From: a virus
IMG/VR virus record: IMGVR_UViG_3300045988_095964
Length of the DNA: 64,000 nucleotides
Direction: 5' to 3' (one strand)
Below the pieces are notes generated by a model that searched no databases, was not told where the DNA came from, and saw only the letters and a list, made by a program, of their open reading frames with translations. The translations under genes and the position numbers were made by a program. Positions 1 to 64,000 of this stretch are shown one piece after another (position 1 is the stretch's first letter; each line of letters starts with the position of its first letter).

Positions 1-56
1 CCCAATGGACCCTCGTAGGTGGTGGTAGTGGTGGTGCATCTTCGGGTGGAATAGCT
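1..56. repeat. Left arm of >=56-bp perfect inverted repeat (truncated by window edge)
   Basis: The reverse complement of 909-964 equals 1-56 base for base. The match breaks at 57/908. The arm is coding and encodes ..QWTLVGGGSGGASSGGIA. Confidence 0.95.
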
Positions 57-476
57 CCCGGTACAGTGATATTCAACGACGAATTTTCGTTTGATGGCTA
101 CACCAGCGCAAATCCCGGTCAGTTGTCTCTCTTACAACCTATTCCGTTAGGGTCCATAGTGACTTTCATAGGATCGTATTATTTTGGACCTCCCGCCGAA
201 GAAATTTTACTTTCACCCGAAAGCCCTACATGGTCACTTACAGTAGCTTTACCCACTGGAGTTTCCAGTATCGCACAATATCTGAAAGACATGTTAGTTG
301 TGCAGAATCCTTCTGATGCAAATTTGGTAGTAGACAGGCAACATGCGATATACAAAATAGATGCCAAAAATCTCGTTAATGGCAAAATCAGTACAATAGA
401 TATGTACGCTACTGGAGCTTTGTTGTCTGATATGTATTTAACGATTGACCAAATTATCTATGTTGCGCAGGTATAG
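1..476 (+). CDS. 3' end of tail-fibre-like gene entering from upstream (first full codon at 3); tip variant A, in frame with the constant part
   Basis: The frame is open from the window edge (QWTLVGGGSGGASSGGIAPGTVIFNDEFSFDGYTS...YVAQV*). It has a Gly/Ser hinge typical of fibres. The ORF-track start at 66 is only an internal GTG. Confidence 0.6.
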   Translation, partial: QWTLVGGGSGGASSGGIAPGTVIFNDEFSFDGYTSANPGQLSLLQPIPLGSIVTFIGSYYFGPPAEEILLSPESPTWSLTVALPTGVSSIAQYLKDMLVVQNPSDANLVVDRQHAIYKIDAKNLVNGKISTIDMYATGALLSDMYLTIDQIIYVAQV

Positions 477-511
477 AATAAATCCCCCTCTTAATAGGAG
501 GGGGATTTATT
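477..511. terminator. Bidirectional hairpin between the two convergent fibre tips
   Basis: A 14-bp stem (477-490 pairs with 498-511, core aaatccccctc/gagggggattt) with a 7-nt loop. It sits exactly between the stop codons at 474-476 (+) and 510-512 (-). Confidence 0.7.
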
Positions 512-983
512 AGTTGTAAGCAGGATTATTGTCTGCGGATTTGTATATCCGTTTCACCGTTATCCTACTTCCAACAGGATAACTTTCACCGCCTCTTACT
601 ATGACTGTAAGCTGGCTAACTGTACAATCAATATCCATTGTACCATTGTCAGAGATTACACCTCCTTGGCTACCTCCAGCATTATAAAAGGCACTAAATT
701 GAACACTTGTAAGGTGCTCGCCAACAACTACATTAAAGGTGCGTCCCATGTTAACACCAGTAACGAAGAAACTATCTGGAGTTGTACCTACGTTTAGGTC
801 ATACATTATTGTAAGTATATCTCCATTTTGTAGACCACTTGGTAGATCAAATACGTCCGGAGCGTCATCATTTAACGAGACTTCGCCTGCCCACAAAGTA
901 GCCCCAACAGCTATTCCACCCGAAGATGCACCACCACTACCACCACCTACGAGGGTCCATTGGGACCTACAATAAGCTGAAAA
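510..983 (-). CDS. Start-less alternative fibre-tip cassette (variant B, silent in this orientation)
   Basis: The minus-strand frame reads FSAYCRSQWTLVGGGSGGASSGGIA-VGATLWAGEVSLNDD...NNPAYN*. It shares the repeat-encoded junction with variant A. An in-frame stop at 986-984 closes it, and there is no start codon upstream of the repeat. Confidence 0.6.
   Translation of the reverse strand, partial: FSAYCRSQWTLVGGGSGGASSGGIAVGATLWAGEVSLNDDAPDVFDLPSGLQNGDILTIMYDLNVGTTPDSFFVTGVNMGRTFNVVVGEHLTSVQFSAFYNAGGSQGGVISDNGTMDIDCTVSQLTVIVRGGESYPVGSRITVKRIYKSADNNPAYN
909..964. repeat. Right arm of the inverted repeat
   Basis: Exact reverse complement of 1-56. Confidence 0.95.
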
Positions 984-990
984 TTAGGTG

Positions 991-1022
991 TTTGGAAGTA
1001 TCAAAATATTTTCTTATATTTG
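991..1022 (+). promoter_or_regulatory. Class-1 phage promoter, copy P1
   Basis: tttggaagtatcaaaatattttcTTATATTTG. TTTGGAA sits 23 nt before TTATATTTG, the same register as four other copies. It fits the Bacteroides -33 TTTG / -7 TAnnTTTG consensus. Confidence 0.65.
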
Positions 1023-1046
1023 TTTATAAACATAATCTATAACCCT

Positions 1047-1505
1047 ATGAATATAGCAGTATTACATGTCCGGGCGCAAAAACTTGCGCAGGATGCACTG
1101 GTAGGGGTAACCGATAAGGTAGGTAAACCTATCTACGAACACTGTCAGAGAGTGGCAAGTAAGTTCCCTATGAGCGCAGAGCGTATTGTTGCTATCCTGC
1201 ACGAAATTGTGGAGGATAGCGATGTTACGCTCGCCGACCTGTCAGTAGAGCATGAATTTCCGGAGGAGATAGTTCGTGCCGTGGAAGCAATCACCCATGT
1301 AAAAGGCGAGGACTATCCCGACTACATTGTTCGGGTTTCCCGTAACAAGATCGCTACTGCCGTTAAGTTGGCCGACCTCCGGGACAACATGGACATCACC
1401 CGGTTGCCTAAACTGGTAGATTCCGATTACCGACGGTTACAGAAGTATCACGCGGCCTACCTGTTTCTGCGTAAGGAATGGGAGTACGCCTACAAAACTA
1501 AATAA
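1047..1505 (+). CDS. HD-domain hydrolase, RelA/SpoT-type small alarmone hydrolase-like
   Basis: Motifs YEHCQRVA, AILHEIVEDSDVTLADL and VKLADLRDNM match the (p)ppGpp-hydrolase HD fold, but with HE in place of the HD doublet. An ATG at 1047 downstream of the promoter is preferred over the TTG at 1020. Confidence 0.65.
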   Translation: MNIAVLHVRAQKLAQDALVGVTDKVGKPIYEHCQRVASKFPMSAERIVAILHEIVEDSDVTLADLSVEHEFPEEIVRAVEAITHVKGEDYPDYIVRVSRNKIATAVKLADLRDNMDITRLPKLVDSDYRRLQKYHAAYLFLRKEWEYAYKTK

Positions 1506-1507
1506 CC

Positions 1508-1717
1508 ATGAAGACTTATTGGTTTGTGTCCTACATATCTGTAAACAGAGAGGGGACTGGTTTTGGTCGTGCATTCGTGGAGAGTAATCAAAAATGGTTG
1601 GTGCTTACGGATGCCGAAGACCAACTTAAACAGGCTAACAACAGCATAAGTCTAACTATCCTCCACTATAAGGAGGTAACAAAAAGGGAATACGATTTTC
1701 ACCTTAGTAATGATTAA
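1508..1717 (+). CDS. hypothetical protein
   Basis: A 69-aa ATG ORF starting 3 nt after the upstream stop. No motif recognised. Confidence 0.5.
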   Translation: MKTYWFVSYISVNREGTGFGRAFVESNQKWLVLTDAEDQLKQANNSISLTILHYKEVTKREYDFHLSND

Positions 1718-1810
1718 CGAAGATAACGAAATTACCGGGTTGGAGATGCTTTGCTGGATGGCGGCAATCATCTTTGTAGTAATTGTGATAACGATTCTAT
1801 CCGTACAGTT

Positions 1811-2413
1811 ATGAAAAAGAACAAAATAGAAGTGAGTATCATGCGAGATTCCAATTTGGACTTGCAAGAGTTCAATAAGGGTACCAGTAGCGAGTACGCC
1901 ACAGGTGTTCTCTACCATCCGTTAGGTCTCGTAGAGGTGTATACGGAGAAAAATCTTCTGTCGTTAAAAACTATCGTCAGAGGTAGACTGTACGTACAAT
2001 ATTTCAACAAGAATTTTACTCGGATGGGTATTCACACTAAGGCATCCCGGTTTATCAATGAGGTAGTCGGAATGTCCGAGAGTGAACCGTGTCCGCATAT
2101 TCCCAAGTCTTTCGAGGAAGCTATCCGTAAATGTGTCGTTAAGAAACCCCTTGTTTACTGGAAGTACCAGTTACAAAAGGTGTCGAAACGAACCGGAGAA
2201 GTCCTTGCGTACAAGCGGTACATGAACGAGGGATTCCTGCGCCGATACGGTTCCGCAATACGTGAATCATACGAGGGTAGTGGTGAGGTGATCTACAACT
2301 CAGCTACCAAAGAGTGGGAACGCTTCGAAGTTGAAGTGGAATTATTCCGTTGGGATCGCGCTAAACCGGAGAAGGTTCCCCACGAAGAAATGATTCGCCT
2401 TACGACTTTGTAG
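1811..2413 (+). CDS. hypothetical protein
   Basis: The ORF runs 1751-2413. The first ATG at 1811 (MKKNKIEV..) is preferred over the TTG. No motif recognised. Confidence 0.55.
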   Translation: MKKNKIEVSIMRDSNLDLQEFNKGTSSEYATGVLYHPLGLVEVYTEKNLLSLKTIVRGRLYVQYFNKNFTRMGIHTKASRFINEVVGMSESEPCPHIPKSFEEAIRKCVVKKPLVYWKYQLQKVSKRTGEVLAYKRYMNEGFLRRYGSAIRESYEGSGEVIYNSATKEWERFEVEVELFRWDRAKPEKVPHEEMIRLTTL

Positions 2414-2414
2414 A

Positions 2415-2639
2415 ATGCGAAAGTTATCTGCTATTTGGCGTATCTTGTGGGCGGATGAATTCGCTGTATTTACCCTCCAAGATTGTAAGTCCCGACCCGG
2501 TTGGTTAGGTGCTCCTAATTTCTTTTGGATCATCTCCCACGAAGATTCCACGTTCTTTTGGTATATTAAGGAGCGCATGAAAACCATCTTGGAAAAGAAA
2601 CCTTTGAATATACATGACCTGTGGAGGAAATCCATGTAA
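2415..2639 (+). CDS. hypothetical protein
   Basis: A 74-aa ATG ORF starting 2 nt after the upstream stop. Confidence 0.5.
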   Translation: MRKLSAIWRILWADEFAVFTLQDCKSRPGWLGAPNFFWIISHEDSTFFWYIKERMKTILEKKPLNIHDLWRKSM

Positions 2640-2647
2640 CCAATTTA

Positions 2648-2676
2648 AGACGGTCCTAATCGACCGTCTTTTTTTA
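2648..2676 (+). terminator. Rho-independent terminator
   Basis: An 8-bp stem agacggtc/gaccgtct with a 6-nt loop, followed by T7. Confidence 0.75.
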
Positions 2677-2706
2677 TGTCGAATTGGATTTTACGTAGAA
2701 TTAGCT

Positions 2707-2714
2707 TATATTTG
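2707..2714 (+). promoter_or_regulatory. -7 box TAtaTTTG
   Basis: Exact TAnnTTTG 44 nt upstream of the ATG at 2758. Confidence 0.4.
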
Positions 2715-2757
2715 CAGAGGTTGGATAACAGTTTGTCAAACTCTTAAACTCAAGGTC

Positions 2758-2982
2758 ATGGCTTTAATTACCGAATTAACCATTCTCAACCCTGCGGACA
2801 AGACCCGGATGTATTCGGTTTGTACCGGCAAGGGTGCTCCTACGGACGCCGCTGACCCGCTTATCGCTGATGTTCTGACGTACCCTATCGGGTCGCAGTA
2901 CACCGACCTTACGGGTAAGAAATTCTACGTTCGCATGGCAGATGCCAAAGCCGCCGCCGACTGGGTAAGTCCCGGTGCGTAG
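2758..2982 (+). CDS. hypothetical protein (precedes fibre gene)
   Basis: ATG at 2758 (MALITELTILNPADK..), lying between a -7 box and a terminator. Confidence 0.5.
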   Translation: MALITELTILNPADKTRMYSVCTGKGAPTDAADPLIADVLTYPIGSQYTDLTGKKFYVRMADAKAAADWVSPGA

Positions 2983-2997
2983 GTGAAATTCACAACC

Positions 2998-3030
2998 GGG
3001 GCCGCTTAATCCAAGTGGCCCCATCTTTTT
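2998..3030 (+). terminator. Hairpin plus T-run
   Basis: ggggcc (2998-3003) pairs with ggcccc (3017-3022) and is followed by atctttttcttt. Confidence 0.5.
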
Positions 3031-3042
3031 CTTTGTATAGAT

Positions 3043-5976
3043 ATGGCTTCATTAGTACAATTAAAGGGTGATACCCTTGCACGTTTTGAAAAGATAAACC
3101 CGGTGCTTCGTATCAAGGAGCCTGCACTTATTGCGCTGGACCCTGCGAACCCGACTAAGTATACCCACATGGTTATCGGCGACGGTAAGACCAAATTCAA
3201 AGATTTGCCGAAACTGAACTTGGGTGGCAGTTCCAGCTATGAAGATTTGGAGAATCTTCCCTCCATCGAAAATGTCCGACTTATCGGTGACGTGACATTG
3301 GATCAAATCGGTGCTGTACGTCAGGAAGATTTTGATAAACGGATGCCTATCGTCATCGACGTACTCGCTTCCGACTATCAGCAAAAGGTTCTTACCGCTT
3401 TGGACTCTATGAACAGGGACACTCCTGTTCCGACGTTTCTCAAGGTGGACGGATTGACGTTGTATGTTTGTGGGTGGCGTACCGTTGATTCCGACACGAT
3501 GCTATGGGTTACTGCACCGCTCGCAGTTAAAGGTGACGTGCTCGTTGAATTGGGGGTTACCTCGTATTCGGTCAATACGACGGATGGGTCTATCACTGCC
3601 CAAGATCAGATGCTCACCAAGGTTCTTAGTGAATCTGCATTGGTTCAGGAGATCGGTTCGGGCACTGACAAGGTAATGTCACAGGATGCTGTGACTAAAG
3701 TTCTGAAAACTCAGATCGACGCTTGCTTCGCGTCGGCTAAGAAATACACCGATGACAATATCATCGGGCATAATACGTCGGAAACCGCGCATATCGACAT
3801 TAGGAACTTGCTTAATTCATGTGTAGGATTGCCGACGTATGACGATACGGAGTATTCATTGACCTTTACTACTATCGACGGACGTAGATTGGTCATAGAC
3901 CTTCCTATCGAGCAACTCGCCTTACGGTATAACGTAGAGACTCAGAGTATCGAGTTTACCAACGCTGACGGTTCCGTTACGAGTATTCCCGTAGCTGCTT
4001 TCGTAAAGATTTACACAGGTTCTATCGGTTCTCAGATTCAGGTTAATATCGGTAACGATAACGACATACACGCTTCGATCCTCAAAAACAGCATCGACTG
4101 GGATTCTCTGTCGTTCGCCTTGCAGGAGAGAATCAACAGTCATATTTCCGCCGAGGAGTTTGCTACACAAGCTGTCCGTACAGACATTGAGCAAACTTTG
4201 TCTATCGAGGCTCAGAATCAGGCGTTGGAGAACATCGGTGCTGATCTGATGGTTATTGATCTTGTCAATGGTCAGGCGACACTTACCGATGAGCAGGAGG
4301 CCAGATTGTTGTCGAGTAAAGGAGTTATCTTGCGGGGTACGGTAAATGCAGGCAAGGAGGTACTTACTAAAATATATTTTAGTGATTATCAAGGAGGAGA
4401 TGAAGTAAGTTTCTATGCACTCCGAAACAAAGAGTTTTGTCTTAGGTGTTCTTATACCAAATCGACAAAAATTTTCAAGTATGTTACTGGCAACAGATGG
4501 ACCAATCCCACTTATGTTTCGACTGTTTATTCTCAGAACTTTTCTATGAGTGAACAGGCGCATGCGTTTGCAAATCTCGGTTGGAAGGTTCATGTGATCT
4601 CGGAGTCTGCTATTGGTTCCTCGGATGCAGTTTCGGACGATGAGAAAGCCGCACGTCTTTCGGCCACCGCCTTATTGGTGCAGGAGACGGGTGAGATGTA
4701 TATTTATGGGCATAATAGCACATCCACTCCGTCAGATCGCCGTTTTTATAGATTTCATGATACTAAAACATTAGCACTACTTAATGTTGTTACAACTACT
4801 GGGTTGATTACCCAACCTCCTTTTGTCAATATTTATGATGAAAATGCCGTTTCTTTTAATATTGACCAAAGTGGTGTTTCTAACGATAGGAAGAATAAAG
4901 CCTTGGGCAACATAGGTATTGATCTTGTTAGAATTCCGCACTCTCTTTTGGGTACTACACTGTCGGACGAGATGGCGAATGTTATCAATAATGCCCGAGG
5001 TATTATTTTAGTTGATACTCCATCCGGTTACAGTAATCCGTCGGTTTTCATTAAAGGCAATAATGTATCTGGGTCTTGTATCTTCGTAGGCTTTGTCACG
5101 GGAAATACGTATTCTATATTCACGCTTAACAAGTCTACAAAATTATTGTCGAGTATAAGTTCCGGTTTAACTTATGGAGGTTCGGTAAGATACGCCGAGG
5201 TTCAGAATTTAACCACATCGCAGCAGGATACGGCTTTGTCTAATATAGGTCTTGATTTTGTCATTGTAGATTACTCTGAATTAGTGACTACTTTATCCGA
5301 CGATAGACTGTCTCAGCTTGTAAATGCCAAAGGGATTATCTTGACTAATACTCCTGATGATTACATACGCTCAGTAGTATTTACTGCTGGGACAAAATTA
5401 GTTAGTACTATTACTTTTTCTTCTATCGAGAATTTTCAGGATATAAATTATATTGTTTTGAACATTCCGAATAAGACACTTAGCTTAGTTCAGACATCAA
5501 AGTTAGTAGTAAGTAATTTGAATCAGAATCTAACCAATACTCAAAAAGACACGGTATTGTCTAATATTGGGTTGGATTTTATACAGTTAGATTATTCTTT
5601 ACTGGGTACGACTTTAGATAATTCTACGGCTGCTCTTATTGAGAATGCCAAGGGATTGATTTTAACTAATGAGCCAGACAGTAGTCATTCTGTTATATTG
5701 ACAAGATCTACTGTTGTCAACAATATAATTTATTTCAATTCTTGGCGAGGTGTCAGTCTTGTAGATCAAATCGTTTATAATGTTGCCACTAAGGCACTAT
5801 CGCGAATTTCGAGTACAGACTTGCATTTTGATTCTGTAAGGTATAGTATATCTCAACATCTTACAGATGTTAATAAGCAACAAGCACGTACTAATATTGG
5901 GGTTCAGTCGGCAGATGAGTTGCTTGAGGATGCAGATTTTATTGCTTCACTGAAGGTAAAACTTGGAATTGAATAA
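3043..5976 (+). CDS. Long tail-fibre-like protein with tandem ~110-aa modules
   Basis: 977 aa. Six recurrences of a xxQxxAxxN(I/L)G motif typical of phage fibres: QALENIG, AFANLG, KALGNIG, TALSNIG, TVLSNIG, QARTNIG. Confidence 0.7.
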   Translation: MASLVQLKGDTLARFEKINPVLRIKEPALIALDPANPTKYTHMVIGDGKTKFKDLPKLNLGGSSSYEDLENLPSIENVRLIGDVTLDQIGAVRQEDFDKRMPIVIDVLASDYQQKVLTALDSMNRDTPVPTFLKVDGLTLYVCGWRTVDSDTMLWVTAPLAVKGDVLVELGVTSYSVNTTDGSITAQDQMLTKVLSESALVQEIGSGTDKVMSQDAVTKVLKTQIDACFASAKKYTDDNIIGHNTSETAHIDIRNLLNSCVGLPTYDDTEYSLTFTTIDGRRLVIDLPIEQLALRYNVETQSIEFTNADGSVTSIPVAAFVKIYTGSIGSQIQVNIGNDNDIHASILKNSIDWDSLSFALQERINSHISAEEFATQAVRTDIEQTLSIEAQNQALENIGADLMVIDLVNGQATLTDEQEARLLSSKGVILRGTVNAGKEVLTKIYFSDYQGGDEVSFYALRNKEFCLRCSYTKSTKIFKYVTGNRWTNPTYVSTVYSQNFSMSEQAHAFANLGWKVHVISESAIGSSDAVSDDEKAARLSATALLVQETGEMYIYGHNSTSTPSDRRFYRFHDTKTLALLNVVTTTGLITQPPFVNIYDENAVSFNIDQSGVSNDRKNKALGNIGIDLVRIPHSLLGTTLSDEMANVINNARGIILVDTPSGYSNPSVFIKGNNVSGSCIFVGFVTGNTYSIFTLNKSTKLLSSISSGLTYGGSVRYAEVQNLTTSQQDTALSNIGLDFVIVDYSELVTTLSDDRLSQLVNAKGIILTNTPDDYIRSVVFTAGTKLVSTITFSSIENFQDINYIVLNIPNKTLSLVQTSKLVVSNLNQNLTNTQKDTVLSNIGLDFIQLDYSLLGTTLDNSTAALIENAKGLILTNEPDSSHSVILTRSTVVNNIIYFNSWRGVSLVDQIVYNVATKALSRISSTDLHFDSVRYSISQHLTDVNKQQARTNIGVQSADELLEDADFIASLKVKLGIE
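4210..5907 (+). repeat. Intragenic tandem modules of the fibre gene (period 321-342 nt)
   Basis: The N(I/L)G codons occur at 4231, 4573, 4909, 5242, 5563 and 5893. Modules 3-5 also share LGTTLSD / A(K/R)GIILTNTP strings. Confidence 0.75.
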
Positions 5977-5987
5977 CTGATTTAACT

Positions 5988-6392
5988 ATGAAAGATACGA
6001 TCCCTGTTTGGGTTAAAGTGGTCAGACGTTTGTTTAAGATTTACACTCCGTTTATTTGCGCGGTCTTTGTGATTGCGCACGGTTGGATGTACATGACCGA
6101 TTCTCTTTCGGAACAAACAAAATACCTGTTCAGTGTTATCGGTGGTAGTTCTATTTTGCTGTTGGCGTACATGTGGTTTGAGAACTACAAAATGTGCGTT
6201 TGGTACAAGGCAACTTTAGCGGCACTCCTATGCGTACATGTGGATAGTTTGCTGTACTACTTCACCGATATGGATGCAGATGCCTATTACTATTCTACGT
6301 TGGTATTTGCACTGGCCGGCATCTTGTTCTTTGTCATATTCAGCTTGTGCTACAAGGTTACTGTTGATATGTCATGTATTCGCAGACGTTGA
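5988..6392 (+). CDS. Multi-pass membrane protein
   Basis: 134 aa with about four hydrophobic segments (FICAVFVIAHGWMY, GGSSILLLAYMWF, LAALLCVHV, LVFALAGILFFVIF). Confidence 0.55.
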   Translation: MKDTIPVWVKVVRRLFKIYTPFICAVFVIAHGWMYMTDSLSEQTKYLFSVIGGSSILLLAYMWFENYKMCVWYKATLAALLCVHVDSLLYYFTDMDADAYYYSTLVFALAGILFFVIFSLCYKVTVDMSCIRRR

Positions 6393-6660
6393 GGAACACC
6401 GAGATGATACTTATACCGCGTTCGCGTATGTCACGCAAAGAAAACTTTTTACCTTTTATATAGGCGATGTAGAGAAGAATTATTTCTGTATTCTTTGTCA
6501 GTCCGTTCTTTTCGCGGATGTGCCTTGTATGGTTATTGACAGTAGCCGGGGAGATACACAACTCCTCGGCTATTTCCTTTTCTGATAAACCACAAGCTAA
6601 TAGTTCGGCGACTTTCAATTCTTGTGGCGAGAATGGTGTATTTACGTTATTGACCATCAT
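6358..6660 (-). CDS. LuxR/GerE-type HTH transcriptional regulator (HTH-only)
   Basis: ELKVAELLACGLSEKEIAEELCISPATVNNHTRHIREKNGL is a classic LuxR C-terminal HTH. It is the only intact minus-strand gene in the window. Confidence 0.8.
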   Translation of the reverse strand: MMVNNVNTPFSPQELKVAELLACGLSEKEIAEELCISPATVNNHTRHIREKNGLTKNTEIILLYIAYIKGKKFSLRDIRERGISIISVFLNVCEYMTYQQ

Positions 6661-6707
6661 AGCGTAAAGAGTTAGTTTTGTGGTATAAAGATAAGCTATT
6701 TTGTTCT

Positions 6708-6992
6708 ATGTGCAAAGAATTTTATGAATTGGCAGATACGGTCTGCCAACAGATTCCGTTGAAACGGGATAAACTGTTTTCCTCGAATGAGGAACTCTAT
6801 GTAAATGCCCGGTGCGCCTTAATCAATGAATTGTGCGAAAGAGGATATTCCGATATGCTGATAGCCCAGCTTTCCGGTCTTACTCGTCAGACAGTAAATC
6901 GTCTGAAAAACCAGTACCACATGAAATACAGACACTCGGCATTGGTGCGCGAACTTAGCAATATACTTAGCGTGAAAGTTGTCGCAAAATAA
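6708..6992 (+). CDS. Putative HTH DNA-binding protein, divergent from the LuxR gene
   Basis: MLIAQLSGLTRQTVNRLKNQ resembles an HTH. A TAgtTTTG box lies at 6673-6680. ATG at 6708 is preferred over the TTG at 6678. Confidence 0.5.
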   Translation: MCKEFYELADTVCQQIPLKRDKLFSSNEELYVNARCALINELCERGYSDMLIAQLSGLTRQTVNRLKNQYHMKYRHSALVRELSNILSVKVVAK

Positions 6993-7067
6993 TTTCAGTA
7001 GCGCGAGGCTTCTTCTCAACTTTGTGATGCGGGTAATATTGCTCGATTAACAAAATTTTTCAAAGTC

Positions 7068-7523
7068 ATGGAAGACACCCATCGTTACGATTTTAGCGAC
7101 TACGAACAGACCAAAGTCGCTTACATGATGTCGAAGAAACCCAGCGGTGTGGGTATCGCTGGCCTCGCTATCGGCTCGACTGCCCTGTTGGGCATGATCG
7201 GTGCGTGGATTTTCGCGGGCGTTTACGCAAACGCCAAGTCGAAGGGTAACGAGCGTGCAATCGACCTGCTCGCCAACAACGCTCTTTCGGAGCGTGCCGA
7301 GCGTGTCGGTCAGCAACCTCGTTTCGTTGACTACGTGAACGTCACGACGCAGGCCAACGCAGGTGCCGGTGCTGGTGCAGGTGCTCAGGCACTTTCGACC
7401 GCCGAAGCACTCGCACTGCTCGTCAACGGTGGCAGTGGCAGAAACGGTCAGGTATGTCCGCAACCCGTTGCGCTGTACCAGCCCGCTATGCCTTGCTCCT
7501 GCCCCGGTGGTTGCAACCAGTAG
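7068..7523 (+). CDS. Membrane protein with Ala/Gly low-complexity and Cys-rich tail
   Basis: One TM segment (GIAGLAIGSTALLGMIGAWIFAGVYA), a NAGAGAGAGAQA stretch and a C-terminal CPQP..PCSCPGGC. The 172-aa ORF on the opposite strand is judged a shadow ORF. Confidence 0.5.
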   Translation: MEDTHRYDFSDYEQTKVAYMMSKKPSGVGIAGLAIGSTALLGMIGAWIFAGVYANAKSKGNERAIDLLANNALSERAERVGQQPRFVDYVNVTTQANAGAGAGAGAQALSTAEALALLVNGGSGRNGQVCPQPVALYQPAMPCSCPGGCNQ

Positions 7524-7582
7524 CGAACCCGTGGTCGGGAGGGTCTTTCGGGGTCCTCCCACCACATTTTTAATCAGAAAGT

Positions 7583-7939
7583 ATGTTTAACAGAGGAGTA
7601 CAGAAAACGGATGGTGACATACTGAGTAAACTCAGGGTCACAAGTAAATTAGCGGTTAAGCTCTCTTGCATAAGTATCTACCCGAATGATATTATAAAGG
7701 CAGAGCAATTGTATGAGTTCATTGTTAAGGATATGCCGAACTTGCCCGATACGGACCCAGTTCCGCCAACGGGATTCGAGAAGGTGAAAACCGGAGTTGG
7801 CGATATGGTCGGTTTTATCCGAAACAACAAGGACGATATTATGCAGGTAGTTCAAATCGTACAGGGTTTGGTCTCCCGCAGAGGTGGAGTTCCTATCCCA
7901 CAAGCTCCGGTAGAAGTCCCTCCTTTACCTAAAATGTAA
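7583..7939 (+). CDS. hypothetical protein
   Basis: A 118-aa ATG ORF. Its stop overlaps the next start. Confidence 0.5.
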   Translation: MFNRGVQKTDGDILSKLRVTSKLAVKLSCISIYPNDIIKAEQLYEFIVKDMPNLPDTDPVPPTGFEKVKTGVGDMVGFIRNNKDDIMQVVQIVQGLVSRRGGVPIPQAPVEVPPLPKM

Positions 7940-8142
7940 TGGAACCGTACAAGATTGAGTTCTACCTTTACGCGAACAGTGAACAGGAAGCGGTCAACGC
8001 TCGAAAAGCTATTGAGGACTTTATCGAGGAGAACCGCAAACAGGGTATCGTGGTTACTGCAAAGAAAATTGCGGAAGCTGTACCCAAGTGGAAAAATAAC
8101 CCGCTCATAAGGAGCGCTATTATTAACTTTTTTGCAAGATAG
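7939..8142 (+). CDS. hypothetical protein
   Basis: A 67-aa ATG ORF sharing a TAATG overlap with the upstream gene. Confidence 0.5.
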   Translation: MEPYKIEFYLYANSEQEAVNARKAIEDFIEENRKQGIVVTAKKIAEAVPKWKNNPLIRSAIINFFAR

Positions 8143-8144
8143 CT

Positions 8145-8342
8145 ATGGCTAAACAAGGATGCGATAACGACTGTATGACCTGCCCGACGCAACAGCAATC
8201 ATGTTGCGCCGTACTTATGGCCAAGAAAAACCAAGAACTCCTTATGGCGATTGCTACGGCTCTCGATCCTATCGTTAGGGAGGTTACGTTGGTTGCCCCA
8301 AATCTGGGCGGGGAGGAAGTCCCGGAGAAACCCAAAAAATAA
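8145..8342 (+). CDS. Small Cys-rich protein
   Basis: 65 aa, containing CDNDCMTCPTQQQSCC. Confidence 0.45.
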   Translation: MAKQGCDNDCMTCPTQQQSCCAVLMAKKNQELLMAIATALDPIVREVTLVAPNLGGEEVPEKPKK

Positions 8343-8354
8343 TTCAATAAGGTT

Positions 8355-8795
8355 ATGATTCACGTAACACCTATTGCAATTTCGGCTACCTCGCAACAGT
8401 ATGCTTGTAGCGTAACCGAGAATCTGTGTCAATGCTACTGCTTGAACGCAGACATTCAGCCCACTTTCCAAGTGAGCTATTCCGTCGGTGACCAAAAGGT
8501 CGTCAACGGGATGACCTACCTTACGATTGTGGCCAACGGAAACATCACGTATCTCCCGCGGGGTGCGAACAAGTGTTGCTGTCGGCCGCTGGTGAAGATG
8601 TTCACGGAGTCGTTCGACGTGATCTTCGCTTCGGCAGAAACCGCCGCTCCGACCCTTACGCAGGGAACCACCATCGGCTCTGCGGCTAACGTGAAGTGCA
8701 ACGGCAACGTATTCGGCTACAATCTTCTCACGCCGCTGACGATTGCCTTTGCCGCCGCACCTGCAAACGCTGAGGCCGCAGTAGCTAAGAAATAA
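8355..8795 (+). CDS. Cys-rich hypothetical protein
   Basis: 146 aa, containing CQCYC and KCCCRP. Confidence 0.5.
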   Translation: MIHVTPIAISATSQQYACSVTENLCQCYCLNADIQPTFQVSYSVGDQKVVNGMTYLTIVANGNITYLPRGANKCCCRPLVKMFTESFDVIFASAETAAPTLTQGTTIGSAANVKCNGNVFGYNLLTPLTIAFAAAPANAEAAVAKK

Positions 8796-9097
8796 TGGAC
8801 AGTATTCTGATAACCCTATGCGCCGTACTGTTTAACGTGTCCGGCCTCGCAGAAACCGTAACGTTTCATATCGAGAGAAATGTTGTGGTAAACTGTTCGA
8901 AGTGCTTGACCTTTTGGACAGTGTTGGCGTATGGGGTTGTCAGTACCGACTTTTCCGTTCGAACGCTTGCCGTTGCCTTTGGGTGTAGTTACATGGCTTT
9001 GTGGTTAGAACTGGGTTTTTCATGTCTCAATTCACTTTACAACAGACTTTATGGGAAAATTTATTCCGGTGAAACCGAAAGCGGTAAAGAACATTAA
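8795..9097 (+). CDS. Membrane protein
   Basis: 100 aa with three hydrophobic segments and a TAATG overlap with the upstream gene. Confidence 0.5.
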   Translation: MDSILITLCAVLFNVSGLAETVTFHIERNVVVNCSKCLTFWTVLAYGVVSTDFSVRTLAVAFGCSYMALWLELGFSCLNSLYNRLYGKIYSGETESGKEH

Positions 9098-9137
9098 ACC
9101 GAACTGCCCGAAATGTGGCAGGTAAAACTCTACAATT

Positions 9138-9653
9138 ATGACTAAGGAGGAAATATTCGAGAAATTCGATTGTATCGCCGCAGAGGTGATGCAGGAGAAA
9201 GATGCCGAAGACATCGCCGTAACGTTCGCTACGTTCCGCAAAACGTTGGAACGGTTATCGGTACATTGTCCGAAAGACGCATCAGACATTTTTGAGTGCT
9301 TCGAGGGCACTCTCAGGTACTACAATTTCTTAACCGAAGATGAGGCAGAGGGCGTGGTCAGCCGCCTTATCAATCAGGACGGTTCCCGTGGTCCCCGTTG
9401 GCGCAATGCCAATGAGCTGTGGAACATGGTGCAACAGAACGGTGGCGCTATCGAGTGTGAGCCGCACTACAATAAGTTGGCCCTTTACGCGACGATGAAT
9501 TATTTCGCGTCGAATCAGGGTGCCAATCTGATGAAGTGGGCTGGTGACAGCCGTGATCGCTACTTTGAGATGTGCTACGATTTCGCAGTCACTCAACTGA
9601 AAGATAAGGACGATCTCAACTGGGCACGTCGAACATTCAGCTTATCAAAATAA
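9138..9653 (+). CDS. hypothetical protein
   Basis: A 171-aa ATG ORF followed by a terminator. Confidence 0.55.
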   Translation: MTKEEIFEKFDCIAAEVMQEKDAEDIAVTFATFRKTLERLSVHCPKDASDIFECFEGTLRYYNFLTEDEAEGVVSRLINQDGSRGPRWRNANELWNMVQQNGGAIECEPHYNKLALYATMNYFASNQGANLMKWAGDSRDRYFEMCYDFAVTQLKDKDDLNWARRTFSLSK

Positions 9654-9675
9654 AAGACCCTCTGTGCTTCTCGGT

Positions 9676-9708
9676 GGGGGCGACGGTGTAATGCTGTCGC
9701 TCCCTTTT
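9676..9708 (+). terminator. Rho-independent terminator
   Basis: An 11-bp stem gggggcgacgg/ctgtcgctccc (two G-U pairs) followed by TTTT. Confidence 0.7.
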
Positions 9709-9734
9709 GTGTTTATATGGCTCTTTCTGAGACG

Positions 9735-9766
9735 TTTGGAACTTTCAAAATTAATTTTTATATTTG
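9735..9766 (+). promoter_or_regulatory. Class-1 phage promoter, copy P2
   Basis: tttggaactttcaaaattaatttttatatttg matches copy P5 at 31 of 32 positions. Confidence 0.65.
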
Positions 9767-9803
9767 TATACGTTCAAACGATAAAACCTAATACTATTAT
9801 AGT

Positions 9804-10055
9804 ATGGACGATAACACTAAATTCGGTATTTATTCCCGGTATGGGTATATTCCGAAACAGTCTGAGCCTCGAACCGCTAAACCTAAACCCGCGGGCTACA
9901 ATTTGGTAGAGGTTGTCGGTAATCGTGAGAGCGTCATTCAGTCGGCGCTCCCTAACCAATATGGATTACTGGTGTCGAAAAGAAAAGAGCTGATGCGCCA
10001 AGCGTGCTACGCAAACGGCGTAATTAAGCTCAAAATCAAACCTTACTACAATTAG
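9804..10055 (+). CDS. hypothetical protein
   Basis: An 83-aa ATG ORF downstream of P2. Confidence 0.5.
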   Translation: MDDNTKFGIYSRYGYIPKQSEPRTAKPKPAGYNLVEVVGNRESVIQSALPNQYGLLVSKRKELMRQACYANGVIKLKIKPYYN

Positions 10056-10056
10056 C

Positions 10057-10260
10057 ATGGTAAATACAACGAATCCGACCACGGCTATCGGTGAGAATAT
10101 TCAGTATGCTTGGCCATCCAAGTACACGTTCTTCGGAACCATCGAAGACATTATGAATTATATCGCCAAACGAAAGGAGATCGCCCGCCGTCAGTTGTTG
10201 AACGAGATACGTTTGAGCCGTAAAGTGCCTACTGACAATGAGCTGTACGAAGAATACTAA
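10057..10260 (+). CDS. hypothetical protein
   Basis: A 67-aa ATG ORF starting 2 nt after the upstream stop. Confidence 0.5.
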   Translation: MVNTTNPTTAIGENIQYAWPSKYTFFGTIEDIMNYIAKRKEIARRQLLNEIRLSRKVPTDNELYEEY

Positions 10261-10431
10261 AGAGGAATTAAACTGGCAGTATAAACAGGAGTTTTACTAT
10301 GGTGCTCTCCCGGAGGAAGCCTTGCAAAGGTATGGAGAATACGGTTGGGAACTGGTAACTGTTGTACCCATGCCACGACAAGAATTTTATACATTTTAAG
10401 CGTCCTCGCAATTACTCTGTTCGAGAATAAG

Positions 10432-10439
10432 TATATTTG
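10432..10439 (+). promoter_or_regulatory. -7 box TAtaTTTG
   Basis: Exact TAnnTTTG 14 nt before the ATG at 10453. Confidence 0.4.
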
Positions 10440-10452
10440 CAAAAAATTAGCT

Positions 10453-10758
10453 ATGGACATTCGTATTCGTGAGGGCATTTATATCCACAATGATGCCGCA
10501 GGTGTTGAGACATCTATCCGTCCGGAAACGGTCGGTTTCGAACGCAAAGGGGTTATTTGGTTCTCTGACGTGACTAAAACGGTACGCATAGGATTCAGTA
10601 AGGAATTCTGCAAGGAGAACAAGATGATGTTCCAAGTGGCGCCGTCTATCTCTGACCGTGAAATCTCTTTGCGCCAAGCCCTCTTAATCGTGCAGGAGGG
10701 ATGCCGTAACGCCGGTATCGACCCTACGGAGGTGATGCACAAACTGAACGAGCTATGA
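10453..10758 (+). CDS. hypothetical protein
   Basis: ATG at 10453 (MDIRIREGIY..) inside track ORF 10345-10758. Confidence 0.5.
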   Translation: MDIRIREGIYIHNDAAGVETSIRPETVGFERKGVIWFSDVTKTVRIGFSKEFCKENKMMFQVAPSISDREISLRQALLIVQEGCRNAGIDPTEVMHKLNEL

Positions 10759-11048
10759 TACGTTTGATCGAACGGATTAACGGTTTCTTCGAAGCCAAAT
10801 CTTCACGGAGGTTCTTCCAACAATGGAGGTGGGCAGGGATGCTTCTCGCGTTCCTAATTGCTTTCCTTATCAATGCCCGATGCGGAGTTATTTTCTGTTT
10901 CGGTGTTCAGATGGGGAACGTCTTTCGGGGGCGACAATTCAACTGGTATGACTTTGCGGCGCATCTGTTTGGTGTATTCATTTCGCTGGCGATCTGCAAT
11001 ACCGCATTATTCATTGCCAAGATGATTATAAACTATACTGGGATATAG
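10755..11048 (+). CDS. Membrane protein
   Basis: 97 aa with an ATGA overlap and two or three hydrophobic segments. Confidence 0.5.
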   Translation: MIRLIERINGFFEAKSSRRFFQQWRWAGMLLAFLIAFLINARCGVIFCFGVQMGNVFRGRQFNWYDFAAHLFGVFISLAICNTALFIAKMIINYTGI

Positions 11049-11232
11049 TCTTTCAGCTTCCATAAAGTGGTTATAAAATTCTACGGCTCTGCCTTGCTGT
11101 GAAGCCCGGCATCCAAATATCCCAGTAACCTATCGCACACCCATCTATGCGAGGTATCTGTACAACGGGTGTTTGTGCAGGTAATTGGTTTGGGGCGTAC
11201 CAACCGTCATAATACAGGAAAACGCCCTACGC

Positions 11233-11303
11233 TGAGCTATGGTGTAATGGTAACACACAAGATTTTGGTTCTTGGATTATCGGTTCGAACCCGGTTAGCT
11301 CAA
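11233..11303 (+). tRNA. tRNA-Gln (anticodon UUG)
   Basis: Hand-folded cloverleaf. Acceptor tgagcta/tagctca with a U1-A72 pair, typical of tRNA-Gln. D stem gtgt/acac. Anticodon stem caaga/tcttg with loop ttTTGgt. T arm atcgg-ttcgaac-ccggt. No encoded CCA. Confidence 0.8.
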
Positions 11304-11308
11304 CTAAG

Positions 11309-11437
11309 AGGGTTCCTCCTAAGTGGTTGCAAAGATAGTAACATGGTGGAACATGTCGCCGCACAACTCCATCGACGGATAGCGAGTTTGGGAGAGTAGG
11401 TTAAAGTCCTACCGCCAGCTTAGGATGAACCCTTTTT
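11309..11437 (+). ncRNA. Candidate structured RNA directly 3' of tRNA-Gln
   Basis: agggttcctcctaag (11309-11323) pairs 14/15 with cttaggatgaaccct (11419-11433) and is followed by TTTTT. It encloses 95 nt containing a T-arm-like hairpin gtagg-ttaaagt-cctac. No ORF is present. Confidence 0.4.
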
Positions 11438-11465
11438 ACAGACAATAATCATAACTCATTATATC

Positions 11466-11882
11466 ATGCAACTGGACAAATCGTATGCGTCTATAACTCT
11501 TGCAGCTATGGCAATGCACAGAGGATTCGACGAGCATTGCTCCGTATTCATTTCGCCGAACCACATGCAAGAGGTTAGTCGTAAAGCCCTTATCGTAGAC
11601 GGTGCAGTTATGGACAATCAGTTACTTCCCATTCCGACACTGGAGCAGATACAACGGTGGCTTCGTGAAAAACACAAGATAAACGTTTACTGCGTTTGGC
11701 ATCTTGTCGATACCCCTCCGTTTAACGGAGTGTGGATTCCGTTTATGGGTGAAGACGCAATAACCTATCAGGGTTCTAAGTTAGACTCCATTCGATACGT
11801 GCAGGAAGAATCCGATTACTACGACGCTTTGGCTTTTGCGGTACACAAAGGGTTATTAAAACTCCAAGATTTTAAGGAATAA
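11466..11882 (+). CDS. hypothetical protein
   Basis: A 138-aa ATG ORF between two tRNAs. Confidence 0.55.
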   Translation: MQLDKSYASITLAAMAMHRGFDEHCSVFISPNHMQEVSRKALIVDGAVMDNQLLPIPTLEQIQRWLREKHKINVYCVWHLVDTPPFNGVWIPFMGEDAITYQGSKLDSIRYVQEESDYYDALAFAVHKGLLKLQDFKE

Positions 11883-11887
11883 AAGTT

Positions 11888-11973
11888 GCTCGGATGGTGA
11901 AACAGGTAGACACGCCGGACTTAAAATCCTGTGACCAGCAATGGTCGTGCGGGTTCGATTCCCGCTCCGAGTA
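11888..11973 (+). tRNA. tRNA-Leu (anticodon UAA), class II
   Basis: Acceptor gctcgga/tccgagt (G1-U72). D arm gtg-aaacaggtaga-cac. Anticodon loop ctTAAaa, with one C-U mismatch in the stem. Variable arm gacca-gcaa-tggtc. T arm gcggg-ttcgatt-cccgc. Confidence 0.75.
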
Positions 11974-12040
11974 CTAATTTTTACACACATGGACAAACAA
12001 GAACTTATCGCAAAAATTGGCTATCTTGCCATTTCTTGCT

Positions 12041-12117
12041 TATATTTGCGGTACTAATATGTAAAGAATTCGCTGTTTACTTTACATGTCCAAGAGAATA
12101 TGTAAAGGTTCTTTACA
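12041..12117 (+). promoter_or_regulatory. -7 box TAtaTTTG followed by two TGTAAAG/CTTTACA palindromes
   Basis: TAtaTTTG at 12041-12048. atgtaaag (12059-66) pairs with ctttacat (12080-87), and tgtaaag (12101-07) pairs with ctttaca (12111-17). Confidence 0.4.
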
Positions 12118-12169
12118 CGTTACCACACGCTCCCTAAGAACGCGGCGTGTTGGTTCTTTCCCATCTTAC

Positions 12170-12435
12170 AAACTTGGAGAGTAGCCGTACTGCCTTGCGT
12201 AGCGTCCGGTGAAGGTTCTCCGCCCCTATTGTTTATAAGCCCCACGCCTGCATGGGTACAAGCAGGAAGCGGAAGGTGGTTTCAGTGCGCAACGAGTTTG
12301 ACACCGACCGCGTTTTATAAGGGACCTGCCCGAAAGTAGAGTAAGGCGCAGGTGAATACCGGTGACAAGTCCGGCTACCAACTATGTTCATCGCAGGCTG
12401 GTGCAAGTGCAATATACTGCCACGGGGTCCCTTAA
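12170..12435 (+). ncRNA. Candidate structured RNA between tRNA-Leu and tRNA-Ser
   Basis: ORF-free and GC-rich. A long-range helix pairs taagggacc (12318-26) with ggtccctta (12426-34). Local hairpins include cctgc-N10-gcagg, ccgg-tgacaagt-ccgg and acctgc-N18-gcaggt. The region starts with ggagagt, the same 7 nt as the tRNA-Ser acceptor. Confidence 0.35.
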
Positions 12436-12439
12436 TTTT

Positions 12440-12524
12440 GGAGAGTTGGCTGAGTGGTCGAAAGCACCTGCCTACTAATCAGGCGTACCGTAAGGTACCG
12501 GGGGTTCGAATCCCTCACTCTCCG
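12440..12524 (+). tRNA. Class II tRNA, Ser-like; anticodon read by eye as ACU
   Basis: The fold parallels E. coli tRNA-Ser: ggagagt-tg-gct-gagtggtcgaa-agc-a-cctgc-CTACTAA-tcagg. Variable arm gtacc-gtaa-ggtac, T arm ggggg-ttcgaat-ccctc, then actctcc-g. Confidence 0.7.
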
Positions 12525-12553
12525 CTATAACCCTTTCTTAGAAATTTCCCCTT

Positions 12554-12754
12554 TTGAATATGAAAGCAATTATCACAAAGAAAACTGAGTGTTTTCCTAC
12601 CGAGTTATTTCGAGAGTCACTTAGTGACAATCTTTTCGATTTCAAAGAAATCGTCACTACTGTATACTTTATCGGCATTCCGATATTCTGTGCCGTGAAG
12701 AAATTAGGGAACAACAAACCTAAGAAGAAATTCAACGTTTTTTTCAAAGCATGA
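12554..12754 (+). CDS. hypothetical protein
   Basis: A 66-aa ATG ORF with an ATGA overlap to the next gene. Confidence 0.4.
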   Translation: MNMKAIITKKTECFPTELFRESLSDNLFDFKEIVTTVYFIGIPIFCAVKKLGNNKPKKKFNVFFKA

Positions 12755-13038
12755 AGATTAGTAAACTTCGAGAGTTTCGTGATCGGGCTATTGATAATGT
12801 CCGATTGGATTTTTACCCTGCGTATGATGCGTGGGGTATTTCTTTTTCGAGTAGTCCGGAGATCATTTATATCCGGAGTACCTCTGAGATGTCTCGTAAA
12901 CTTCGAGAAATTCGCCGTAACTATATATTAGGCCAAGTGCGAACGTATCGTCGGGAGCTTTACGAAATGCGGCGACAAGGGTGTTTTCAGTACCTTATGT
13001 CCTGCTTGCTGACAAGATTTATTTGCGGACGCCCGTAA
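12751..13038 (+). CDS. hypothetical protein
   Basis: A 95-aa basic ATG ORF. Confidence 0.45.
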   Translation: MKISKLREFRDRAIDNVRLDFYPAYDAWGISFSSSPEIIYIRSTSEMSRKLREIRRNYILGQVRTYRRELYEMRRQGCFQYLMSCLLTRFICGRP

Positions 13039-13082
13039 TTCGAAAAAGTTTCGTATATTTGGGCATCAGATAAATCTTAACT

Positions 13083-13751
13083 ATGGCTCTTGACTGTAAC
13101 AAAACCGACGAACAACTGGGCATAGAAATCGGCAAACTTCTTTCCGAAGCTGGTGTCGAAACCCCTTGCATCAAATCCGAGTTTTCCGACAAGGAGAAAA
13201 TTGAAATGATCCAAGCTGACTTTGCGCATATCATGCTGACACTCGGTTTGGCTCTCTCGGATGATTCCCTCCATGAAACACCGCGACGTGTCGCCAAGAT
13301 GTTCGTGCGGGAAATCTTTTGGGGACTCGACTACAAGAACTTCCCCAAGTGCACCACTATTGTGAACAAGATGGCCTATGATTCTATGGTAGTGGAGCGA
13401 CACATTAAGGTTACTTCCAACTGCGAGCATCACTTCGTTCCTATCCTCGGCGAAGCTACGGTTGCATATATTCCGAACGGTCGAATTTTGGGTCTCTCCA
13501 AGATGAACCGTGTAGTGGAATTCTTCTCGCGCCGTCCGCAAGTGCAGGAGCGTCTTGCCGAGCAAATCTATCTGGCACTGTCTTATATCCTTGGTACGCC
13601 GAGTGTGGCCGTCATCATTAAGGCGGAGCATTTGTGCGTTCGCACCCGCGGTGTAGAGGACTACAACAGTGATACTATCACTTCCAAGCTGGGAGGTGCT
13701 TTCGACGAAAGTTCCACCCGTGCAGAACTTATGCAACTTATCAAACAATAA
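13083..13751 (+). CDS. folE: GTP cyclohydrolase I
   Basis: Motifs SNCEHHFVPILGEATVAYIP, GLSKMNRVVEFFSRRPQVQERL and AEHLCVRTRGV match the FolE active-site signatures. Confidence 0.9.
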   Translation: MALDCNKTDEQLGIEIGKLLSEAGVETPCIKSEFSDKEKIEMIQADFAHIMLTLGLALSDDSLHETPRRVAKMFVREIFWGLDYKNFPKCTTIVNKMAYDSMVVERHIKVTSNCEHHFVPILGEATVAYIPNGRILGLSKMNRVVEFFSRRPQVQERLAEQIYLALSYILGTPSVAVIIKAEHLCVRTRGVEDYNSDTITSKLGGAFDESSTRAELMQLIKQ

Positions 13752-13755
13752 AATT

Positions 13756-14382
13756 ATGGGTTGGATTGGTATTCGGGGAATCCGAGTTTCCACCGACATT
13801 TTTACGACATATTTTTCGTGTGACTACGAGAAGTGCAAAGGCGCGTGTTGCTGGGCGAAAAATAAGGTTCCTACATTCGGAGGTGCTCTGACGCATGAGG
13901 AATGCGCAGAGATTCTCCGGAATCAAACCCTTATTCAGTCCTACGTGTCGCCCGAAATGCGCAAGAAGTTTGCACGGTCGCCCATAGTCGCTTCACGGGA
14001 TTACTCCACATCTGACGGGCGTTCCTATGCAATGGAAAACTACAAGGGTGGTTCGTGTCTGCTTTCCCGGCGAGACAAAAACTGTTGTGCCTTGGAACTG
14101 ATGCACGCCGAGGGAAAAGGGTTGTCGTTCTCCATTCCGGTTTACTGCTCACTGTACCCCTTAGTCTGGCATAATGCTGAGTTGCGACTGGATTTATCTC
14201 ACTTGTGGGATGACCAATGCTCTACGGCTTTCGACAAGGGGCGCCGTGAAAAAATGCCAGTATGGAAATTCGTCGAACCATCTATCAGACGACTTCTCGG
14301 CGATGAATTTTATACCGAGTTGGAAGAATACGCTAAACACTATAAGGAATGTTTGGACAAGACCTTTCCGCAATCGACATAG
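13756..14382 (+). CDS. Cys-rich protein (CxxCKGACC), DUF3109-like from memory
   Basis: FSCDYEKCKGACCWAKNKVPTFGGALTHEECAEIL plus later Cys residues. The family assignment is unverified. Confidence 0.45.
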   Translation: MGWIGIRGIRVSTDIFTTYFSCDYEKCKGACCWAKNKVPTFGGALTHEECAEILRNQTLIQSYVSPEMRKKFARSPIVASRDYSTSDGRSYAMENYKGGSCLLSRRDKNCCALELMHAEGKGLSFSIPVYCSLYPLVWHNAELRLDLSHLWDDQCSTAFDKGRREKMPVWKFVEPSIRRLLGDEFYTELEEYAKHYKECLDKTFPQST

Positions 14383-14639
14383 GGCTTATTTGTACCGTGA
14401 TCGTTGCAAGTATTTTGGCTCTTACGGAATGTTTCATTATTTTTTCGTATCTTCGCCACAAGAGATTCGAACGTGCACGGGAAGTAGAACACTACACTGA
14501 CTACACACATGGGAACTTGGTGATGCGTGTGTACAAAGCGGAGTTTGAATTTCAGGCAAAACGAGACATCCCTCTCTCCAAAATATTGGATGGGGGAGTA
14601 CTCTCTCAATACTATATGTGGATTTTATTCGAAAAGTAA
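14349..14639 (+). CDS. hypothetical membrane protein
   Basis: 96 aa with one TM segment (IGLICTVIVASILALTECFIIF). It overlaps the upstream gene by 34 nt, so the start is uncertain. Confidence 0.35.
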   Translation: MFGQDLSAIDIGLICTVIVASILALTECFIIFSYLRHKRFERAREVEHYTDYTHGNLVMRVYKAEFEFQAKRDIPLSKILDGGVLSQYYMWILFEK

Positions 14640-15106
14640 TGGCAACTGTAAATCAAACAACTCTGGACAAGTTACTGAACTTGGCCGCTTCGTGGCAGGT
14701 GTTCAACATTAAGGTGCACCAGTACCACTACAACATCAGCTCCTCCAATTTCAGGTCGCTCCACGCTCTTTTCAAAGAGTTGTACGAGGATGCCGACGAA
14801 CGGTACGACGAGGTTGCAGAACGTCTGCGCCAAATCGGTCAGAAAGTCGTGCTTTCGTGCGCTGACCTCGCTCGGCGGAGTGCTGTTTCCGACGATAACA
14901 GTGCGGCTACTCCCGAAGCTATGTTGCAGGGAGTGGTCGATTCGTTCGCCGCTATTACGACGCTTCAAACCGAGATTTGGTTCGAGAGCGACGAACAGAA
15001 GGACATGGTTACGAATGACCTCATGGTCCAGCTCAACAAGTATATCGACCTCAAGAACTGGATGGTTACTGCCCAAATGGGTAAAGAGGTCGTGCAAACC
15101 AAATAA
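14639..15106 (+). CDS. dps: Dps-family ferritin-like DNA-protection protein
   Basis: HQYHYNISSSNFRSLHALFKELYEDADERYDEVAERLRQIG carries the Dps ferroxidase H..H..D..E pattern. ATG at 14639. Confidence 0.8.
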   Translation: MATVNQTTLDKLLNLAASWQVFNIKVHQYHYNISSSNFRSLHALFKELYEDADERYDEVAERLRQIGQKVVLSCADLARRSAVSDDNSAATPEAMLQGVVDSFAAITTLQTEIWFESDEQKDMVTNDLMVQLNKYIDLKNWMVTAQMGKEVVQTK

Positions 15107-15117
15107 ACCCTACAACT

Positions 15118-15327
15118 ATGGACGCTAACGCTAAGAAAGTGTTGATTTGGATTGGTGTCGCTATCGCCGTCCTTATCGTCGGAACTGTGGTGTGGAATAT
15201 CTTGCCGAAGGGATTCCGCATCTACACAACTATCGGTTGGGTGCTGGGAGCCGCTGTCGGTTCGTTTGCCACCTACAAGGGCTACAAGTGGTGGCTCGAT
15301 AACGTTAAAAAGGAGGTAAAGAAATGA
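15118..15327 (+). CDS. Small two-TM membrane protein
   Basis: 69 aa, with hydrophobic segments VLIWIGVAIAVLIVGTVVW and IGWVLGAAVGSFA. Confidence 0.5.
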   Translation: MDANAKKVLIWIGVAIAVLIVGTVVWNILPKGFRIYTTIGWVLGAAVGSFATYKGYKWWLDNVKKEVKK

Positions 15328-15626
15328 CGACGTTCGATTTTTCCTATGCAATCGAACTTCTCCGGGAGGGAAGGTGCATTGCACGTACCGGTTGGGCCGG
15401 TCGCGGTCTTTTCGTATTCAAACAGGTTCCGTCGAGTATCGGAAGCGAGATCATCCCGAAAATGCAGTCGGTTCCGCAAAAGGCCAAGCAAGTCATCCTG
15501 CGCACGGTAGGTCATATCGACTATGAGAACCAGTGCGTTATCTACGATACGAAAACCGGCATCGCTAACAGTTGGGTCCCCTCGATCAGCGATATGTTCG
15601 CCGCAGACTGGTACGAGGTCGAATGA
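15324..15626 (+). CDS. DUF2829-family protein (Tad2-like)
   Basis: FSYAIELLREGRCIARTGWAGRGLFVF ... SWVPSISDMFAADWYEV follows the DUF2829 pattern (F..A...L..G..v.R.GW ... W.ps..D..a.DW). Confidence 0.7.
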   Translation: MTTFDFSYAIELLREGRCIARTGWAGRGLFVFKQVPSSIGSEIIPKMQSVPQKAKQVILRTVGHIDYENQCVIYDTKTGIANSWVPSISDMFAADWYEVE

Positions 15627-16096
15627 AAAAGGTTCTCCAAATAATCTGCGCCGTACTGCTGTACATTTGGCAATTTCCGCAGAATCTTGTGGGGTTGTTC
15701 ATGCTGTGGTACTATCGGGGGGAACGTCGTGTTCATAAAGAGAACGGCACCGCCTTTTACGTCGTACCCTCTATGAAAGGCGGGTTCTCTATGGGACGGT
15801 ATATCTTCATCTCGAAGAACTCAATACTTCGGGAACCCGTATACGACCATGAATACGGGCATACTCGGCAGTCTCGGAGACTGGGTTGGTTATATCTGCC
15901 TATCGTTGGATTGTGCAGTGGGATTCACTGCTTATGCTACAATGGCAAGGGCGGTTACTATAACTACTGGACTGAACGGTGGGCAAATAAACTCGGTGGT
16001 ATCGAGGGGTACTCCGGGCAGTATCATTACCACAAAGAGGGTCTTATTCACACTGTGTACGCTGACTTAGCCGCCAAGGTTTCTTGGTTCAAATAG
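15623..16096 (+). CDS. Membrane protein with HExxH motif (putative zincin-like)
   Basis: An N-terminal TM segment plus DHEYGHTRQS. ATGA overlap with the upstream gene. Confidence 0.5.
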   Translation: MKKVLQIICAVLLYIWQFPQNLVGLFMLWYYRGERRVHKENGTAFYVVPSMKGGFSMGRYIFISKNSILREPVYDHEYGHTRQSRRLGWLYLPIVGLCSGIHCLCYNGKGGYYNYWTERWANKLGGIEGYSGQYHYHKEGLIHTVYADLAAKVSWFK

Positions 16097-16131
16097 TTTC
16101 TTCATTTTGTTTCGCTTCATTGTAAGCGTGA

Positions 16132-16160
16132 GGGGAGTGCTTCGGTGCTCCCCTTATTTG
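16132..16160 (+). terminator. UUCG-tetraloop hairpin terminator
   Basis: ggggagtgc-ttcg-gtgctcccc followed by ttatttg. Confidence 0.65.
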
Positions 16161-16181
16161 TTATTAGCTGATTCTTAGCCG

Positions 16182-16213
16182 TTTGGAATTGTCAAAAATT
16201 TTTATTATATTTA
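16182..16213 (+). promoter_or_regulatory. Class-1 phage promoter, copy P3 (drives the paralog array)
   Basis: tttggaattgtcaaaaatttttattatattta, in the same 23-nt register. The -7 box ends in TTTA. Confidence 0.6.
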
Positions 16214-16216
16214 TAT

Positions 16217-16534
16217 ATGCAGGAAACTATTATGTCGATAGGTAATATCGACGGTAAAATCAGACTATACAGGGTTCTGCTATGGTGTAGGGATTGCCGA
16301 CATATTAAAACCGCACTTACCCCAGCTCTGGATACGTACCAACTGGGTTACGGTAACGCTGTGGCTCAAATATGTGAGAACGTTGCTTATCCTTGCCATC
16401 TGCATGTAAGGCATGATTCCGAAAAACCCGAAGACGAACCCTACATTTACATAAGTCGTTACAGCGGTAACGGGAAACTTTGTTCGGATTATCTCGATTA
16501 TCTCGACTGGGAGGATTTGTTTTATGATACATAG
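16217..16534 (+). CDS. Array paralog A1
   Basis: C-terminus ..YLDWEDLFYDT*. The start may be the ATG at 16232, given promoter proximity. Confidence 0.6.
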   Translation: MQETIMSIGNIDGKIRLYRVLLWCRDCRHIKTALTPALDTYQLGYGNAVAQICENVAYPCHLHVRHDSEKPEDEPYIYISRYSGNGKLCSDYLDYLDWEDLFYDT

Positions 16535-16742
16535 AACCATTTTTATAGGGGAACGTGTTTGGAGAGTGCTCGAATTACTTCGCCAAGCTGGCTATGAGAT
16601 AGGTCACACCGTACATGTCTATCCGGAGAAAGAGTACGTACTAACTATTGATATTTCAACTAAACGTTCAATAATAGAAAACATCGGTACTCTTAGAGCA
16701 CCTTATTTCGAGTGGGAGGAATTTGAGGATTTATTTCTATAA
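16524..16742 (+). CDS. Array paralog A2 (type i)
   Basis: 72 aa, with LLRQAGYEIG and C-terminus ..WEEFEDLFL*. Confidence 0.7.
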   Translation: MIHRTIFIGERVWRVLELLRQAGYEIGHTVHVYPEKEYVLTIDISTKRSIIENIGTLRAPYFEWEEFEDLFL

Positions 16743-16744
16743 CG

Positions 16745-17314
16745 ATGGCTAAAGTTACTTGTGAATCTTTCGCGGAGACTTGCTTCTTCTGTCGATACCT
16801 ATATGCGCAACAACGTTGGGACCCCCATGAAGAAATGATCCATATATTTAATGGCGATGGGGTTGTTAATGTATATTCTCTAAACAGTCTTTTGAGAGGT
16901 CTCACAAGTGTAGGTAGTTGGTCTGCCGTTATTGTGGATGTCACTTATGCAGAGACAGGAGATATTAGGATCACCCGTAATGACGGTGTTCGGAAGACCA
17001 CTCTACGGCAGTATTTCGAAGACGCTATCTTGGTTAGTGTAGGTTGTGACGCCGACGCACAAACTGTCCTATCTTCGAATTATTGTTCTGACAGATTTCC
17101 TACCGGCTCTCCAATAGTACACGTCCTTACTGATGATGAATTGGACGCGGTACGTCTCGTAGAGGTTCCGGAAAAGTTCTTTTTGTCTAAGGTACCCTAC
17201 CTTGCGTGTATTATTCTCAGATACGGTAGGATAAGCGTCATTCATGCTGACCGCAGTCTTATCCATACCCTTTCCATGTTAAGCATTGACGACTTTGAAG
17301 ATTTATTTGGATGA
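16745..17314 (+). CDS. Array paralog A3 (long form)
   Basis: 189 aa, C-terminus ..SIDDFEDLFG*. Confidence 0.7.
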   Translation: MAKVTCESFAETCFFCRYLYAQQRWDPHEEMIHIFNGDGVVNVYSLNSLLRGLTSVGSWSAVIVDVTYAETGDIRITRNDGVRKTTLRQYFEDAILVSVGCDADAQTVLSSNYCSDRFPTGSPIVHVLTDDELDAVRLVEVPEKFFLSKVPYLACIILRYGRISVIHADRSLIHTLSMLSIDDFEDLFG

Positions 17315-17586
17315 TGAATATTACAGTACGTGTAGAATCATTAGGGGAACTCCGAACATTGTGTATTTGGTATCAGAGCCGAATACACCTTATGGAGTTT
17401 GAGATTAAGTTTCCCCGACTTAATCAGGAAGTTTCTGCTACTGACTTACTTCGTTATGATCTTGTGACAAGTGAGATACCCGGTTATGTTCGTATACAGG
17501 ATAAACCATACCTTGAGGTAGGTGCTTTCCCTGTTGATTTTCCGGATGCACTCACTTTTGCAGACTGGTTAGATTTATTTTCTTAA
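17311..17586 (+). CDS. Array paralog A4 (type ii)
   Basis: 91 aa, with VRVESLGELRTLCIWY and C-terminus ..FADWLDLFS*. ATGA overlap. Confidence 0.7.
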   Translation: MMNITVRVESLGELRTLCIWYQSRIHLMEFEIKFPRLNQEVSATDLLRYDLVTSEIPGYVRIQDKPYLEVGAFPVDFPDALTFADWLDLFS

Positions 17587-17588
17587 CT

Positions 17589-18098
17589 ATGGGTAATATT
17601 GTAAAGGTCGAATCCTCCGACCAACTTTCTAAGACGCTTCTTTCGTGGTATGAATCCAATAGAGCACCTCTTAGTTCGAAAGTAATACAGACATACACTG
17701 GTGCAGATTCGTCGTACATGTACCAGTCTTACATGGAGATTTATGTTAATAGGTACACATTTCCCTGCTTTATTTTCTTAGGGAGTATGTCCATCGTTAT
17801 TCACGAGGATATTCCTAAAGATTACGATACCAGTTCTGCCTATACATATAACGACTACATGAGAGAAATGAAAATACGGGATTCTTTTGTTCATGTTCGC
17901 ACCCCATTCGGAGCTGATACGTTTGAGCAAAGTCTCCGAGAGGCTGGTTATACTTTAGTGGCCGATGGTGTCGACACTACGGGAATTTCAGGTTGCTATA
18001 TTATTCATCCTGCTAAGAAGTGGTATATCCGCATAGAGCTTAAATCGCTTCCAAGAGATTTTTTGTCCGTGATTGATTTTACCGATTTATTTTTATGA
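17589..18098 (+). CDS. Array paralog A5 (type ii + type i fusion)
   Basis: 169 aa. The N-half has VKVESSDQLSKTLLSWY, the C-half has FEQSLREAGYTLV, and the C-terminus is ..VIDFTDLFL*. Confidence 0.7.
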   Translation: MGNIVKVESSDQLSKTLLSWYESNRAPLSSKVIQTYTGADSSYMYQSYMEIYVNRYTFPCFIFLGSMSIVIHEDIPKDYDTSSAYTYNDYMREMKIRDSFVHVRTPFGADTFEQSLREAGYTLVADGVDTTGISGCYIIHPAKKWYIRIELKSLPRDFLSVIDFTDLFL

Positions 18099-18370
18099 AC
18101 TACGAAAAAACCTACTCGCTCAGGAGTGTTGACATAGAATATATGCCGCATAATTATATCTATGTTCAGGTTTGTGGGGAGCAAGTGCCCGAACTTATTT
18201 CGTTATTGCGGGAGAACTCTTATGAAACTAATGTGGACTTGGAGTCTTATTCGTGTCTACTTGACTTTTGGGTGTGCATGGACGTCCAGTACAAAACGTG
18301 TTCAGTGAAACTTGCGGATTTTGAAGCTCCTCGTATGAGTTTTTCGGAATTCGCCGATTTATTTTTGTGA
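18095..18370 (+). CDS. Array paralog A6
   Basis: 91 aa, with LLRENSYETN and C-terminus ..SFSEFADLFL*. ATGA overlap. Confidence 0.7.
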   Translation: MNYEKTYSLRSVDIEYMPHNYIYVQVCGEQVPELISLLRENSYETNVDLESYSCLLDFWVCMDVQYKTCSVKLADFEAPRMSFSEFADLFL

Positions 18371-18588
18371 TGGCGAACTTTGTTTTTGTTCGGTTAGAAG
18401 CGTCGAAAATGCCACACGTTTCCGAACAACTTATTCAGTATGGCTACACATGCACAAAAACCATTAAAGAGGCTGGAGGACAAGTAGTGCTTTTAATTGA
18501 TAACGATAAGAAGACCTATTTTTGTCCCTCGGTTACAGTGACTAACTACGAGATAACTTGGGAGGACTTTGTTGATCTATTTCTATGA
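18367..18588 (+). CDS. Array paralog A7 (type i)
   Basis: About 72 aa, probably starting at ATG 18370. It has LIQYGYTCT and C-terminus ..TWEDFVDLFL*. Confidence 0.7.
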   Translation: MMANFVFVRLEASKMPHVSEQLIQYGYTCTKTIKEAGGQVVLLIDNDKKTYFCPSVTVTNYEITWEDFVDLFL

Positions 18589-18800
18589 TAAGAGTATTTG
18601 TACCTAACCGAATGAACGACGCATTTAAGATGCTTCTCAGACAAAACGGCTACACTATTGGTAACTCTCAGATAAGTACCAGCACGTTTCACCTTATATA
18701 TGAGATCATCCCCGAAAAATTGCAGGCATCATGTTTTCTGACTATGGATAATAGTCTTAGGGGTATGTCCGTAGATGACTTCATCGACTTATTTTTGTGA
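18585..18800 (+). CDS. Array paralog A8 (type i)
   Basis: 71 aa, with LLRQNGYTIG and C-terminus ..SVDDFIDLFL*. ATGA overlap. Confidence 0.7.
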   Translation: MIRVFVPNRMNDAFKMLLRQNGYTIGNSQISTSTFHLIYEIIPEKLQASCFLTMDNSLRGMSVDDFIDLFL

Positions 18801-19018
18801 TTATGGAAAATGTTGTTTTCGTATACGTGGATAAACCACGAATCGACGCTTTTATGGAGCTACTGACTGAGGATGGCTATACTGACCGTTCCCCTAATGC
18901 GACCGATAAGAAGCGATTGGTTTTTCGAATCTATCCAAAGGAAAAGTTATTTAAGCGAATCATGTACTCCTACGGAACTTGTCTATCGGTGGAAGATTTT
19001 ATTGATTTGTTCTTATGA
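18797..19018 (+). CDS. Array paralog A9 (type i)
   Basis: About 71 aa, probably starting at ATG 18803. It has LLTEDGYTDR and C-terminus ..SVEDFIDLFL*. Confidence 0.7.
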   Translation: MIMENVVFVYVDKPRIDAFMELLTEDGYTDRSPNATDKKRLVFRIYPKEKLFKRIMYSYGTCLSVEDFIDLFL

Positions 19019-19311
19019 TTATCTACGACATACATGGCTACACGCAACTACGAAGGTTGCTGGCAATGATACTGACTGCCCGACCTATCGAACTAAAGCA
19101 GTTGGCGGCCTACGACTACTTTTGGCATAACGGTACTAAGTGGACACTGTGGGATATGGAGAAAAGTAAAGGAGCACTATTTCCTCCGGTTACGCTGGTA
19201 AAATGGGGTGACGAAGGTATCTTTGTATTTCCGAATACCCTGTTGGATAGCGTATCTACGGACGAATCCGAGATACTGACTTATCTTGATTTTCTCGATC
19301 TATTTGAGTAG
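19015..19311 (+). CDS. Array paralog A10
   Basis: 98 aa, C-terminus ..LTYLDFLDLFE*. ATGA overlap. Confidence 0.7.
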   Translation: MIIYDIHGYTQLRRLLAMILTARPIELKQLAAYDYFWHNGTKWTLWDMEKSKGALFPPVTLVKWGDEGIFVFPNTLLDSVSTDESEILTYLDFLDLFE

Positions 19312-19314
19312 ATT

Positions 19315-19608
19315 ATGATAGTTGCGGTAGAAAATATAGAGCAAATAGAAGCTATCGTTTCATGGTGGGTAAACAAAAATGGTACAAGCATACGCGCAAT
19401 ACACTTTGCATTTACAAATGTATATGAGCGTCATTCGTACACAGAAGCTATGCACCTATTTACATGTTATATAGCTTCGGAAAGTTTTCCGACACCATTT
19501 TATCTTAGCTTAGGTCATTTTGTATGTACGGTCTTTTTTAAGCCTGTGAAGGAACACACCGTAAAAGAGTCTCTTACTTATGACGATTTTTTAGATTTAT
19601 TCGATTAA
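19315..19608 (+). CDS. Array paralog A11 (type ii)
   Basis: 97 aa, with VAVENIEQIEAIVSWW and C-terminus ..LTYDDFLDLFD*. Confidence 0.7.
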   Translation: MIVAVENIEQIEAIVSWWVNKNGTSIRAIHFAFTNVYERHSYTEAMHLFTCYIASESFPTPFYLSLGHFVCTVFFKPVKEHTVKESLTYDDFLDLFD

Positions 19609-19621
19609 AGCGTAACTTGAG

Positions 19622-19960
19622 ATGACCAAGGGTAACAGCTTATGTTTCACTCTATTGTCACACACAGAGGCGCGTGTGATAGTGGACTGGTTAATGAAAG
19701 TACAAGGCTATCCTTTTTACTTTATAAAAGATAACCTTATGAAGAAATACCGTCATTCTGCCGACATACCGGTGACTTTAGCCACAATATGCGTACATGT
19801 ATATAACAATAGAGTACACGTGTATGGAGCCGCCGCTCTTGATCGGTTAGTAGCTGAGGAATCCTGTCTATCTTTTGCCGACTTCGAGGAACTGTTTTCT
19901 GACGTTACTGAGAAGCTACCGGGAGTTGCTTTTTTAGGCTATTATGCCATTTCCGGGTAG
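19622..19960 (+). CDS. Array paralog A12 (type ii, motif internal)
   Basis: 112 aa. The motif ..LSFADFEELFS is followed by a 19-aa extension. Confidence 0.65.
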   Translation: MTKGNSLCFTLLSHTEARVIVDWLMKVQGYPFYFIKDNLMKKYRHSADIPVTLATICVHVYNNRVHVYGAAALDRLVAEESCLSFADFEELFSDVTEKLPGVAFLGYYAISG

Positions 19961-20405
19961 TTGACCTATGTCAACCACTTTTTCGCATTTTTAGAGGACC
20001 AATTTTTACCTCCTAAAAACAGCTAATTTCAGAAACCCACGAAAAGTAGCATAATTATCTGCGTAAAAATTAATTACGCAGTTATACACCAAAGCGGTTA
20101 ACCGTAGCAACCAGTAGAAAAAGGGGTAAAAAGGCGGTTGTGTTTCAGTATAGACGTAATTGCAGTAACAAGATGCCGGAATAACTATTCTAATTTTACC
20201 AAGATCGCGGCTAATAATTTACATTGTCTCTATTAATATAATAACAGTATATACAAGTAATAATGTATGCGTGTAAGTAAAAGGGTTTCTAAACCCGTGT
20301 TAACCTGCACATCGGGTAACGGCCACAGAGGGCCGCAGGAAAGATAACCCAGCTAACAGGTAGCAAATGCGGCTGGGAACGTTACCTTTCTAATTAAGAT
20401 TACTT
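19961..20405 (+). other. 445-bp ORF-free spacer splitting the array
   Basis: No ORF of 60 aa or more on either strand. It contains hairpins gttgac-ctat-gtcaac plus a T-run (19960-19995) and ctgcgtaa-N7-ttacgcag (20059-20081), and an AT-rich core at 20160-20270. Confidence 0.7.
20315..20386 (+). promoter_or_regulatory. Candidate three-way-junction RNA leader upstream of A13
   Basis: An outer helix ggtaacg (20315-21) / cgttacc (20380-86) encloses hairpins ggcc-acagag-ggcc and cccagc-N18-gctggg. It ends 19 nt before the ATG at 20406. Confidence 0.3.
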
Positions 20406-20624
20406 ATGGATAATCTTATATACGTGTGTGTAGAATCTACCCAGCGAAAAGACTTTATTAAATTATTATGCAGCAATGGTTACGCAGATGTGTCGGAGGA
20501 TCGTTCTCGTTCAGATAATATGCTCTTAGTAGATAATAAGCACAAACAGTTTATACGGCTACGCTATTTTACTGGTTCCTGTTCAGATATGTCGGCAGAA
20601 GACTTTATTGATTTATTTCTATAA
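20406..20624 (+). CDS. Array paralog A13 (type i)
   Basis: 72 aa, with LLCSNGYADV and C-terminus ..SAEDFIDLFL*. Confidence 0.7.
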   Translation: MDNLIYVCVESTQRKDFIKLLCSNGYADVSEDRSRSDNMLLVDNKHKQFIRLRYFTGSCSDMSAEDFIDLFL

Positions 20625-20626
20625 TT

Positions 20627-20851
20627 ATGGGTGGTAATATATACGTGCAAACAGATGGGTATAGTAAGTCTGAATTTATGCAGCTATTATCTGAAAATGG
20701 CTACATTGAGATAGCTACCAAGAGTACTACTGCTGATGAATACAGAAATGTATTTATTATTTCTACGGTTCGGAAACGTTATACACGTGTAGTTGCATCC
20801 ACGGATACAGATATTTTATCCGTGGAGGACTTTATTGATTTGTTCTTATGA
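20627..20851 (+). CDS. Array paralog A14 (type i)
   Basis: 74 aa, with LLSENGYIEI and C-terminus ..SVEDFIDLFL*. Confidence 0.7.
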   Translation: MGGNIYVQTDGYSKSEFMQLLSENGYIEIATKSTTADEYRNVFIISTVRKRYTRVVASTDTDILSVEDFIDLFL

Positions 20852-21117
20852 ATATAATAGTAAATAACTACGAGGAATTAACTGATGTAGTTGAGTGGGT
20901 ATACTTTACTAATAAGTGGAATATAGGACAAACACGTATAATTATAAATAATGTCGGGGATATTAACTATATACAGTTAATTTCCGGAAACGTGCATTTA
21001 AGATTTCCTGTATTGGTATGTATAGAACCCTCACGTGTATGGCTATACCGAGTAGAGGGTGTTCCCGAATTTCTCCCGGATTTATCTTACGACGATTGGG
21101 AAGACTTATTTAACTAA
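20848..21117 (+). CDS. Array paralog A15 (type ii)
   Basis: 89 aa, with IVNNYEELTDVVEWVY and C-terminus ..SYDDWEDLFN*. ATGA overlap. Confidence 0.7.
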   Translation: MNIIVNNYEELTDVVEWVYFTNKWNIGQTRIIINNVGDINYIQLISGNVHLRFPVLVCIEPSRVWLYRVEGVPEFLPDLSYDDWEDLFN

Positions 21118-21132
21118 CTAACTAAAATAACT

Positions 21133-21375
21133 ATGGAACTTAACATTATTATCCCGCGTACTAAGTGGGCGAGCGCAAAGAAAACTTTTCGCGCGGCTAA
21201 TTATCAAATTCTACCCGATCTGAATGTTAACGCAGAGGGTAAGCAATTAGTGTTGGACATCGACACTATCTGTAAGAGTGTGTTCGCTATCTATGTTCCT
21301 GCTGAGATGGAGTGCTCTGACGGTGACATGGAGTTTGCTGAGTTTAAGATGCAGTACTTACAACCAGCTAACTAA
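21133..21375 (+). CDS. Array member A16 (diverged type i)
   Basis: 80 aa, with FRAANYQIL. The tail is decayed: ..DMEFAEFKMQYLQPAN*. Confidence 0.55.
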   Translation: MELNIIIPRTKWASAKKTFRAANYQILPDLNVNAEGKQLVLDIDTICKSVFAIYVPAEMECSDGDMEFAEFKMQYLQPAN

Positions 21376-21412
21376 CTTCAAAATTGCGGCGGAGAAATTA
21401 AATTAGAATACT

Positions 21413-21640
21413 ATGATAACTTTCGAATGTGACGCATACGAAATAGAAGAACGTATCGAGAAACTTAATGAATTGGGGTGGCTCGTAACTATTTCCCATC
21501 CGGACGGAGACTATGTTTGTTGTTATGTTGACTACGATAAGAAATACATGGATATAGAATACTACGAGGACGAAGACGAATGTCCTACTGGTAGTTCTAC
21601 CATATATGATTTCTTGGACAGCGTTGGATTAAGTTATTAG
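21413..21640 (+). CDS. Array member A17 (diverged type i)
   Basis: 75 aa, with LNELGWLVT. The tail is decayed: ..TIYDFLDSVGLSY*. Confidence 0.55.
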   Translation: MITFECDAYEIEERIEKLNELGWLVTISHPDGDYVCCYVDYDKKYMDIEYYEDEDECPTGSSTIYDFLDSVGLSY

Positions 21641-21663
21641 CGCAGGTAAGATTTCTGCTCACT

Positions 21664-21714
21664 CTCCGGAGCACAAACGGGACCCCACCCCTTAAATGGG
21701 GTTGGTGCCCGGAG
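21664..21714 (+). terminator. Long stem-loop closing the array (no T-run)
   Basis: ctccgg-a-gcac pairs with gtgc-ccggag, with an inner cacccc-ttaaat-ggggt(t)g hairpin. It begins 24 nt after the A17 stop. Confidence 0.35.
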
Positions 21715-21733
21715 GGGATGCGGGTAGTCCACA

Positions 21734-21832
21734 TAGGTCACAGAGTAGTTTCGTAGATCGAGACATGTAGTTTCAGTAACCGCGTAGGTCACAACGTAGA
21801 TTTGCAAGATCGAGCCATGTAAGTCGAGTAAC
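21734..21832 (+). repeat. Two imperfect ~48-bp direct repeats (period 51)
   Basis: taggtcacagagtagtttcgtagatcgagacatgtagtttcagtaac aligns with taggtcacaacgtagatttgcaagatcgagccatgtaagtcgagtaac. Confidence 0.7.
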
Positions 21833-21859
21833 TGTGCAGAGATGTCGTGCGTGCATCGG

Positions 21860-22059
21860 TGCGGTGTGCGGAGAACGGTGCGCATGCGGTGCTGATTGTG
21901 CGGTGATAGTTGTGTGGAGACGGTATTGCGGTGTGTGATCGTGTGCGTGGGTGTGAATACGGTGCGTAACTGGTGAATCTGTGGAGGTCGTGTGCGGTGG
22001 TTGAAAAATGGTTGAAAGTGCGGGTTACCCCGGTAAATCGCCCTCTTACTGGTGCGGTG
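21860..22059 (+). repeat. Iteron-like array: six exact TGCGGTG heptamers in one orientation, in G+T-rich C-poor DNA
   Basis: TGCGGTG occurs at 21860, 21885, 21899, 21927, 21993 and 22053, plus near-variants (GGTGCGC, GGTGCGT, GTGCGTG, GTGCGGG). The region is non-coding. Confidence 0.75.
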
Positions 22060-22087
22060 TTCCTGTTTCGTTATAGTTTTCCCGGTG

Positions 22088-22145
22088 TTTTGACCAAAAA
22101 TACTTGTATATAATTTTGTTATGTTTTAAGAAATAACTACCTTTG
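22088..22145 (+). promoter_or_regulatory. Class-2 promoter, copy E1
   Basis: ttttgaccaa...ataattttgttatgttttaagaaataacTAccTTTG. About 77% identical over 65 nt to 25955-26019, in identical register. Confidence 0.6.
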
Positions 22146-22214
22146 TAATACGATGATTGAACGATACATCGGCAGGTTATTTGAAGCAAAAGATTAACTT
22201 AAAATTATACAACT

Positions 22215-22415
22215 ATGAAAACAGCTATTGAAAATGTGGTAAAAGGTGAGTTCATCCGTTTTAAGGAGAATGGCCCGGTTTATGTGAAAGGTGCATATAC
22301 GACGCTTGGCTATAAACGTGGTGAAGGTCGTTACGAGTGTACGGCATTCGACGATGCGAACAAGTGGCGCAACGTGAAGAAAGGCACCGAAGTATTCGTA
22401 GACTTTGAATTCTAA
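22215..22415 (+). CDS. hypothetical protein
   Basis: A 66-aa ATG ORF, the first gene after promoter E1. Confidence 0.55.
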   Translation: MKTAIENVVKGEFIRFKENGPVYVKGAYTTLGYKRGEGRYECTAFDDANKWRNVKKGTEVFVDFEF

Positions 22416-22432
22416 TCAAACCAAGCATAACT

Positions 22433-22780
22433 ATGAAAGCACTGAAATTCAAATTTGATCTCGACAACAAAGTAGCAATTTATGTTCCGTCCACTATCGG
22501 CGTTGACAAAATCTGCGACACACGCAAGCAGGTTGACGAAACATTGACGAAGCTGTCCGGTTGGTTTGGCGGCGCGACGGCTACCGACGCAATCGGCGGA
22601 TGGCAGAGTGAAAGCGGTAAACTGGTCAAAGAGCGTATTACCATTGTGTACGCATTCTGCACGAAGATGCAGTTCACTGAGCATATCGACGAGCTGGTCG
22701 AATACTGCGAGAAAATGCGCGACGAACTCGGCCAAGAGGCGGTGGCGCTTGAATACAACGGTCAAATAGCATTTATCTAA
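22433..22780 (+). CDS. hypothetical protein
   Basis: 115 aa, containing FGGATATDAIGGWQSESGKLVKE. There is a weak memory-based resemblance to DUF3574-like proteins, which is not asserted. Confidence 0.55.
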   Translation: MKALKFKFDLDNKVAIYVPSTIGVDKICDTRKQVDETLTKLSGWFGGATATDAIGGWQSESGKLVKERITIVYAFCTKMQFTEHIDELVEYCEKMRDELGQEAVALEYNGQIAFI

Positions 22781-22786
22781 AACTAT

Positions 22787-23020
22787 ATGATTATGATGAC
22801 AAAAGAGACTGCACTGGCTACGGCCCGCGACTACGTGAAACTCCACGACAAACGCGAGGCCCGCGTACACGTGGCTGAAATGACGAACATGCGAAACTAT
22901 CTGAAAGACGCGCTCGATACAGGCCGCGGTGGTCAGTACGCAGAGACACGAACCCGCATGAAGCAGGAGTATGATATGCTGATCGAAGCATTTAACGAAG
23001 TAATTGAGCAAACCTATTAA
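22787..23020 (+). CDS. hypothetical protein
   Basis: A 77-aa ATG ORF. Confidence 0.5.
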   Translation: MIMMTKETALATARDYVKLHDKREARVHVAEMTNMRNYLKDALDTGRGGQYAETRTRMKQEYDMLIEAFNEVIEQTY

Positions 23021-23032
23021 AAGCATACAATC

Positions 23033-23854
23033 ATGGCAAAGTACAATTTCTGGGTCCGCACCACGAAGCAGACCAATCACCCGATGAAGGGTATCGAGAT
23101 GGAGTTCGGCGAATGTCTCCAAATGTTCAACGACTATATGACCCTGCTGGAAAAGCATGGCTGTGAAATCATCGACGCGGAGATTTACCGCATCCAGCCC
23201 GGCGCCGAAGTCCCTGCCGAAAGTTGCGACGGCGATGCGAAGCCCGCAGATACGGTTAACTGCGTCGAGGTGGTGCGCGAGGCTATCCGCAATGAATCTG
23301 AAATCTGCCACATTGTTCGCCTTTCCGAGTTGTTGGCGCATAAGGGGGTTACCCAGCAGGTACTCGATAAAGTGATCCCCTCCCTGCTTGCGTCAGAGGA
23401 AATCAGTGTCTATGGTTGCGGCTATGTAGCCAGTCCACGCCTTTTCGAGCTGAATGGTAATGAACTGACAGAACTGGCGGACCGTGTTCGTTCCCTTGCT
23501 GACGAACATGGTGAATTTTGTGGGAAGCAACTTTCGTTGGTGATGCGACATAACCTTAACAAATTATTCCACCGCGGCGTGATCGAATGCGTGCACGCTA
23601 CTGGCGATGAATGGCGCGTTCTCCCTAAAATGTCATCGGTAGCTGGTAGGCTATACTACCAAATTAAGGTCGCCCTGCGTATGAAAGAAAGTCCGCTGTC
23701 GTTCAAAACCCTGCTGGCAGAAATCGGTGAGGAGAACAAGCCCGAATTACAGGCCGCTCTCAACGAGCTGGTCGAAGTCGGTCTTATCAAACGACTGGCG
23801 GGCGGCAAGGGCGGCTGTCGGTACGACGTAACATTCAAACCTAATGTCATTTAA
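23033..23854 (+). CDS. hypothetical protein
   Basis: A 273-aa ATG ORF. The 309-aa antisense ORF is judged a shadow ORF. Confidence 0.6.
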   Translation: MAKYNFWVRTTKQTNHPMKGIEMEFGECLQMFNDYMTLLEKHGCEIIDAEIYRIQPGAEVPAESCDGDAKPADTVNCVEVVREAIRNESEICHIVRLSELLAHKGVTQQVLDKVIPSLLASEEISVYGCGYVASPRLFELNGNELTELADRVRSLADEHGEFCGKQLSLVMRHNLNKLFHRGVIECVHATGDEWRVLPKMSSVAGRLYYQIKVALRMKESPLSFKTLLAEIGEENKPELQAALNELVEVGLIKRLAGGKGGCRYDVTFKPNVI

Positions 23855-23857
23855 GCT

Positions 23858-24070
23858 ATGAATGCACAAGTAGTCAAAGAGTATATCGCGGCGAACTATG
23901 GTCATATCGTACCGTATAACGCCGAAATAACTGGTAGTGAACTGGCTGACCGTATCAGTGAACAGTATGACCCGACAGAACCGCATAACCATTACGCGAT
24001 TGAAGTGGCGGCGGAACTCGGTGGTCGCTGGTCCCGAAAAGGCAACGGTGTAATCGAGTGGAGGAACTGA
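23858..24070 (+). CDS. hypothetical protein
   Basis: A 70-aa ATG ORF. Confidence 0.5.
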   Translation: MNAQVVKEYIAANYGHIVPYNAEITGSELADRISEQYDPTEPHNHYAIEVAAELGGRWSRKGNGVIEWRN

Positions 24071-24072
24071 TT

Positions 24073-24342
24073 ATGAAGCTGTTTCATGTACGTGTCCAAA
24101 AGTGGCAGAGCAACCATTATTACCCGATAACCGAGTATAAATACTCGAACGGCGTAATATATTCTCGATGGCTTTGCCGTGATAAATGGCATCCGGTGTG
24201 GATGGGCCATGTCTGTAATATCAAAGATACGATTAAGTATCTGCGTATGCTGGTGAGCGGAAAGTATGGTTCCTACGTGGTCCCCCTCAACTATGATAAC
24301 GAAGAAGTATTTTACAAAGATGGCAACAATAAAGATCACTGA
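24073..24342 (+). CDS. hypothetical protein
   Basis: ATG at 24073 (MKLFHVRVQKW..) inside track ORF 24058-24342. Confidence 0.5.
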   Translation: MKLFHVRVQKWQSNHYYPITEYKYSNGVIYSRWLCRDKWHPVWMGHVCNIKDTIKYLRMLVSGKYGSYVVPLNYDNEEVFYKDGNNKDH

Positions 24343-25045
24343 GTTTACAGACCGTAAAACGGTGCGCGATTTTCTCGACATGTTCGAGAGCGATATTCGC
24401 GGTGTTTGCGAGAAATACGGTCTCAACTATGAACGCACCAAGGCGAGCTATTCGTCGAACGTGGTGTCCCTTAGCTGTGACCTGCGCCCAACGGATGCCC
24501 CGTACAGCGCAAGTGAGCATGCCCGGTCTGATGCCTTTGCCAAGACACACGGTATTGAATTCGGTGAGCATTTCATCGGTAGCAAATACCGTATTCGATT
24601 CAAAGGGGCTATTCGTTTAGCGACTGTCACCGGCATAAGACACTCTGCGCGTAAATATCCGGTGCGGATCGTGCTCGATGACGGGACCGTTGTGGTTACA
24701 ACTACCGCGTCCCTTAAAGGTGCTTATGATGCCAGTGGGAGCGAGACTATCGAATCAATAAAAACGTACCTTGCATATACGTTCGACGACGATACGATGA
24801 CAGACGCCCAAACGACCGCGTGGGACGCAGTAGACGCTTCGATAGCTTGTCTTGTCAGTCGTGAAAAAGAACCTCACTTTTACGAACTTCTCGACGACAT
24901 AGCTGAAAACTACTGGAAACGCTTCTCCGAAGATACCCAAAACAGCCTCGTGCATACTTTGCGCAACTTTATCGAGAAGTCGATTACCTCCGACGAGGTG
25001 GTCCGTAGATTCGAAAAGGTTATATCGCATGAATATCCCTTTTAG
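24320..25045 (+). CDS. hypothetical protein
   Basis: ATG at 24320 (MATIKITEF..) inside track ORF 24266-25045. Confidence 0.55.
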   Translation: MATIKITEFTDRKTVRDFLDMFESDIRGVCEKYGLNYERTKASYSSNVVSLSCDLRPTDAPYSASEHARSDAFAKTHGIEFGEHFIGSKYRIRFKGAIRLATVTGIRHSARKYPVRIVLDDGTVVVTTTASLKGAYDASGSETIESIKTYLAYTFDDDTMTDAQTTAWDAVDASIACLVSREKEPHFYELLDDIAENYWKRFSEDTQNSLVHTLRNFIEKSITSDEVVRRFEKVISHEYPF

Positions 25046-25047
25046 CT

Positions 25048-25305
25048 ATGAATGAAGAACTGAACCAATTTACGGTTGCTTACTTAGCAGAACGACCGTT
25101 CACAGAAACGAGTTTTGCCGAATTTTCAGAGCGTTGGTCACGGGAAAGATTCCTGCACGTTCGTGCGGGGTCTCCCCGTAGGCTCGATGATGGCAAAACG
25201 ATTGAAATAACGTGTGGCTATGACCCCCGACGGTCGGGAACACGGTTGGCTAAAGTGGTCACGTTTTGCATGACCCGGCTGGCAGAGAAAACCTTAAAAT
25301 ATTAA
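25048..25305 (+). CDS. hypothetical protein
   Basis: An 85-aa ATG ORF. Confidence 0.5.
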   Translation: MNEELNQFTVAYLAERPFTETSFAEFSERWSRERFLHVRAGSPRRLDDGKTIEITCGYDPRRSGTRLAKVVTFCMTRLAEKTLKY

Positions 25306-25306
25306 A

Positions 25307-25540
25307 ATGATGGAAGACAAGGTATTCGAAGAGTTTTACTCATTAGGTTTCGGTAAGCGTTACTATATTTTTGCTTACCAAGTGGGCGGACGAACCTACT
25401 ATCAAATTAATGATCGGCAATCACATGGTTCCAATAAACAGCCTCAGTCGATAATAAAGAATGGTGTGGAGTTTCCTCTCCATGTTGGTATTACAGCGAG
25501 TGAATTGTTACGTGGAATCGCAATCGCACAAAAACAATGA
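25307..25540 (+). CDS. hypothetical protein
   Basis: A 77-aa ATG ORF. Confidence 0.5.
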   Translation: MMEDKVFEEFYSLGFGKRYYIFAYQVGGRTYYQINDRQSHGSNKQPQSIIKNGVEFPLHVGITASELLRGIAIAQKQ

Positions 25541-25857
25541 AAGAGTTTCTGGACCCCTATGACCCTGCGTATCTCGAAGACCCGGTTGACAAAAACCCTT
25601 ACCGGCTTCCTAACTGGGAACGTGTGAAATGCCGCAAAGTCGGCATACTGCAAAGTTACCTGCGGGCGGCAAAAGTTTCATATGACTGGGACGACGGTTT
25701 CCGTGTCGAGAGACAGTTCAATGCCTATTCCGATGCTCGTTATTTGTACGTGTCCGATGATGGCGAGTACTGCTATGGTACTGCCGAGCAGTGCTTAATT
25801 GCGTCGCGCAAAGTGTCAGATGTTATCCGTCCGCTGTTAAAGTGGTTGCATAAATAG
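25537..25857 (+). CDS. hypothetical protein
   Basis: 106 aa with an ATGA overlap. Confidence 0.5.
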   Translation: MKEFLDPYDPAYLEDPVDKNPYRLPNWERVKCRKVGILQSYLRAAKVSYDWDDGFRVERQFNAYSDARYLYVSDDGEYCYGTAEQCLIASRKVSDVIRPLLKWLHK

Positions 25858-25880
25858 TCCGAATACCTATATTATAATAG

Positions 25881-25918
25881 GGGTGTGCCCGGTCCCTGCG
25901 TACTGGTACACCCTTTTT
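25881..25918 (+). terminator. Rho-independent terminator
   Basis: A 9-bp stem gggtgtgcc/ggtacaccc (one G-U pair) followed by TTTTT. Confidence 0.7.
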
Positions 25919-25954
25919 CACTCTTGTTCCTCTTTTGTTATACGTTTGTGGTAC

Positions 25955-26012
25955 TTTTGACCAATCATATTTACAGATAATTTTGTTATGTCTTAAAATA
26001 TAACTATTTTTG
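25955..26012 (+). promoter_or_regulatory. Class-2 promoter, copy E2
   Basis: ttttgaccaa...ataattttgttatgtcttaaaatataacTAttTTTG. The distance from ttttgacc to the -7 box is 50 nt, as in E1. Confidence 0.6.
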
Positions 26013-26042
26013 TGTATCGAAATTTTAATAAACCACAAAGCC

Positions 26043-26801
26043 ATGAAAGACAACAAGTTAGCACAGGAAGTAAAGGTATCGAACACCAACGAGAACTATG
26101 AGGGTTGTTTGTTGTATAGTTTTGACAAGGCTGACCAAAAAGGTCTCGCACAAAATGTCAAAAAACTGACCGGCGTCATTCTCGATCTCAGCCATTATGA
26201 CAAGAATGATTTCTATGGTAAAAACCATTTCTATTTCGAGCTTCCTGTTAAGGGCGGGTCCGAAACCTACGAAATCTATTCCCGGTATGGCCAAGTACAT
26301 ATCGGCGGTTCCTCCGAACATTACACCCGGTTGGTCGATGTAGTGAAGCTAATCAGCGACGGTGTTGAAGTCGAGCAGGTTAATGACGTTTACGCCGCGT
26401 TCAAGCAGTTGGCGATGAAAACTCCGATACCTGCCAAAAAGTCCGCTCCCGCGAAAAAAGCTACCCCTGTCGAAGCTACTGCGCCGAAGCGCACGAAAAC
26501 GCTGTCCGAAAGTGAGGACCGCCTGCTGAACGAGCTTGACAAACGACTGTTCGACAAGTGGGCCAAGCTATACGATCAGTTCCTCGACGACAACGATTTT
26601 GAAGCCGTTCGCCCGCAACTTGCCAAAACGGCGGAACTCGCTACCAAAGCAACGCCGTTCGGTATTAAGCTCATTAAACTCACCCAGCGTCCGTTCGGTG
26701 CCCTGTTCCAGTATTACGGTCTGGCATTCGGTTATAAGCTCCGTCTGACCGAAGACGACGAAATCGAATCCGCCGTAAATGTAGTAGCAAACCAACGTTA
26801 A
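26043..26801 (+). CDS. hypothetical protein with Pro/Ala/Lys linker
   Basis: ATG at 26043, with linker PIPAKKSAPAKKATPVEATAPKR. Confidence 0.55.
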   Translation: MKDNKLAQEVKVSNTNENYEGCLLYSFDKADQKGLAQNVKKLTGVILDLSHYDKNDFYGKNHFYFELPVKGGSETYEIYSRYGQVHIGGSSEHYTRLVDVVKLISDGVEVEQVNDVYAAFKQLAMKTPIPAKKSAPAKKATPVEATAPKRTKTLSESEDRLLNELDKRLFDKWAKLYDQFLDDNDFEAVRPQLAKTAELATKATPFGIKLIKLTQRPFGALFQYYGLAFGYKLRLTEDDEIESAVNVVANQR

Positions 26802-26824
26802 TAACCTTAAAATCTTATACAGCT

Positions 26825-27076
26825 ATGATTCGTCCTACAATCGTCATCGACAAAACAGCCGCACAAATGGCCTACGCTCTGACCCAGCGCCATCCCAGTA
26901 AATACAACTTTAATGAGCTTCTCACGTGGCCGAGTGAAACCCTCGCCAAAACATACCTGCGGCACGCTTCTAATATGCGTGAGGTGCGCCCCTATTTATG
27001 TCAATTCGCACGGTTTAACCGCCTTAATCCCCGTAATGCACACACGGCTGTCCTCTTTTATAAATCCCTCGAATAA
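26825..27076 (+). CDS. hypothetical protein
   Basis: An 83-aa ATG ORF. Confidence 0.5.
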   Translation: MIRPTIVIDKTAAQMAYALTQRHPSKYNFNELLTWPSETLAKTYLRHASNMREVRPYLCQFARFNRLNPRNAHTAVLFYKSLE

Positions 27077-27099
27077 TCACCGCTAAATCCCACGATAAA

Positions 27100-28299
27100 A
27101 TGGCACACGAAATTGCAACCGCCCTTAACGGCAAAGTAGTTGAAATCGACACCACCACTGGCAAATGCCGTCGCGTTATGCACGACTTTGCCGAGCTTGA
27201 CGAATCCGTGCTCGACACGGTGAGCATGAATCTGAAAATTTACCAAAGCTATCTGCGTGATCGCTTCATCGGTGAGGACGTGCCCCTCAAAAAAGGCAAA
27301 CTGTATTTCCGCGGTTATCGTATTACGTGCGACGCCGAGAGCGGTTTTCAAATCACCGATACCAATAACGGCTATGCCGAGGTCGATACGCCGTTTGAGG
27401 GAATTCCGTCGCCGCGCGAACTCGGTGACATGTTCGACGGCAAGAGTATTATCCGCCATACTGCCGACGAACTGGCCGAAGCCGCTGAACGCGGTCGTAA
27501 AAAACTGGCGGAGGAGCGTGAACGTATCGACGAGGTGGTTGAGGGCGAACCCGACTATGAGCTGTTGCGCCGCAAGGTGCTCGCTAAAATATCCGCTATC
27601 CGTACCGGTAAATCCGAGAAGATCGACCCGGCATTGGTTCCCGACATGATTCCGTTCAAAAAGTGGCGCATGGCGGTTAATAAAGTCCTCAAGCAGTGGA
27701 AAGAGCGTCGCATCCGGTACGCAAAATTTCTTGCCGCGGTCGAACAAATTACCGAGGAGCAAGTATTCGAGGACGTTACCGAACCCAAGCGGTGTTCGTT
27801 CGTCGGTACGTTGTTACCCGACTTCAAGAAAGTCGGTGAACTGGTCGGCAATCAAATCATGGTTGACGGCAAACTGATCGGTGCGGTGTCGTTCCTGCAA
27901 GATTACCTGCTCCACTATGAGCCGAAAGTCATGCCGCGGTTAATGCAGTACGCCAACGGCGATATTGACGCGGTTACGCTTCTTAAAGACCCCTATACGA
28001 AAGATACAGTTGAATTCAACCCGAAATTGCTGGCGCGTACTGCTGAATCCGCACAAGTGCTTACCGCGTTGTTTGCCAGCGTCGGTCTCGAAGCACCGCA
28101 AGACGTATACTATGACGACACGCTGAAAGTCGGTGACAAGATTCTGTTGTGGTACAACGAACGGTGGAGCAAGAAAACCATCCTCCGTGTCGAAGACAAC
28201 GGTATTTTCTTCTCCACGGAGTTTCAGTTGTTGAAAGCTGACAAATTCATCAAATTGCCCGCGGAAGAAACCGAGGACGACACCACTAACGAAGAATAA
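27100..28299 (+). CDS. hypothetical protein
   Basis: A 399-aa ATG ORF. No motif recognised. Confidence 0.6.
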   Translation: MAHEIATALNGKVVEIDTTTGKCRRVMHDFAELDESVLDTVSMNLKIYQSYLRDRFIGEDVPLKKGKLYFRGYRITCDAESGFQITDTNNGYAEVDTPFEGIPSPRELGDMFDGKSIIRHTADELAEAAERGRKKLAEERERIDEVVEGEPDYELLRRKVLAKISAIRTGKSEKIDPALVPDMIPFKKWRMAVNKVLKQWKERRIRYAKFLAAVEQITEEQVFEDVTEPKRCSFVGTLLPDFKKVGELVGNQIMVDGKLIGAVSFLQDYLLHYEPKVMPRLMQYANGDIDAVTLLKDPYTKDTVEFNPKLLARTAESAQVLTALFASVGLEAPQDVYYDDTLKVGDKILLWYNERWSKKTILRVEDNGIFFSTEFQLLKADKFIKLPAEETEDDTTNEE

Positions 28300-28301
28300 C
28301 A

Positions 28302-28571
28302 ATGTATCGTAACAATGCACAAGGGCGTGCTGACGCCGCCAAGAAATTTACCAAATATTTTGGTAAAGATGGTCTGAACTTTTCCGATTATATCGACGAT
28401 AAGGTCAGTGCCGTAACTGGCATAGTAGAGTTCGACATTATCAAATTTGACGAGAGACTTCACGAAATCGTCGGCAACTATGATGAGCAGTACCATTGCT
28501 CCATGAAAGAAATTATCAAGCGTCATTATGGTAACGATGCCGCTAACTTTATCGAAAGCCTGTTCTTATGA
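28302..28571 (+). CDS. hypothetical protein
   Basis: An 89-aa ATG ORF. Confidence 0.5.
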   Translation: MYRNNAQGRADAAKKFTKYFGKDGLNFSDYIDDKVSAVTGIVEFDIIKFDERLHEIVGNYDEQYHCSMKEIIKRHYGNDAANFIESLFL

Positions 28572-28996
28572 ACCAAGAAAAAAAACCTACTCAGTGGCGC
28601 AAGTCTCCGGAATATCGTGATCGCGTTCAACAAAGTTTCCGAAAGGCTATGGTGTATCTGTACGAAATCTGCCGGAACACTCCTTATCGTCCGCGGCAAG
28701 GTTTCACTGAGGTGTTCTCTACGTGTGGTTTATCGCGGAGCGCCATCCGGTCTTTCCTCCCCGCGCTGGAGAAAATGAACGTGGTAAAACGGTACGGAAC
28801 CAACCAAGGTATGCGTGTATTGTGGTGCTTGCGTGACGTGACACCTAACGACGTGGAATTTGACACGATGTGCCACGAGGTATACACAATGTATATCCGT
28901 GACAATTTTAGCTGGAAATTGCCTACAAAACTAAGCGATTTCTCTGATGAAGAAATTAAAAACGAGGCTCTGCGACGGGGACTCCTTAACAATTAA
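28568..28996 (+). CDS. Putative winged-helix DNA-binding protein
   Basis: 142 aa. STCGLSRSAIRSFLPALEKMNVVKRYG looks like a wHTH. ATGA overlap. Confidence 0.4.
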   Translation: MNQEKKPTQWRKSPEYRDRVQQSFRKAMVYLYEICRNTPYRPRQGFTEVFSTCGLSRSAIRSFLPALEKMNVVKRYGTNQGMRVLWCLRDVTPNDVEFDTMCHEVYTMYIRDNFSWKLPTKLSDFSDEEIKNEALRRGLLNN

Positions 28997-29000
28997 AACT

Positions 29001-29375
29001 ATGAGCAAAGTATCTATTTCTAAAGAATTCGGACTCAACCCCACGGTAGAAACCTGCTTTATCTGCGGGGAGTCCATAGGAGTTGCCCTTTTGGGGACTG
29101 CCTACAAAGACAAAGATGGTAAAGTTGCCCAAGCTCCTCCGCAGGTATGCTGTGGTCACGCTTGTGACGGTTGTTCCAAGATCATCGCTGACGGCGGTAT
29201 CTTTTTTATCGAGGTGCGCGACGGTGAAACAGGAGATAATCCTTATCGGACTGGTCGTGTCATTGCTATCAAAGAAGACGCGGTTAAGCGTGTGCTCAAA
29301 CAGTACAACAAGGTAAACTACGTTGAGCAAACTGCATTCAACAAGTTGTTCCCTAAATACGAAAAGATCGACTGA
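29001..29375 (+). CDS. Cys-rich (zinc-binding?) protein
   Basis: ATG at 29001, with CFICGES ... VCCGHACDGC. Confidence 0.5.
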   Translation: MSKVSISKEFGLNPTVETCFICGESIGVALLGTAYKDKDGKVAQAPPQVCCGHACDGCSKIIADGGIFFIEVRDGETGDNPYRTGRVIAIKEDAVKRVLKQYNKVNYVEQTAFNKLFPKYEKID

Positions 29376-29779
29376 TGAAGATTTCAAAACGTGAGCTAAT
29401 GATTCTCACCGGCCAGCTTTGTCCCTACTGTAATGAGTGGACAGAGCTACGTGAATCCGGTGAAATTTACGACAAGGACTTCGGACTTCTGTACATGTGT
29501 CCCAAATGCGGAGCATATGCAGGTGTTCATCGTGGAACTATCAACGGTAAAGGGAGTGTTGCCAACAAGGAACTTCGTGATGCCCGCAAACGAGCACACC
29601 TTTATTTCGACGCTATTTGGCAAAAAGGACTTTCAAGCCGCACCCAAGCGTATAAATGGTTATCTTTGCAGTTGGAAATACCTGTCGAAATTACCCATAT
29701 TGGGATGTTTACTGTTGAACAGTGCGAAAAGGTAATCCGTATTTGTAAAGAAAGGTATGGTCAACTCATCCCGAAATAA
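29375..29779 (+). CDS. Zinc-ribbon protein, DUF3268-like
   Basis: CPYC..(26 aa)..CPKCGAYAGVH ... ELRDARKRAHLYFDAIW fits the DUF3268 pattern as I remember it. Confidence 0.5.
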   Translation: MKISKRELMILTGQLCPYCNEWTELRESGEIYDKDFGLLYMCPKCGAYAGVHRGTINGKGSVANKELRDARKRAHLYFDAIWQKGLSSRTQAYKWLSLQLEIPVEITHIGMFTVEQCEKVIRICKERYGQLIPK

Positions 29780-30074
29780 ACATTCTCCGGAGGAGATACG
29801 GCGCATCGACATTATTGTTTGTTCGATGGAACAATACATGGACCTCTACAACTGCAATGAGGACCAGTATGAGAGAGACCTTTGCAGTGTTACTTTCGAC
29901 GAGGCGTACTCGTTTCTTATGGGAGCGTTTCGAAATCTCGAAGAAGTTAACGACCCTATTCCTGCGAGGAAAAACAGGATTGCTTCGATATATGTAGAAA
30001 AATTAAAATTTTGGATCGACTTCAAATGGAACTCCGTAGCTTCAATGTCGAGAGAATCTACTCTGATTGTGTAA
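29757..30074 (+). CDS. hypothetical protein
   Basis: A 105-aa ATG ORF. It overlaps the upstream gene by 23 nt, so the start is uncertain. Confidence 0.4.
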   Translation: MVNSSRNKHSPEEIRRIDIIVCSMEQYMDLYNCNEDQYERDLCSVTFDEAYSFLMGAFRNLEEVNDPIPARKNRIASIYVEKLKFWIDFKWNSVASMSRESTLIV

Positions 30075-30346
30075 CGTGTGTGCTTGGAAATGACATAGGC
30101 ACGAAAAAGGCCATGCTCGATCTGCACGCTGACGATATACGGGATATGCTGTCCCAAATAGAGACTGAAACCATAGGGACCACTGTTTGCAATCTTTTCG
30201 GTTTGTGCCATATCCGGAAAGATGGTGAGCAGTGGACCCCTTATCTGCAAATAGTAAAGATGTTGATGCTTCTTGGGCGCCGCCTAAATCTCGTTGATTG
30301 GAAAGGGACGCTCGAACGAGAAACCACTATAATTTTCAAACTATGA
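30026..30346 (+). CDS. hypothetical protein
   Basis: First ATG in track ORF 30011-30346. The 3' end is ATGA-coupled to the next gene. The start is uncertain, with 30110 as an alternative. Confidence 0.4.
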   Translation: MELRSFNVERIYSDCVTCVLGNDIGTKKAMLDLHADDIRDMLSQIETETIGTTVCNLFGLCHIRKDGEQWTPYLQIVKMLMLLGRRLNLVDWKGTLERETTIIFKL

Positions 30347-30762
30347 AAGTAACCGAAAAAAAGATATTCGGTGACAAGCTCACCGTTACGACAAGTACTG
30401 GAAAGGTTGTCGGAATATTCACTGTCAAGAAAGTCTCTGACGGGGTTCTCACTGTGGAGACTAACGATACCACGTTTCGCATCCCGTTATTCGAGAAAGG
30501 GAAACGTATCTCACTGAATGAATACCGGAGTGCCCTGTTGCATGAGATTGAAACCCGTTACGGGACACTCGGTAAATTCGCCGTTTCCCCGGAGGGTCTG
30601 AAACTGCCTGCACGATACCGAAAGAATCTGCGTGCGTATATGACGAATAAGAACCGCGCGACAATGCCCGTTTTAACGCTGATCGCCCGTGCTTTGGGTC
30701 TTCCCAAACGACGAGCTTCTACCGCGTTTTCCCGTGCTTTTTTTATTGATCTGACCCGGTAA
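30343..30762 (+). CDS. Putative HTH protein
   Basis: ATG at 30343, with an HTH-like C-terminal NRATMPVLTLIARALGLP. Confidence 0.45.
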   Translation: MKVTEKKIFGDKLTVTTSTGKVVGIFTVKKVSDGVLTVETNDTTFRIPLFEKGKRISLNEYRSALLHEIETRYGTLGKFAVSPEGLKLPARYRKNLRAYMTNKNRATMPVLTLIARALGLPKRRASTAFSRAFFIDLTR

Positions 30763-30787
30763 CCGTCCGACCGCATAAAGTCGATAA

Positions 30788-30826
30788 AACCGCCCGAAAA
30801 ATGCCCTTTTCGGTGCGGTTATTTTT
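30788..30826 (+). terminator. Rho-independent terminator
   Basis: A 13-bp stem aaccgcccgaaaa/ttttcgg(t)gcggtt with a 1-nt bulge, followed by ATTTTT. Confidence 0.75.
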
Positions 30827-30858
30827 GTACCTGTTATTGTCAAATACCAAAGAATCAC

Positions 30859-30866
30859 TATATTTG
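30859..30866 (+). promoter_or_regulatory. -7 box TAtaTTTG
   Basis: Exact TAnnTTTG 23 nt before the ATG at 30889. Confidence 0.4.
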
Positions 30867-30888
30867 CGTATAACTTAAAAATCCCGGT

Positions 30889-31977
30889 ATGAAAAAGGAG
30901 AAACAGATTAAGGCGTATACCCGTCGCACCAAATCCGGTAAGATGGTTGCGGTTAAAGCGCATACCGCAAAATACGATGCCGCTGATATGGCAAAAGAAG
31001 CACTCAAAAAGAAAGGTGCTGGTGACGAGTTTGAACAACGGTACAGGTCTCGGCAGTTTAAGAGTTACGCCGAAGCCGAAAAATACAAGAAGCATCCGGA
31101 TTACGCCGGAATCGAGGTCGGCAGTAACGGATATGTTTCCGTGGTATTCCGTGACAACAAAAAGAAACCTGCGGGTGCTGGTTCTACTGGGAGAACCAAG
31201 AAAGAGACCGACCAAGACAAGGCGGCTAAATTAAAGGAGGTGGTTGCCAAACTTAAAAAAGCAAAGGCGTCTGATACCGCTAAAACTAAGCCTGCTTCAA
31301 AGACTGACAGTACTTCCAAGAAGCAACCTGTCGGTGGTGGGTCTACCGGGCGTATGAAAAAAGATACCACGATTAAGAAAACTGCCCCCACAAAATCTAC
31401 TGATTCCGCAAGTGTATCATCGGCAGATTTTAAGGCTTGGTATCACGATCCGCATTCTGCCACTGGAAAGAAAGTTGCCACTCAATTACGAAAGCAACTG
31501 GGTATCTCTCAGTATAACCGGCTGAATAAGCAGGCTGACGAAAGCTACTCTACCCGTGGGCATTTAGCCATGTACAAGGCCCTCAGTGGTACACCTGCGA
31601 AAACTCCTGCCGGGTCAGGTAGTACGGGGCGTACCAAAAAGACATCCGGAGATTCGGAGAAACTCACCAAATTCAAAGAAGTGGTTTCTAAGCTCAAAAA
31701 GGCAAAGGAGGCTGACATGACCAAGAAGAAACCCGTAGGAGCTGGTAGTACTGGGAGGGTTAAGAAGACTCCGAAAGTAAATGGGGTTCGGGAATATGAC
31801 AGAGGTCCCGGTTTCAAGCGTTCAGGCACTCAAATTGAGTTTGTGAACGGAGAACTCGGTAGTGCAGAAGATTACAGTAAGGCAATTCGTGTCAAAAATC
31901 CAGACAAGGTCCTCAAAAAAGCTATTTCCGAATTTCGGAAAGACATGAGAGCTAAATATGGTTCTCGATGGGAGTAG
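30889..31977 (+). CDS. Lys-rich repetitive basic protein
   Basis: 362 aa. Four P(A/V)G(A/G/S)GSTGR(T/M/V)KK repeats and a duplicated K(L/F)KEVV(A/S)KLKKAK. The N-terminus is KQIKAYTRRTKSGKMVAVKAHTAKYD. Confidence 0.65.
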   Translation: MKKEKQIKAYTRRTKSGKMVAVKAHTAKYDAADMAKEALKKKGAGDEFEQRYRSRQFKSYAEAEKYKKHPDYAGIEVGSNGYVSVVFRDNKKKPAGAGSTGRTKKETDQDKAAKLKEVVAKLKKAKASDTAKTKPASKTDSTSKKQPVGGGSTGRMKKDTTIKKTAPTKSTDSASVSSADFKAWYHDPHSATGKKVATQLRKQLGISQYNRLNKQADESYSTRGHLAMYKALSGTPAKTPAGSGSTGRTKKTSGDSEKLTKFKEVVSKLKKAKEADMTKKKPVGAGSTGRVKKTPKVNGVREYDRGPGFKRSGTQIEFVNGELGSAEDYSKAIRVKNPDKVLKKAISEFRKDMRAKYGSRWE

Positions 31978-32003
31978 AATTTGCTCGTTAAAATAAATTC
32001 GGT

Positions 32004-32011
32004 TATATTTG
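32004..32011 (+). promoter_or_regulatory. -7 box TAtaTTTG
   Basis: Exact TAnnTTTG upstream of the ATG at 32050. Confidence 0.4.
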
Positions 32012-32049
32012 CGGTAGCATCAGCAACGATGCTACCCTTTTTTGTACCT

Positions 32050-32271
32050 ATGCAGATTGTTTCGTCGAATATTCGGACGGCTGACTATGACCGGCGTACA
32101 CGAACGTTAAGCATGACGTTCATAAATCGACCGAACTGGCATTATGAATTTTTCAACGTGCCTATCCGTATATGGACGAACTTTCTGAGAGCTGAAAGTA
32201 AGGGGCAATATTTTTCGACCTATATCCGCGACGGGTATCAATATCGTAGAAGTTTCAGAAGAAAATCGTAG
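32050..32271 (+). CDS. KTSC-domain protein
   Basis: SSNIRTADYDRRTRTLSMTFINRPNWHYEFFNVPIRIWTNFLRAESKGQYFSTYIR fits the KTSC domain pattern. Confidence 0.6.
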   Translation: MQIVSSNIRTADYDRRTRTLSMTFINRPNWHYEFFNVPIRIWTNFLRAESKGQYFSTYIRDGYQYRRSFRRKS

Positions 32272-32276
32272 AAGTA

Positions 32277-32816
32277 ATGGCAACTATCACACGGGTATTT
32301 GAGTTTGACGCCGCACACCGGGTAATGAATGAGCGCGTAAAGTGTTTCAACCTACACGGGCATCGTTTTCGGTTGGAGGTAACCTTTGACATTTCCCAAG
32401 AGTATTGGGGTCTTGGTTACCCTATCGACTTTAAGGAACTCAAACGAATCTTCGGCGGATTCATCGACCAATTTTTAGACCACGCCTGTATTCTTAATCC
32501 TCAGGATGACGAGATCATCAACATGTGCGACAAAAATAACTGGCGCATGTGGGTAATGGGTTTCTGCCTGCGGGATATTGACAAGAATCCCTCTGCTGAA
32601 AATCTGGCTGACGAATTATTCGTTTCATTCAAAGAACTGGCGACATTATGTCCCGAAAAGTTTACCATTAACTCGGTTCGGCTGTATGAGACGCCGAATT
32701 GTTGGGTTGATGTCAATTCGTCCGAGACCGAATTAACCGAAGCATTCCGACACTCTCTTACCAAGTGGAGGGAATCTATGGGTAACTTCGAATATGACGC
32801 GAGAAAATGCCAGTAA
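32277..32816 (+). CDS. queD: 6-carboxy-tetrahydropterin synthase (QueD / PTPS family)
   Basis: FEFDAAHRV...KCFNLHGHRFRLEV provides the His triad plus the catalytic Cys. Confidence 0.8.
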   Translation: MATITRVFEFDAAHRVMNERVKCFNLHGHRFRLEVTFDISQEYWGLGYPIDFKELKRIFGGFIDQFLDHACILNPQDDEIINMCDKNNWRMWVMGFCLRDIDKNPSAENLADELFVSFKELATLCPEKFTINSVRLYETPNCWVDVNSSETELTEAFRHSLTKWRESMGNFEYDARKCQ

Positions 32817-34456
32817 GAAAATCCATAAAGGAGGAAGGCTTCGTATTTGAAACCAAAGGAAAGAGTGCCGAAAGTATCGACACCTCAAGCGTTGAGGGTA
32901 AGACGGTCTCTTTCGACGCGCATTTCATTACGAACCGTATCATGGAGTTCGGTAAGATTCTTACCGGCATACCTCTGTATGAATATCAGGAAGCCATTGC
33001 GTATCGGATCATTTACTCGGTAATCACTTTCGAGGGTAGCGTTCTAACCGTCCTGCTGTCCCGTCAGTCGGGTAAGTCCGAGACAATGGCTTTTGTCATT
33101 GATACCCTAACCGTCCTGCTTCCGGCGCTTGCTAAAGTACTGCCGGAACTGGAACAGTTCTCCACTGGTTTCCGTGTTGGACTGTTTGCGCCGCAATCGG
33201 ATCAGGTTGTAACGACTTATTCGCGTGCTATGACAAGACTTAATTCGGCCAATGCCGAGATGATTCTCTCTGACCCGGATATTTCGGTATCTATGGAAAG
33301 TAACGTGCGCTTGTCACTGAGTAACGGATCGTTCTTGGCCGGACAAGTCGCCAGTAAGCAATCCAAGATCGAATCCAAGACGTATGACCTTGTAATATGT
33401 GAGGAGGCACAGGATATTGACGACTTTATCGTTCAGAAGTCTATCGAGCCTATGCTTTCGGCTACCGGTGGTACACTGCTTAAAGTAGGAACTACCGGTA
33501 TGACCAAGAACCACTTTTGGTATGAGATTCAGGCGAACCGTAACCATGACCGCCGATTGAAAGACCCACGGTTACGGAATCACTTCGAGTACGCATATAA
33601 GGAGATCATCGCCGCCCGTCGTGAACAGTATGAAAAAGACGGTAAGAAATTCCACCTCAACTATGAAGCGGACGTGCTTCGTAAAAAGGAACGTTGGGGA
33701 GAAGATTCCCAAGCGTTCAAACTTGCGTATGCGTTACAGTGGGATTTGGAGAGCGGTATGCTTATTACCGATAAGGAGTTCAACAATCTGCTGAACCGGA
33801 AACTCGGTTATCAGGACCCCGATATTCGTGATTTTATCGTTGCCGGCCTCGATATTGGTAAGTCTCCTGCGGAGACGGTTCTTACGATTGGCCGTGTATG
33901 GTACGGGGATGACCCGTTCGAAAAACCCTATAAACAGATACTCGCATGGGTATGTTTAGGAGGTCTCGACTACGAAGCCCAACACCATGAAATTCTCAAC
34001 TATATTGTAGAATACAACATTTCTACTATATTTGCAGACTATACGGGTGTTGGTAAAGCTGTCGTTGACAGATTGATTTATGCCTGCGGCGAACATGTCA
34101 ATATCGAACCGTATACGTTTACGGCGCAGAGTAAATCTGACATGTGGTTTAATTTTATCTCGGACATTCAAACCAAGCGTATTATTGTGCCTGCGAACAA
34201 ACAAGTGCGAGGTACGATGGAGTTCCAAAAGTTCGAGGAGCAAATGAAGAACTGTCAGAAGTATTTCAACGGCCCGTACATGGTTTGTGAAAAATCGGAC
34301 GGCTACTTTGATGACATGGTAGACAGTTGTGCGTTGATGTGTTTGGCGGCTAACTCCGACCGGCAGGTTGACAATGAAATGGAAGTTACCGATAATCCGC
34401 TGTACGATGGAATTACTGCGACTATCGGCGCAATAAGGAGAAACTCTTACACTTAG
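32807..34456 (+). CDS. terL: Terminase large subunit
   Basis: 549 aa. Walker A-like LLSRQSGKSE, Walker B DLVICEEAQD, and a C-terminal nuclease-sized half. It precedes the portal gene. Confidence 0.85.
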   Translation: MPVRKSIKEEGFVFETKGKSAESIDTSSVEGKTVSFDAHFITNRIMEFGKILTGIPLYEYQEAIAYRIIYSVITFEGSVLTVLLSRQSGKSETMAFVIDTLTVLLPALAKVLPELEQFSTGFRVGLFAPQSDQVVTTYSRAMTRLNSANAEMILSDPDISVSMESNVRLSLSNGSFLAGQVASKQSKIESKTYDLVICEEAQDIDDFIVQKSIEPMLSATGGTLLKVGTTGMTKNHFWYEIQANRNHDRRLKDPRLRNHFEYAYKEIIAARREQYEKDGKKFHLNYEADVLRKKERWGEDSQAFKLAYALQWDLESGMLITDKEFNNLLNRKLGYQDPDIRDFIVAGLDIGKSPAETVLTIGRVWYGDDPFEKPYKQILAWVCLGGLDYEAQHHEILNYIVEYNISTIFADYTGVGKAVVDRLIYACGEHVNIEPYTFTAQSKSDMWFNFISDIQTKRIIVPANKQVRGTMEFQKFEEQMKNCQKYFNGPYMVCEKSDGYFDDMVDSCALMCLAANSDRQVDNEMEVTDNPLYDGITATIGAIRRNSYT

Positions 34457-34460
34457 TGCT

Positions 34461-36047
34461 ATGGGTATAAACACAGGAGGAATGGACCCTACCGGTATGG
34501 GTAGTTACACGGGTTATCCGGGGTCGAAATATTGGAATGTTGACAGTCGCCCGCTATCGGAAGCTACCAGCGTTCTGCGTTCATTCGTTATTACGAATAT
34601 CGTTCAGGACAGTCAGTGGGAGATTGACCGAATGACGAGGTACTATCTGTTCTGGAAGTTCTACGATGGTCTCCATTGGAAAGACTTCAACGACGGAATG
34701 ATCTCGTTCAACTATGTTCGGGCATTTATCGACAAGGTTAATATGTTCTTGCTCGGTAACGAGGCTTTCTCGTTCCAAGTAAAGAGTTATTACTCGGACC
34801 AAATCGACGATGAAATCGAAAAGATTGCCGAGGAACTGATGATGTACCACTGGGGCAAATCCGATAAATCCCAGTTGGCTTACGAGATTCTGCAAATGGG
34901 AAGTATCACCGGCGACTGTTGGATCGGTGCTTCATGGCAAGGCGGTGAATACGAAAAGTACGTCAAAGTAAAGGTGTTCGATTCCCGGCAGTGTTTTCCC
35001 ATCTTCAAAAACGGCGACTTCAATACATTGGAGCGTTTCTTGGTTCGCCAACCTTTGGACTCCACTAAGGAGCAACCGTACAAACTGTACGTAATACAGT
35101 ACACCGATAAGAGTATTGAGACATGGTATCAAAAAGATGTCACGATTAACGATTCATCGGTGGCTAAGTACGAACACAAGAAATACCCCAATAAATATGG
35201 ATTTATTCCGGTCGTCCATATTAAGAATCGTCCGAATGCCGCCAAATTCTACGGAACTTCTGACGCGAGCGACATTCTTAAACTGAACAAGGTGTACAAC
35301 GAGATGAACCAGCAGATCAAGGCCGTCATCGACTATCACGTAACGCCGACCACGGTAATTACCGGCGCATCCGCTAAGTCGCTGAAAAAAGGTCTTGGTC
35401 AAATTTGGTCTGGCTTACCTGCTGAGGCTAACGTGTTCAATCTTGGTCTGGACGTAGACCTTTCTGCCGCTCTTGAATTTATCAAGGACCTTAAAACGGC
35501 GATGCACGAATTATCCGACGTGCCGGAAAATGCCCTCGGTAAAATTCAGGCCATCAGCAATACTTCCGCCGCCGCGTTGCAGATCACCTATCACCCGTTA
35601 CTGCAACAGGCCAACATTAAGGCTATGACATATGGTGAGGGTATTACCGAGATGAACTCTATGATTCTCCGTATTCTGGAAATCGAGGACCCGAAAAACG
35701 AACGCCTTAAAAAACTGCGTAAGTTGGCTCCCCGGTTCCGTTCGGAGATGCGCATTGTTCCCGTCTTTGCTTATGGTTTCCCGAAAGACCGCATGGATGA
35801 ACTCAATCGTGCCGAAATCGAGCTTCGTCTCAAACTCGGTTCCCGTAAAGAGATCATGGAGCGTATGGGTAAACAGAACATCGACGCGCTTATGGAACAG
35901 ATTGATGATGATACGCTTCACCAAGCGTTACTTCAAGCAAAACTTCAAGAGGCTCTCAGTGGAGTTCCTCCCGAACCGGGTATCAATCCGGATGATGATT
36001 CCGGTGCTATCGAGGAACCCGAATTGAATCCTAATCCTGCCGAATAA
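34461..36047 (+). CDS. Portal protein
   Basis: 528 aa, immediately downstream of terL, with an acidic C-terminus. Confidence 0.7.
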   Translation: MGINTGGMDPTGMGSYTGYPGSKYWNVDSRPLSEATSVLRSFVITNIVQDSQWEIDRMTRYYLFWKFYDGLHWKDFNDGMISFNYVRAFIDKVNMFLLGNEAFSFQVKSYYSDQIDDEIEKIAEELMMYHWGKSDKSQLAYEILQMGSITGDCWIGASWQGGEYEKYVKVKVFDSRQCFPIFKNGDFNTLERFLVRQPLDSTKEQPYKLYVIQYTDKSIETWYQKDVTINDSSVAKYEHKKYPNKYGFIPVVHIKNRPNAAKFYGTSDASDILKLNKVYNEMNQQIKAVIDYHVTPTTVITGASAKSLKKGLGQIWSGLPAEANVFNLGLDVDLSAALEFIKDLKTAMHELSDVPENALGKIQAISNTSAAALQITYHPLLQQANIKAMTYGEGITEMNSMILRILEIEDPKNERLKKLRKLAPRFRSEMRIVPVFAYGFPKDRMDELNRAEIELRLKLGSRKEIMERMGKQNIDALMEQIDDDTLHQALLQAKLQEALSGVPPEPGINPDDDSGAIEEPELNPNPAE

Positions 36048-36055
36048 GCTGAAAT

Positions 36056-36086
36056 TTTGATTTTTCAGAAAAACTGCTTACTTTTG
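36056..36086 (+). promoter_or_regulatory. Promoter TTTG-N19-TActTTTG ahead of the capsid genes
   Basis: TTTG at 36056-59 and TActTTTG at 36079-86. The upstream aataagctgaaa is shared with P1. Confidence 0.5.
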
Positions 36087-36136
36087 GACAGGCTATCAGT
36101 ATAAATTCTTTTTCGTCTAACTAAAACTTTCGTATT

Positions 36137-36334
36137 ATGGCAGGGTTACAAACTCTCGACAAATCGAATCCGGAGGCACTGCACGACATCGGGCAGACCA
36201 AACAGCCTCTCGTCGGCCCCAAGTTCGTCAATCCGGGTACTCCCGAATCGGCGCTTGTAAGCCGTGAGCAAATGACGCAGGCTACCGTAAAAGGTAACGG
36301 CGCAGAGGTGCTCAAAAACAACCTCATTAAGTAA
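36137..36334 (+). CDS. hypothetical protein
   Basis: A 65-aa ATG ORF between portal and scaffold. Confidence 0.45.
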   Translation: MAGLQTLDKSNPEALHDIGQTKQPLVGPKFVNPGTPESALVSREQMTQATVKGNGAEVLKNNLIK

Positions 36335-36376
36335 CATCAGAAAACTGTATTACTCCAAAATCGTAGAAATCACCGT

Positions 36377-37123
36377 ATGAATCCGCAAGAAAGAACAACC
36401 GTAGCAATTCCGGAGAGTATCGAACTGAATGGCCAAACTTATGTGGTTAAAGATACTCCCGAACTGATGGCGTTCAGAGTCGCCGTCGCTCAAGCCGAGA
36501 AATCAAAACTGCACTCGACTTTTGAGACCCTGCGTAACCAGATCGAAACTCTTAAAGCCGCAAATGTCGTTCAGTCGTCCGCTCCCTTCGATCTGAACGC
36601 CCTGTTGTCGGCTATGGAGCAGAAATTCGTTACGCGGGACGACCTCAAAGAGACGATTGGTGAAGTTATCCAACCCGTTCTCTCGGCTACCGAGCAACAG
36701 CGCGTCAACGACCTCAATCAGTACCGGGAGCGTCTCATCCGTGACAACGAGGCAACGTGTATTCCCGAACTTGTCAAGGGTAACAGCAAGGAGGAACTCG
36801 AAAAGTCTCTCAGAGACAGTATCGAGCTTCGTGCCAAGTACAATTCTCCGGTGATGATTCCGGGTGCCCAGCCTACCAAGGTTACGGACCCGCTCATCGC
36901 TAAGAAGATGGCCGAAATGGCCGGTGCCGTAGATTCGACGCCTGCTCCCGCGCCTGTACCGGCAACACCTGCTACGCCCGCATCGGCAATGCCGGAAGTT
37001 CCGTCTCGTGCCGTCCCGGAAGTTTCACAAGGTCCCAATTTCAAGCAGATGACTATGGACGAGTTCCAGCAGAAACGCGAACAACTCCTGCACCAGTTGG
37101 AAGCTGAATTCGGGAATAAGTAG
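36377..37123 (+). CDS. Putative scaffolding protein
   Basis: 248 aa, with coiled-coil character and a Pro/Ala-rich segment. It lies directly upstream of the capsid gene. Confidence 0.55.
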   Translation: MNPQERTTVAIPESIELNGQTYVVKDTPELMAFRVAVAQAEKSKLHSTFETLRNQIETLKAANVVQSSAPFDLNALLSAMEQKFVTRDDLKETIGEVIQPVLSATEQQRVNDLNQYRERLIRDNEATCIPELVKGNSKEELEKSLRDSIELRAKYNSPVMIPGAQPTKVTDPLIAKKMAEMAGAVDSTPAPAPVPATPATPASAMPEVPSRAVPEVSQGPNFKQMTMDEFQQKREQLLHQLEAEFGNK

Positions 37124-37148
37124 TAAAAACGTCTAAACCTTATTAAAA

Positions 37149-38147
37149 ATGTTATCTTTTATTATCGCTATCGTAGCGTTCTCGCTCATCGCTCTGACGG
37201 GTTTTGCTTTCGGTGAAACGACCTCAGCCGGTGCTACTACGGGTGGCTATGTCGCCATTCCGGAAGCAGTGCGTGATTTCTATTCGCGCGAGGTTCTGTT
37301 TCAGGCTCAGCCCCGTCTCCGCTTCCTGCAATTCGCCAAGGTCAAACGTGACCTGCAAGCAATCCGCGGCAAATCCATCGTTTTCGTTAAGTACGGCAAT
37401 CTGAAAGGCGGCGGTTCTCTCGAAGAGACCGATGTTCTCACGCCGGAAGCTATGTCTACGTCCGAGATTGTGGTCCCGGTTAAAGAACAGGGCAACTCGA
37501 CGCAGGTGACCGAATACCTGCTCCGCACCTCTTTACTGGATGTACTCGGCGACGCTTCGAAATTACTTGCCAATAACATGGCTATCGTCCTCGACGGACA
37601 GTTCCGTGACACCGTGCTCAAGACTACCAACGTCGTATACGGCAATGGTAAGAAGTCGCTCGCTACGGTTACGGCTACGGACTATTTCAACACCACTACG
37701 GTTAAGGATGCTGTCGAGACGCTCGCTACGAACAACGCTCCCCGGATCAACGGCGACTATTACGTTTGTATCGCCCACCCGCACCAGCTTCGCACGATGC
37801 GTGACGACCCGAATTGGATCAACGCCAATACTTATATGGGCCGCCGCCAGCTTTACATCGGTGAGGTCGGTATGTACGAAGGTACGATTTTCGTGGAAAC
37901 GACGCAGATGCCCGTACTGGATGCCGCCGGTATTCAGGAAAAGTATGGTAGCGGCGCTACGATTACGACTGGCTACGAGGCCGTGTTCTTCGGTGAAAAT
38001 GCCTACGCTTGGGCTATCGCTCTCGACGTTGAGCTTCGTGACGACGGTGTCGTGGAGCTTGGTCGTAAGCATACGCTGGGCTGGTATGGTATTTGGGGAA
38101 CCGGTATCATCGAGGAGAAAAACATCGTCAAGGCTCTCACCGCGTAA
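37149..38147 (+). CDS. Major capsid protein
   Basis: 332 aa. Called from position and from FYSREVLFQAQPRLRFLQFAKVKRDL...GKSIVFVKYGNL, a pattern seen in N4-gp56-type capsid proteins (from memory). Confidence 0.7.
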   Translation: MLSFIIAIVAFSLIALTGFAFGETTSAGATTGGYVAIPEAVRDFYSREVLFQAQPRLRFLQFAKVKRDLQAIRGKSIVFVKYGNLKGGGSLEETDVLTPEAMSTSEIVVPVKEQGNSTQVTEYLLRTSLLDVLGDASKLLANNMAIVLDGQFRDTVLKTTNVVYGNGKKSLATVTATDYFNTTTVKDAVETLATNNAPRINGDYYVCIAHPHQLRTMRDDPNWINANTYMGRRQLYIGEVGMYEGTIFVETTQMPVLDAAGIQEKYGSGATITTGYEAVFFGENAYAWAIALDVELRDDGVVELGRKHTLGWYGIWGTGIIEEKNIVKALTA

Positions 38148-38186
38148 GCGGTGGGGGTCTTCCCTTAACCTTTCAAATCTTATATC

Positions 38187-38462
38187 ATGGCAAAAAGAAT
38201 CGCATCCGAAGTTGAGGAGCAGGAGGGTGTCATCATCCCTGCTGAAACTCCCGTAGAAAAAGAAGAAATCCAAAAAGAGGAGAAAGCCGCTCCTGCCGCG
38301 CAGGTCAAAGCCGCGGTAAAGAAGGTCCGCATCCACTGCATCGAGGAGGTGGACTGTATCATCGCCGGGGTTGCCTACAACTTCCCCAAAGGAAAAGAAG
38401 TCGATGTGCCCGCTGACGTTGCGGCAATTCTGAACAACAGTCAGAGGGCATACAGAATGTAA
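38187..38462 (+). CDS. hypothetical virion-module protein
   Basis: 91 aa with an acidic N-terminal half. Confidence 0.5.
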   Translation: MAKRIASEVEEQEGVIIPAETPVEKEEIQKEEKAAPAAQVKAAVKKVRIHCIEEVDCIIAGVAYNFPKGKEVDVPADVAAILNNSQRAYRM

Positions 38463-38467
38463 AATCT

Positions 38468-39601
38468 ATGCCTACCACTAAGGTAACTTTGAACGAAATT
38501 ATGACAGCGGTTCGGGAGTTAACTTTCGACCGCTTCATAATTCCCGCTTTCGCTATTAAGGCGCAAGAAGGGTATGTCATTGACATTGTGCCCCCGGCGG
38601 TAAATCCGAACCGGGTGACGCGCGTTATAGATGGTGGCGACGCCGGTTCCGACTATACCGAAGGTGAACCCATTCCGGGAGACGTAATAATTGACGGAGG
38701 TGACGCGGCATCTGTATACGCAGACAGTGACTATGATTCGGGGGTCGATATGCTCCCCGGTACATCAGACCCTACGGTGCTTACGAGAGTGACTGCTGAC
38801 GGCGCATTGGCTGTTGAAGCCGGTGGCTATCTCGAAATCCGCAAAAAAGACAGTACCATCAAAGGCGAACGTTTCTATTTCACGGAGTACATTACTCTGA
38901 ATGATCTGATGGACGCCTTTATCGAACGAGGAGTTGTAGTGGCGTACACGCCATATTTCAAAGGTGACGAGCCGTCCATTTCGTTAGTCAAAGTTTCCGG
39001 TCGTAGCTTAGATACGGACCTTACGGTATTCCGTAGGTATTTCTTTTCCGACATCGAGATAAAAGAGATGATCCGTTGGTACTATTTCCGTGTTCTCGAC
39101 ATTAAGAACGTGGAGCTTACCGACGAGACCATAGGTAAACTTATCCGCCCCTCTGAACGCCACATGGCAATTTGGGTATCATATTTTCTCGTCGATAAAC
39201 GACGGGTGTATGAGAACGCCGCAAGTGCAATCGGCCAGTCTTTTACTGATGGCTCTGACTATACTGGCTCTGCTACAAACGGCACTCCCTTATCGACCAC
39301 GGTTCAGATCGGCTCAGTATTCTCAATTACGGAAGACGCTACGCAAGGGTATTTCTATGAAGATTTCAATCGGGTCGGTTCCGACAATGTTTGGGGCGAC
39401 CGTTATTCGTTTTGGTATCGGCTTATGCTGTACCTGCGGAGTTTACTGGAAGATACTTTCGGCGATTACTCACTGCGTAAGGACAACGTTATTCCGGGCT
39501 ATATTCAGCTTACGCGCGAATTGGATTTCAGAGCATACTACGACAGCTATCCATTCAGCCTTTCCCCGCTGTCAAGAGGTATACTCTCAAGAGTTCCGTA
39601 G
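38468..39601 (+). CDS. hypothetical virion-module protein
   Basis: A 377-aa ATG ORF. Confidence 0.6.
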   Translation: MPTTKVTLNEIMTAVRELTFDRFIIPAFAIKAQEGYVIDIVPPAVNPNRVTRVIDGGDAGSDYTEGEPIPGDVIIDGGDAASVYADSDYDSGVDMLPGTSDPTVLTRVTADGALAVEAGGYLEIRKKDSTIKGERFYFTEYITLNDLMDAFIERGVVVAYTPYFKGDEPSISLVKVSGRSLDTDLTVFRRYFFSDIEIKEMIRWYYFRVLDIKNVELTDETIGKLIRPSERHMAIWVSYFLVDKRRVYENAASAIGQSFTDGSDYTGSATNGTPLSTTVQIGSVFSITEDATQGYFYEDFNRVGSDNVWGDRYSFWYRLMLYLRSLLEDTFGDYSLRKDNVIPGYIQLTRELDFRAYYDSYPFSLSPLSRGILSRVP

Positions 39602-39604
39602 GAT

Positions 39605-40036
39605 ATGCTTCTTACCAAAGGTAAATTCCAACAATACCGGGCTATATTTTATAACAAATTGAAGCAGACCCCGTATAAGATTTCACTCGAAATCGTTACG
39701 GTAGAGGACCCGACCTCGGAAGGGTTTTCAATCGAAGAATTTGTCGGTAGCTCTCCAAGAAGTTCCCGGTTTTACGAGTTTCAGGCCCTTTATGAGCGTG
39801 AAATTCCGTTGCGTACCCGTGAAAAATACGGGCTTCCCAAAGAAGTAAACGGGATTGTGTATCTGTCGCCGCTCCAGCTTGTCCCTGTACTGGGAACGTT
39901 TAAGTTGGACTGGAACAAGACCAAAGTACACTTTGCCGGACATACGCAAGTTGTTGAGAAGATCGAATATTTGGAGCCATTGTATGACAGTTGCGTAGGT
40001 ATTCAGATTTTTGTCAAAGACGACCTCAAAGCATAA
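39605..40036 (+). CDS. hypothetical virion-module protein
   Basis: A 143-aa ATG ORF. Confidence 0.55.
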   Translation: MLLTKGKFQQYRAIFYNKLKQTPYKISLEIVTVEDPTSEGFSIEEFVGSSPRSSRFYEFQALYEREIPLRTREKYGLPKEVNGIVYLSPLQLVPVLGTFKLDWNKTKVHFAGHTQVVEKIEYLEPLYDSCVGIQIFVKDDLKA

Positions 40037-40341
40037 TGACAACAGTAAAAACGCACAAGCGAAAGGGGCGTAATAAGGTGTCCGTTGTACGGAAGCATGA
40101 CCGAAAGGATAAAGTTTCCGCTCTGCGTGGCGCCAAGGACTTTTCTGAAAAACAGCGTGACAAACTCTCGTCGAAAGGGGAGGCTCTCCCCGACGGTTCT
40201 TATCCGATTGCAAGTAAGCGTGATTTGGCCAATGCTATTTCGTCGTATGGCCGCGCTAAGAATCCCGAAATAGTCAAACGCTGGATTGTAAAACGTGCGA
40301 AAGCCCTCGGTGCGAGTGAGATGATCCCTAAAAACTGGTAG
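40036..40341 (+). CDS. Basic protein with N-terminal VKTHKRKGRNKVSVVRKH motif
   Basis: ATG at 40036 (TAATG overlap), also containing DGSYPIASKRDLANAISSYGRA. Confidence 0.55.
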   Translation: MTTVKTHKRKGRNKVSVVRKHDRKDKVSALRGAKDFSEKQRDKLSSKGEALPDGSYPIASKRDLANAISSYGRAKNPEIVKRWIVKRAKALGASEMIPKNW

Positions 40342-40345
40342 CCCC

Positions 40346-40558
40346 ATGAAAAAGAAATCTCCAGCCACCGCAAACAGTGTTATTCCGCGTTACCCCGAAT
40401 TACAGCGAGTGATTGTACGGGAACGAACTCCAGCAACTCCTATTCGTGAGGAGAACGAGGTTCTCGCCGCGTATCAACAAGTAGGGAACATTCCCGACCG
40501 TAGCACCAGTAACCAATTTGGCGCTCCGCAGGGTTTCTACCCGAATAACGAATGCTAA
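40346..40558 (+). CDS. hypothetical protein
   Basis: A 70-aa ATG ORF. Confidence 0.45.
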   Translation: MKKKSPATANSVIPRYPELQRVIVRERTPATPIREENEVLAAYQQVGNIPDRSTSNQFGAPQGFYPNNEC

Positions 40559-40560
40559 AC

Positions 40561-40719
40561 ATGAAAGACGGAAACGGTAAAGCAAAAATCTGCCCCAAAA
40601 CGGGGCAACCCGAAATGGTAAAGTGGGGAATCGGTGACGGTACGCCGCCATTGACTACGGACCCGGAAAATCCCATCAAGCCGTTCGCCACGTATGTCGA
40701 GGAAGATGACCGGCGATGA
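40561..40719 (+). CDS. small hypothetical protein (52 aa, below ORF-track cutoff)
   Basis: ATG 2 nt after the upstream stop, and an ATGA overlap with the next gene. Translated by hand: MKDGNGKAKICPKTGQPEMVKWG... Confidence 0.4.
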   Translation: MKDGNGKAKICPKTGQPEMVKWGIGDGTPPLTTDPENPIKPFATYVEEDDRR

Positions 40720-41210
40720 AGATTCCTGCGTTCCCTGCTGTTAGGCTGGCTTCTATGGTTCCTCGAAATATGCGGAAAGTTCCCAAGTCATATTTGAAGA
40801 ATCCGAAGTTCAAAAAGCCGAAAGTCTCCGCATTCAAAAAGGATATGGAGAATCTCGGTGCTGAAATTGCAGAGGAGTTTAAGGAAACGGTCATTCGCAA
40901 CATCAAGACAAACGCCTATGGGTTTCATCTGTCAGAGTCCACTTTAAGACAGAAGTCGGGGGAAACCCCGCTTATTGACAGTGGCGTGATGCTGGATGCC
41001 ATCTATCGGGAGGGTACTTTTGTTTCGGTGGAAGACACTCCGCGCACGGATAGTCCTCTTACCAATTTGGAGCTCGCCAAAGTACACGAATACGGTACAA
41101 AGGATAAACATATTCCTGCGCGTCCAGTATGGCGAAACACTTTCCGGGACTACAAACCAAAGGCCAAAAAACGAATTCAGAAATTCTTTAAGACGAACGG
41201 TAATGGGTAA
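40716..41210 (+). CDS. HK97-gp10-like head-tail joining protein
   Basis: LELAKVHEYGTKDKHIPARPVWR resembles the gp10-family EfGT...paRPf motif. Confidence 0.5.
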   Translation: MKIPAFPAVRLASMVPRNMRKVPKSYLKNPKFKKPKVSAFKKDMENLGAEIAEEFKETVIRNIKTNAYGFHLSESTLRQKSGETPLIDSGVMLDAIYREGTFVSVEDTPRTDSPLTNLELAKVHEYGTKDKHIPARPVWRNTFRDYKPKAKKRIQKFFKTNGNG

Positions 41211-41712
41211 CGTATCGGTCAAGTCCTACAAACGCAGGAGCACGAAGGGTAAAGTTTATACCGTTCGTGCGTATTCACGTGGTGGGGGTAAGAAACCAAA
41301 CATGGGAAATATGGAGATCAGTCGCGGTGCTGAAAAAGTTTCCGACGCCGAGATTCAGAAGTACTACGACAAACAACAAGAAGAAATGAAGGAGTTTGTC
41401 CGAAAACTTCAAGGGGTTGCCAAAGAGTACGGTGTCAAAGGTGGTACTGAGGCTCTCCTGCAAACTCCTGCCGCCCGTAAGAATCCCATTGCCGCGGCTA
41501 AACAGTCTGCACGCATAGAGACTGACCGGATTATGAAAGAGGTCAATCCTACGCTTCATACGGAGGCTCCTGCCCGACGTGCACCGCGTGGCGGTCTGTT
41601 ATCCCGGTTGAAATCCATGTACACGGAGGAACTCGCTAAGGCGTCCAAGAAATATGGAACTTACGACGAGTTTTTTGGTGCTCGCAAGTCTCTCAAAAAG
41701 AAACGAAAGTGA
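41203..41712 (+). CDS. Basic protein with N-terminal VSVKSYKRRSTKGKVYTVRAY motif
   Basis: ATG at 41203 inside track ORF 40996-41712, overlapping the upstream stop. Confidence 0.55.
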   Translation: MGNVSVKSYKRRSTKGKVYTVRAYSRGGGKKPNMGNMEISRGAEKVSDAEIQKYYDKQQEEMKEFVRKLQGVAKEYGVKGGTEALLQTPAARKNPIAAAKQSARIETDRIMKEVNPTLHTEAPARRAPRGGLLSRLKSMYTEELAKASKKYGTYDEFFGARKSLKKKRK

Positions 41713-42014
41713 TGGAAACTCTTTTGGCAAAACTGCTCGACATTTTCTCGGTGGGGTACATGTTCTGCGTTATCGCGGCATCTTACTTTACTATCAAAGT
41801 AGTGGATCATCTGAATGGTCCCCGGAAGGTTCCTACGTGGGTGAAACGTGCTGTAACGTTCATCTGCGGAGCTTTGTTTTTTTGGGTATTCCGTGAGTTT
41901 ACGGAGGAAACGTTCGAGAGCCTTATCACATCGTTTTTCGCGGCGTTGTTCGTGTATGACGGTGCTATAAAGTGGATTCTGAAAAAACTGAACGCCGATT
42001 ACAAGAAATGCTGA
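41709..42014 (+). CDS. Three-TM membrane protein (holin candidate)
   Basis: 101 aa, with hydrophobic segments VGYMFCVIAASYFTI, AVTFICGALFFWVF and LITSFFAALFVY. Confidence 0.4.
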   Translation: MMETLLAKLLDIFSVGYMFCVIAASYFTIKVVDHLNGPRKVPTWVKRAVTFICGALFFWVFREFTEETFESLITSFFAALFVYDGAIKWILKKLNADYKKC

Positions 42015-42610
42015 CCTCGATCTCTCAGGTAAACGAGGAGTTCTTCAAACTGTTCTCCGGAATCAAAATCAAAGACCACACAACTGGCTCTGAGATTTCT
42101 GTCCGGTCCCGGTTTGCCCGCAAGTCTGCGCAAGACTACGTTGAGGAACAGGAGAACCAAGTATACCCATGTATCGCCATTCAAGACTACCAACCCACAC
42201 TTGCTGAGGATTGGTGGATTGATTTCAAGGAGTACGCCGGAGGATTGTCTACTGACAACCTTACTGCATACTTGTACAGGCGTCCTATTTGGATGGATTT
42301 TCGGTATGACGTAAGCATTGCTACGAAAGATTACTTTCAGAGCCAGTCATTGAAGAATCTGTTTCTGTCTCGGTTTATTGCTCAGCCAAAATTTATCTTT
42401 AACAAGACGGTTATTGACGGTGACGAGGTGGGTGATGTGGTTCCTTACACGATTCGGACCACGGATGTCCCCCGTACTGACGGAGTACTGGAGGTCAACT
42501 ACGAATTTACTCTGCGTGCTTGGCTTTACGTGGTAGAACCTCGTGAGGTCGATGTAGTACAACAGATTGTCACCGATCTTATCCAAGTGGATGTCGAACC
42601 TATCGGTTAA
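42008..42610 (+). CDS. hypothetical virion-module protein
   Basis: ATG at 42008 inside track ORF 41972-42610. Confidence 0.55.
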   Translation: MLTSISQVNEEFFKLFSGIKIKDHTTGSEISVRSRFARKSAQDYVEEQENQVYPCIAIQDYQPTLAEDWWIDFKEYAGGLSTDNLTAYLYRRPIWMDFRYDVSIATKDYFQSQSLKNLFLSRFIAQPKFIFNKTVIDGDEVGDVVPYTIRTTDVPRTDGVLEVNYEFTLRAWLYVVEPREVDVVQQIVTDLIQVDVEPIG

Positions 42611-42624
42611 ATTTGACTGGGTGA

Positions 42625-42657
42625 TTTGGTGATACGAGAATATTTTTATTATCTTTG
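42625..42657 (+). promoter_or_regulatory. Promoter TTTG-N21-TAtcTTTG
   Basis: TTTG at 42625-28 and TAtcTTTG at 42650-57, ahead of the lysis cassette. Confidence 0.45.
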
Positions 42658-42673
42658 AGAAAAATTAAGTGCT

Positions 42674-42847
42674 ATGGCTAAGACTATGGAGGAAAACATT
42701 GTAAAGACCAAAACACTGCGTAACGCCAGTGGCTACCGTATGGAACTTTACCTCAACGGAAAGTTGGTGGTACTGCTTCCCGGTAAAAGCGTTAAAGTCT
42801 CTGCTGAGACTGAGGTTCCCGTGATGAAAGGTCTTATCGTGAAGTAA
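42674..42847 (+). CDS. small hypothetical protein (57 aa, below ORF-track cutoff)
   Basis: Hand translation MAKTMEENIVKTKTLRNASGYRMELYLNGK...IVK*, with a TAATG overlap to the next gene. Confidence 0.45.
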   Translation: MAKTMEENIVKTKTLRNASGYRMELYLNGKLVVLLPGKSVKVSAETEVPVMKGLIVK

Positions 42848-43209
42848 TGACCTCGGAGAAGCTGAAACTCATTTGCAACCGTTCCGACCCGCAGGACAAC
42901 AAGTTGCTACTGCTCGCCGAATTATTCGACGAGCGTTGCGAGTTATTGGAGCAAAATCAGGAGCGGATGAACAACAGCTTAACTGAGACCAACACCAAAC
43001 TCGACGAGATACTGGAAAAAATGCGTGCTCTTACGGTCGCCGAGGAAAGTTGCCCGGTCCGTAGAAGCAAAGACTCTTTCAATCTGCTTGTGTTCTTTTT
43101 GGAACATCCGCGGATTACACTCGTGACGATTCTCGGAGCATCGTTTATCCTCTCCGGCTTAGTCAGTCACGATTTTTGGGCTACATTACGAGGATTATTC
43201 GGAGTATGA
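42847..43209 (+). CDS. Coiled-coil protein with C-terminal TM (lysis-associated?)
   Basis: 120 aa with TM segment ITLVTILGASFILSGLV. Directly upstream of the amidase. Confidence 0.45.
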   Translation: MTSEKLKLICNRSDPQDNKLLLLAELFDERCELLEQNQERMNNSLTETNTKLDEILEKMRALTVAEESCPVRRSKDSFNLLVFFLEHPRITLVTILGASFILSGLVSHDFWATLRGLFGV

Positions 43210-43811
43210 AAAGTATCTGCATAGTACTGGACCCTGCCCACGGTAAAGAGGTTGCAGGTAAAAGTTCTCCCGACAAGACGCATCGGGAGTACCTTTGGAG
43301 CCGTGAACGTTGCCGGAATATCGCAATTAAACTGCGTGCCATCGGTTACGAGGTGTATTTCACCAACACCACGGACTATGAGATCGGTCTTTCCAAACGT
43401 CAGAGAAATGCGCTGAACGTCAAGACCGACAAAAAGAAACTGCTTCTTTCACTGCACAATGATGCAGTAGGTACTGGTACATCGTGGAACAACGCCCGCG
43501 GTTACTCGGTATGGACTACGAAAGGAGTAACCAAGTCGGATGAATGCGCTGACATTATCATCGACCAGCTTCGGGAAGACTTCCCGGACATTAAGTTCAG
43601 ACAATACTCGCCGAAAAAGTTGGACCGCGACTTCGAGGCGAATTTTACCGTTCTTATGGGGAGCGGTTATATGGCGGTATTAATTGAGTGGCTGTTTCAA
43701 GACAACAAAGAGGATGTAGTTGAATTGCAGGACGACCAAATCAATCGGGCGTATGAAGATTCAATAGTAAAAGCAATCGAGAAAATAAACGACCATTTCG
43801 ACAATGACTAA
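43206..43811 (+). CDS. N-acetylmuramoyl-L-alanine amidase (endolysin)
   Basis: ICIVLDPAHGKEVAGKSSP ... LLSLHNDA ... AVLIEWLFQDN fits an Amidase_3-type pattern. ATG at 43206. Confidence 0.7.
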   Translation: MKSICIVLDPAHGKEVAGKSSPDKTHREYLWSRERCRNIAIKLRAIGYEVYFTNTTDYEIGLSKRQRNALNVKTDKKKLLLSLHNDAVGTGTSWNNARGYSVWTTKGVTKSDECADIIIDQLREDFPDIKFRQYSPKKLDRDFEANFTVLMGSGYMAVLIEWLFQDNKEDVVELQDDQINRAYEDSIVKAIEKINDHFDND

Positions 43812-44223
43812 TTATAAGAAAATAGTGGTGTTCCTTTTTCTCGGAATCGTTCTCGCTCTCTCAGCCCTTTGTGTCTATTACGCACAAAGGTGTTCCTATT
43901 TGGAGGCTACTCACGACGCTCAAAAGTACAAAGACAGAATCACTGAATTGCAGGATTCTATCAATAAGCTGGTGGTCGTTGTGGATAATGCCAAACAGGT
44001 TGCTCAGTCATTGGAGCGCGATAAGGACGAATTACGTAAGCAGGTACAACAAATACTCAGCGATTATGACAAAGGTAATTCTGCTATTTTGGATGGTGGC
44101 ATTGACGATAACATCCGCATCCTCTCAGAATTTCTATCCGAGGAAATTGATACTGAACCAAACGGACACGGTTATCGTGATAACCCCGGTACAGCTTCAA
44201 AAAATAAATCTCGGCCTGAATAA
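43804..44223 (+). CDS. N-terminally anchored coiled-coil protein (spanin-like)
   Basis: 139 aa with TM segment IVVFLFLGIVLALSALCVYY followed by coiled coil. Confidence 0.45.
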   Translation: MTNYKKIVVFLFLGIVLALSALCVYYAQRCSYLEATHDAQKYKDRITELQDSINKLVVVVDNAKQVAQSLERDKDELRKQVQQILSDYDKGNSAILDGGIDDNIRILSEFLSEEIDTEPNGHGYRDNPGTASKNKSRPE

Positions 44224-44224
44224 G

Positions 44225-44485
44225 ATGCGTAGCTATGAGAAAATCAATCTCAACTACGCAAAACAGTTACTTATAGCGGATTCGCTGAACAAGGTTCTTT
44301 ACAACACTGTTGAGGCGCAGGAATCGGTCATTAAACTTAAAAGTGACCAGTTCGAGGCTTCACAGGACGCGATAAACGCGCTGGAGGAATCCATGCGTGA
44401 ACAACAAAAACGAAACAGACGGACACTGTGGGGTGTCGGTGCGGGGTGTACCGCAATCGGTATTTTACTGGGTCTGATTTTATAG
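44225..44485 (+). CDS. Coiled-coil protein with C-terminal TM (lysis-associated?)
   Basis: ATG at 44225 inside track ORF 43871-44485, with C-terminal WGVGAGCTAIGILLGLIL. Confidence 0.4.
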   Translation: MRSYEKINLNYAKQLLIADSLNKVLYNTVEAQESVIKLKSDQFEASQDAINALEESMREQQKRNRRTLWGVGAGCTAIGILLGLIL

Positions 44486-44514
44486 GGAGCGATTAACTTT
44501 TAATTTCAATAACA

Positions 44515-46215
44515 ATGGCAGATGTAGGTACTTCCGTAAAAGAGGGTGTCGCCAACGGCGGTTCCCCCTTTCAGGACCCCGCAAAAAGAAACATTGGTCT
44601 GCTCGGTATGTTTACCCGTGGCGCGTTACTGACGCCTATCCGGGTAGTCAATATGGAGGAGTTCAATGAGACTTTCGGAGGTCAAAATTCGAACTACTAT
44701 GGCCCGGCGGTAGTTAAGAATCTGTTTGACGAAGCCGGGGAAGCTCCCGCTACCTTGTACATTGCCCGCGTTGCCGCGAGTGATGCCAAAGCCGCCAAGG
44801 GGACTATCAACTCCACGGGTGAACACAAACCGGCTTTCGAACTCAACGCGACCGCCGCGTACAGAGGTGTTGAAGACCCCGGTTCGTGGGCTAACAACAA
44901 GGTAAAAGTAACCGTTTACCCGTACTCGGTTTCCGTCGAGGGTAACTACGTGGTTACTGTGGAATACGACGGCACCGTTGAGACGTATACTGCGCCGACG
45001 CTCGCCGAGATTCAAAAACAAATTCTCCAAGTCAGCAAGTTCGCCGTTATCGACGTTGTCTCTGAACCTACGGGTAACGCCCGCTATGGTCTGAAAGCGA
45101 TCGGTACGTTTACCGCAGATCAGGGTGCTACGACGCTGACGGGTAGTGCCGCACCTACGGGTGTCGCCGCTGGCGATACGCTGTATTCGGAGGCATACGA
45201 AAAGATCGGCGTCGTGAAATCCATCGAGGGTAACAATATCGCGCTGGAAGGTTTCGCACTGGTCGCCGTTACGGGACAGGTCAGCAAACTCGACACCACG
45301 GCTCCGTCCGCTACGCTGAGCGCCGGTTCCAACGGTGGGGAGGTAACCGAGGAGTACTTCGGTAATCAGTTCTCCTGCTTCGACGGTGTGGACGTTCAGA
45401 TCATTGCGCATACGGAGTTCCACTCGCTCAACGTCGAGAAGAAACTCAACGCATATCTCAACGATCAGAAAAGTCCCGTCGGCGTTATCACGTTCCCGAA
45501 CACGTTCTCGGAAGCACTCGCCGAGCTTTACTGCTCCGCACTGAAATCGAACGACAAGAGTTTCATGGCCGGTGCATACGCCGGCTGGGTAACGGTTCTG
45601 GACGCCGACGGTAACCGTATCGAGATTCCGAATATCGGAGCTATTCTCGGTGCAGGTTATCTGCGCACGCCGTATGTGAACGGCGACGGCATTCATATCC
45701 CGCCCGGCGGCATTGATTCGCTGTTTACGACGGTTCTGGACTGCTCGGTCAAGAATCTCACCCAGCCGCAGATCAACCGGCTGGTACAGCAGTTCTATTG
45801 CAACGTTCTGCAATACGTCGATGGTACGGGCTTCTACATCGGTAGCTCCCGCGCGTACTCGTCGAACAAGCTGTACCAAAGCATCCATGTCCGGTTACAG
45901 ACTTCGTACTACGTGCGCCTGCTTCGGGTACGGATGCGGTTCGCCGAACAGAAACCCAATACGCCCGATCTCAAACGGGAAATCCTCATCGAGTGTCGGC
46001 GTATCTTCAAGCCCGAATACGAGGTCGGTGCTCTGGAAAACAGTGTGTCGTTCGAAAAGGCTTATCAGGCCATCTGCGACAAGAGTAATAACCCTGCGTC
46101 GCAAGATCGTAAGATTGTCAACGTAACTATCATGTGGATTCCTACCGAGTGCACGGAAAGTATCGTTGTCAGCCTGCAACGTAACGACGGAATTTTAATT
46201 TTAGAGGAGGAGTAA
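44515..46215 (+). CDS. Contractile tail sheath protein
   Basis: 566 aa, directly upstream of a tube-like gene. The N-terminus IGLLGMFTRGALLTPIRVVNMEEFNETFGG resembles sheath N-termini. Confidence 0.7.
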   Translation: MADVGTSVKEGVANGGSPFQDPAKRNIGLLGMFTRGALLTPIRVVNMEEFNETFGGQNSNYYGPAVVKNLFDEAGEAPATLYIARVAASDAKAAKGTINSTGEHKPAFELNATAAYRGVEDPGSWANNKVKVTVYPYSVSVEGNYVVTVEYDGTVETYTAPTLAEIQKQILQVSKFAVIDVVSEPTGNARYGLKAIGTFTADQGATTLTGSAAPTGVAAGDTLYSEAYEKIGVVKSIEGNNIALEGFALVAVTGQVSKLDTTAPSATLSAGSNGGEVTEEYFGNQFSCFDGVDVQIIAHTEFHSLNVEKKLNAYLNDQKSPVGVITFPNTFSEALAELYCSALKSNDKSFMAGAYAGWVTVLDADGNRIEIPNIGAILGAGYLRTPYVNGDGIHIPPGGIDSLFTTVLDCSVKNLTQPQINRLVQQFYCNVLQYVDGTGFYIGSSRAYSSNKLYQSIHVRLQTSYYVRLLRVRMRFAEQKPNTPDLKREILIECRRIFKPEYEVGALENSVSFEKAYQAICDKSNNPASQDRKIVNVTIMWIPTECTESIVVSLQRNDGILILEEE

Positions 46216-46218
46216 AAC

Positions 46219-46680
46219 ATGGCAAGAATGCAAAAACCCCAAGATGCCCTCGTTGTTAACGGGTGGTATCTCAACCTGCCAGTACCGGGAATTCTCTCGG
46301 AGGGTCTTTTCGAGACGCTGGAGGGCATGGGAAAATCGTCCGGTAACGTCGAGATGGTCGATGCCGGAAGTAACCATGTCTACAACTTCACGGACCAGTT
46401 GACCCGTTACGACGAGATGACCCTAACGAGAACGTATCAGGGTAACGCCACTGACCGTGCTATGGAGGCGCTCGTCAGTACGATGATCGAAACCGGGCTT
46501 AAACTCCCGGCTACCGCTGTGAAGATGCACCACGGCCAAGAGGTGTTCGCCATCGTATTCGAGGGATTCCGTTTCACGGCAGTAAAAATGCCTACGCTGG
46601 ACGTCGCTGGTTCGGACAAGTTCACCGTCTCCTACACGGCGATGTGTGACGGTTGGGAGATTGTTCCCGTCGGCGCGTAA
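46219..46680 (+). CDS. Tail tube protein
   Basis: 153 aa, called from its position after the sheath. NGWYLNLP...FETLEGMG...MTLTRTY is gp19/tube-like. Confidence 0.65.
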   Translation: MARMQKPQDALVVNGWYLNLPVPGILSEGLFETLEGMGKSSGNVEMVDAGSNHVYNFTDQLTRYDEMTLTRTYQGNATDRAMEALVSTMIETGLKLPATAVKMHHGQEVFAIVFEGFRFTAVKMPTLDVAGSDKFTVSYTAMCDGWEIVPVGA

Positions 46681-46692
46681 TTCTCTCTCGTT

Positions 46693-47037
46693 ATGAAAAT
46701 GGAAAAACAAGTAAAAGCACACACTCGCCGGACAAAGTCCGGTAAGAGTGTTGTGGTTAAGGCCCACTCTGCTAAATACGATTCTGGAGGTGGCCTCGCC
46801 AAGAAAAACATTACCTCTAAGAGAGGCTCTGGAAAAGAGTTGATGTCTAAGGCTATCTCTATGGCTTCTTTAGAACGTAAGGCTCAAAAAGCCGAACGTG
46901 ACTACTATGCCGGCAAGATAGATTCCAACACTTACGATAAGATACAGAAATCCGTAGATTCCGCTATCGGGTACCTGAGAAGTACCCCCAAAAAGACTTC
47001 TCGGAGTACTGTTAAAAAAGGTGCTGGTCGTAGGTAA
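46693..47037 (+). CDS. Basic protein with N-terminal KQVKAHTRRTKSGKSVVVKAHSAKYD motif
   Basis: 114 aa. The N-terminal 30 aa are near-identical to those of the product of 30889-31977. Confidence 0.6.
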   Translation: MKMEKQVKAHTRRTKSGKSVVVKAHSAKYDSGGGLAKKNITSKRGSGKELMSKAISMASLERKAQKAERDYYAGKIDSNTYDKIQKSVDSAIGYLRSTPKKTSRSTVKKGAGRR

Positions 47038-47063
47038 ATATTTACTTAACACTATATAGAATT

Positions 47064-47948
47064 ATGGACAGTTTAATTTTTGACTTACCCATCGGTTTAC
47101 AGACCGCATCGGGTGACGCTATCAAAACCGTAGAATTACTCCGTACCAATGGTGTAGCAGAGAAAGTTTTCGTAACCAAACTCTCGGAACGTCCCTACAC
47201 GTGGCAGGGTAACGTTCTGTCGGTAGGTATCAAAAGTATCGGCGATATTGAAATCGGTGCGGAGGTGCGCCGCCAGTATCTCAAAGATAATGCGGTCACC
47301 ATCCCCACTGAGATCAAGAATCTTACGTTGGCGGATGTGAATACACTCCTGCTGGAGATTCACCGGCGTCTGTGGCAGAATTTCATTCCGCGTCAGGAAG
47401 TCGTCTGCAAGTATTGCGGCAAGCGGTTACGTGCGGACATCGACCTCGACCGTATCGACTTCTTCGAGGAGACCAAGGAGGCTATGGAGGAGTTACCCGA
47501 CTACACCAAGATCGTGGTCGATCTCTCTGACGGTTTCACGCCGCCCGCACTCGGTAAAGTCACCGAAAAACCGGAATATGCGTCGATTCTGTTAACGAAT
47601 TACAACCGCATGACGTTCCGCCCGCCCTTACTGCGTGACGCCATCAAAAACGAGCGATTCTTTACGGATTCGGTCGGTTTCTGGCGGCGTATCGCCAAGG
47701 ACTGCTTGGTGCAGATTGATTCGGTGGTTGACGGTAAGGTCGTCGATACGCTTCCCGTGGAGTTCCACACGTTCTACGGCATGAAACTCTACGACGAATA
47801 TCTGTGCGGACGGGACCTCAAAAAGATTCGTTCCGCCCTTACGGAATACCTGCCTACCCTCCCGTTCGCATACTATGACAGATGCGGATGTGACGAGCAA
47901 AGAGAGATACCTTACGCAATGGAGGCATCCTCTTTTTTCTCGGAATGA
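47064..47948 (+). CDS. hypothetical tail-module protein (chaperone position)
   Basis: 294 aa, between tube and tape measure, with CKYCGKRL and CGCDEQ Cys pairs. Confidence 0.5.
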   Translation: MDSLIFDLPIGLQTASGDAIKTVELLRTNGVAEKVFVTKLSERPYTWQGNVLSVGIKSIGDIEIGAEVRRQYLKDNAVTIPTEIKNLTLADVNTLLLEIHRRLWQNFIPRQEVVCKYCGKRLRADIDLDRIDFFEETKEAMEELPDYTKIVVDLSDGFTPPALGKVTEKPEYASILLTNYNRMTFRPPLLRDAIKNERFFTDSVGFWRRIAKDCLVQIDSVVDGKVVDTLPVEFHTFYGMKLYDEYLCGRDLKKIRSALTEYLPTLPFAYYDRCGCDEQREIPYAMEASSFFSE

Positions 47949-48223
47949 CGTTAAATACCGGGGAATTTAAGGCGATAATCAGAGAGTACCCGATGTTTAG
48001 TCTTTGGGCTATTCGGAACGGTACTCTCTTTCTTCCTAAAATCCCCGATGAAGATACCGATGACGAGGGGTATGATTTAGCGTCACAAATTTACATAATG
48101 ATGAAACGGCTTCGGCAACCATATTCCGAGTTACTTCTCATGGATTCGGAGGAACGCGAATGGTACTTTAACATGGAGTTGAAGCTGATTAACAAGGAGA
48201 GCGAGGAAAGTAAAAATGGCTAA
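47945..48223 (+). CDS. hypothetical tail-module protein (chaperone position)
   Basis: 92 aa with ATGA overlaps on both sides. Confidence 0.5.
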   Translation: MTLNTGEFKAIIREYPMFSLWAIRNGTLFLPKIPDEDTDDEGYDLASQIYIMMKRLRQPYSELLLMDSEEREWYFNMELKLINKESEESKNG

Positions 48224-50168
48224 GTTACGAGGGGGAGACCCGCAATTCACATACGACTTCGGTTTGGCTGTTTCCACGCAGACGATTTCCCGGCTAACCC
48301 GGTTGACGGGAGCCACGTTATCGCTTGCTGGGGCTTACTATGCGTTGCAAAAGACTTCCTCCGAGTACATGGACACACTCAGGTCCAATTCGCTTCGATT
48401 CGGTGGTTATTTGAATACGATGCGGGCCATTTCTGAGGCACAAGATCGCATTATCAAAGGTGCTACTCGCTACTCGGTTAAGGACCAACTTAAAGGACTT
48501 AACGACCTTATGGCTGTCGGTCTGGACGCCCGTAAGGAATTCGACCTCGTTAACAAAAGTGCTCACGCTCTTGGCGTTGAGTTCAGCGATTTCGCTGGTG
48601 CTATTTCGAATGGTATTCGCGGGAATATGTCTGCGCTTGTACAAATGGGTCTCCTTACGGAACGATCTGTTCGGTACTTCGAGAAATATCCGGCGAATAC
48701 CATAATGCGCCAACAGGCCATCCTTAAATTCGTCAAAGAGCATAAGGGTCTGCAAAGTCTTATCAAAAACGACTTCAAGACTATCGCCGACGAAACCAGC
48801 CGTATAAGTACGATCTGGAAGGTATTCCTAAAATCCATCGTAGGTGATCCCCGTAATCCGGACAGTCTGTATGGTAGTGTAGTTAGGGCATTCGGTGGTA
48901 TCGCCGACGGCCTTAAAGGGTACATGGAGTACATCAAACGCGCCGGATATATGATCGGGCGTGTATTAGGATGGGTTGTACGCCAAGTAGGTAAGTTTGT
49001 TCAATGGCTTGGACGAACTACTGCACATGCTTTTAGAGGGGTAAAGGATGTTCTCGATAACTATAAGGATGCCACTGCTTCTATTATCGTATGGCTCGAA
49101 TTTTGGAAGCAACGCATCGTGAAATTCTTCCGTGAGTATCAGGAACCTATCAAGACAACTCTGAAACTCCTTATCGCGTATAAAGCGCTCAAAGCCGTAT
49201 TTGTCATCTCTAAGAAAGCTATTGCTTCTGCATGGGCATACAGTACAGCTCTTTCGGGAGGTTTACGTGCTCCTTTTATCCGAGGTAAATGGCGTACTGG
49301 TCGAATGATCGTGAACCGTCGCCAACAAGGTAGTCTTGTAAAACAGGGTATCGGTAGAGGTTCTTGGGGTCGTCGCTGGATGTATCTCAAGAATATGTTT
49401 ATGACCCCCTCATCGCAAACTAAGCTATCCGCATTAGGGGGAACTCTCACTCGATTTGGAAAATACGCCAAAGGGATTACAGGTCCCATCATCGCACTTA
49501 CAGGAGCACTTAAACTGCTGAGTATTGGTTTCGAATCGGCTGGTAAGGGAGGTATTCTCAAAGAGTTCCTAAAAGCTCCGTGGACCCTTATCAAAGATAC
49601 TTTCCTACTCATTAAGAACATTTTGTTCTCCGCAGTGAACATTGTGGGCACTCTTATAAAGGGTTTCATGTACTTCTGGAATGCTTCTTTGGATTCATTC
49701 GCTTCTTTTGTGCGTAAGCATCCCAAGATTGCTTCTTTCTTCGGATTTACCGCCGATAATATCGAGGGTAGTATGCTGAAACCTTTACGGTTTTTTGACA
49801 ACTTCCTCAAAGATTGGAATGAGGCTAACAAGGCTTGGTGGGACTGGAACTCTGATTTCAATTATACCCCAAGAGCTGAACAGGAAGCCAAGTACGAGCG
49901 TGAAAAATCCGAGTACTTCGGGAAGAAACAATCTGAGTGGGAAAATCGACGTGGGGTTCCAAACCTTGTGCAACTCCCAGTAGGTCCTCGTCCCGGAGAG
50001 GGAACGTATCTCACTATTAAAGAGGGCGCTGTGACGATTAATGTGGTCGGTAAGGAAGGTAGAGATGAAATGCTTGCCGAAGACATGGCTCAAACAATTA
50101 AGGGAATGCTCTCTGATTGGTACTACGAAATGGTGGATAAAGAGAAAGCAAGACGAGGTAAAGACTGA
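48216..50168 (+). CDS. Tape measure protein
   Basis: 650 aa, helical and Gly/Lys-rich with hydrophobic stretches, in the canonical position after the tube and chaperones. Confidence 0.7.
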   Translation: MAKLRGGDPQFTYDFGLAVSTQTISRLTRLTGATLSLAGAYYALQKTSSEYMDTLRSNSLRFGGYLNTMRAISEAQDRIIKGATRYSVKDQLKGLNDLMAVGLDARKEFDLVNKSAHALGVEFSDFAGAISNGIRGNMSALVQMGLLTERSVRYFEKYPANTIMRQQAILKFVKEHKGLQSLIKNDFKTIADETSRISTIWKVFLKSIVGDPRNPDSLYGSVVRAFGGIADGLKGYMEYIKRAGYMIGRVLGWVVRQVGKFVQWLGRTTAHAFRGVKDVLDNYKDATASIIVWLEFWKQRIVKFFREYQEPIKTTLKLLIAYKALKAVFVISKKAIASAWAYSTALSGGLRAPFIRGKWRTGRMIVNRRQQGSLVKQGIGRGSWGRRWMYLKNMFMTPSSQTKLSALGGTLTRFGKYAKGITGPIIALTGALKLLSIGFESAGKGGILKEFLKAPWTLIKDTFLLIKNILFSAVNIVGTLIKGFMYFWNASLDSFASFVRKHPKIASFFGFTADNIEGSMLKPLRFFDNFLKDWNEANKAWWDWNSDFNYTPRAEQEAKYEREKSEYFGKKQSEWENRRGVPNLVQLPVGPRPGEGTYLTIKEGAVTINVVGKEGRDEMLAEDMAQTIKGMLSDWYYEMVDKEKARRGKD

Positions 50169-50170
50169 TT

Positions 50171-51010
50171 ATGGCACTTATCAATGACGCAATAGGAGGA
50201 TTACAACGCAGGTTCCGGTCGCTGTTCAATACGGCTACTGGTTCTGCCAGTGGTAGCTACTTCTCACGGACCAAGTGGAACCGTGGTTATATCGTGCGCA
50301 AGTCCGATTCACTCAAAGAGTTCACATTTGACAATGGGTACACGTTCCAGTTTAACCCGACCCAGTTGAGCGACATTAAGACATCCAACTGGGAAACTCG
50401 TGCCTACGCCGGACTATCTTTCAATGACTACGTTTGGAGTGGCGGTGGTGAGCGTATCGTGTCGTTCTCCCTGCAACTGGATGATACTCCGGGATCACAT
50501 GTCGATTATTTTCTTGCAGACGCTATTGCGGCGTCTATTAAAAATAAAGCGTTACCCGGTACGCCATCGACACGGGAGGAACAGTTTAACCAAAGGGTTA
50601 AAGACGCTCTCGGAACCACTTTCGGTGTGCCTACCCGAAATACCAAGATGGTTGACTTCGATTGGGATATGAATACCGCCAAGAGTGTCACCCGTGTTCA
50701 CGAACGGGGAGTGCTCGATGCCGTGGAGTACATTCAATCGTTTCTCTATCCGGAACCTGTCGATGGTGAAACTCCTAAATTCGCAGAGGGCGGAGTTATA
50801 CCTATTAACCAATTCCGGCCACCTGCAATAGCAGTATTCAGCTTCGGTCCTATATTTTTGGAGGGAGTGGTAAAGTCGGCGCCGGTCAATTATACCTTAT
50901 TCGACAAGGACTTAACCCCTATACGGGCTGAGGTCAATGTTGAGTTGGGCATTATGGAGTTTGAAACTCTCAAAAACCATTACTTATTGTCGGACCCTTT
51001 TGCTAAATAG
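50171..51010 (+). CDS. Tube-initiator / CIS tube-like baseplate protein
   Basis: FTFDNGYTFQFNPTQLSDIKTSNWETRAYAGLS...GGGERIVSFSLQLDD matches the FNPe...W...G...l.l.ld pattern of contractile-system tube-initiator proteins. Confidence 0.55.
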   Translation: MALINDAIGGLQRRFRSLFNTATGSASGSYFSRTKWNRGYIVRKSDSLKEFTFDNGYTFQFNPTQLSDIKTSNWETRAYAGLSFNDYVWSGGGERIVSFSLQLDDTPGSHVDYFLADAIAASIKNKALPGTPSTREEQFNQRVKDALGTTFGVPTRNTKMVDFDWDMNTAKSVTRVHERGVLDAVEYIQSFLYPEPVDGETPKFAEGGVIPINQFRPPAIAVFSFGPIFLEGVVKSAPVNYTLFDKDLTPIRAEVNVELGIMEFETLKNHYLLSDPFAK

Positions 51011-51012
51011 CC

Positions 51013-51306
51013 ATGATTAACAACGGATTCTACAATTACCACAATCTCAAAGAGGAGTACCTCGGAGGCAAAGTACAACACTACCCGATTAAGGATGCGT
51101 CGGTAACGTTGGAGTGGTACGAGTATGTCGTAAAGGCTGGTGAAACGTTGTATTCCATAGCCGCAAAAGTGTTCGGCAGTACCATGATGCAGAACTGGAC
51201 ATATATTGCCGACAATAATCCCCCGCGTAATCCGGATGATTGGCGCATGGGAGATGTTCTGCGGCTTCCAAAAGTTATTATTCGAGATACTATCGTAAAC
51301 CGATGA
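51013..51306 (+). CDS. LysM-domain tail protein (P2 gpX-like)
   Basis: YVVKAGETLYSIAAKVFG...NP...GDVLRLP is a LysM signature. Confidence 0.65.
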   Translation: MINNGFYNYHNLKEEYLGGKVQHYPIKDASVTLEWYEYVVKAGETLYSIAAKVFGSTMMQNWTYIADNNPPRNPDDWRMGDVLRLPKVIIRDTIVNR

Positions 51307-52667
51307 GCAGTAATCCTATACAACCTCAATTCAAACTGAGGCTTTATATGAAAGGAGAGGTTCCCGTTGATTCTGACACTTTCCGTCAGAGAGGGGGGAC
51401 CCTCTCCAACATAGGTACTTCCCGGTATGTGGACATCGAATACTATACGGCCTATCCGGTTGAGTACGAGGAGCAGGCAAGTTTACTTAACTTTTTGCGT
51501 TTTACCATAGATAAAAATGCCGACCTTATCATTCACCGGCTCTTTATCGGACAGTGGGTGATCCTTTTTGGTGGCTACTATACGCCGGATGGTTCCGGTA
51601 TGCGTAAAGTATGTGGAGCTACTATTACTCGAATAAAAACCCGATTTACTGATAACGGACGCATTTCCATCGACATTGAGGCCATGTCGTATGGATTTAA
51701 TCAGATGGGTAAAGACACTGGTTACAACTACGCCTATCCCGATACTGGTAAGAATGCCCGAAAGTTTTTACGTGGTCGGACGTCTATATCTTTGGCTGAC
51801 CTCGTTAAAGGTATTGTTGAGGAAGATGGTATGGTCATGGGTCAGTTCTCCCTCCCTAAAAGAGTGGCTAAAACCACGTTCGACCTCAAAAATATACGCA
51901 GGCAGGTCAACCAGTCTGACTGGGCATTCCTCAATAAGCTCGGTAACGATTATGGATGCTCTGTCTGGACTGAAACTGTTGACGGTAAGGAAACTTTCAA
52001 CTTCGTCGAGACCACCAAGCTAAAAGAAACTCTTAACACGGATATTCAGTTCTTGTACGTTCCTCAGAATAGTGGCATTCATAGTGCCGAACGTTCCGAG
52101 ATGCAGATGTTTGACGACCCTAACTGGAATCGTGTACGGTTGCTCCGGAATGTCAGTGTCGATGAAGATATTAATGCCGCTTATGCCGTTAAGCGATCTG
52201 CTATGTACTTCAATAAACAGACTGGTGAGTTTGAGGAGACTATTGCTGAGGTTACAGAGGTTGATGGTAAGAAAGTCATCACTATGTACCATTTTGACGA
52301 GGAACGGGTAAAATATATCGAAGAAACTGACCCTGACTTGGCTGATCGAATTCGCCGGCTTGGACCGTTCAACATTGAGTGGAGTAGTGGTAGGGAACCC
52401 GAAAGTCCTCAGTTTGCCCGTTACTATTATAAGGCGGTTACCAAACCTTATGATGAGAGTGTAGCTGTATTCGACAAGGCGTTTCTCGGTATCAAAATTA
52501 AGGCCCGGTGTAATCAGGACCTCGATATTCACTCTCAGAGAGTGTACAATGTCCGCGGTATTTTAAGGTACAGCTCTACCGAAAAAACCGAGGGTTACTT
52601 TTTGCGCGGTCTGACCCACATTTGGGACGCCGATGGTACATGGACCGACTTAGATATGATAAAGTAA
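51303..52667 (+). CDS. Baseplate hub protein (P2 gpD / Mu gp44-like)
   Basis: 454 aa, between the LysM protein and the spike-like gene. The call is position-based. ATG at 51303. Confidence 0.5.
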   Translation: MSSNPIQPQFKLRLYMKGEVPVDSDTFRQRGGTLSNIGTSRYVDIEYYTAYPVEYEEQASLLNFLRFTIDKNADLIIHRLFIGQWVILFGGYYTPDGSGMRKVCGATITRIKTRFTDNGRISIDIEAMSYGFNQMGKDTGYNYAYPDTGKNARKFLRGRTSISLADLVKGIVEEDGMVMGQFSLPKRVAKTTFDLKNIRRQVNQSDWAFLNKLGNDYGCSVWTETVDGKETFNFVETTKLKETLNTDIQFLYVPQNSGIHSAERSEMQMFDDPNWNRVRLLRNVSVDEDINAAYAVKRSAMYFNKQTGEFEETIAEVTEVDGKKVITMYHFDEERVKYIEETDPDLADRIRRLGPFNIEWSSGREPESPQFARYYYKAVTKPYDESVAVFDKAFLGIKIKARCNQDLDIHSQRVYNVRGILRYSSTEKTEGYFLRGLTHIWDADGTWTDLDMIK

Positions 52668-53089
52668 TGATAGAATTCGCTAAAATAGTCGGTGAACTGG
52701 ATGGTTCCTACCTCCGTGTGCAAATCCGTACCGGGGAGGAATTTCTTGCGCCTATGGCTGTTGTCGGTAATGGGGTTACCTTACCCTCTGCACAATGGGT
52801 GAGTGAGAACAAAGACAAGTTCATGGCGCTTGTTACTTACGAAAAAGATTTGTACCTTTCGCCTATAATTATAGGATTTTATCCACTTTCCGGAGCAAGT
52901 TCCGAGAGTTATGACACGGTTGAGCGGTTACTATCCGTCTGCATAGCCCTTGTAGAACAACTGCTCAAAGCAAAAGTTAACACGATGCTGGGTCCTCAGC
53001 CCTTCATGCCAGACACTATTCAAGTGTTCAATGATTTGAAGACCCAACTCGACGAGATAAAGAAACTTATTTTACCCGTAAAACTTTGA
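52667..53089 (+). CDS. Baseplate spike / gpV-like
   Basis: 140 aa. ATG at 52667 (TAATG overlap). Called from position in P2/Mu synteny. Confidence 0.45.
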   Translation: MIEFAKIVGELDGSYLRVQIRTGEEFLAPMAVVGNGVTLPSAQWVSENKDKFMALVTYEKDLYLSPIIIGFYPLSGASSESYDTVERLLSVCIALVEQLLKAKVNTMLGPQPFMPDTIQVFNDLKTQLDEIKKLILPVKL

Positions 53090-53092
53090 GGT

Positions 53093-53368
53093 ATGGCGCT
53101 CAATAAACAACAGTTGTACTCGGACATCTATAACGGATTTGTAGCTATCTTCAACGAACGCGCCGAAGCCGCTACTAATGGTGACGAGAACGCCGACCCC
53201 AAAGAGATAATCAAACAGGTATGCGCAGATATGGCTACGTGTGTCTCTGACGCAGTCGAGATTTATGTGAAATCCGGCGACATCAAGATCAGTAGTGCCA
53301 ACATTAAGGTTACTGCTCCTAACGGAGCGTGTACGGTAACTCCGGCGACACCTGCAAAAGTGGAGTAG
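53093..53368 (+). CDS. hypothetical baseplate-module protein
   Basis: A 91-aa ATG ORF. Confidence 0.45.
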   Translation: MALNKQQLYSDIYNGFVAIFNERAEAATNGDENADPKEIIKQVCADMATCVSDAVEIYVKSGDIKISSANIKVTAPNGACTVTPATPAKVE

Positions 53369-53369
53369 T

Positions 53370-53735
53370 ATGCGTGGATTAACATGTAGATTCAAAATGG
53401 ACAACGGTAAACTCGCTTTATCGTCAGGTTCAACGAAAGCTCAGGATGACATTTGGTTTTACTGCGTTTTCGATAAGCTACGTGTGTATACGTCTGACTA
53501 CGGATTTAATTTCCGGGCATTGGAGCAACGGCCTACGTCGTTCTTCCTTATCAACCGGGCGCTTATAACCTCCACACTTAAAAACGGAATCGAGAAATAC
53601 ACGAATGACTTAAAGGTCAACAGTGTGGATGTAGGATATGACCCTGCCGACGACAACAAGCAGATTCGTTTGCTTATCGACTATTCCTCTGTGGAGGAAA
53701 ACAAAACCGAGGTAAAGGGTGTAACATTTGTATAA
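53370..53735 (+). CDS. Baseplate wedge gpW/gp25-like
   Basis: 121 aa, upstream of the J-like gene. The call is position-based. Confidence 0.45.
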   Translation: MRGLTCRFKMDNGKLALSSGSTKAQDDIWFYCVFDKLRVYTSDYGFNFRALEQRPTSFFLINRALITSTLKNGIEKYTNDLKVNSVDVGYDPADDNKQIRLLIDYSSVEENKTEVKGVTFV

Positions 53736-55257
53736 TATGGCTGATACCAAAGAATCCCTCGTTGCGTATTTTTCCGGATTACCCCTTGGAACGCTCCAAA
53801 AGTTAAAGAGGTACTCCGAATTACTTATCATCCCGGAGGATGACCTGTTGACCAACGCAACCATGATACAGATGGTCGATAAGGCTCACTTATTGGCTGA
53901 TTCATTGTTTCCCGAATGGACTGACCGGAGTAAGTCTGATTTCGGTGAATTCTTGGTAGAGCTATTCGGGTTGTTCTCTGAAAAGGACTTTTGGTATATC
54001 AACGCCTTTGCCAACGAGAGCATTCTTCGAAAAGCCCGGTCATACAGTAACGTATTTTCTCAGGTTTCTGCGTTGGGGTATACTCCGGTACTCTGCAAGG
54101 GAAGTGTGGCTACGTTCAGTGTGTCTTTTGCCGCTGGAAATCCTGTCATTTACCAACGTGGCGATTTGACTATCTTAGTCGGCGACATACCTTTTACGAA
54201 CGATGAAGCATTCGAGGTTCCTGCGGATGCTACCACCACCACGTTACAACTGCACGCCGGAAAATTCAACGCTGAGGACATTACGTTCAACGGAAACAAT
54301 ATCTTTCTCCGGCAGAAGAACATCGACATAGACAGTATCTTTGTTCAGATCGACAATATCCAGTATACCCGTGTAGGGACGTTCGGTAATTCGGGTGCTG
54401 ACAGCACGCACTTTATGGTGCTTCCGGAGGAGGATGGTTCCGTTTCCATCTACTTCGGCCATGACGGTTTCGGAATTCAACCCGAACTCGGTAAGGGTAT
54501 TCATGTGGACTATCGTACTTGCGACGGTCCTAACCAAGACTTCGCCTTTCCTACCACTATGGAGGTTAAGTCCGGCGATGACCTTGCCGAAAGACCCGTA
54601 ACTGCGGTAACTGTTACGACTGCCGGGACCGGTGGTTCCTATGCTGAGAGCCTTACGTCTATCCGTGAAAAGGCTCCGTTGATGATCGGAACTCAAGGAG
54701 CCGCTGTTAACACGACCGTGACCAAGAAACTTTTGGACAGTCTTTCCTTTATAAAGAGGTCCTATGTCGAGGTCAGTGGTCAAACCCTCTCGTACAAGGC
54801 TATCCCACTGTCGGGTGGTGAGGATTTATCCTCCGATGAACAAGCGCAAGTCGCTGATTTTCTGAATCCTCGGTTAATGATGGGATATTCGGCGACGTAC
54901 ACTCCTAATAACTATGTTGATCTACTCAGAGTAGCTTCTACTCAAGGTGTCGCCACTGCCATTATCTTGGATATTGTGTATTTGCGCGGTTATAAGACCT
55001 CTGTTATCGAGGGTAACGTGAAACAGATTATCCAAGATGTCACCAATCCGTTGGTTAAGGCTGACTATGGTTCCGGCTTCGATCTTACGTCGGTGGACGT
55101 ACTTATCAGAAGTTCTGTTCCCGGTGTTCAGAGTGTAAGTTTCAAGGCTCTTGTCGGTAACGCCGAGGTTCCTATGCAGAGCTACGTCATGCCGGCAGGA
55201 AGTATTTTCAAGAAATTGTCCGAAAGCGTTATAACATGTAGGTTCAATGCGATTTAG
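53728..55257 (+). CDS. Baseplate J-like protein
   Basis: 509 aa. Size and synteny follow the W-J-I order. Confidence 0.55.
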   Translation: MYNMADTKESLVAYFSGLPLGTLQKLKRYSELLIIPEDDLLTNATMIQMVDKAHLLADSLFPEWTDRSKSDFGEFLVELFGLFSEKDFWYINAFANESILRKARSYSNVFSQVSALGYTPVLCKGSVATFSVSFAAGNPVIYQRGDLTILVGDIPFTNDEAFEVPADATTTTLQLHAGKFNAEDITFNGNNIFLRQKNIDIDSIFVQIDNIQYTRVGTFGNSGADSTHFMVLPEEDGSVSIYFGHDGFGIQPELGKGIHVDYRTCDGPNQDFAFPTTMEVKSGDDLAERPVTAVTVTTAGTGGSYAESLTSIREKAPLMIGTQGAAVNTTVTKKLLDSLSFIKRSYVEVSGQTLSYKAIPLSGGEDLSSDEQAQVADFLNPRLMMGYSATYTPNNYVDLLRVASTQGVATAIILDIVYLRGYKTSVIEGNVKQIIQDVTNPLVKADYGSGFDLTSVDVLIRSSVPGVQSVSFKALVGNAEVPMQSYVMPAGSIFKKLSESVITCRFNAI

Positions 55258-55993
55258 TGACTTCATACCAACCGAGGTTAAGGAGCAGGAGTTAACTTAT
55301 AAGTTAATTTCTGTTCTCGACCGTTTGCAAGCGTACAAGGAATCCCTTGTATACGACGCTTTACGGACCACGAATAATGCGCTGATCGACAATAAAACGT
55401 GGCTTATTAAGAAATTGGGTGACTTCGGTTTCGAGAGAATACCTTACGAGCTACCTCTACTGGTGCTTCAACAGCTCTTACTCAATGTCAACAAACTCAA
55501 CTCATTACGAGGGAGTTATGTAGGTGTCGAGCTGTTTGTCAGTATAATCACTATGGGAGAGGTTACTATCGACACCTCCGGATGGGTGAAAAAATCCCAG
55601 CAGTTGACTCCCAATTCTTTGGAGCAAGGCTACATTGTGGACGATAATTCGAAACCCACGTTCTATATCGTAGACAATAACGACATTCTTAAACAGGAAA
55701 ACAAACTGACTATCTCGGTCAAGAGTCCTTATTACGGAGTCATGGACTTACAGATCGCCGCGTATGAGGGTGTAGTCAGTGAGTACGAGGGCAAAAAGGC
55801 CGGTTACCCGTATATAGTCAGTGACGAGGGCTGGGGAATTCCCGAAATCGGCGAATACCTTATCGGTGATGAAAACAACAAGGGTGCTATACTGGAGTAT
55901 ATCAACTTTTATTCGGAAGCTGAGATAACGTGGAATCTTTCCGGTAGACTCACTCCCTACTATCATAAACTGTTAAATCCCTATTTCGTATGA
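55247..55993 (+). CDS. Baseplate/tail protein gpI-like
   Basis: 248 aa, overlapping the end of the J-like gene. Called from synteny. Confidence 0.45.
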   Translation: MRFSDFIPTEVKEQELTYKLISVLDRLQAYKESLVYDALRTTNNALIDNKTWLIKKLGDFGFERIPYELPLLVLQQLLLNVNKLNSLRGSYVGVELFVSIITMGEVTIDTSGWVKKSQQLTPNSLEQGYIVDDNSKPTFYIVDNNDILKQENKLTISVKSPYYGVMDLQIAAYEGVVSEYEGKKAGYPYIVSDEGWGIPEIGEYLIGDENNKGAILEYINFYSEAEITWNLSGRLTPYYHKLLNPYFV

Positions 55994-57084
55994 GCAATAT
56001 TAAAGACAAGCTGTTCAATGCGTCTCAGAAAATAATTCGTGCCGTGTTCCACGGTGCGCCGAATCTTTTTACCGCTCCGGATATTAACCGGCAATTAGCC
56101 GCATTCGACTATCGGTTCCAGCAAAAGGAGAAATATCTTCCGGTAGTAGCTAAAATGTCCTATCGTATTGCCTTTTCACTGGAAATAACGTACAGTTATA
56201 TAGAACTTGCGGGTACTGTCTTATATGATGGACCCTCTATAACTATCAAGCTTGAAACGAACGTTGAGGACGGTTGGTTCGGTGCAGGTATTTGGGTTAA
56301 AAAAGAGTTGGTTACCTATGATACTGATGGAGCCGATCACCTTATATCAGGAGCGGTTTTCAATGACGGAACCTCTCAAAGTGCCGCAGATCATTATGTG
56401 ATTAGTGACTGGGGATTCTGTTATGGCTCTTGGACAGCAACAGGTGAACCTGACGCCGTAGAATGGTTCGGTGTTCCCGAAGGTGCGGAAGTTGTCGCAG
56501 TACCTATTGTAAGTGTGGACCCCGAACAGGGTGGTTGGGAACGTGCGGACAATTTCTTACCTCCGGAGCTGCCTTTTATGGCTCAGATTCAAAGAAACAT
56601 CAATAAGGTGGCTGATACTGCTTTTGCGCAGTCGCGTTATTCGGTTGATGCGAACACAGGAGCAACCCCATATTCTGCAACTCTTAATGGGACACTTACT
56701 GTTACTAAGAACAGATTCGGAGTTACGTTTTTCTTTGACGGCACTTTTTGGTGGAAACCCAGTGGGACTATCTCCGGCGACTATACCGTCCTTTATCGCA
56801 TACTTCGGACTTCGGGAAGCCCACAATTTTCTGCGGAAGATTTTAACCAAATTAAGGAGATGGTATCAGCTACCTCTTTAACAGGTCGCGGCGTTACAGT
56901 TTGTGCTAAAACGTATATCTTAGAGGATGGTTCCAATAAGGATAAAGGGTATATTGAAGCGACTGTAATGGTGAATCAAGGTAATTTGGACTTGGTTGTC
57001 TACCGTGACGCAATCGGTACTGAGACTTTGGACCTCGGTAGAGCGGTCGGTATCTCCTTTCAAATAGTATTTTTAGGTAAATAA
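55990..57084 (+). CDS. Putative short fibre / receptor-binding protein
   Basis: 364 aa, the last gene of the baseplate operon, with an ATGA overlap. Confidence 0.4.
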   Translation: MSNIKDKLFNASQKIIRAVFHGAPNLFTAPDINRQLAAFDYRFQQKEKYLPVVAKMSYRIAFSLEITYSYIELAGTVLYDGPSITIKLETNVEDGWFGAGIWVKKELVTYDTDGADHLISGAVFNDGTSQSAADHYVISDWGFCYGSWTATGEPDAVEWFGVPEGAEVVAVPIVSVDPEQGGWERADNFLPPELPFMAQIQRNINKVADTAFAQSRYSVDANTGATPYSATLNGTLTVTKNRFGVTFFFDGTFWWKPSGTISGDYTVLYRILRTSGSPQFSAEDFNQIKEMVSATSLTGRGVTVCAKTYILEDGSNKDKGYIEATVMVNQGNLDLVVYRDAIGTETLDLGRAVGISFQIVFLGK

Positions 57085-57101
57085 TGATGCTAATTTAGGT
57101 G

Positions 57102-57133
57102 TTTGGAAGTTTAAAAATTTTTTCGTATATTTA
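57102..57133 (+). promoter_or_regulatory. Class-1 phage promoter, copy P4
   Basis: tttggaagtttaaaaattttttcgtatattta, in the same 23-nt register. Confidence 0.6.
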
Positions 57134-57140
57134 TCCAAGT

Positions 57141-57182
57141 TGGTCCGGTAAACGATTAAGCCTCGATGCTTAGGTCGGACCA
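57141..57182 (+). promoter_or_regulatory. Leader stem-loop downstream of P4
   Basis: tggtccg (57141-47) pairs with cggacca (57176-82), with an inner taagc-ctcgat-gctta hairpin. Confidence 0.35.
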
Positions 57183-57234
57183 TAAATATATAGTAATATA
57201 TAATAAAGGGTAAATTTGAATCCATCTGATATGG

Positions 57235-57945
57235 ATGGTCTCGGCAACACACGAAGCTATGAGTGAATATATTGGTTTGGAGTTTAGTGAACGCTTAACT
57301 CAATCGGAAGACAAATTCGCTTTATCAGGGTCTCCCTTTCATGGTGAACAAATGCTATCGGTTTCGGTCGAAACTCTTAACCGGCATTGGTACGGACATC
57401 TCGCTGGTTACGTTAACCGGCTTAACTCCCGGATTGACGAGGTGAATAAGTTGGGTGTTCGTGTGATAGAGGAATCTCTGATTTTTGCTGACTACACGTT
57501 GCAGAACTTAATGCAGTCGCGTGACGTGTGGGTACGCAATTACGCTTCGGGTGTGTATAATCATTTATTCTATTTCGAGGCACTCAATAAAGATTCTTTA
57601 TTACCGGATGAGTTCCGCGCTTTACTCGAAAAACATTTCGGCGACACCGAAAAAATGCAGGAAGCGTTTATGGCACAAGTCCGCATCAATATCGGTTCGG
57701 GCTATGTTTGGATGATGCACAATGATCAGCGTGGTGTACATTTTAAGTGGACCCCTAACCTGCTCAATCCTTTATGGGAGGACATCCCTCCTACGTGGAG
57801 AGGGAAACCACTGTGGTGTGTTGACCTGTGGGAACACGCATGGTATTTGGATCACCTTACGCTGGATTCTTACGTCAATAAAATTTGGGACACTGTTAAC
57901 TGGGAAGTAGTAACCGAACGCGCCAAGAAATATGGATTATTGTAG
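57235..57945 (+). CDS. Fe/Mn-type superoxide dismutase
   Basis: RHWYGHLAGYVNRLN, YNHLFYFEAL and DLWEHAWYLD align to the SOD signatures. All four metal-ligand positions (H, H, D, H) are present. Confidence 0.8.
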   Translation: MVSATHEAMSEYIGLEFSERLTQSEDKFALSGSPFHGEQMLSVSVETLNRHWYGHLAGYVNRLNSRIDEVNKLGVRVIEESLIFADYTLQNLMQSRDVWVRNYASGVYNHLFYFEALNKDSLLPDEFRALLEKHFGDTEKMQEAFMAQVRINIGSGYVWMMHNDQRGVHFKWTPNLLNPLWEDIPPTWRGKPLWCVDLWEHAWYLDHLTLDSYVNKIWDTVNWEVVTERAKKYGLL

Positions 57946-59461
57946 CAATCTACTCGTTACCGAACATGAAATAGCCGAACATGACACAACCGTCGAAGAT
58001 ATACAGAAGACGCTTACGCTCCCGAATCCGGAGTACCAGAATATCCTCCGGTTCCGTAAAGGTCGCTTCTATAAGAAGGTAGACCCTACGATCTGTTATC
58101 TTCGCAAGTCCGGCGATAAATACATTTTACCCCGTTATTATTTCGGGTTGCCCGATACTGACCGCGGAATGATCTTAGGACGTAAGACCTCCTATGAGTT
58201 CCGCGGTAAACCGCGTAAATATCAACAGGAGTTTTTCGACAAGAATCCCGGTTTCTATAAGGATTCCGGTATTTTAATCGAGATGCCCTGTGGACATGGT
58301 AAGACATTCTCTGCTATTCTTCGTGCGCATACGTTAGGGAGACAGACGTTGGTTTTGGTCCCCACGTATTTCTTGGCGCGTCAATGGAACAAGGCTATCC
58401 AAGAAGTTACGGACGCCAGTATTGTTATTCTTACTTCGGATTCCAAGGAGTTGCCTTTTGACCGGGATTTTACTATCGTGGTCATGGATTTGTTCGCCGC
58501 CCGTGTGTTACCGGAGGAGTTCGTTCAGAATGTCGGGCATGTTATTTTGGATGAGGCGCATCGTGTCGGTGCTGACACCTACATGCCTATACTGGATGAA
58601 TTGCCCGCGTATTATCGCACGGCTCTTACTGCTACGTTTCGCCGCGGTGATGGCGTTCATCGAATATTGCGGTATCATTTTGGCGGACATATTCAGATGC
58701 GCTATCAGTTTGCCAAACCGCAGGTATACTCCGTTAATACGATGGTAGAGGTTAAGGGTGTTACTACGAAGAATCGTCCGCATACGGCAATACTGAAATA
58801 CTTGGAACGCCATAAAATTCCCTATGAGGAAACACGTTCGGCGATAAGTTTTGATCCGACCAAGTGTAAGGATGTCGAGGCAGATTTCGCTTCCGGATTA
58901 CTCAATAAAACCGAATACCGGGAACTGACCTCCACGGTTAGGCGTGCCACTGAGATGTCTTTTCCTACGCTGGAGAGTTTTCTCAGCGAACATTGCGGTC
59001 GCCGTAAAAGAGTTATCCGTATTATCCAAGAGGCGCTCAATGCCGGAAGAACCGTTCTATTTCTCTCCAAGCGCAAGGAGATACTCAAAGCGATGTACAA
59101 ATATTTCGCTTCGTATAAGCCCATGCTGGTTATCTCCGAGACCAATTCTTTTACTGACGAGGAAGTTCGGTACATGCAGGATGAATGTCCGTTGGTTCTC
59201 GGTGTTACTCAGCTTGCCAAAGAGGGCTTGGATATTCCCCGGCTCGACACCCTTATTGTTCATTTACCGTTGAAAGATACTGAACAGGCTATCGGTCGTA
59301 TCTCTCGGCAGTATGAGGGTAAAAAGTTTCCGGTCGCTATCTATTTGTTGGATCAGTGCGCTTTCGCCTACGGTGTATTTACCTCGGCGCAGAAAGTCAT
59401 CGCCATTAATGGGGAGTACGCCGGAAAGGTTTCTCTGCGAAATATTCAAAACATTTTTTAA
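57932..59461 (+). CDS. Superfamily-2 DEAH-box helicase
   Basis: Motif I MPCGHGKTF, motif II ILDEAHRV, motif III LTATF, and motif VI QAIGRISR. Confidence 0.85.
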   Translation: MDYCSNLLVTEHEIAEHDTTVEDIQKTLTLPNPEYQNILRFRKGRFYKKVDPTICYLRKSGDKYILPRYYFGLPDTDRGMILGRKTSYEFRGKPRKYQQEFFDKNPGFYKDSGILIEMPCGHGKTFSAILRAHTLGRQTLVLVPTYFLARQWNKAIQEVTDASIVILTSDSKELPFDRDFTIVVMDLFAARVLPEEFVQNVGHVILDEAHRVGADTYMPILDELPAYYRTALTATFRRGDGVHRILRYHFGGHIQMRYQFAKPQVYSVNTMVEVKGVTTKNRPHTAILKYLERHKIPYEETRSAISFDPTKCKDVEADFASGLLNKTEYRELTSTVRRATEMSFPTLESFLSEHCGRRKRVIRIIQEALNAGRTVLFLSKRKEILKAMYKYFASYKPMLVISETNSFTDEEVRYMQDECPLVLGVTQLAKEGLDIPRLDTLIVHLPLKDTEQAIGRISRQYEGKKFPVAIYLLDQCAFAYGVFTSAQKVIAINGEYAGKVSLRNIQNIF

Positions 59462-59462
59462 T

Positions 59463-59651
59463 ATGAGCAAAGATTTTCGTGTAGAATTTCGCACTGGTTT
59501 TTGGTGGCTTTTACTTATAATTGTCACCTTTTTGACCCTCGGTCCCCTCGCCGTGGTATTTCGGGTCATTTCTTTTACTTCGGGATGCGTGTTCGAACTA
59601 TTACTGGAGGGTATTCGTATGGCCGCATTCAGAACTGTCAAACAAAACTAA
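59463..59651 (+). CDS. Small membrane protein
   Basis: ATG at 59463, with TM segment FWWLLLIIVTFLTLGPLAVVF. Confidence 0.45.
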   Translation: MSKDFRVEFRTGFWWLLLIIVTFLTLGPLAVVFRVISFTSGCVFELLLEGIRMAAFRTVKQN

Positions 59652-59655
59652 GAAT

Positions 59656-59880
59656 ATGTTACGTGAGATAAGCAAATTGATTATTTTTGTAGTCGCGTTC
59701 GCTATGCCGGTAACTGTTGCCCGGATGTTTGATTCACCCGGCTTTCTGTGGTTATACGGGGTTTCGGCAATGTTTGTACTGGCCTTGCATAATCATTATG
59801 AGACATTGGAGCGCATCGACATTTTCAGAGACAACTATAAAGACGATAATGATGAGAGAGATTCTTCCGCCGGGAACTAA
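59656..59880 (+). CDS. Small membrane protein
   Basis: 74 aa with two hydrophobic segments. Confidence 0.45.
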   Translation: MLREISKLIIFVVAFAMPVTVARMFDSPGFLWLYGVSAMFVLALHNHYETLERIDIFRDNYKDDNDERDSSAGN

Positions 59881-60493
59881 ATTGCCCGCAACGCGCCGTG
59901 AGAGACGGTTGCTTCAACGCCGTGGCGTCCGTAAGGATGCTTGGGAAACCTATGTCGATAACCGAGGAGCCGAGTACGACTACAAATGGGTCGCCAAAGT
60001 AGCTTCGTTCTTCAATTTTGCGATGGGAGGTTTCCTCAGCGGATTCCCTATTCTCGTCAAGAAACTTCACTATCCCGCATGGGCGTGCTATCCGTTCTTT
60101 TTCGTGCGCCGGGATTTGCATGTGGCTGACCCGATTCCTATTCTCAACCATGAGCGAATCCATGTGGTTCAACAGAGGGAGATGCACACGTTTATCAGCC
60201 TGCCGCTTATCGCGCTTTCAGCGTTTACTACTCCGTGGTTGCTGGGGTTGGTTCCTTTTGTGCCGGCTATCGTATACGGTTTGGAGTTTCTGCGTGTGTG
60301 GATGCGTATGGCGCGACTGAAAGCTCTCGGTGAGTACGAGGGAAACCTCACGGCTCAGATCATACGTGCCAACACATGCTTCGAGGCCGAGGCTACGTCC
60401 CGCGCGACAAATGCAGACTATTTGTTACACCGGAAACTTTTCGCCGAAATCGCTTATACGGGATGGCGATTGTTCCGTAAATACGGACAGTAA
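59849..60493 (+). CDS. Membrane protein with HExxH motif (NHERIHVVQQ)
   Basis: ATG at 59849 inside track ORF 59717-60493. HERIHVVQQ resembles the HExxHxxQ of the 15623-16096 product. Confidence 0.5.
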   Translation: MMREILPPGTKLPATRRERRLLQRRGVRKDAWETYVDNRGAEYDYKWVAKVASFFNFAMGGFLSGFPILVKKLHYPAWACYPFFFVRRDLHVADPIPILNHERIHVVQQREMHTFISLPLIALSAFTTPWLLGLVPFVPAIVYGLEFLRVWMRMARLKALGEYEGNLTAQIIRANTCFEAEATSRATNADYLLHRKLFAEIAYTGWRLFRKYGQ

Positions 60494-60678
60494 TGAGAAG
60501 ATTGTGCAACACTATCGCTTTTATCATCTTTTGGGTGGTAGGAGGTTTTATCGCATTCGGTGCTACGGGAGAAACATCTACCGGAATGTCCGTTTACCTC
60601 GGTGCTGTGGCGTTCGTTTGTTTTTGGCTTGGCGTTCTCTGTGCCTGCCAAGCAGTAACCAATAAAGATTTAATCTGA
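60493..60678 (+). CDS. Small membrane protein
   Basis: 61 aa with two TM segments and a TAATG overlap. Confidence 0.45.
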   Translation: MRRLCNTIAFIIFWVVGGFIAFGATGETSTGMSVYLGAVAFVCFWLGVLCACQAVTNKDLI

Positions 60679-60908
60679 TGAACTACGATTTTGACAAAAA
60701 CACGGAACGCTCGAAGTACGAGGAGCTGTACAAGAAATCTGTCGGGAGTGTTTTCTCGGTTGCCCCCGATGATTACGAGACGGTCATGGTGCGTATGCAG
60801 GAATACAAACCTGCCGGGAAACTGTTCATGGTCATGCCTGTGATGCCCGGAACGTCGCTGTTTACCGTTTATGGGTGCGATCACTGTGTGGTCACTCTTA
60901 ACAGCTAA
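60678..60908 (+). CDS. hypothetical protein
   Basis: A 76-aa ATG ORF with a TGATG overlap. Confidence 0.5.
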   Translation: MNYDFDKNTERSKYEELYKKSVGSVFSVAPDDYETVMVRMQEYKPAGKLFMVMPVMPGTSLFTVYGCDHCVVTLNS

Positions 60909-60931
60909 TGTAATCGGCTGAAAATTAGGTA

Positions 60932-60963
60932 TTTGGAACTTTCAAAATTAATTCTTATATTTG
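60932..60963 (+). promoter_or_regulatory. Class-1 phage promoter, copy P5
   Basis: tttggaactttcaaaattaattcttatatttg. The upstream ggctgaaaattaggt is shared with P1. Confidence 0.65.
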
Positions 60964-61024
60964 TTTTACACTGATACGAAAAAACAGTGGACACACCTTA
61001 TTCACAATATTAATACATTTAATT

Positions 61025-61948
61025 ATGGTAACTGGAAAAATCAATCCGACCGCTACTATTGTAGCACAGTACCCCGCTAACTGCGAGGTTGACGCAATTC
61101 AGCACGACGGCAAAATCTACCTGCCCGTTATGAACCTCGGCGAGTTTACTCCCACGTCCGGCGGTGGCAAGGACGCTCCCGCTGAAAAACCCGCCCCTGC
61201 GAAGAAACCTGTGCCGACGCCCGCTCCTGCAAAGGAGGCCGCTCCCGCCGAAACTGAAAAGGCGTACACCGAGGAGGAACTGATGGACATGGAGGTCAAG
61301 GAACTGCTCCGCATCTGCAAGGACCTCGGTATCGACCCGAACGCCACGGAGGGCAAGAATACGAACAAGAAGCTCCGCAACCTCATTCTCGACGTACAGG
61401 AAGGTGTCGCCGGGGAGGCCGCTCCTGCAAAGGAGGGTGACGATCTGCCGTTCAGTGAAAGCGATCCGCTCTACACCAAGGAAGTCGCAGAACTCTTGGA
61501 GGAGTTCGATTCCGGTTCGCTGAACGAGAAGAAAGTCATCGAGAAGATCGAAGCTCTCGCCGGGGAGAACGAGTACGACGAAAAGGCCGTCAAGGATGCG
61601 TTCCGCAAATTCGTGGACGACGATACGACTGACCTCATGGAGATCGCCCGTGAAATCGCCGCCGCACTGGCTCCCGTCGAGAAGAAATCCGCCGCTAAGA
61701 AGTCGTCGCGCCGTACCTCTACGAAAGAGGAGGAGCCTGCTTCGAAAGAACCCAAGGGCAAACTCGTTGAACCCGACGAACTGGAGGTCGGTGACCGCGT
61801 CGCCGTATGGTGGGACGACGACAATCAGGCATGGTTCACCGGTGAGGTTGCAAACATCCGCCGCGGTAAAGTGACCATCGCTTACGACGACGAGACCGAA
61901 GGTCCTATCGAGGACATCCACACCAAGATCAAACTGTTGGAGGAGTAG
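61025..61948 (+). CDS. Acidic protein with HeH/SAP-like motif and C-terminal Tudor/SH3-like domain
   Basis: EVKELLRICKDLGIDPNATEGKNTNKKLRNLI looks like Rho-N/HeH. LEVGDRVAVWWDDDNQAWFTGEVANIRRGKVTIAYDD looks Tudor-like. There are also PAPAKKPVPTPAPAKE linkers. Confidence 0.5.
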   Translation: MVTGKINPTATIVAQYPANCEVDAIQHDGKIYLPVMNLGEFTPTSGGGKDAPAEKPAPAKKPVPTPAPAKEAAPAETEKAYTEEELMDMEVKELLRICKDLGIDPNATEGKNTNKKLRNLILDVQEGVAGEAAPAKEGDDLPFSESDPLYTKEVAELLEEFDSGSLNEKKVIEKIEALAGENEYDEKAVKDAFRKFVDDDTTDLMEIAREIAAALAPVEKKSAAKKSSRRTSTKEEEPASKEPKGKLVEPDELEVGDRVAVWWDDDNQAWFTGEVANIRRGKVTIAYDDETEGPIEDIHTKIKLLEE

Positions 61949-61974
61949 TCCGCGACATCGCCAACAAATAACGA

Positions 61975-62012
61975 GGGGAACGGACTCTTAACGGAATCTG
62001 TTCCCCTTTTTT
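61975..62012 (+). terminator. Rho-independent terminator
   Basis: An 11-bp stem ggggaacgga/tctgttcccc followed by T6. Confidence 0.75.
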
Positions 62013-62032
62013 CGTATAAAACTAAAGTCGTT

Positions 62033-62470
62033 ATGCCTACCCCAAAATCATGTAACGAGGAAGCGCTTGCATTGCAGGCTCTCGAATTCGACAACAAAAA
62101 GAAGCAAATAGCCGGTCTCGAAAAAGAGGTTAAGGCTATCCGTGTTCCTCTGGAATCCGCTGTCGATACCTTGGGAAGTGTGACCCCTACCGGTAGTAAG
62201 GTGTTCGCGCTCCCCTATGCCGACAAGGAAATCCAGTTGCACAAGACCCTCCGTCTTACCTCGGTATTGGTTCCCGAAGCCGAGGACATTCTCCGCAAAA
62301 ATCATCTTACCGAATGTCTGGAAACGGTGACGATGGTACGCGAAGACGTCATCGAACGTCTCTATCAGACCGGTAAGATTCCGGTTGATCTGCTGAACAA
62401 GCTCTACGTTCAGAAAGAATCGTATGCGTTTTCCGTGAAAGTCAAGAAACGTTTCCATGAAACCGAGTAA
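62033..62470 (+). CDS. hypothetical protein (coiled-coil N-terminus)
   Basis: A 145-aa ATG ORF. Confidence 0.5.
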   Translation: MPTPKSCNEEALALQALEFDNKKKQIAGLEKEVKAIRVPLESAVDTLGSVTPTGSKVFALPYADKEIQLHKTLRLTSVLVPEAEDILRKNHLTECLETVTMVREDVIERLYQTGKIPVDLLNKLYVQKESYAFSVKVKKRFHETE

Positions 62471-62753
62471 GAAGGTGACCGTTGGCGGACAAGTTATCGA
62501 GGTTACCTCGGTATCGGGTTTTGCCTATATGGTCGGAAAATCGGTCTGCACGATCAAACGATACGAACGCCAAGAGATTCTTCCCGGTGCGGTTTTGTAC
62601 ATTGACGACGTGCGCTATTACCCGGTTAATTTCGTGCGTAAAATCGCCCCGCTGATCGCCAAAATACCGGGAAATGTCAAGTGTCCCGCTGAGTTGCGGG
62701 TTGAGTTAAATCGGTTATTCGCCGAAGAAAGGAGTAAATATGCCAGCAATTAA
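62457..62753 (+). CDS. Putative MerR/excisionase-type HTH protein
   Basis: GFAYMVGKSVCTIKRYERQEILPG. Confidence 0.4.
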   Translation: MKPSKKVTVGGQVIEVTSVSGFAYMVGKSVCTIKRYERQEILPGAVLYIDDVRYYPVNFVRKIAPLIAKIPGNVKCPAELRVELNRLFAEERSKYASN

Positions 62754-62988
62754 AAAAACCACTGACCCTGTTATGGAATTACGTGATTCCGGATGCACGG
62801 TCTACTACGAGAAATCACTCACTAAAAATATGGGTAACTACGAGAGTGCGAAAGTCACGGTCGGGGTTACTCTCCCTATCTCACCTACCAAAGAGGAAAT
62901 CGTTCAGATTAAGACCACCATCGAACAGGCCGATGCCCTCGTGACCGAGGAGCTGGAGGTTCAACTGAAAGAACTCGACGGTAAGTAA
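62740..62988 (+). CDS. hypothetical protein
   Basis: An 82-aa ATG ORF. Confidence 0.5.
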   Translation: MPAIKKTTDPVMELRDSGCTVYYEKSLTKNMGNYESAKVTVGVTLPISPTKEEIVQIKTTIEQADALVTEELEVQLKELDGK

Positions 62989-63743
62989 TGAATGGGTTAA
63001 CGAGACTTCGCAAAGAGTATGCGGTGTGCGATACCGTCGAGTTCAAGCGTCTGCTTTATTTCGCGTTACTGTCGAATGTCGTTCCCTATAAAATGGAGGG
63101 GGATGACACCAAGTATGCGGTATTCGCACATTTGCAGGATGACCTCGCCGACTTTTTCGCTTCGTGGAGCGGTGACGAGATCGACAATGCGCTGGATGCT
63201 CTTTATGAGGAAGGTCTTATCTTCTTTGACGAGGAACGACATATTTATGTCGGTGAGATTCGTGGTATGCGGTTTTTTCCGTTCGACATTAAGAACTCAC
63301 TGGCTGATGCCGCTATCGCCAAGTTACGGGAAGCGATTAAGACTTTCGAAACTCCCCGTTCGGCATTGCGCCGCAGTCGCGGCAGGTATATCGCCGAGCA
63401 GATAAATACTTTCATTGACCGGGGTATCGACAAAATGACCCCCAGCGACTTTACCACGTTTTTCACATTTCTTTATGAGATGTTCACTGGCGGTGAATCG
63501 TATCTTTTTCGAAACAAGGTCGAGTATTATCAGACCAGTAACATGTTAAAGGCATACGATAAATTCACTACCTTTGCAATACTCGTGGAGGGTGTGCTTA
63601 ACTTCTCGGCGTATCGCCGTAAGGGTGTTCCTACGCTTACGACGGTGGCTGTCATTAAGGACGATATTTTCGGTGCACTCACAAAGGGGTCCGGTAGTAA
63701 GGATTACATGCGTGACGCCGAAACTGAAAGCGATGGATTCTGA
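62988..63743 (+). CDS. hypothetical protein (possible replication organiser, by position only)
   Basis: 251 aa, immediately upstream of and overlapping a DnaC-like ATPase gene. Confidence 0.35.
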   Translation: MNGLTRLRKEYAVCDTVEFKRLLYFALLSNVVPYKMEGDDTKYAVFAHLQDDLADFFASWSGDEIDNALDALYEEGLIFFDEERHIYVGEIRGMRFFPFDIKNSLADAAIAKLREAIKTFETPRSALRRSRGRYIAEQINTFIDRGIDKMTPSDFTTFFTFLYEMFTGGESYLFRNKVEYYQTSNMLKAYDKFTTFAILVEGVLNFSAYRRKGVPTLTTVAVIKDDIFGALTKGSGSKDYMRDAETESDGF

Positions 63744-64000
63744 TGGACAAGAAACGACAATATCTTTTGGACTGCGGTATCAAGTGCGCATGGCATGACA
63801 AAACCGTAGACGAATTTACCAATGATGCCGATGCGCTGGATGCAGTTGTTCGTTATATCGAGAGAGCTGATGAAATGATCCGTAAGGGTGTCGGTCTGTA
63901 CTTATGGGGAGCCAACGGTACAGGAAAGTCCCACCTTATGAATACGGCGTTCATTACTTTCATCGAGAGGAAATATCGGTGTCGGGTGTTTTCTATGGAT
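63743..64000 (+). CDS. DnaC/IstB-like AAA+ helicase loader (5' part; runs off window)
   Basis: ATG at 63743 (TGATG overlap), with Walker A GLYLWGANGTGKSHLMNTAF. Confidence 0.7.
   Translation, partial: MDKKRQYLLDCGIKCAWHDKTVDEFTNDADALDAVVRYIERADEMIRKGVGLYLWGANGTGKSHLMNTAFITFIERKYRCRVFSMD

Follow-up and report, generated by a model that had tools for sequence, protein, structure and literature searches.

The stretch of viral DNA analysed here, a window of 64,000 nucleotides, begins inside a gene, and its first 56 nt are the exact reverse complement of positions 909–964 (56/56), with 852 nt between the two arms. Simple counting puts the odds of a perfect 56-nt match arising by chance within 1 kb at about 1e-28. 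On the plus strand, an open frame extends from position 3 through a Gly/Ser linker (QWTLVGGGSGGASSGGIA) into a C-terminal tip, PGTVIFNDEF...YVAQV (tip A), which ends at a stop codon at 474–476. On the minus strand, the same linker leads into VGATLWAGEV...NNPAYN (tip B), with its stop codon at 512–510, and comparison of tips A and B detected no similarity to each other. These observations bear out a first-pass annotation made from the letters alone, which had described the perfect repeat, a hinge encoded by both arms, and two unrelated tips. The features of the locus are as follows.

1–56, plus strand: left arm, linker (QWTLVGGGSGGASSGGIA) codons of the expressed protein, 56/56 match to the right arm
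3–476, plus strand: 3′ end of the expressed gene, linker and tip A (57–473, stop 474–476); the gene starts upstream of the window
57–908, no strand: invertible segment of 852 nt comprising tip A, hairpin and tip B, as delimited by the inversion between loci L056 and L002
477–511, no strand: palindromic hairpin between both stop codons, from folding and terminator prediction
510–908, minus strand: silent tip B cassette, 132 codons and a stop, without a start codon of its own at the 5′ end
909–964, minus strand: right arm, identical linker codons in frame with tip B
965–986, minus strand: FSAYCRS codons and the TAA closing the silent frame; fixed right boundary
992–1022, plus strand: likely promoter of the neighbouring HD-hydrolase gene (TAnnTTTG box), not part of the switch

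The invertible segment contains no further open reading frame, and its two stop codons lie 33 nt apart, separated by the hairpin on which the tips had been said to converge. Described earlier with a 14-bp stem, this hairpin has arms of 17 nt (477–493 and 495–511, 94% match) and a folding energy of −26.6 kcal/mol (z = −5.6); it is predicted to be terminator-like on both strands, and would serve as a terminator whichever way the segment lies. Upstream, the minus-strand frame is closed by the TAA at 986–984, seven codons (FSAYCRS) ahead of the repeat, and this boundary (965–986) is conserved across all lineage-1 loci. The frame was held to lack a start, and indeed no ATG, GTG or TTG is found among those seven codons or the linker codons, the earliest in-frame start-type codon being a TTG at 896. 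The only TAnnTTTG box in positions 1–1300 is on the plus strand at 992–1022 (TTTG ... TATATTTG); we take it to be a promoter element on the basis of the Bacteroides −7 consensus. This predicted promoter shows the intergenic region to drive plus-strand transcription and not the minus-strand cassette, and prediction placed no promoter-like site on the minus strand to the right of 964. An independent start and promoter for the minus-strand tip, named beforehand as a finding that would refute a switch, gains no support from the promoter side.

The same features bear on whether the cassette is an exchangeable exon at all. Gene callers annotate it in some contigs as a 128-aa gene (L001, 9467–9853), and it could be an independent small gene of that length, translated from the TTG at 896. 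We regard this as very improbable, since the frame extends up through the whole linker to the stop seven codons past it, this upstream stretch is conserved and does not differ from the linker that the expressed gene encodes, no promoter-like element faces the cassette, and at least nine protein clusters carry this very tip joined to the N-terminal part of the protein (N-part).

What lies beyond the left edge of the window can be seen in L003, a gut-metagenome contig of 92.7 kb from a Bacteroides myophage, which equals the window at 11505/11505 bases. The arms of L003 (8955–9010 and 9863–9918) form a repeat of exactly 56 nt with unlike adjoining bases, so base 1 of the window is the first base of the repeat; the suggestion that the repeat might extend beyond the window edge can be dropped. 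Further upstream, the gene consists of an N-terminus followed by mid1 and mid2 modules in both L003 and L002. The constant N-terminal part that the first-pass annotation expected is present, with no invertase beside it. Its other expectation, an uninterrupted upstream frame, holds only in part: in L003, 244 codons are open in the frame that passes through the arm, but a GGG run with one additional G, about 705 nt before the window begins, leaves the true N-terminus out of frame in this particular assembly.

Comparison with related loci revealed natural inversion products. L056 is the exact inversion product of a window-type locus, with tip B on the N-part and tip A silent. Relative to L002, a segment of 955 nt including the arms is reverse-complemented at 98.7% identity without gaps, the flanks are 98.6–99.0% identical, and the breakpoints lie inside the repeat. 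At the protein level, nine clusters carry the N-part fused through the linker to B and 62 carry the corresponding fusion to A; two A/B protein pairs have 100% identical N-parts (338 and 326 aa), and each tip occurs on at least five different N-part backbones. Together, L056 and these fusion proteins support the earlier proposal that inversion joins one or the other C-terminus to an N-terminal part that stays the same.

Fuller relatives of the locus (L008, L069 and L070) contain a nested version of the inversion with several cassettes, in which the initial 36 nt of the window's arm correspond to an outer repeat and the final 26 nt to an inner repeat. The outer repeat exchanges modules C and D-x, the inner repeat A and B. 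L008 and L010 have these halves as distinct repeats (outer 37 or 33 nt, inner 33 or 26 nt), and in the left arm of the window the outer repeat (about 1–36) runs into the inner repeat (about 31–56) with GTGGTG as the overlap. The 56-nt arm is a fusion of two repeats that the fuller relatives keep apart. In our preferred explanation, the window type is a nested four-module system cut down to two cassettes, deletion of C and D at GGTGG/GTGGTG microhomologies having joined the outer and inner repeats. L069 differs from L008 by an outer inversion (2038 nt, 37-nt repeat) and L070 from L069 by an inner one (918 nt, 33-nt repeat), both with breakpoints inside the repeats, and only partner-specific inversion products were found among the three. 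Overall, the nested system is represented by three of its four predicted states, and the two-cassette system by both of its own.

Arrangements change between otherwise nearly identical genomes. The flanks of L091 and L008 differ by one mismatch in 7049 nt on one side and two in 4784 nt on the other, and their loci are separated by at least two inversions and one deletion; L092, which is of the window type, is 99.97% and 99.83% identical to L091 in its flanks. These comparisons show turnover at the locus to be rapid compared with point mutation. Orientation differences of this kind could in principle be assembly artefacts, as inverted repeats longer than k leave a de Bruijn assembler unable to tell which way the DNA between them lies. 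Assemblers evidently have trouble at this locus: the window itself begins exactly at a repeat, an IMG/VR contig has its end within the outer repeat, and a circular contig was opened within the inner one. Several of the contrasting contigs are, however, MEGAHIT assemblies with k = 127 or 141, and since k exceeds the repeat length, their orientation is read-supported. These include the A-on state (L002) and the arrangements C|A/B (L010), B/C|A (L091) and D-B/C|A (L070). Independent protein clusters also exist for each fusion type (9 B, 62 A), and we find an artefact the least credible of all the explanations considered.

Every contrasting state found comes from a different sample, and 12 contig look-ups, one metagenome scan and the IMG/VR scans did not reveal both orientations in any one sample. 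That the switch is active inside one phage population is an inference from genome comparison and has not been seen in reads. The silent cassettes are under purifying selection, with 13 of 13 silent B copies in related loci intact (pN/pS 0.28) and seven silent A copies likewise (pN/pS 0.31). L086, a genome without matching arms, carries a stranded A cassette with an internal deletion.

The minus-strand cassette might alternatively be a spare part or relic, with rare historical events fixed in each lineage and no ongoing switch. All the evidence consists of between-sample comparisons, as this reading would have it; many genomes (L001, L004, L005 and L009) have no left arm, which makes them look locked. 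Extensive mosaicism moreover shows that recombination between genomes shuffles modules, having produced the hybrids C(1-115)+A and D+E and the import of tips between two phage lineages. We nevertheless give this explanation little weight, as arrangements differ despite 99.96% identical flanks and 100% identical N-parts, the silent cassettes remain intact under purifying selection, the arms stay perfectly identical and co-vary, and so many of the possible nested and two-cassette states are found.

The co-variation of the arms is informative about mechanism. The linker exists as several junction variants, five in all, which differ in the length of the GGT run, in an A/C SNP and in a different deletion junction. 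Each variant is present in both arms within one genome, in all genomes that have both arms, which indicates gene conversion from arm to arm; in genomes with non-matching arms no repeat was detectable. The outer and inner repeats share no common core beyond GTGGTG. In a second phage lineage, the repeat is 40 nt long, encodes the identical amino-acid linker with different nucleotides, and lacks GTGGTG.

Searches for a dedicated enzyme were negative. No Resolvase, Recombinase or Phage_integrase Pfam domain was found on the called genes of the whole reconstructed 92.6-kb circle, extending to the entire genome the earlier statement that the 64 kb contain no recognisable serine or tyrosine recombinase, and the second lineage likewise has no such domain within 6 kb of its locus. 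Hin, Gin and XerD queries gave no matches by tblastn or phmmer, with nothing below E = 0.9 for Hin and Gin. A scan of the window with a degenerate hix/gix consensus returned no sites with up to three mismatches, and the arms are free of any such pattern. An Mpi-type inversion site was considered and rejected, as no Mpi-like motif was found. A diversity-generating retroelement was likewise rejected: the genome has no reverse transcriptase domain, and the repeats are inverted and identical. Outside the window, the phage encodes a RecA-like protein (PF00154, 1.7e-27).

The same switch could still be operated in trans by a site-specific recombinase, either a Bacteroides host invertase (a tyrosine or Mpi-like serine enzyme) or an unrecognised phage protein, with a core inside the linker repeats as its target. 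It is well established that the classical systems of tail-fibre inversion all rely on an invertase (PMC9881135). Roughly two thirds of the ORFs in the phage are without a Pfam match, and because most phage genes lack annotation, an unrecognised phage recombinase or a host-encoded one cannot be excluded. The GTGGTG common to the outer and inner repeats could be taken as a trace of a shared site, and arms of 26–56 nt are at the low end of the lengths that RecA-type recombination uses, so inversion rates could be low. Against an enzyme acting in trans stand the absence of a serine or tyrosine recombinase domain, the three repeat types without a common core, and the failure to find Mpi or hix motifs. 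Variation in the number of GGT units would alter half-site spacing, yet both states exist, and the arms are homogenised along their full length, unlike in site-specific exchange. We consider a recombinase in trans unlikely, although it is the most serious of the competing explanations.

The missing core, lineage-specific repeats and co-varying arms favour homology-driven inversion over a dedicated invertase, a mechanism that remains unproven. The constant part of the protein (N-terminus, mid1 and mid2) ends in the Gly/Ser linker, and an inverted copy of the linker codons stands ahead of the alternative tip, which lies on the opposite strand and has no start. We propose that the identical linker arms recombine, which would flip the 852-nt segment and replace tip A by tip B, with the central palindromic terminator serving both orientations. 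The driver is inferred to be homologous recombination together with gene conversion between the arms, through either the phage RecA-like protein or host RecA. On balance, the locus is probably a DNA-inversion switch, for a likely receptor-binding C-terminal domain of a modular tail protein, that operates by homologous recombination and not through a dedicated invertase. Whether the fuller description also holds, that of a recombinase-free, reversible homology switch placed in linker codons, nested in two tiers, offering two to three tips, portable across unrelated gut phage lineages and kept up by gene-converted arms, seems to us evenly poised.

The Mu G, P1 C and e14 P segments, inverted by the serine invertases Gin, Cin and Pin, likewise have inverted repeats inside a fibre gene and a constant N-part joined to one of two convergent C-terminal cassettes, and changed host range is the expected outcome. 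Unlike in those systems, no invertase gene is found here, adjacent or elsewhere in the genome, the repeats are 26–56 nt of linker codons without a hix/gix-like consensus, the cassettes lack a tail-fibre assembly (U/U′) gene, and the present phage appears to be virulent and to infect Bacteroides. The first-pass annotation had compared the locus with Mu G, P1 C and p15B, and had remarked that the repeats are longer than typical crossover sites and that no chaperone gene accompanies the tips. Both remarks are accurate; the comparison stands for the way the switch works and fails at what defines the Hin/Gin/Cin type: the present locus has the segment within a fibre gene, but no serine invertase, no hix/gix/cix sites and no chaperone for each tip.

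With nested cassettes and more than two C-termini, L008, L069 and L070 resemble the Min system of p15B and the R64 shufflon (Rci). In those systems a single recombinase, dedicated to the task, goes with crossover sites that all follow one consensus; in the present phage, the sequences of the two repeat pairs are unrelated, each repeat recombines with its own partner alone, and a recombinase is absent, so that neither all-by-all recombination at a shared core nor a dedicated enzyme, as shufflons have, is present. Another parallel is the sap locus of Campylobacter fetus, which reportedly undergoes nested, RecA-dependent inversion. There, too, nested inversions take place between conserved coding repeats of alternative cassettes by general homologous recombination without an invertase, a dependence on RecA that is only inferred in our case. 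L008, L069 and L070 show the nested inversions of this type, and the window retains only one fused repeat pair. In sap, a bacterial system, the repeats span several hundred bp at the 5′ ends, and a promoter-bearing element moves; the present system is viral, has linker repeats of 26–56 nt, and moves 3′ exons under a fixed 5′ part. Recombination motifs also flank adhesin segments in other phages, as the His boxes of T-even phages and the collagen-like repeats around VR2 of Streptococcus thermophilus phage receptor-binding proteins do. These short, conserved and often Gly-rich coding motifs act as homology patches for the exchange of receptor-binding modules between co-infecting genomes. The present linkers mediate exchange between genomes as well, but their donor lies inverted in the same genome, allowing intramolecular, reversible inversion.

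Bacteroides evade phages through phase-varying capsules and surface proteins. To our knowledge, the phage-side counterparts described so far are mostly diversity-generating retroelements and, in temperate phages of enterobacteria, fibre inversion driven by invertases. The locus varies the Mu G / P1 C principle, and a search of the published literature returned no description of this inversion system. Viral invertons in metagenomes have been called poorly understood (PMC13501310). If flipping occurs within a population, abundant virulent gut phages would hedge their receptor choice, and two identical linker repeats plus general recombination would suffice for a minimal design, one that would be simple to copy for engineered phages with switchable host range. 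Such a switch is easily missed in annotation because no recombinase flags the locus; the silent exon comes out of gene calling as a separate ‘hypothetical protein’, and loci of this kind break or mis-orient metagenomic assemblies.

The role of the protein itself is inferred from weak structural and contextual evidence only, and assignment as a tail fibre or receptor-binding protein remains putative. The full protein and the tips have no PHROGs match at E ≤ 0.001 and no Pfam match at 0.01, so the label ‘tail fibre’ in the first-pass annotation rests on this weak support without a protein family behind it. An AlphaFold2 model of a full-length D-A fibre has a mean pLDDT of 55.6, with tip A below 50; the top Foldseek matches of this low-confidence model in the PDB are the receptor-binding proteins of phi11, 80alpha and phi812 (E 2.7e-6 to 8e-5, TM about 0.12). 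Tip B is predicted to be all-beta (pLDDT 76.5), and its model matched nothing in the PDB below E = 0.018. In BFVD, it matched uncharacterised phage proteins and ‘tail protein’ entries (E 2e-7 to 3e-3), as well as a cr111_1 protein. Neighbouring genes have Mtd_N-type fibre N-termini. With tip B as the HMMER query, 1.84 billion representative proteins yielded only five relatives, each either a member of this family of fibres or of marginal significance. GTDB genomes contained nothing related to the fibre, which leaves no prophage context and no host-side clue.

The closest cultured relative of this Bacteroides myophage is Bacteroides phage BS162P1. The first BLAST match, cr108_1, raised the possibility of membership in the Crassvirales, which we reject on the basis of an SPP1-type portal, Phage_capsid_3, a CIS tube protein and the kinship with BS162P1. 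The similarity to cr108_1 is that of a transferred fibre segment.

The first 56 nt of the window are the exact reverse complement of positions 909–964 (56/56). The first-pass annotation had described this perfect inverted repeat, with the same hinge on both strands leading into unrelated tips, and the observation was confirmed: the two frames share 18 linker residues, and no alignment between tips A and B was obtained by BLASTP.

Stop at 474–476, + strand: linker and tip A, QWTLVGGGSGGASSGGIA followed by the 139-residue tip PGTVIFNDEF...YVAQV; the frame enters from upstream of the window.
477–511, between the two stops: near-perfect palindrome (-26.6 kcal/mol, z = -5.6), with a terminator-like score for both + and - strands.
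Stop at 512–510, - strand: linker and tip B, the identical 18 residues followed by the 132-residue tip VGATLWAGEV...NNPAYN.

The palindrome is the hairpin previously noted between the converging tips, terminator-like in both directions. The silent frame, which is not joined to the constant upstream part of the fibre protein (N-part), is start-less and stop-closed as annotated, ending upstream at a TAA (986–984) seven codons ahead of the repeat, with no ATG, GTG or TTG upstream of a TTG at 896. No promoter-like element facing silent cassette B was found; the single Bacteroides-type -7 box (TAnnTTTG) in 1–1300 lies on the + strand at 1015, ahead of the neighbouring HD-hydrolase gene. The suspicion that the repeat runs past the window edge did not hold, since the copy in the matching contig L003 is exactly 56 nt; position 1 of the window is therefore also the first position of the repeat, which extends no further.

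Many gut-metagenome contigs, each about 90 kb long, carry the HD protein (1047–1505), and L003 (ENA ERZ28661459, 92,664 bp) is identical to the window over 11,505/11,505 compared bases. Overlapping loci (the window, L012, L014 and L003) closed into a circle of 92,617 bp encoding an SPP1-type portal, a Phage_capsid_3 capsid protein, a CIS-type tail tube, PolA, DnaB and primase, together with 7-deazaguanine genes and a RecA-like protein. The capsid protein is 82% identical to its counterpart in Bacteroides phage BS162P1, which infects B. salyersiae. Membership among crAss-like phages, raised by a first BLAST match to cr108_1, was rejected; that likeness lies in a different fibre gene, part of which has been transferred.

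Upstream of the window, L003-type sequence supplies the expected fibre N-terminal part, consisting of a short conserved N-terminus, a mid1 domain with several variants, and a mid2 domain ending TTQWTLVGG(G)SGG. A module census over related contigs and two protein-database searches revealed three arrangements after hinge1, the first linker.

Form 1: tip C, 241 aa.
Form 2: module D, 105 aa, then hinge2 (the second linker, INSGASSGGIA), then tip A or B.
Form 3, reduced: the two linkers fused, with A or B directly after.

Positions 1–36 of the window arm correspond to the outer repeat of the fuller relatives L008 and L010, and 31–56 to their inner repeat; judged from this alignment, the 56-nt arm is a fusion of both linkers. 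As five different fusion or length variants of the linker exist, fusion has occurred more than once, at GGTGG/GTGGTG microhomologies. In L003, a GGGG run at about 8245–8255 (some 705 nt before the window begins), where L083 has GGG, splits the fibre gene into a 96–108-codon N-terminal ORF and a 379–402-codon ORF entering the window, so that about the first 100 codons are read in a different frame from the remainder. Either a genuine frameshift mutation or an error of assembly could explain this; a classical hypermutable tract would be longer.

Natural relatives carry the products expected if inversion swaps alternative C-termini onto a constant N-part. In contig L056, B is joined to the N-part and A is silent; compared with L002, its flanks are collinear to and from the repeat arms (98.6–99.0% identical), while the intervening 955 nt align solely as the reverse complement, at a matching 98.7% identity and with 0 gaps. 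The four-module locus L008 carries C and B on the + strand and D-A on the - strand. An outer inversion (2038 nt, 37-nt repeat) turns this locus exactly into L069, and an inner inversion (918 nt, 33-nt repeat) turns L069 into L070. Over 7049 nt of left flank, L091 and L008 have 1 mismatch, and over 4784 nt of right flank they have 2; deriving the L091 locus from that of L008 nevertheless takes at least two inversions plus loss of D; the window-type L092 is in turn 99.97% and 99.83% identical to the L091 flanks. In the protein census, N-part-C, N-part-D-A and N-part-D-B were each found, and direct fusions comprised A in 62 clusters and B in 9. Two A/B pairs have 100% identical N-parts, over 338 and 326 residues, and others differ by 1–3 N-part residues, across at least five different backbones. 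As read from these comparisons, inversion has happened, repeatedly and recently, which supports the interpretation of the first-pass annotation.

Both orientations were not seen within any one sample in the data examined. Assemblers do break at these repeats, raising the possibility that orientation differences are assembly artefacts; this is unlikely, as several contrasting contigs were assembled at k = 127 or 141, above every repeat length, so their orientation is no artefact. Breaks at repeats near the k-mer length are expected and are no evidence of heterogeneity. The window itself starts at such a break, IMG/VR contig 3300045988_067895 ends inside hinge1, and the 92,198-bp circular contig OMEK01000015.1 is linearised inside hinge2.

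The absence of a recognisable serine or tyrosine recombinase, noted for the 64 kb, extends to the whole circle, including the sequence upstream of the window: no gene carries a Resolvase, Recombinase or Phage_integrase domain in precomputed Pfam hits, with one uncovered stretch searched separately. Queries with Hin, Gin and XerD gave no match, and no hix/gix-like or Mpi-like sites are present. The RecA-like protein (PF00154, 1.7e-27) lies about 9 kb past the window end.

A second lineage of Bacteroides myophages, of about 101 kb and unrelated to the first, has a fibre N-part 98–99% identical to that of lineage 1; its SPO1/DAC19-like capsid protein shares 49% identity with those of Bacteroides phages DAC19/20/22. 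Seen in L078 (5900–8600) and in L077, L080, L085, L086 and L089, this lineage has the design of the window, with tip E expressed and cassette F silent; as in the window, a stop lying a few codons before the linker closes the silent frame. The linker has the same amino acids (TTQWTAVGGGGA) encoded by other nucleotides, forming a 40-nt inverted repeat ahead of silent cassette F.

Four observations favour homology over site recognition. Inversion occurs at the outer as well as the inner repeats, although their sequences are unrelated except for GTGGTG, and only partner-specific products were seen. The lineage-2 linker is recoded. Both arms of each two-armed genome carry the same variant (GGT unit number, A/C SNP and deletion-junction type), with five such matched variants; gene conversion in the course of homologous recombination gives rise to such concerted evolution, and site-specific exchange at a fixed core does not. 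Finally, lineage-2 genomes with an imported lineage-1 tip and linker have mismatched hinge1 copies and no detectable repeat. Some lineage-2 members with mismatched arms appear locked, as far as their arms indicate. Against homology-driven inversion, repeats of 26–56 nt are near the lower length limit of RecA-type recombination, and an unrecognised or host-encoded recombinase driving the switch cannot be excluded.

Silent copies are free of stops and frameshifts (B 13/13, A 7/7), with pN/pS of 0.28 for B and 0.31 for A in a crude pairwise Nei-Gojobori sum, a pattern showing that the silent cassettes are maintained in functional form. In L086, whose two hinge1 copies are mismatched, the A cassette stranded behind tip C has an internal deletion; here, with the matching arm lost, cassette decay is visible.

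The window locus shares its functional principle with Mu G and P1 C, and the fuller four-module form with p15B and the shufflon, so that the analogy drawn in the first-pass annotation holds at this level; the phage locus lacks an invertase, a consensus crossover site and, as already noted for both tips, a chaperone gene, failing the tests of family membership. For mechanism, the nearest known precedent is found in the sap genes of Campylobacter fetus, which undergo RecA-dependent nested inversion, and the linkers of the phage locus resemble the Gly-rich motifs that act as recombination patches in T-even and S. thermophilus phage fibre genes. Programmed tail-fibre inversions are treated as a prophage-plus-recombinase phenomenon (PMC9881135), and viral invertons in metagenomes have been called poorly understood (PMC13501310). 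No published description of this system was found in the searchable literature, and the point of greatest interest is whether switching proceeds with no dedicated recombinase.

The fibre protein matches no Pfam or PHROG family. Its full-length AlphaFold2 model is poor (pLDDT 55.6, dipping at both linkers); the best four PDB matches of this model are receptor-binding proteins of S. aureus phages phi11, 80alpha and phi812 (E 2.7e-6 to 8e-5). Tip B alone (513–908, - strand) is modelled as all-beta with eight strands (pLDDT 76.5). Against the PDB it gave nothing significant, the weak matches being lectin/CBM-type sandwiches and C-terminal domains of the phage K and phi812 receptor-binding proteins; against BFVD, it matched a 148-aa phage protein (E 2e-7), the C-terminal region of a 611-aa protein of crAss-like phage cr111_1 (E 9e-7, TM 0.61) and further entries named tail protein. 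With only five relatives among 1.84 billion representative proteins, tip B is almost an orphan. Neighbouring genes have Mtd_N-type fibre N-termini, and the fibre gene has evolved as a mosaic, as genes for receptor-binding proteins typically do; assignment as a receptor-binding tail protein is likely but not shown.

One neighbouring gene (3043–5976), varying from 602 to 1162 aa among related contigs, encodes a protein of 977 aa that has an Mtd_N-like fibre N-terminus (MASLVQLKGDT...) and in which an internal repeat of about 115 aa (..NIGxDx..TLSD..AKGIIL..) occurs at least four times. Its segment 3901–5213 is 82% identical in DNA to gp079 of the Crassvirales phage cr108_1, so fibre segments cross phage orders.

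Elsewhere, the 7-deazaguanine pathway (GTP cyclohydrolase I, PTPS, QueC and a QueE-like radical-SAM gene; window 13083–13751 and 32277–32816, L003 1761–2489 and 4882–5580) suggests modified phage DNA. The window also encodes ferritin/Dps-like, Tad2-like and Fe/Mn superoxide dismutase proteins (14618–15106, 15324–15626 and 57235–57945), Tad2 being an anti-Thoeris family. Fourteen consecutive small + strand ORFs (16524–21117; 71–189 aa), without Pfam match, form a tandem paralogous family with the common C-terminal motif [DE][FW]x[DE]LF[LSDENG], e.g. SVEDFIDLFL. Just past the window end (L012 11372–13684 and 14748–16616, DnaB and primase), the DnaB helicase contains an intein bearing a homing-endonuclease domain (Hom_end_hint, LAGLIDADG), and the primase, with a CFAGETRV motif, also looks intein-interrupted.

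Follow-up and report, generated by a model that had tools for sequence, protein, structure and literature searches.

Many known inhibitors of defence systems, and many DNA mimics, are small and acidic proteins. Some phage proteins bind the sliding clamp; clamp motifs, for which Dalrymple et al. reportedly gave the consensus QL[SD]LF in 2001, are bound as extended peptides. In the internal proteins of phage T4, the targeting signal is N-terminal and is cleaved. Anti-defence genes occupy leading regions of conjugative plasmids (PMC11541004).

The locus described here lies on a 64,000-nucleotide stretch of viral DNA (IMG/VR record IMGVR_UViG_3300045988_095964; the window) belonging to a roughly 90-kb Flandersviridae-like myophage of Bacteroides, which is common in the human gut. 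It encodes a multigene family of small, acidic alpha/beta proteins that is lineage-restricted and lacks annotation.

Layout of the array and its upstream neighbours

An ORF check confirmed that seventeen plus-strand ORFs (m01 to m17) fill positions 16217-21640. The first-pass annotation, made from the letters of the window, had described them as consecutive. All 17 are present, but a noncoding stretch of 445 bp (19961-20405) breaks the array into two operons, m01-m12 and m13-m17, which are separated by a terminator-like hairpin followed by a noncoding leader. The claim that most junctions are ATGA/TGATG overlaps was half right: 4-nt overlaps (ATGA or GTGA) were found at 7 of the 16 junctions, an 11-nt overlap at one and gaps of 2-3 nt at four. 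A UUCG hairpin in front of the array and a long stem-loop behind it were both recovered, and the array, judged AT-richer by eye, has a GC content of 0.35-0.42 compared to about 0.47 elsewhere in the window. All its products are small and acidic (pI 4.1-6.0). The following features flank or divide the array:

15324-15626, plus strand: Tad2-like (Thoeris anti-defence 2) gene; Pfam PF11195, 59.1 bits (cut-off 25 bits), E 6.3e-16
15623-16096, plus strand: gene of a 157-aa protein, read from the sequence as having hydrophobic segments and the HExxH-type motif HEYGH
16128-16157, plus strand: terminator-like hairpin with a 13-bp stem and UUCG loop, closing the upstream operon (terminator scan)
16183-16211, plus strand: candidate promoter-like site of operon 1, a consensus match (TTGGAA-17-TATATT)
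19960-19975, plus strand: terminator-like hairpin GTTGAC-CTAT-GTCAAC with T-run, closing operon 1 and marking the left boundary of the shared cassette
19961-20405, plus strand: noncoding leader of operon 2; its homologue in Bacteroidales integrative elements is the noncoding region near Xis
21655-21725, plus strand: long, stable stem-loop that closes the cassette on its 3′ side (-37.1 kcal/mol, z = -3.3)

The putative promoter of operon 1 also reads TATATTTA, which has one mismatch to the Bacteroidota -7 box TAnnTTTG. The Tad2-like gene is located two genes upstream of the array. It has the same position in the related phages L012, L013, L072 and L073, and every array-bearing phage seen possesses it just upstream. 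In phages, the gene of the 157-aa HExxH protein always lies between the Tad2-like gene and the array (kept in L012, L072 and L073), and tblastn gave no hit for it in the array-less phage BS162P1. The protein matched no entry in Pfam, NCBIfam or PDB and no peptidase family.

The array belongs to the variable accessory region of the phage, where it forms a separate block; the packaging and head genes follow about 11 kb downstream. Even near-identical phages differ by genes gained, lost or replaced: the composition varies where the members in common have 95-100% identity, and m12 is a divergent allele, with about 60% identity to its counterpart in phages that otherwise hardly differ. Different member sets occur in the divergent relatives L012 and L073, MT835482 has a mini-array of four genes with drifting tails, and the cultured relative BS162P1 (TerL 72% identical) has no array.

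The C-terminal tail and the protein bodies

The individual members are:

16217-16534, plus strand: m01, 105 aa, B-like or unclassified body, tail LDYLDWEDLF followed by YDT
16524-16742, plus strand: m02, 72 aa, class A, tail FEWEEFEDLFL
16745-17314, plus strand: m03, 189 aa, long member, tail LSIDDFEDLFG
17311-17586, plus strand: m04, 91 aa, class B, tail LTFADWLDLFS
17589-18098, plus strand: m05, 169 aa, composite with B-like N-terminus and A-like C-terminal half, tail LSVIDFTDLFL
18095-18370, plus strand: m06, 91 aa, class A with N-terminal extension, tail MSFSEFADLFL
18367-18588, plus strand: m07, 73 aa, class A, tail ITWEDFVDLFL
18585-18800, plus strand: m08, 71 aa, class A, tail MSVDDFIDLFL
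18797-19018, plus strand: m09, 73 aa, class A, tail LSVEDFIDLFL
19015-19311, plus strand: m10, 98 aa, class B-like, tail LTYLDFLDLFE
19315-19608, plus strand: m11, 97 aa, class B, tail LTYDDFLDLFD
19622-19960, plus strand: m12, 112 aa, class B-like, internal tail LSFADFEELF followed by 20 residues
20406-20624, plus strand: m13, 72 aa, class A, tail MSAEDFIDLFL
20627-20851, plus strand: m14, 74 aa, class A, tail LSVEDFIDLFL, used for a structure model
20848-21117, plus strand: m15, 89 aa, class B, tail LSYDDWEDLFN
21133-21375, plus strand: m16, 80 aa, A-like body, divergent ending MEFAEFKMQYLQPAN
21413-21640, plus strand: m17, 75 aa, net charge -16, own conserved ending STIYDFLDSVGLSY, last gene of the cassette

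Fifteen of the 17 ORFs carry the consensus [LMI][ST]x[DE][DE][FW]x[DE]LF, mostly with one additional residue. The C-termini listed by the first-pass annotation are exactly as written there, and the pentapeptide [FW]x[DE]LF that it had named is present; the conserved motif is longer, though, comprising about 10-11 residues instead of five. The occurrence of this motif is far beyond chance. A strict end pattern was detected in 14 ORFs, all of which are array members, while it was found in none of the 285 other ORFs of the window (at least 40 aa, both strands) and in none of the 374 ORFs of the related phage BS162P1. Phe is the penultimate residue in 13 window members, the number given before for a last or penultimate Phe, and in 195 of 205 collected family members (95%). 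The last residue depends on the class, being Leu in class A and polar in class B.

Strong purifying selection holds the tail while the bodies diverge beyond recognition. In ten ortholog pairs, dN/dS was 0.048 for the tail (pS 0.60) and 0.319 for the bodies, and amino-acid differences affected 10 of 100 tail positions versus 248 of 927 body positions (Fisher p 1.4e-4). Synonymous change is plentiful in the tail codons (Asp gat/gac, Leu tta/ttg/cta/ctg, Phe ttt/ttc). Since the tail value is far below that of the bodies, selection acts on the peptide, which affirmed the earlier view that a DNA site is not what is conserved.

The tail is the sole sequence feature common to two body classes, A and B, which have no detectable mutual similarity. 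The genes had been called 17 paralogues; kinship of A and B is unproven, because hhalign of the two bodies yielded a probability of 0.6%. In body-only blastp, the N-termini of m04 and m05 were 52% identical over 25 aa, and residues 100-159 of m05 matched m08, m09 and m14. Some phages, like the chromosomal elements that were examined, have no m16 gene. The tail of m17 had been regarded as decayed, but its own ending IYDFLDSVGLSY is kept in phage and chromosomal homologs; m17 is a separate conserved, very acidic family and not a decayed copy. No relative of the array family was found in Pfam, PHROG, NCBIfam, PDB or BFVD, and known anti-defence, immunity and other families gave no matches to its members, in agreement with the proposal of diversified small proteins outside any described family. 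Outside the family, class A has a single relative, a repeat module that is fused to an Mrr_cat nuclease (P0138; hhalign 81%, E 1.2e-5).

AlphaFold2 predicted the tail of both classes as a beta-strand plus a C-terminal helix (pLDDT about 85-89). The model of m14 (m662a013bb654, class A) reached a pLDDT of 77.5, i.e. moderate confidence, and that of m15 (m7432c13131aa, class B) 87.5 with a pTM of 0.81; neither had structural neighbours in PDB or BFVD. The predicted helix has two turns and is amphipathic; it begins with acidic residues, and one of its faces presents the aromatic residue (i), Leu (i+3) and Phe (i+4). According to these models, the tail would be part of the fold and not a free peptide, which lends no support to the suggestion that it serves as a docking peptide for a single partner. 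The single residue following Phe (195/205) and the conservation of surface acidic residues suggest more than fold maintenance.

Such a helix might serve as an oligomerisation handle, the array giving rise to combinatorial homo- or hetero-oligomers rather than to monomers on a host hub. An invariant hydrophobic face and a conserved helix end are typical of dimer interfaces of small proteins, and co-expression from tightly coupled operons would favour co-assembly. Moreover, phage window and element have no other protein in common, so that the family itself is the only guaranteed partner besides the host. However, the monomer models are confident and already include the helix in its position, and elements with a single tail-bearing gene exist (e.g., L022 and L056), meaning that hetero-oligomers are not obligatory. 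We regard this explanation as unlikely.

Tethering of every member to the host beta sliding clamp by a linear peptide, the first partner considered in the annotation, appears very unlikely. The ending x[DE]LF, at the C-terminus or close to it, is similar to the final three residues of the clamp consensus, the penultimate Phe would fit, and clamp-binding phage proteins offer a precedent. Yet the defining Gln is missing in 205 of 205 members, which have F, W or Y instead, whereas the host Pol IV ends with a canonical Q-type motif (QLRFDF). Instead of being extended, the tail is predicted to be helical and to follow a strand that joins the fold. Furthermore, Flandersviridae-type phages encode a PolA-type replicase (PMC8008677), and it is not obvious why 15 clamp binders would be needed.

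A cassette shared by phages and chromosomal elements

Operon 2 is a self-contained cassette consisting of a conserved noncoding leader, genes and a stem-loop, and it has been exchanged at the DNA level between phage and Bacteroidales islands. Two features are relevant here:

19961-21773, plus strand: operon 2 cassette with DNA-level homology to chromosomal integrative elements (blastn)
20096-20210, plus strand: ultra-conserved noncoding core (invariant columns 136-250 of alignment A9)

Its DNA is 70-93% identical to an optional cassette of small integrative defence islands in gut Bacteroidales, which indicates recent transfer. Identities were 76% for 19969-20334, 70-83% for 20583-21120 and 79-93% for 21373-21773; the leader matched positions 8799-9163 of element L004 (76%). 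At the protein level, m13 and m15 are 86% and 79% identical to the element proteins L007_A72 and L007_B89, respectively. The core is near-invariant between phages and elements. An exact 46-mer (20104-20149) occurs in 53 gut metagenome contigs and one IMG/VR contig, including elements whose integrase is only 36% identical. The core gave no Rfam hit and no covariation; a promoter/operator, an oriT-like site or a small RNA are guesses at its role. The 3′ stem-loop is nearly invariant among the elements, and for this reason its alignment (A11) is devoid of covariation.

The elements reside on Bacteroidota scaffolds and are of the tyrosine-recombinase type, with an Arm-DNA-bind_5/Phage_int_SAM_5 recombinase and an excisionase. 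Their cargo comprises PDC-M36 (E 2e-237), a BamHI restriction-modification system, AAA_21 with DUF4276, or Mrr_cat. The cassette is the first gene block, directly downstream of the conserved core and directly upstream of a conserved PDDEXK_4 gene, whose product partially matches PADLOC PDC-S26, under the same leader. At about 30 of roughly 50 core-bearing loci, PDDEXK_4 or other genes occur without the small-gene cassette. Operon 1 (12 genes) has so far been found only in phages.

That the small proteins originated on the defence side, as regulators, antitoxin-like inhibitors or sensors of the PDDEXK_4 operon, and that phage-captured, amplified mimics switch this defence off, is quite unlikely in our opinion. 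The adjoining PDDEXK_4 gene, the recent transfer and the fusion of the class A relative to a nuclease are in line with this idea. On the other hand, the nuclease operon does not need the small genes, as the loci without cassette demonstrate; no PDDEXK_4 homolog was found in the phage window, operon 1 is so far known only from phages, and the P0138 repeat is without homologs and was not identified as a nuclease domain.

The chromosomal copies also bear on the second candidate of the annotation, a virion-packaging or ejection signal. The analogy to the diversifying T4 internal proteins and the presence of the array in a phage fit this function, but it fits poorly with the elements, which lack virion genes and nevertheless encode 79-86% identical proteins, and with the array-less BS162P1, whose terminase is 72% identical. 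In addition, the tail is C-terminal, unlike the T4 signal, and the array is remote from the packaging and head genes. A packaging signal is extremely improbable. As a degron or protease/adaptor tag, the tail might be read by the neighbouring HExxH membrane protein, a putative zincin that accompanies the array in phages; the conserved C-terminal position with its penultimate Phe would suit such a tag. Elements, however, have tail proteins without the HExxH gene, the protein has no peptidase-family match, the last residue is class-dependent and the tail is predicted to be folded, which makes this function highly improbable. Altogether, clamp binding, packaging and a degron have weak support or are contradicted.

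Comparison with known systems and possible function

An array of immunity proteins against interbacterial or abortive-infection toxins, comparable to SUKH arrays or the orphan-immunity clusters (rAID-1) of Bacteroidales, could likewise consist of small, co-directional, low-GC genes. In Bacteroidales, the chromosomal copies follow a tyrosine recombinase, an arrangement that rAID-1 shares (10.1101/471110), and m17 gave a weak hit to the C-terminal half of SMI1_KNR4/SUKH-1 (E 0.028). This was the only one of 35 members touching any SUKH or immunity family, and below threshold. Repetitive intergenic sequences are absent because the genes abut or overlap, the element recombinase differs from the XerD-like type of rAID-1, and Foldseek revealed no immunity-protein fold. 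Such a role is very improbable.

We tentatively prefer another reading, which seems quite possible though short of probable: a diversifying library for counter-defence or inter-element conflict, built on one conserved C-terminal module. The family may constitute stoichiometric binders or inhibitors, expressed by the mobile element (phage or island) on cell entry or takeover, that would neutralise defence or toxin proteins of the host or of rival elements. Target specificity would reside in the variable body and surface loops, while the invariant strand-helix might complete the small fold or form a shared interface, either for self-association or for one common host factor. We infer this function from guilt by association, i.e. 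from one adjacent Tad2-like gene, small size, acidity and turnover; the same data also fit a defence-side or regulatory role. For a mobile element, a defence island with counter-defence genes would be plausible, and the sharing of the cassette with mobile defence islands suggests, but does not prove, a toolkit used in conflict between mobile elements and the immunity of their hosts.

In their small size and acidity (net charge -16 over 75 aa in m17), the array proteins resemble many known defence inhibitors and DNA mimics. The position of the cassette in the elements, as the first block after the core, is reminiscent of conjugative plasmids, whose leading regions carry anti-defence genes.

Organization of the array and its phage context

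The seventeen small + strand ORFs at 16217-21640 (m01-m17, here called the array) were all recovered, with exactly the C-termini reported by the first-pass annotation. A strict pattern for the shared ending matched 14 ORFs of the window, all of them located within the array (14/14), while none of the 285 other window ORFs (at least 40 aa, both strands) and none of the 374 ORFs of the cultured Bacteroides phage BS162P1 exhibited it. The ending had initially been described as a peptide of five residues. This peptide is real, but alignments disclosed that the conserved segment is longer, comprising [LMI][ST]x[DE][DE][FW]x[DE]LF and one further residue. In the following, this segment, shared by 15 members, is referred to as the tail and the rest of each protein as the body. 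The window, related loci and database hits together provided 205 distinct family members. The collecting pattern limited motif positions 4-5 to L/I/M/V and F/Y; at positions left unconstrained by it, L/M/I, S/T and D/E accounted for 98%, 93% and 99.5% of the 205 members, respectively, and the tail Phe was the penultimate residue in 195 of them.

The array had been perceived as one consecutive run of genes. The ORFs are indeed present as such, but they make up two transcription units rather than one, operon 1 (m01-m12) and operon 2 (m13-m17), split after m12 by the following elements:

19960-19975, + strand, terminator-like hairpin with a T-run, directly 3' of the m12 stop codon
445 bp between m12 and m13-m17, noncoding leader of operon 2

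With the exception of this single leader, intergenic gaps in the array range from -11 to +37 nt. The assertion that most junctions overlap was only half right: seven of the 16 junctions are 4-nt overlaps and one is an 11-nt overlap, but four show gaps of 2-3 nt. A terminator scan retrieved the UUCG hairpin in front of the array (16128-16157), and the stem-loop proposed at its 3'-end was found at 21655-21725 (-37.1 kcal/mol, z -3.3). The lower GC content, previously judged by eye, was corroborated by values of 0.35-0.42 in 1-kb windows and 34-44% for individual members, as was the synonymous variation of the motif codons. The whole array is acidic, its members having pI values of 4.1 to 6.0.

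The notion that m17 is a decayed copy had to be abandoned. This 75-aa protein (21413-21640) is conserved and extremely acidic (net charge -16, pI 4.1), has its own conserved ending, STIYDFLDSVGLSY, and is kept in the phage as well as in chromosomal integrative elements (islands). Its charge density resembles that of DNA-mimic anti-restriction proteins. Another deviating member is m12 (19622-19960), which is ~60% identical to the m12 of phages whose neighbouring members are 93-100% identical, and which has a 20-residue extension beyond the tail. We regard m12 as an allelic replacement inside the array.

All genes of the window phage lie on the + strand, among them:

32807-34456, + strand, large terminase
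34461-36047, + strand, portal
37149-38147, + strand, major head protein
44515-46215, + strand, sheath
53728-55257, + strand, baseplate

Its closest cultured relative is BS162P1 (host B. salyersiae, 88.9 kb), whose TerL is 72% identical, and further relatives reside on 89-92 kb contigs of human gut metagenomes. TAnnTTTG boxes are enriched in the window (81 vs 44 ± 6). Three tRNA genes (Gln-TTG, Leu-TAA and Ser-ACT, the last with an unusual anticodon) are clustered at 11233-12525. The candidate family Flandersviridae (Benler et al. 2021) comprises myoviruses of ~85-90 kb with Bacteroides/Parabacteroides hosts, whose genomes contain a ~20-kb locus of ORFs without assigned function (PMC8008677). 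The architecture of the window phage including its ~20-kb block of such ORFs matches this description, which suggests a Flandersviridae-like phage (PMC8008677). Phages of this kind have been reported among the most common ones of the human gut (PMC8008677), and the array represents roughly a quarter of the ~20-kb unassigned stretch in their genomes.

The terminase gene of the window (32807-34456) aligns in two pieces with those of BS162P1 (locus L014, 9334-12057) and the related phage MT835482 (locus L016, 11123-13837). Because of this two-piece alignment and the longer ORF of BS162P1 (2724 nt vs 1650 nt in the window), the terminase genes of BS162P1 and MT835482 seem to carry an insertion, an intein or another mobile insert. 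Two I-HmuI-like endonucleases are annotated in BS162P1.

In all array-bearing phages examined, the array is preceded by the same genes in the same order:

13083-13751, + strand, GTP cyclohydrolase I, conserved accessory block
13669-14382, + strand, Rv0495c/DUF3109, conserved accessory block
14618-15106, + strand, ferritin-like, conserved accessory block
15324-15626, + strand, Tad2-like (Thoeris anti-defence 2), a confident assignment (PF11195, 59 bits)
15623-16096, + strand, 157-aa putative membrane protein with hydrophobic segments and the HExxH sequence HEYGH

The array itself is highly variable. Among phages with 95-100% identity in their shared members, individual members are present in some and missing in others, and new ones occur. 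The related phage L012 lacks m06-m09, m11, m16 and m17, and the set of L073, another relative, is largely different. MT835482 has four members only, with drifting tails (DYLDLF, DFIELY and the broken DWLDVRP), and in BS162P1 no family member was found, though homologs of Tad2 and ferritin are present.

Body classes, selection on the tail and predicted fold

The bodies were assigned to two classes. Class A (~72 aa) includes m02, m06-m09, m13 and m14, with m16 and m17 as divergent relatives, and class B (~90 aa) consists of m04, m10-m12 and m15; m05 seems to be a composite, while m01 and m03 were left unclassified. Profile-profile comparison of A and B bodies after removal of the tails did not reveal any relation (probability 0.6%). 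Thus, the tail is the only demonstrable link between the classes.

Selection was studied on ten orthologous pairs of the window and the divergent related phage L012, using ten tail codons. The dN/dS ratio was 0.048 for the tail (pS 0.60) and 0.319 for the bodies, and amino acid differences amounted to 10/100 and 248/927, respectively (Fisher p 1.4e-4). The C-terminal element is therefore under strong purifying selection acting on the peptide, far stronger than in the body, as had been surmised from the codon variation. Constraints at the DNA level, either by an overlapping start or translation-initiation region or by a TAnnTTTG promoter box within the codons gat-tta-ttt-ttg, were ruled out by the high synonymous divergence (pS 0.60). 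Moreover, a perfect box exists at only three junctions, and tails without a close downstream gene are no less conserved.

AlphaFold2 models were built from small family alignments. For class A (m14) a beta-alpha-beta-beta-beta-alpha topology was predicted (pLDDT 77.5), and for class B (m15) a larger alpha/beta domain (pLDDT 87.5, pTM 0.81). In both models, a short strand is made up of [LMI][ST]x and the C-terminal helix of [DE][DE][FW]x[DE]LF (pLDDT ~85-89), so that the tail is predicted to belong to the fold rather than being a floppy linear motif. The aromatic residue, Leu and Phe are placed on one face of the predicted helix and the acidic residues at its start. That the tail is an oligomerisation handle stands as a rival explanation.

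The first-pass annotation had been aware of no described family or system with such a layout. Scans of Pfam, PHROGs and NCBIfam returned no match at threshold for any member. PDB sequences searched with profiles gave none either, and Foldseek searches with both models against PDB and with class B against BFVD yielded nothing significant (best E 0.05-0.9, TM at most 0.5). Matches to the family were also absent from GTDB species-representative genomes, PLSDB plasmids and IMG/VR (searched by protein pattern), and INPHARED phages yielded none to megablast with the array or tblastn with m15. Large protein searches matched only unannotated proteins of the same lineage. An exhaustive HMMER search (1.84 billion representatives) added ~20 more diverged proteins of 68-80 aa with very different bodies, whose endings still read [ST]xx[DE]FxDLFL. 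NHL-repeat proteins emerging from this search were discarded, the matches being repeat-inflated and confined to profile positions 7-34. m17 matched the C-terminal half of SMI1_KNR4/SUKH-1 below threshold (15.4 bits vs a cut-off of 25.4, E 0.028); since this was a single weak match, which did not recur among the 35 members scanned, the SUKH immunity lead was rejected. FxDxF/FxxLF motifs, as known for the AP-2 ear and the androgen receptor, resemble the tail. We took this likeness of a 5-residue pattern in cytoplasmic phage proteins to eukaryotic motifs as coincidence.

Outside the lineage, a single relative of the class A body was detected, namely in P0138, a metagenomic protein of 1078 aa composed of an Mrr_cat nuclease domain and seven subsequent repeats of ~110 aa (hhalign 81%, E 1.2e-5, 64 columns). 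In the alignment, the class A tail sets in where the second helix of the repeat begins, but the repeats are longer, do not end in DLF and are joined to a nuclease. No other homologs of the repeat were found in an index of 5.8 billion proteins. By eye, the repeats gave the impression of degenerate Mrr_cat domains, for which hhalign, Pfam and the homolog search provided no support. Resemblance to PD-(D/E)xK was not detected by hhalign (A6 vs P0138 Mrr_cat 0.1%, repeats vs Mrr_cat 0.5%), nor was a nuclease fold of class A indicated by a Pfam match or by a nuclease among the Foldseek results.

A cassette common to the phage and chromosomal islands

The family members P0080, P0084 and P0113 are encoded inside integrative elements of ~10 kb on scaffolds which we assigned to Bacteroidota because of neighbouring SusC/D, FimA and Pol IV genes. 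In the element layout, genes for a tyrosine integrase of 415 aa and an HTH_17 excisionase are followed by a noncoding region and one to four tail-family genes. Usually an m17-like gene comes next and then the stem-loop, behind which a PDDEXK_4 protein, a protein of 182-202 aa and, in some elements, an FtsK_gamma protein are encoded. Beyond these lie a variable cargo slot and then DUF6642 with a second integrase, and the elements occupy different chromosomal sites. Altogether, these islands (L004, L007-L011, L019-L068) represent a common ~10-kb family in gut Bacteroidales with two tyrosine recombinases, of which a literature search returned no description. Their cargo is defence-related (PDC-M36A/B, E 2e-237; BamHI R-M; AAA_21+DUF4276 or Mrr_cat), and the PDDEXK_4 protein partially matches PDC-S26. 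A further rival explanation, still in contention, regards the array members as a defence-side regulator captured by the phage.

The window segment 19961-21773, here termed the cassette, exhibits 70-93% DNA identity to the corresponding element segment and spans the leader, m13-m15, m17 and the stem-loop. Other element proteins have no homolog in the window. Within the leader, a core of ~115 nt (20096-20210; about 8930-9045 in L004; also in L007 and L018-L071) is invariant between phages and elements, while the genes flanking it are only 70-83% identical. Judged from these sequences, operon 2 was recently exchanged between the phage and mobile defence islands.

The exact core 46-mer (20104-20149) turned up on 53 contigs from gut metagenomes and on one from IMG/VR. 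In elements it always lies just downstream of Int-Xis, and these include elements whose integrase shares no more than 36% identity. At ~30 loci, the core is directly followed by the PDDEXK_4 gene or a gene for a 437-aa membrane protein without any small genes. Hence, the core is a feature of the island backbone, and the small-gene cassette is optional cargo occupying the first position after it. No further copies were found in GTDB representative genomes, plasmids or the phage collection. The core may act as a promoter/operator, as an oriT-like site or as a small RNA. For the leader and the 3' stem-loop as candidate structured RNAs, there was no Rfam match, and neither disclosed covariation, their sequences barely varying. 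One cassette member, m14 (20627-20851), showed a weak NCBIfam match to the TcpK oriT-binding family (18.8 bits vs a cut-off of 45, E 0.0015), in all likelihood noise, which we mention because the cassette adjoins a conserved noncoding core in mobile islands.

Between the cassette and the next operon of the phage, two direct-repeat copies (~52 nt) are located at 21729-21839. On their 3' side, a GT-rich stretch (21859-22059) contains four copies of GTGCGGTG, which occurs five times in the whole window vs 1.35 expected. The arrangement at 21729-22059 looks iteron-like, and the GC skew peaks there.

Candidate partners, possible function and known systems

Three partners of the tail had been put forward. 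The first was the host beta sliding clamp. Like the clamp motifs QL[SD]LF and QLxLxL, the tail is C-terminal with [DE]-L-F residues, and the Leu-Phe pair is present (L in 204/205 and F in 204/205 members, at positions 4-5, which the collecting pattern restricted). The defining Gln, however, was found in none of the 205 members (F 150, W 53, Y 2), and unlike the clamp motifs, the tail is helical by prediction, not extended, and its upstream part [LMI][ST]x[DE][DE] has no counterpart in them. We consider the clamp an improbable partner. A host Pol IV adjoining one of the elements ends in QLRFDFGEE, a Q-type motif.

Packaging into the virion was the second proposal, drawn from the T4 internal proteins IPI, IPII and IPIII. 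These are encoded by a polymorphic locus, IPI being an anti-restriction factor, and possess an N-terminal signal which targets them to the capsid and is cleaved by the prohead protease. Both systems comprise diversifying small proteins with a short conserved terminal sequence and variable bodies. In the array proteins, though, the shared element is C-terminal, predicted to be folded and also present in non-viral elements. Packaging conflicts with the homologs in chromosomal elements devoid of virion genes and with the absence of the family from BS162P1, a phage with a related terminase.

Thirdly, the tail had been considered as a degron. As partner one might speculate on the 157-aa HExxH protein, whose gene separates the Tad2-like gene from the array in all array-bearing phages examined. 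This protein had no match in Pfam, NCBIfam or PDB, and no tblastn match in the array-less BS162P1. The islands are without its gene, which counts against this partner.

The array thus comprises a real, lineage-restricted and unannotated family with rapid gene turnover, which adjoins a known anti-defence gene. We tentatively propose, as a possibility falling somewhat short of an even chance, that the family provides mobile elements with a library of small binding or inhibitory proteins for conflicts with cellular or rival defences. The variable bodies would provide target specificity, and the conserved strand-helix would serve as a common scaffold or interface. A bolder version, which we think rather improbable, is that the strand-helix is a universal handle connecting a diversifying set of otherwise unrelated small proteins to one hub, be it a single host factor or their fellow members. 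Such a modular counter-defence architecture would be new, and the library would move between a lytic-type gut phage and chromosomal defence islands as a cassette extending from promoter to terminator, guided by the core.

An unannotated family of more than 200 distinct sequences hereby gains a simple, searchable signature, and the phage is tied to widespread Bacteroidales integrative defence islands via recent DNA exchange. The conserved tail offers a single handle (antibody, truncation, peptide pull-down) for all members at once. If the members inhibit defence or toxin systems, they would constitute a ready-made panel to find and probe Bacteroides immune systems, and a factor in the choice of phages for microbiome editing.

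Among known systems, the recombinase-associated orphan-immunity arrays of Bacteroidales (rAID-1; Ross et al., 10.1101/471110) share the host order, low-GC co-directional small-gene arrays and gene acquisition and turnover with the family. They are defined by a XerD-like tyrosine recombinase on the 5' side, with an identity of at least 44% to BF9343_RS08045, and at least two co-directional downstream genes with a GC content of at most 41%, and contain repetitive integron-like intergenic sequences and immunity-family genes (10.1101/471110). Chromosomal copies of our family also adjoin a tyrosine recombinase, and the array includes at least two co-directional genes with GC contents not exceeding 41% (members 34-44%). 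That the array is a rAID-like immunity array is retained as a rival explanation. In contrast to rAID-1, the genes overlap or abut without repetitive intergenic sequences, immunity-family matches are lacking, and the element integrase is of the Arm-DNA-bind_5, Phage_int_SAM_5 and Phage_integrase type, accompanied by an HTH_17 excisionase. Furthermore, the family also occurs in a lytic-type phage, whose copy is without a recombinase, and its members share a C-terminal motif. Since the repetitive intergenic sequences, XerD-like recombinase and immunity-family genes were not seen here, rAID-1 is an analogue of the array and not its home.

A further likeness is that to anti-defence islands of phages and mobile elements, such as anti-CRISPR and other anti-defence loci. 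The array consists of co-directional, small, fast-evolving and mostly unannotated genes in an accessory region, lies near a recognised anti-defence gene (Tad2-like), varies in content between close relatives and belongs to a family common to different kinds of mobile element. In the operational sense of such islands, small accessory genes stand next to the Tad2-like gene, are variable and are absent from BS162P1. Anti-defence genes also occupy the leading regions of conjugative plasmids (PMC11541004), which the island cassette recalls by its position, its genes being the first to follow a conserved noncoding element of the backbone. Anti-defence islands differ in that they assemble unrelated genes, whereas the array contains one or two families joined by an invariant C-terminal strand-helix, and none of its members matches a known inhibitor. 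The array is best classed with accessory small-gene arrays or anti-defence-type islands, among which it is unusual for a single invariant C-terminal module across otherwise unrelatable bodies and for a cassette common to phage and chromosomal defence islands.
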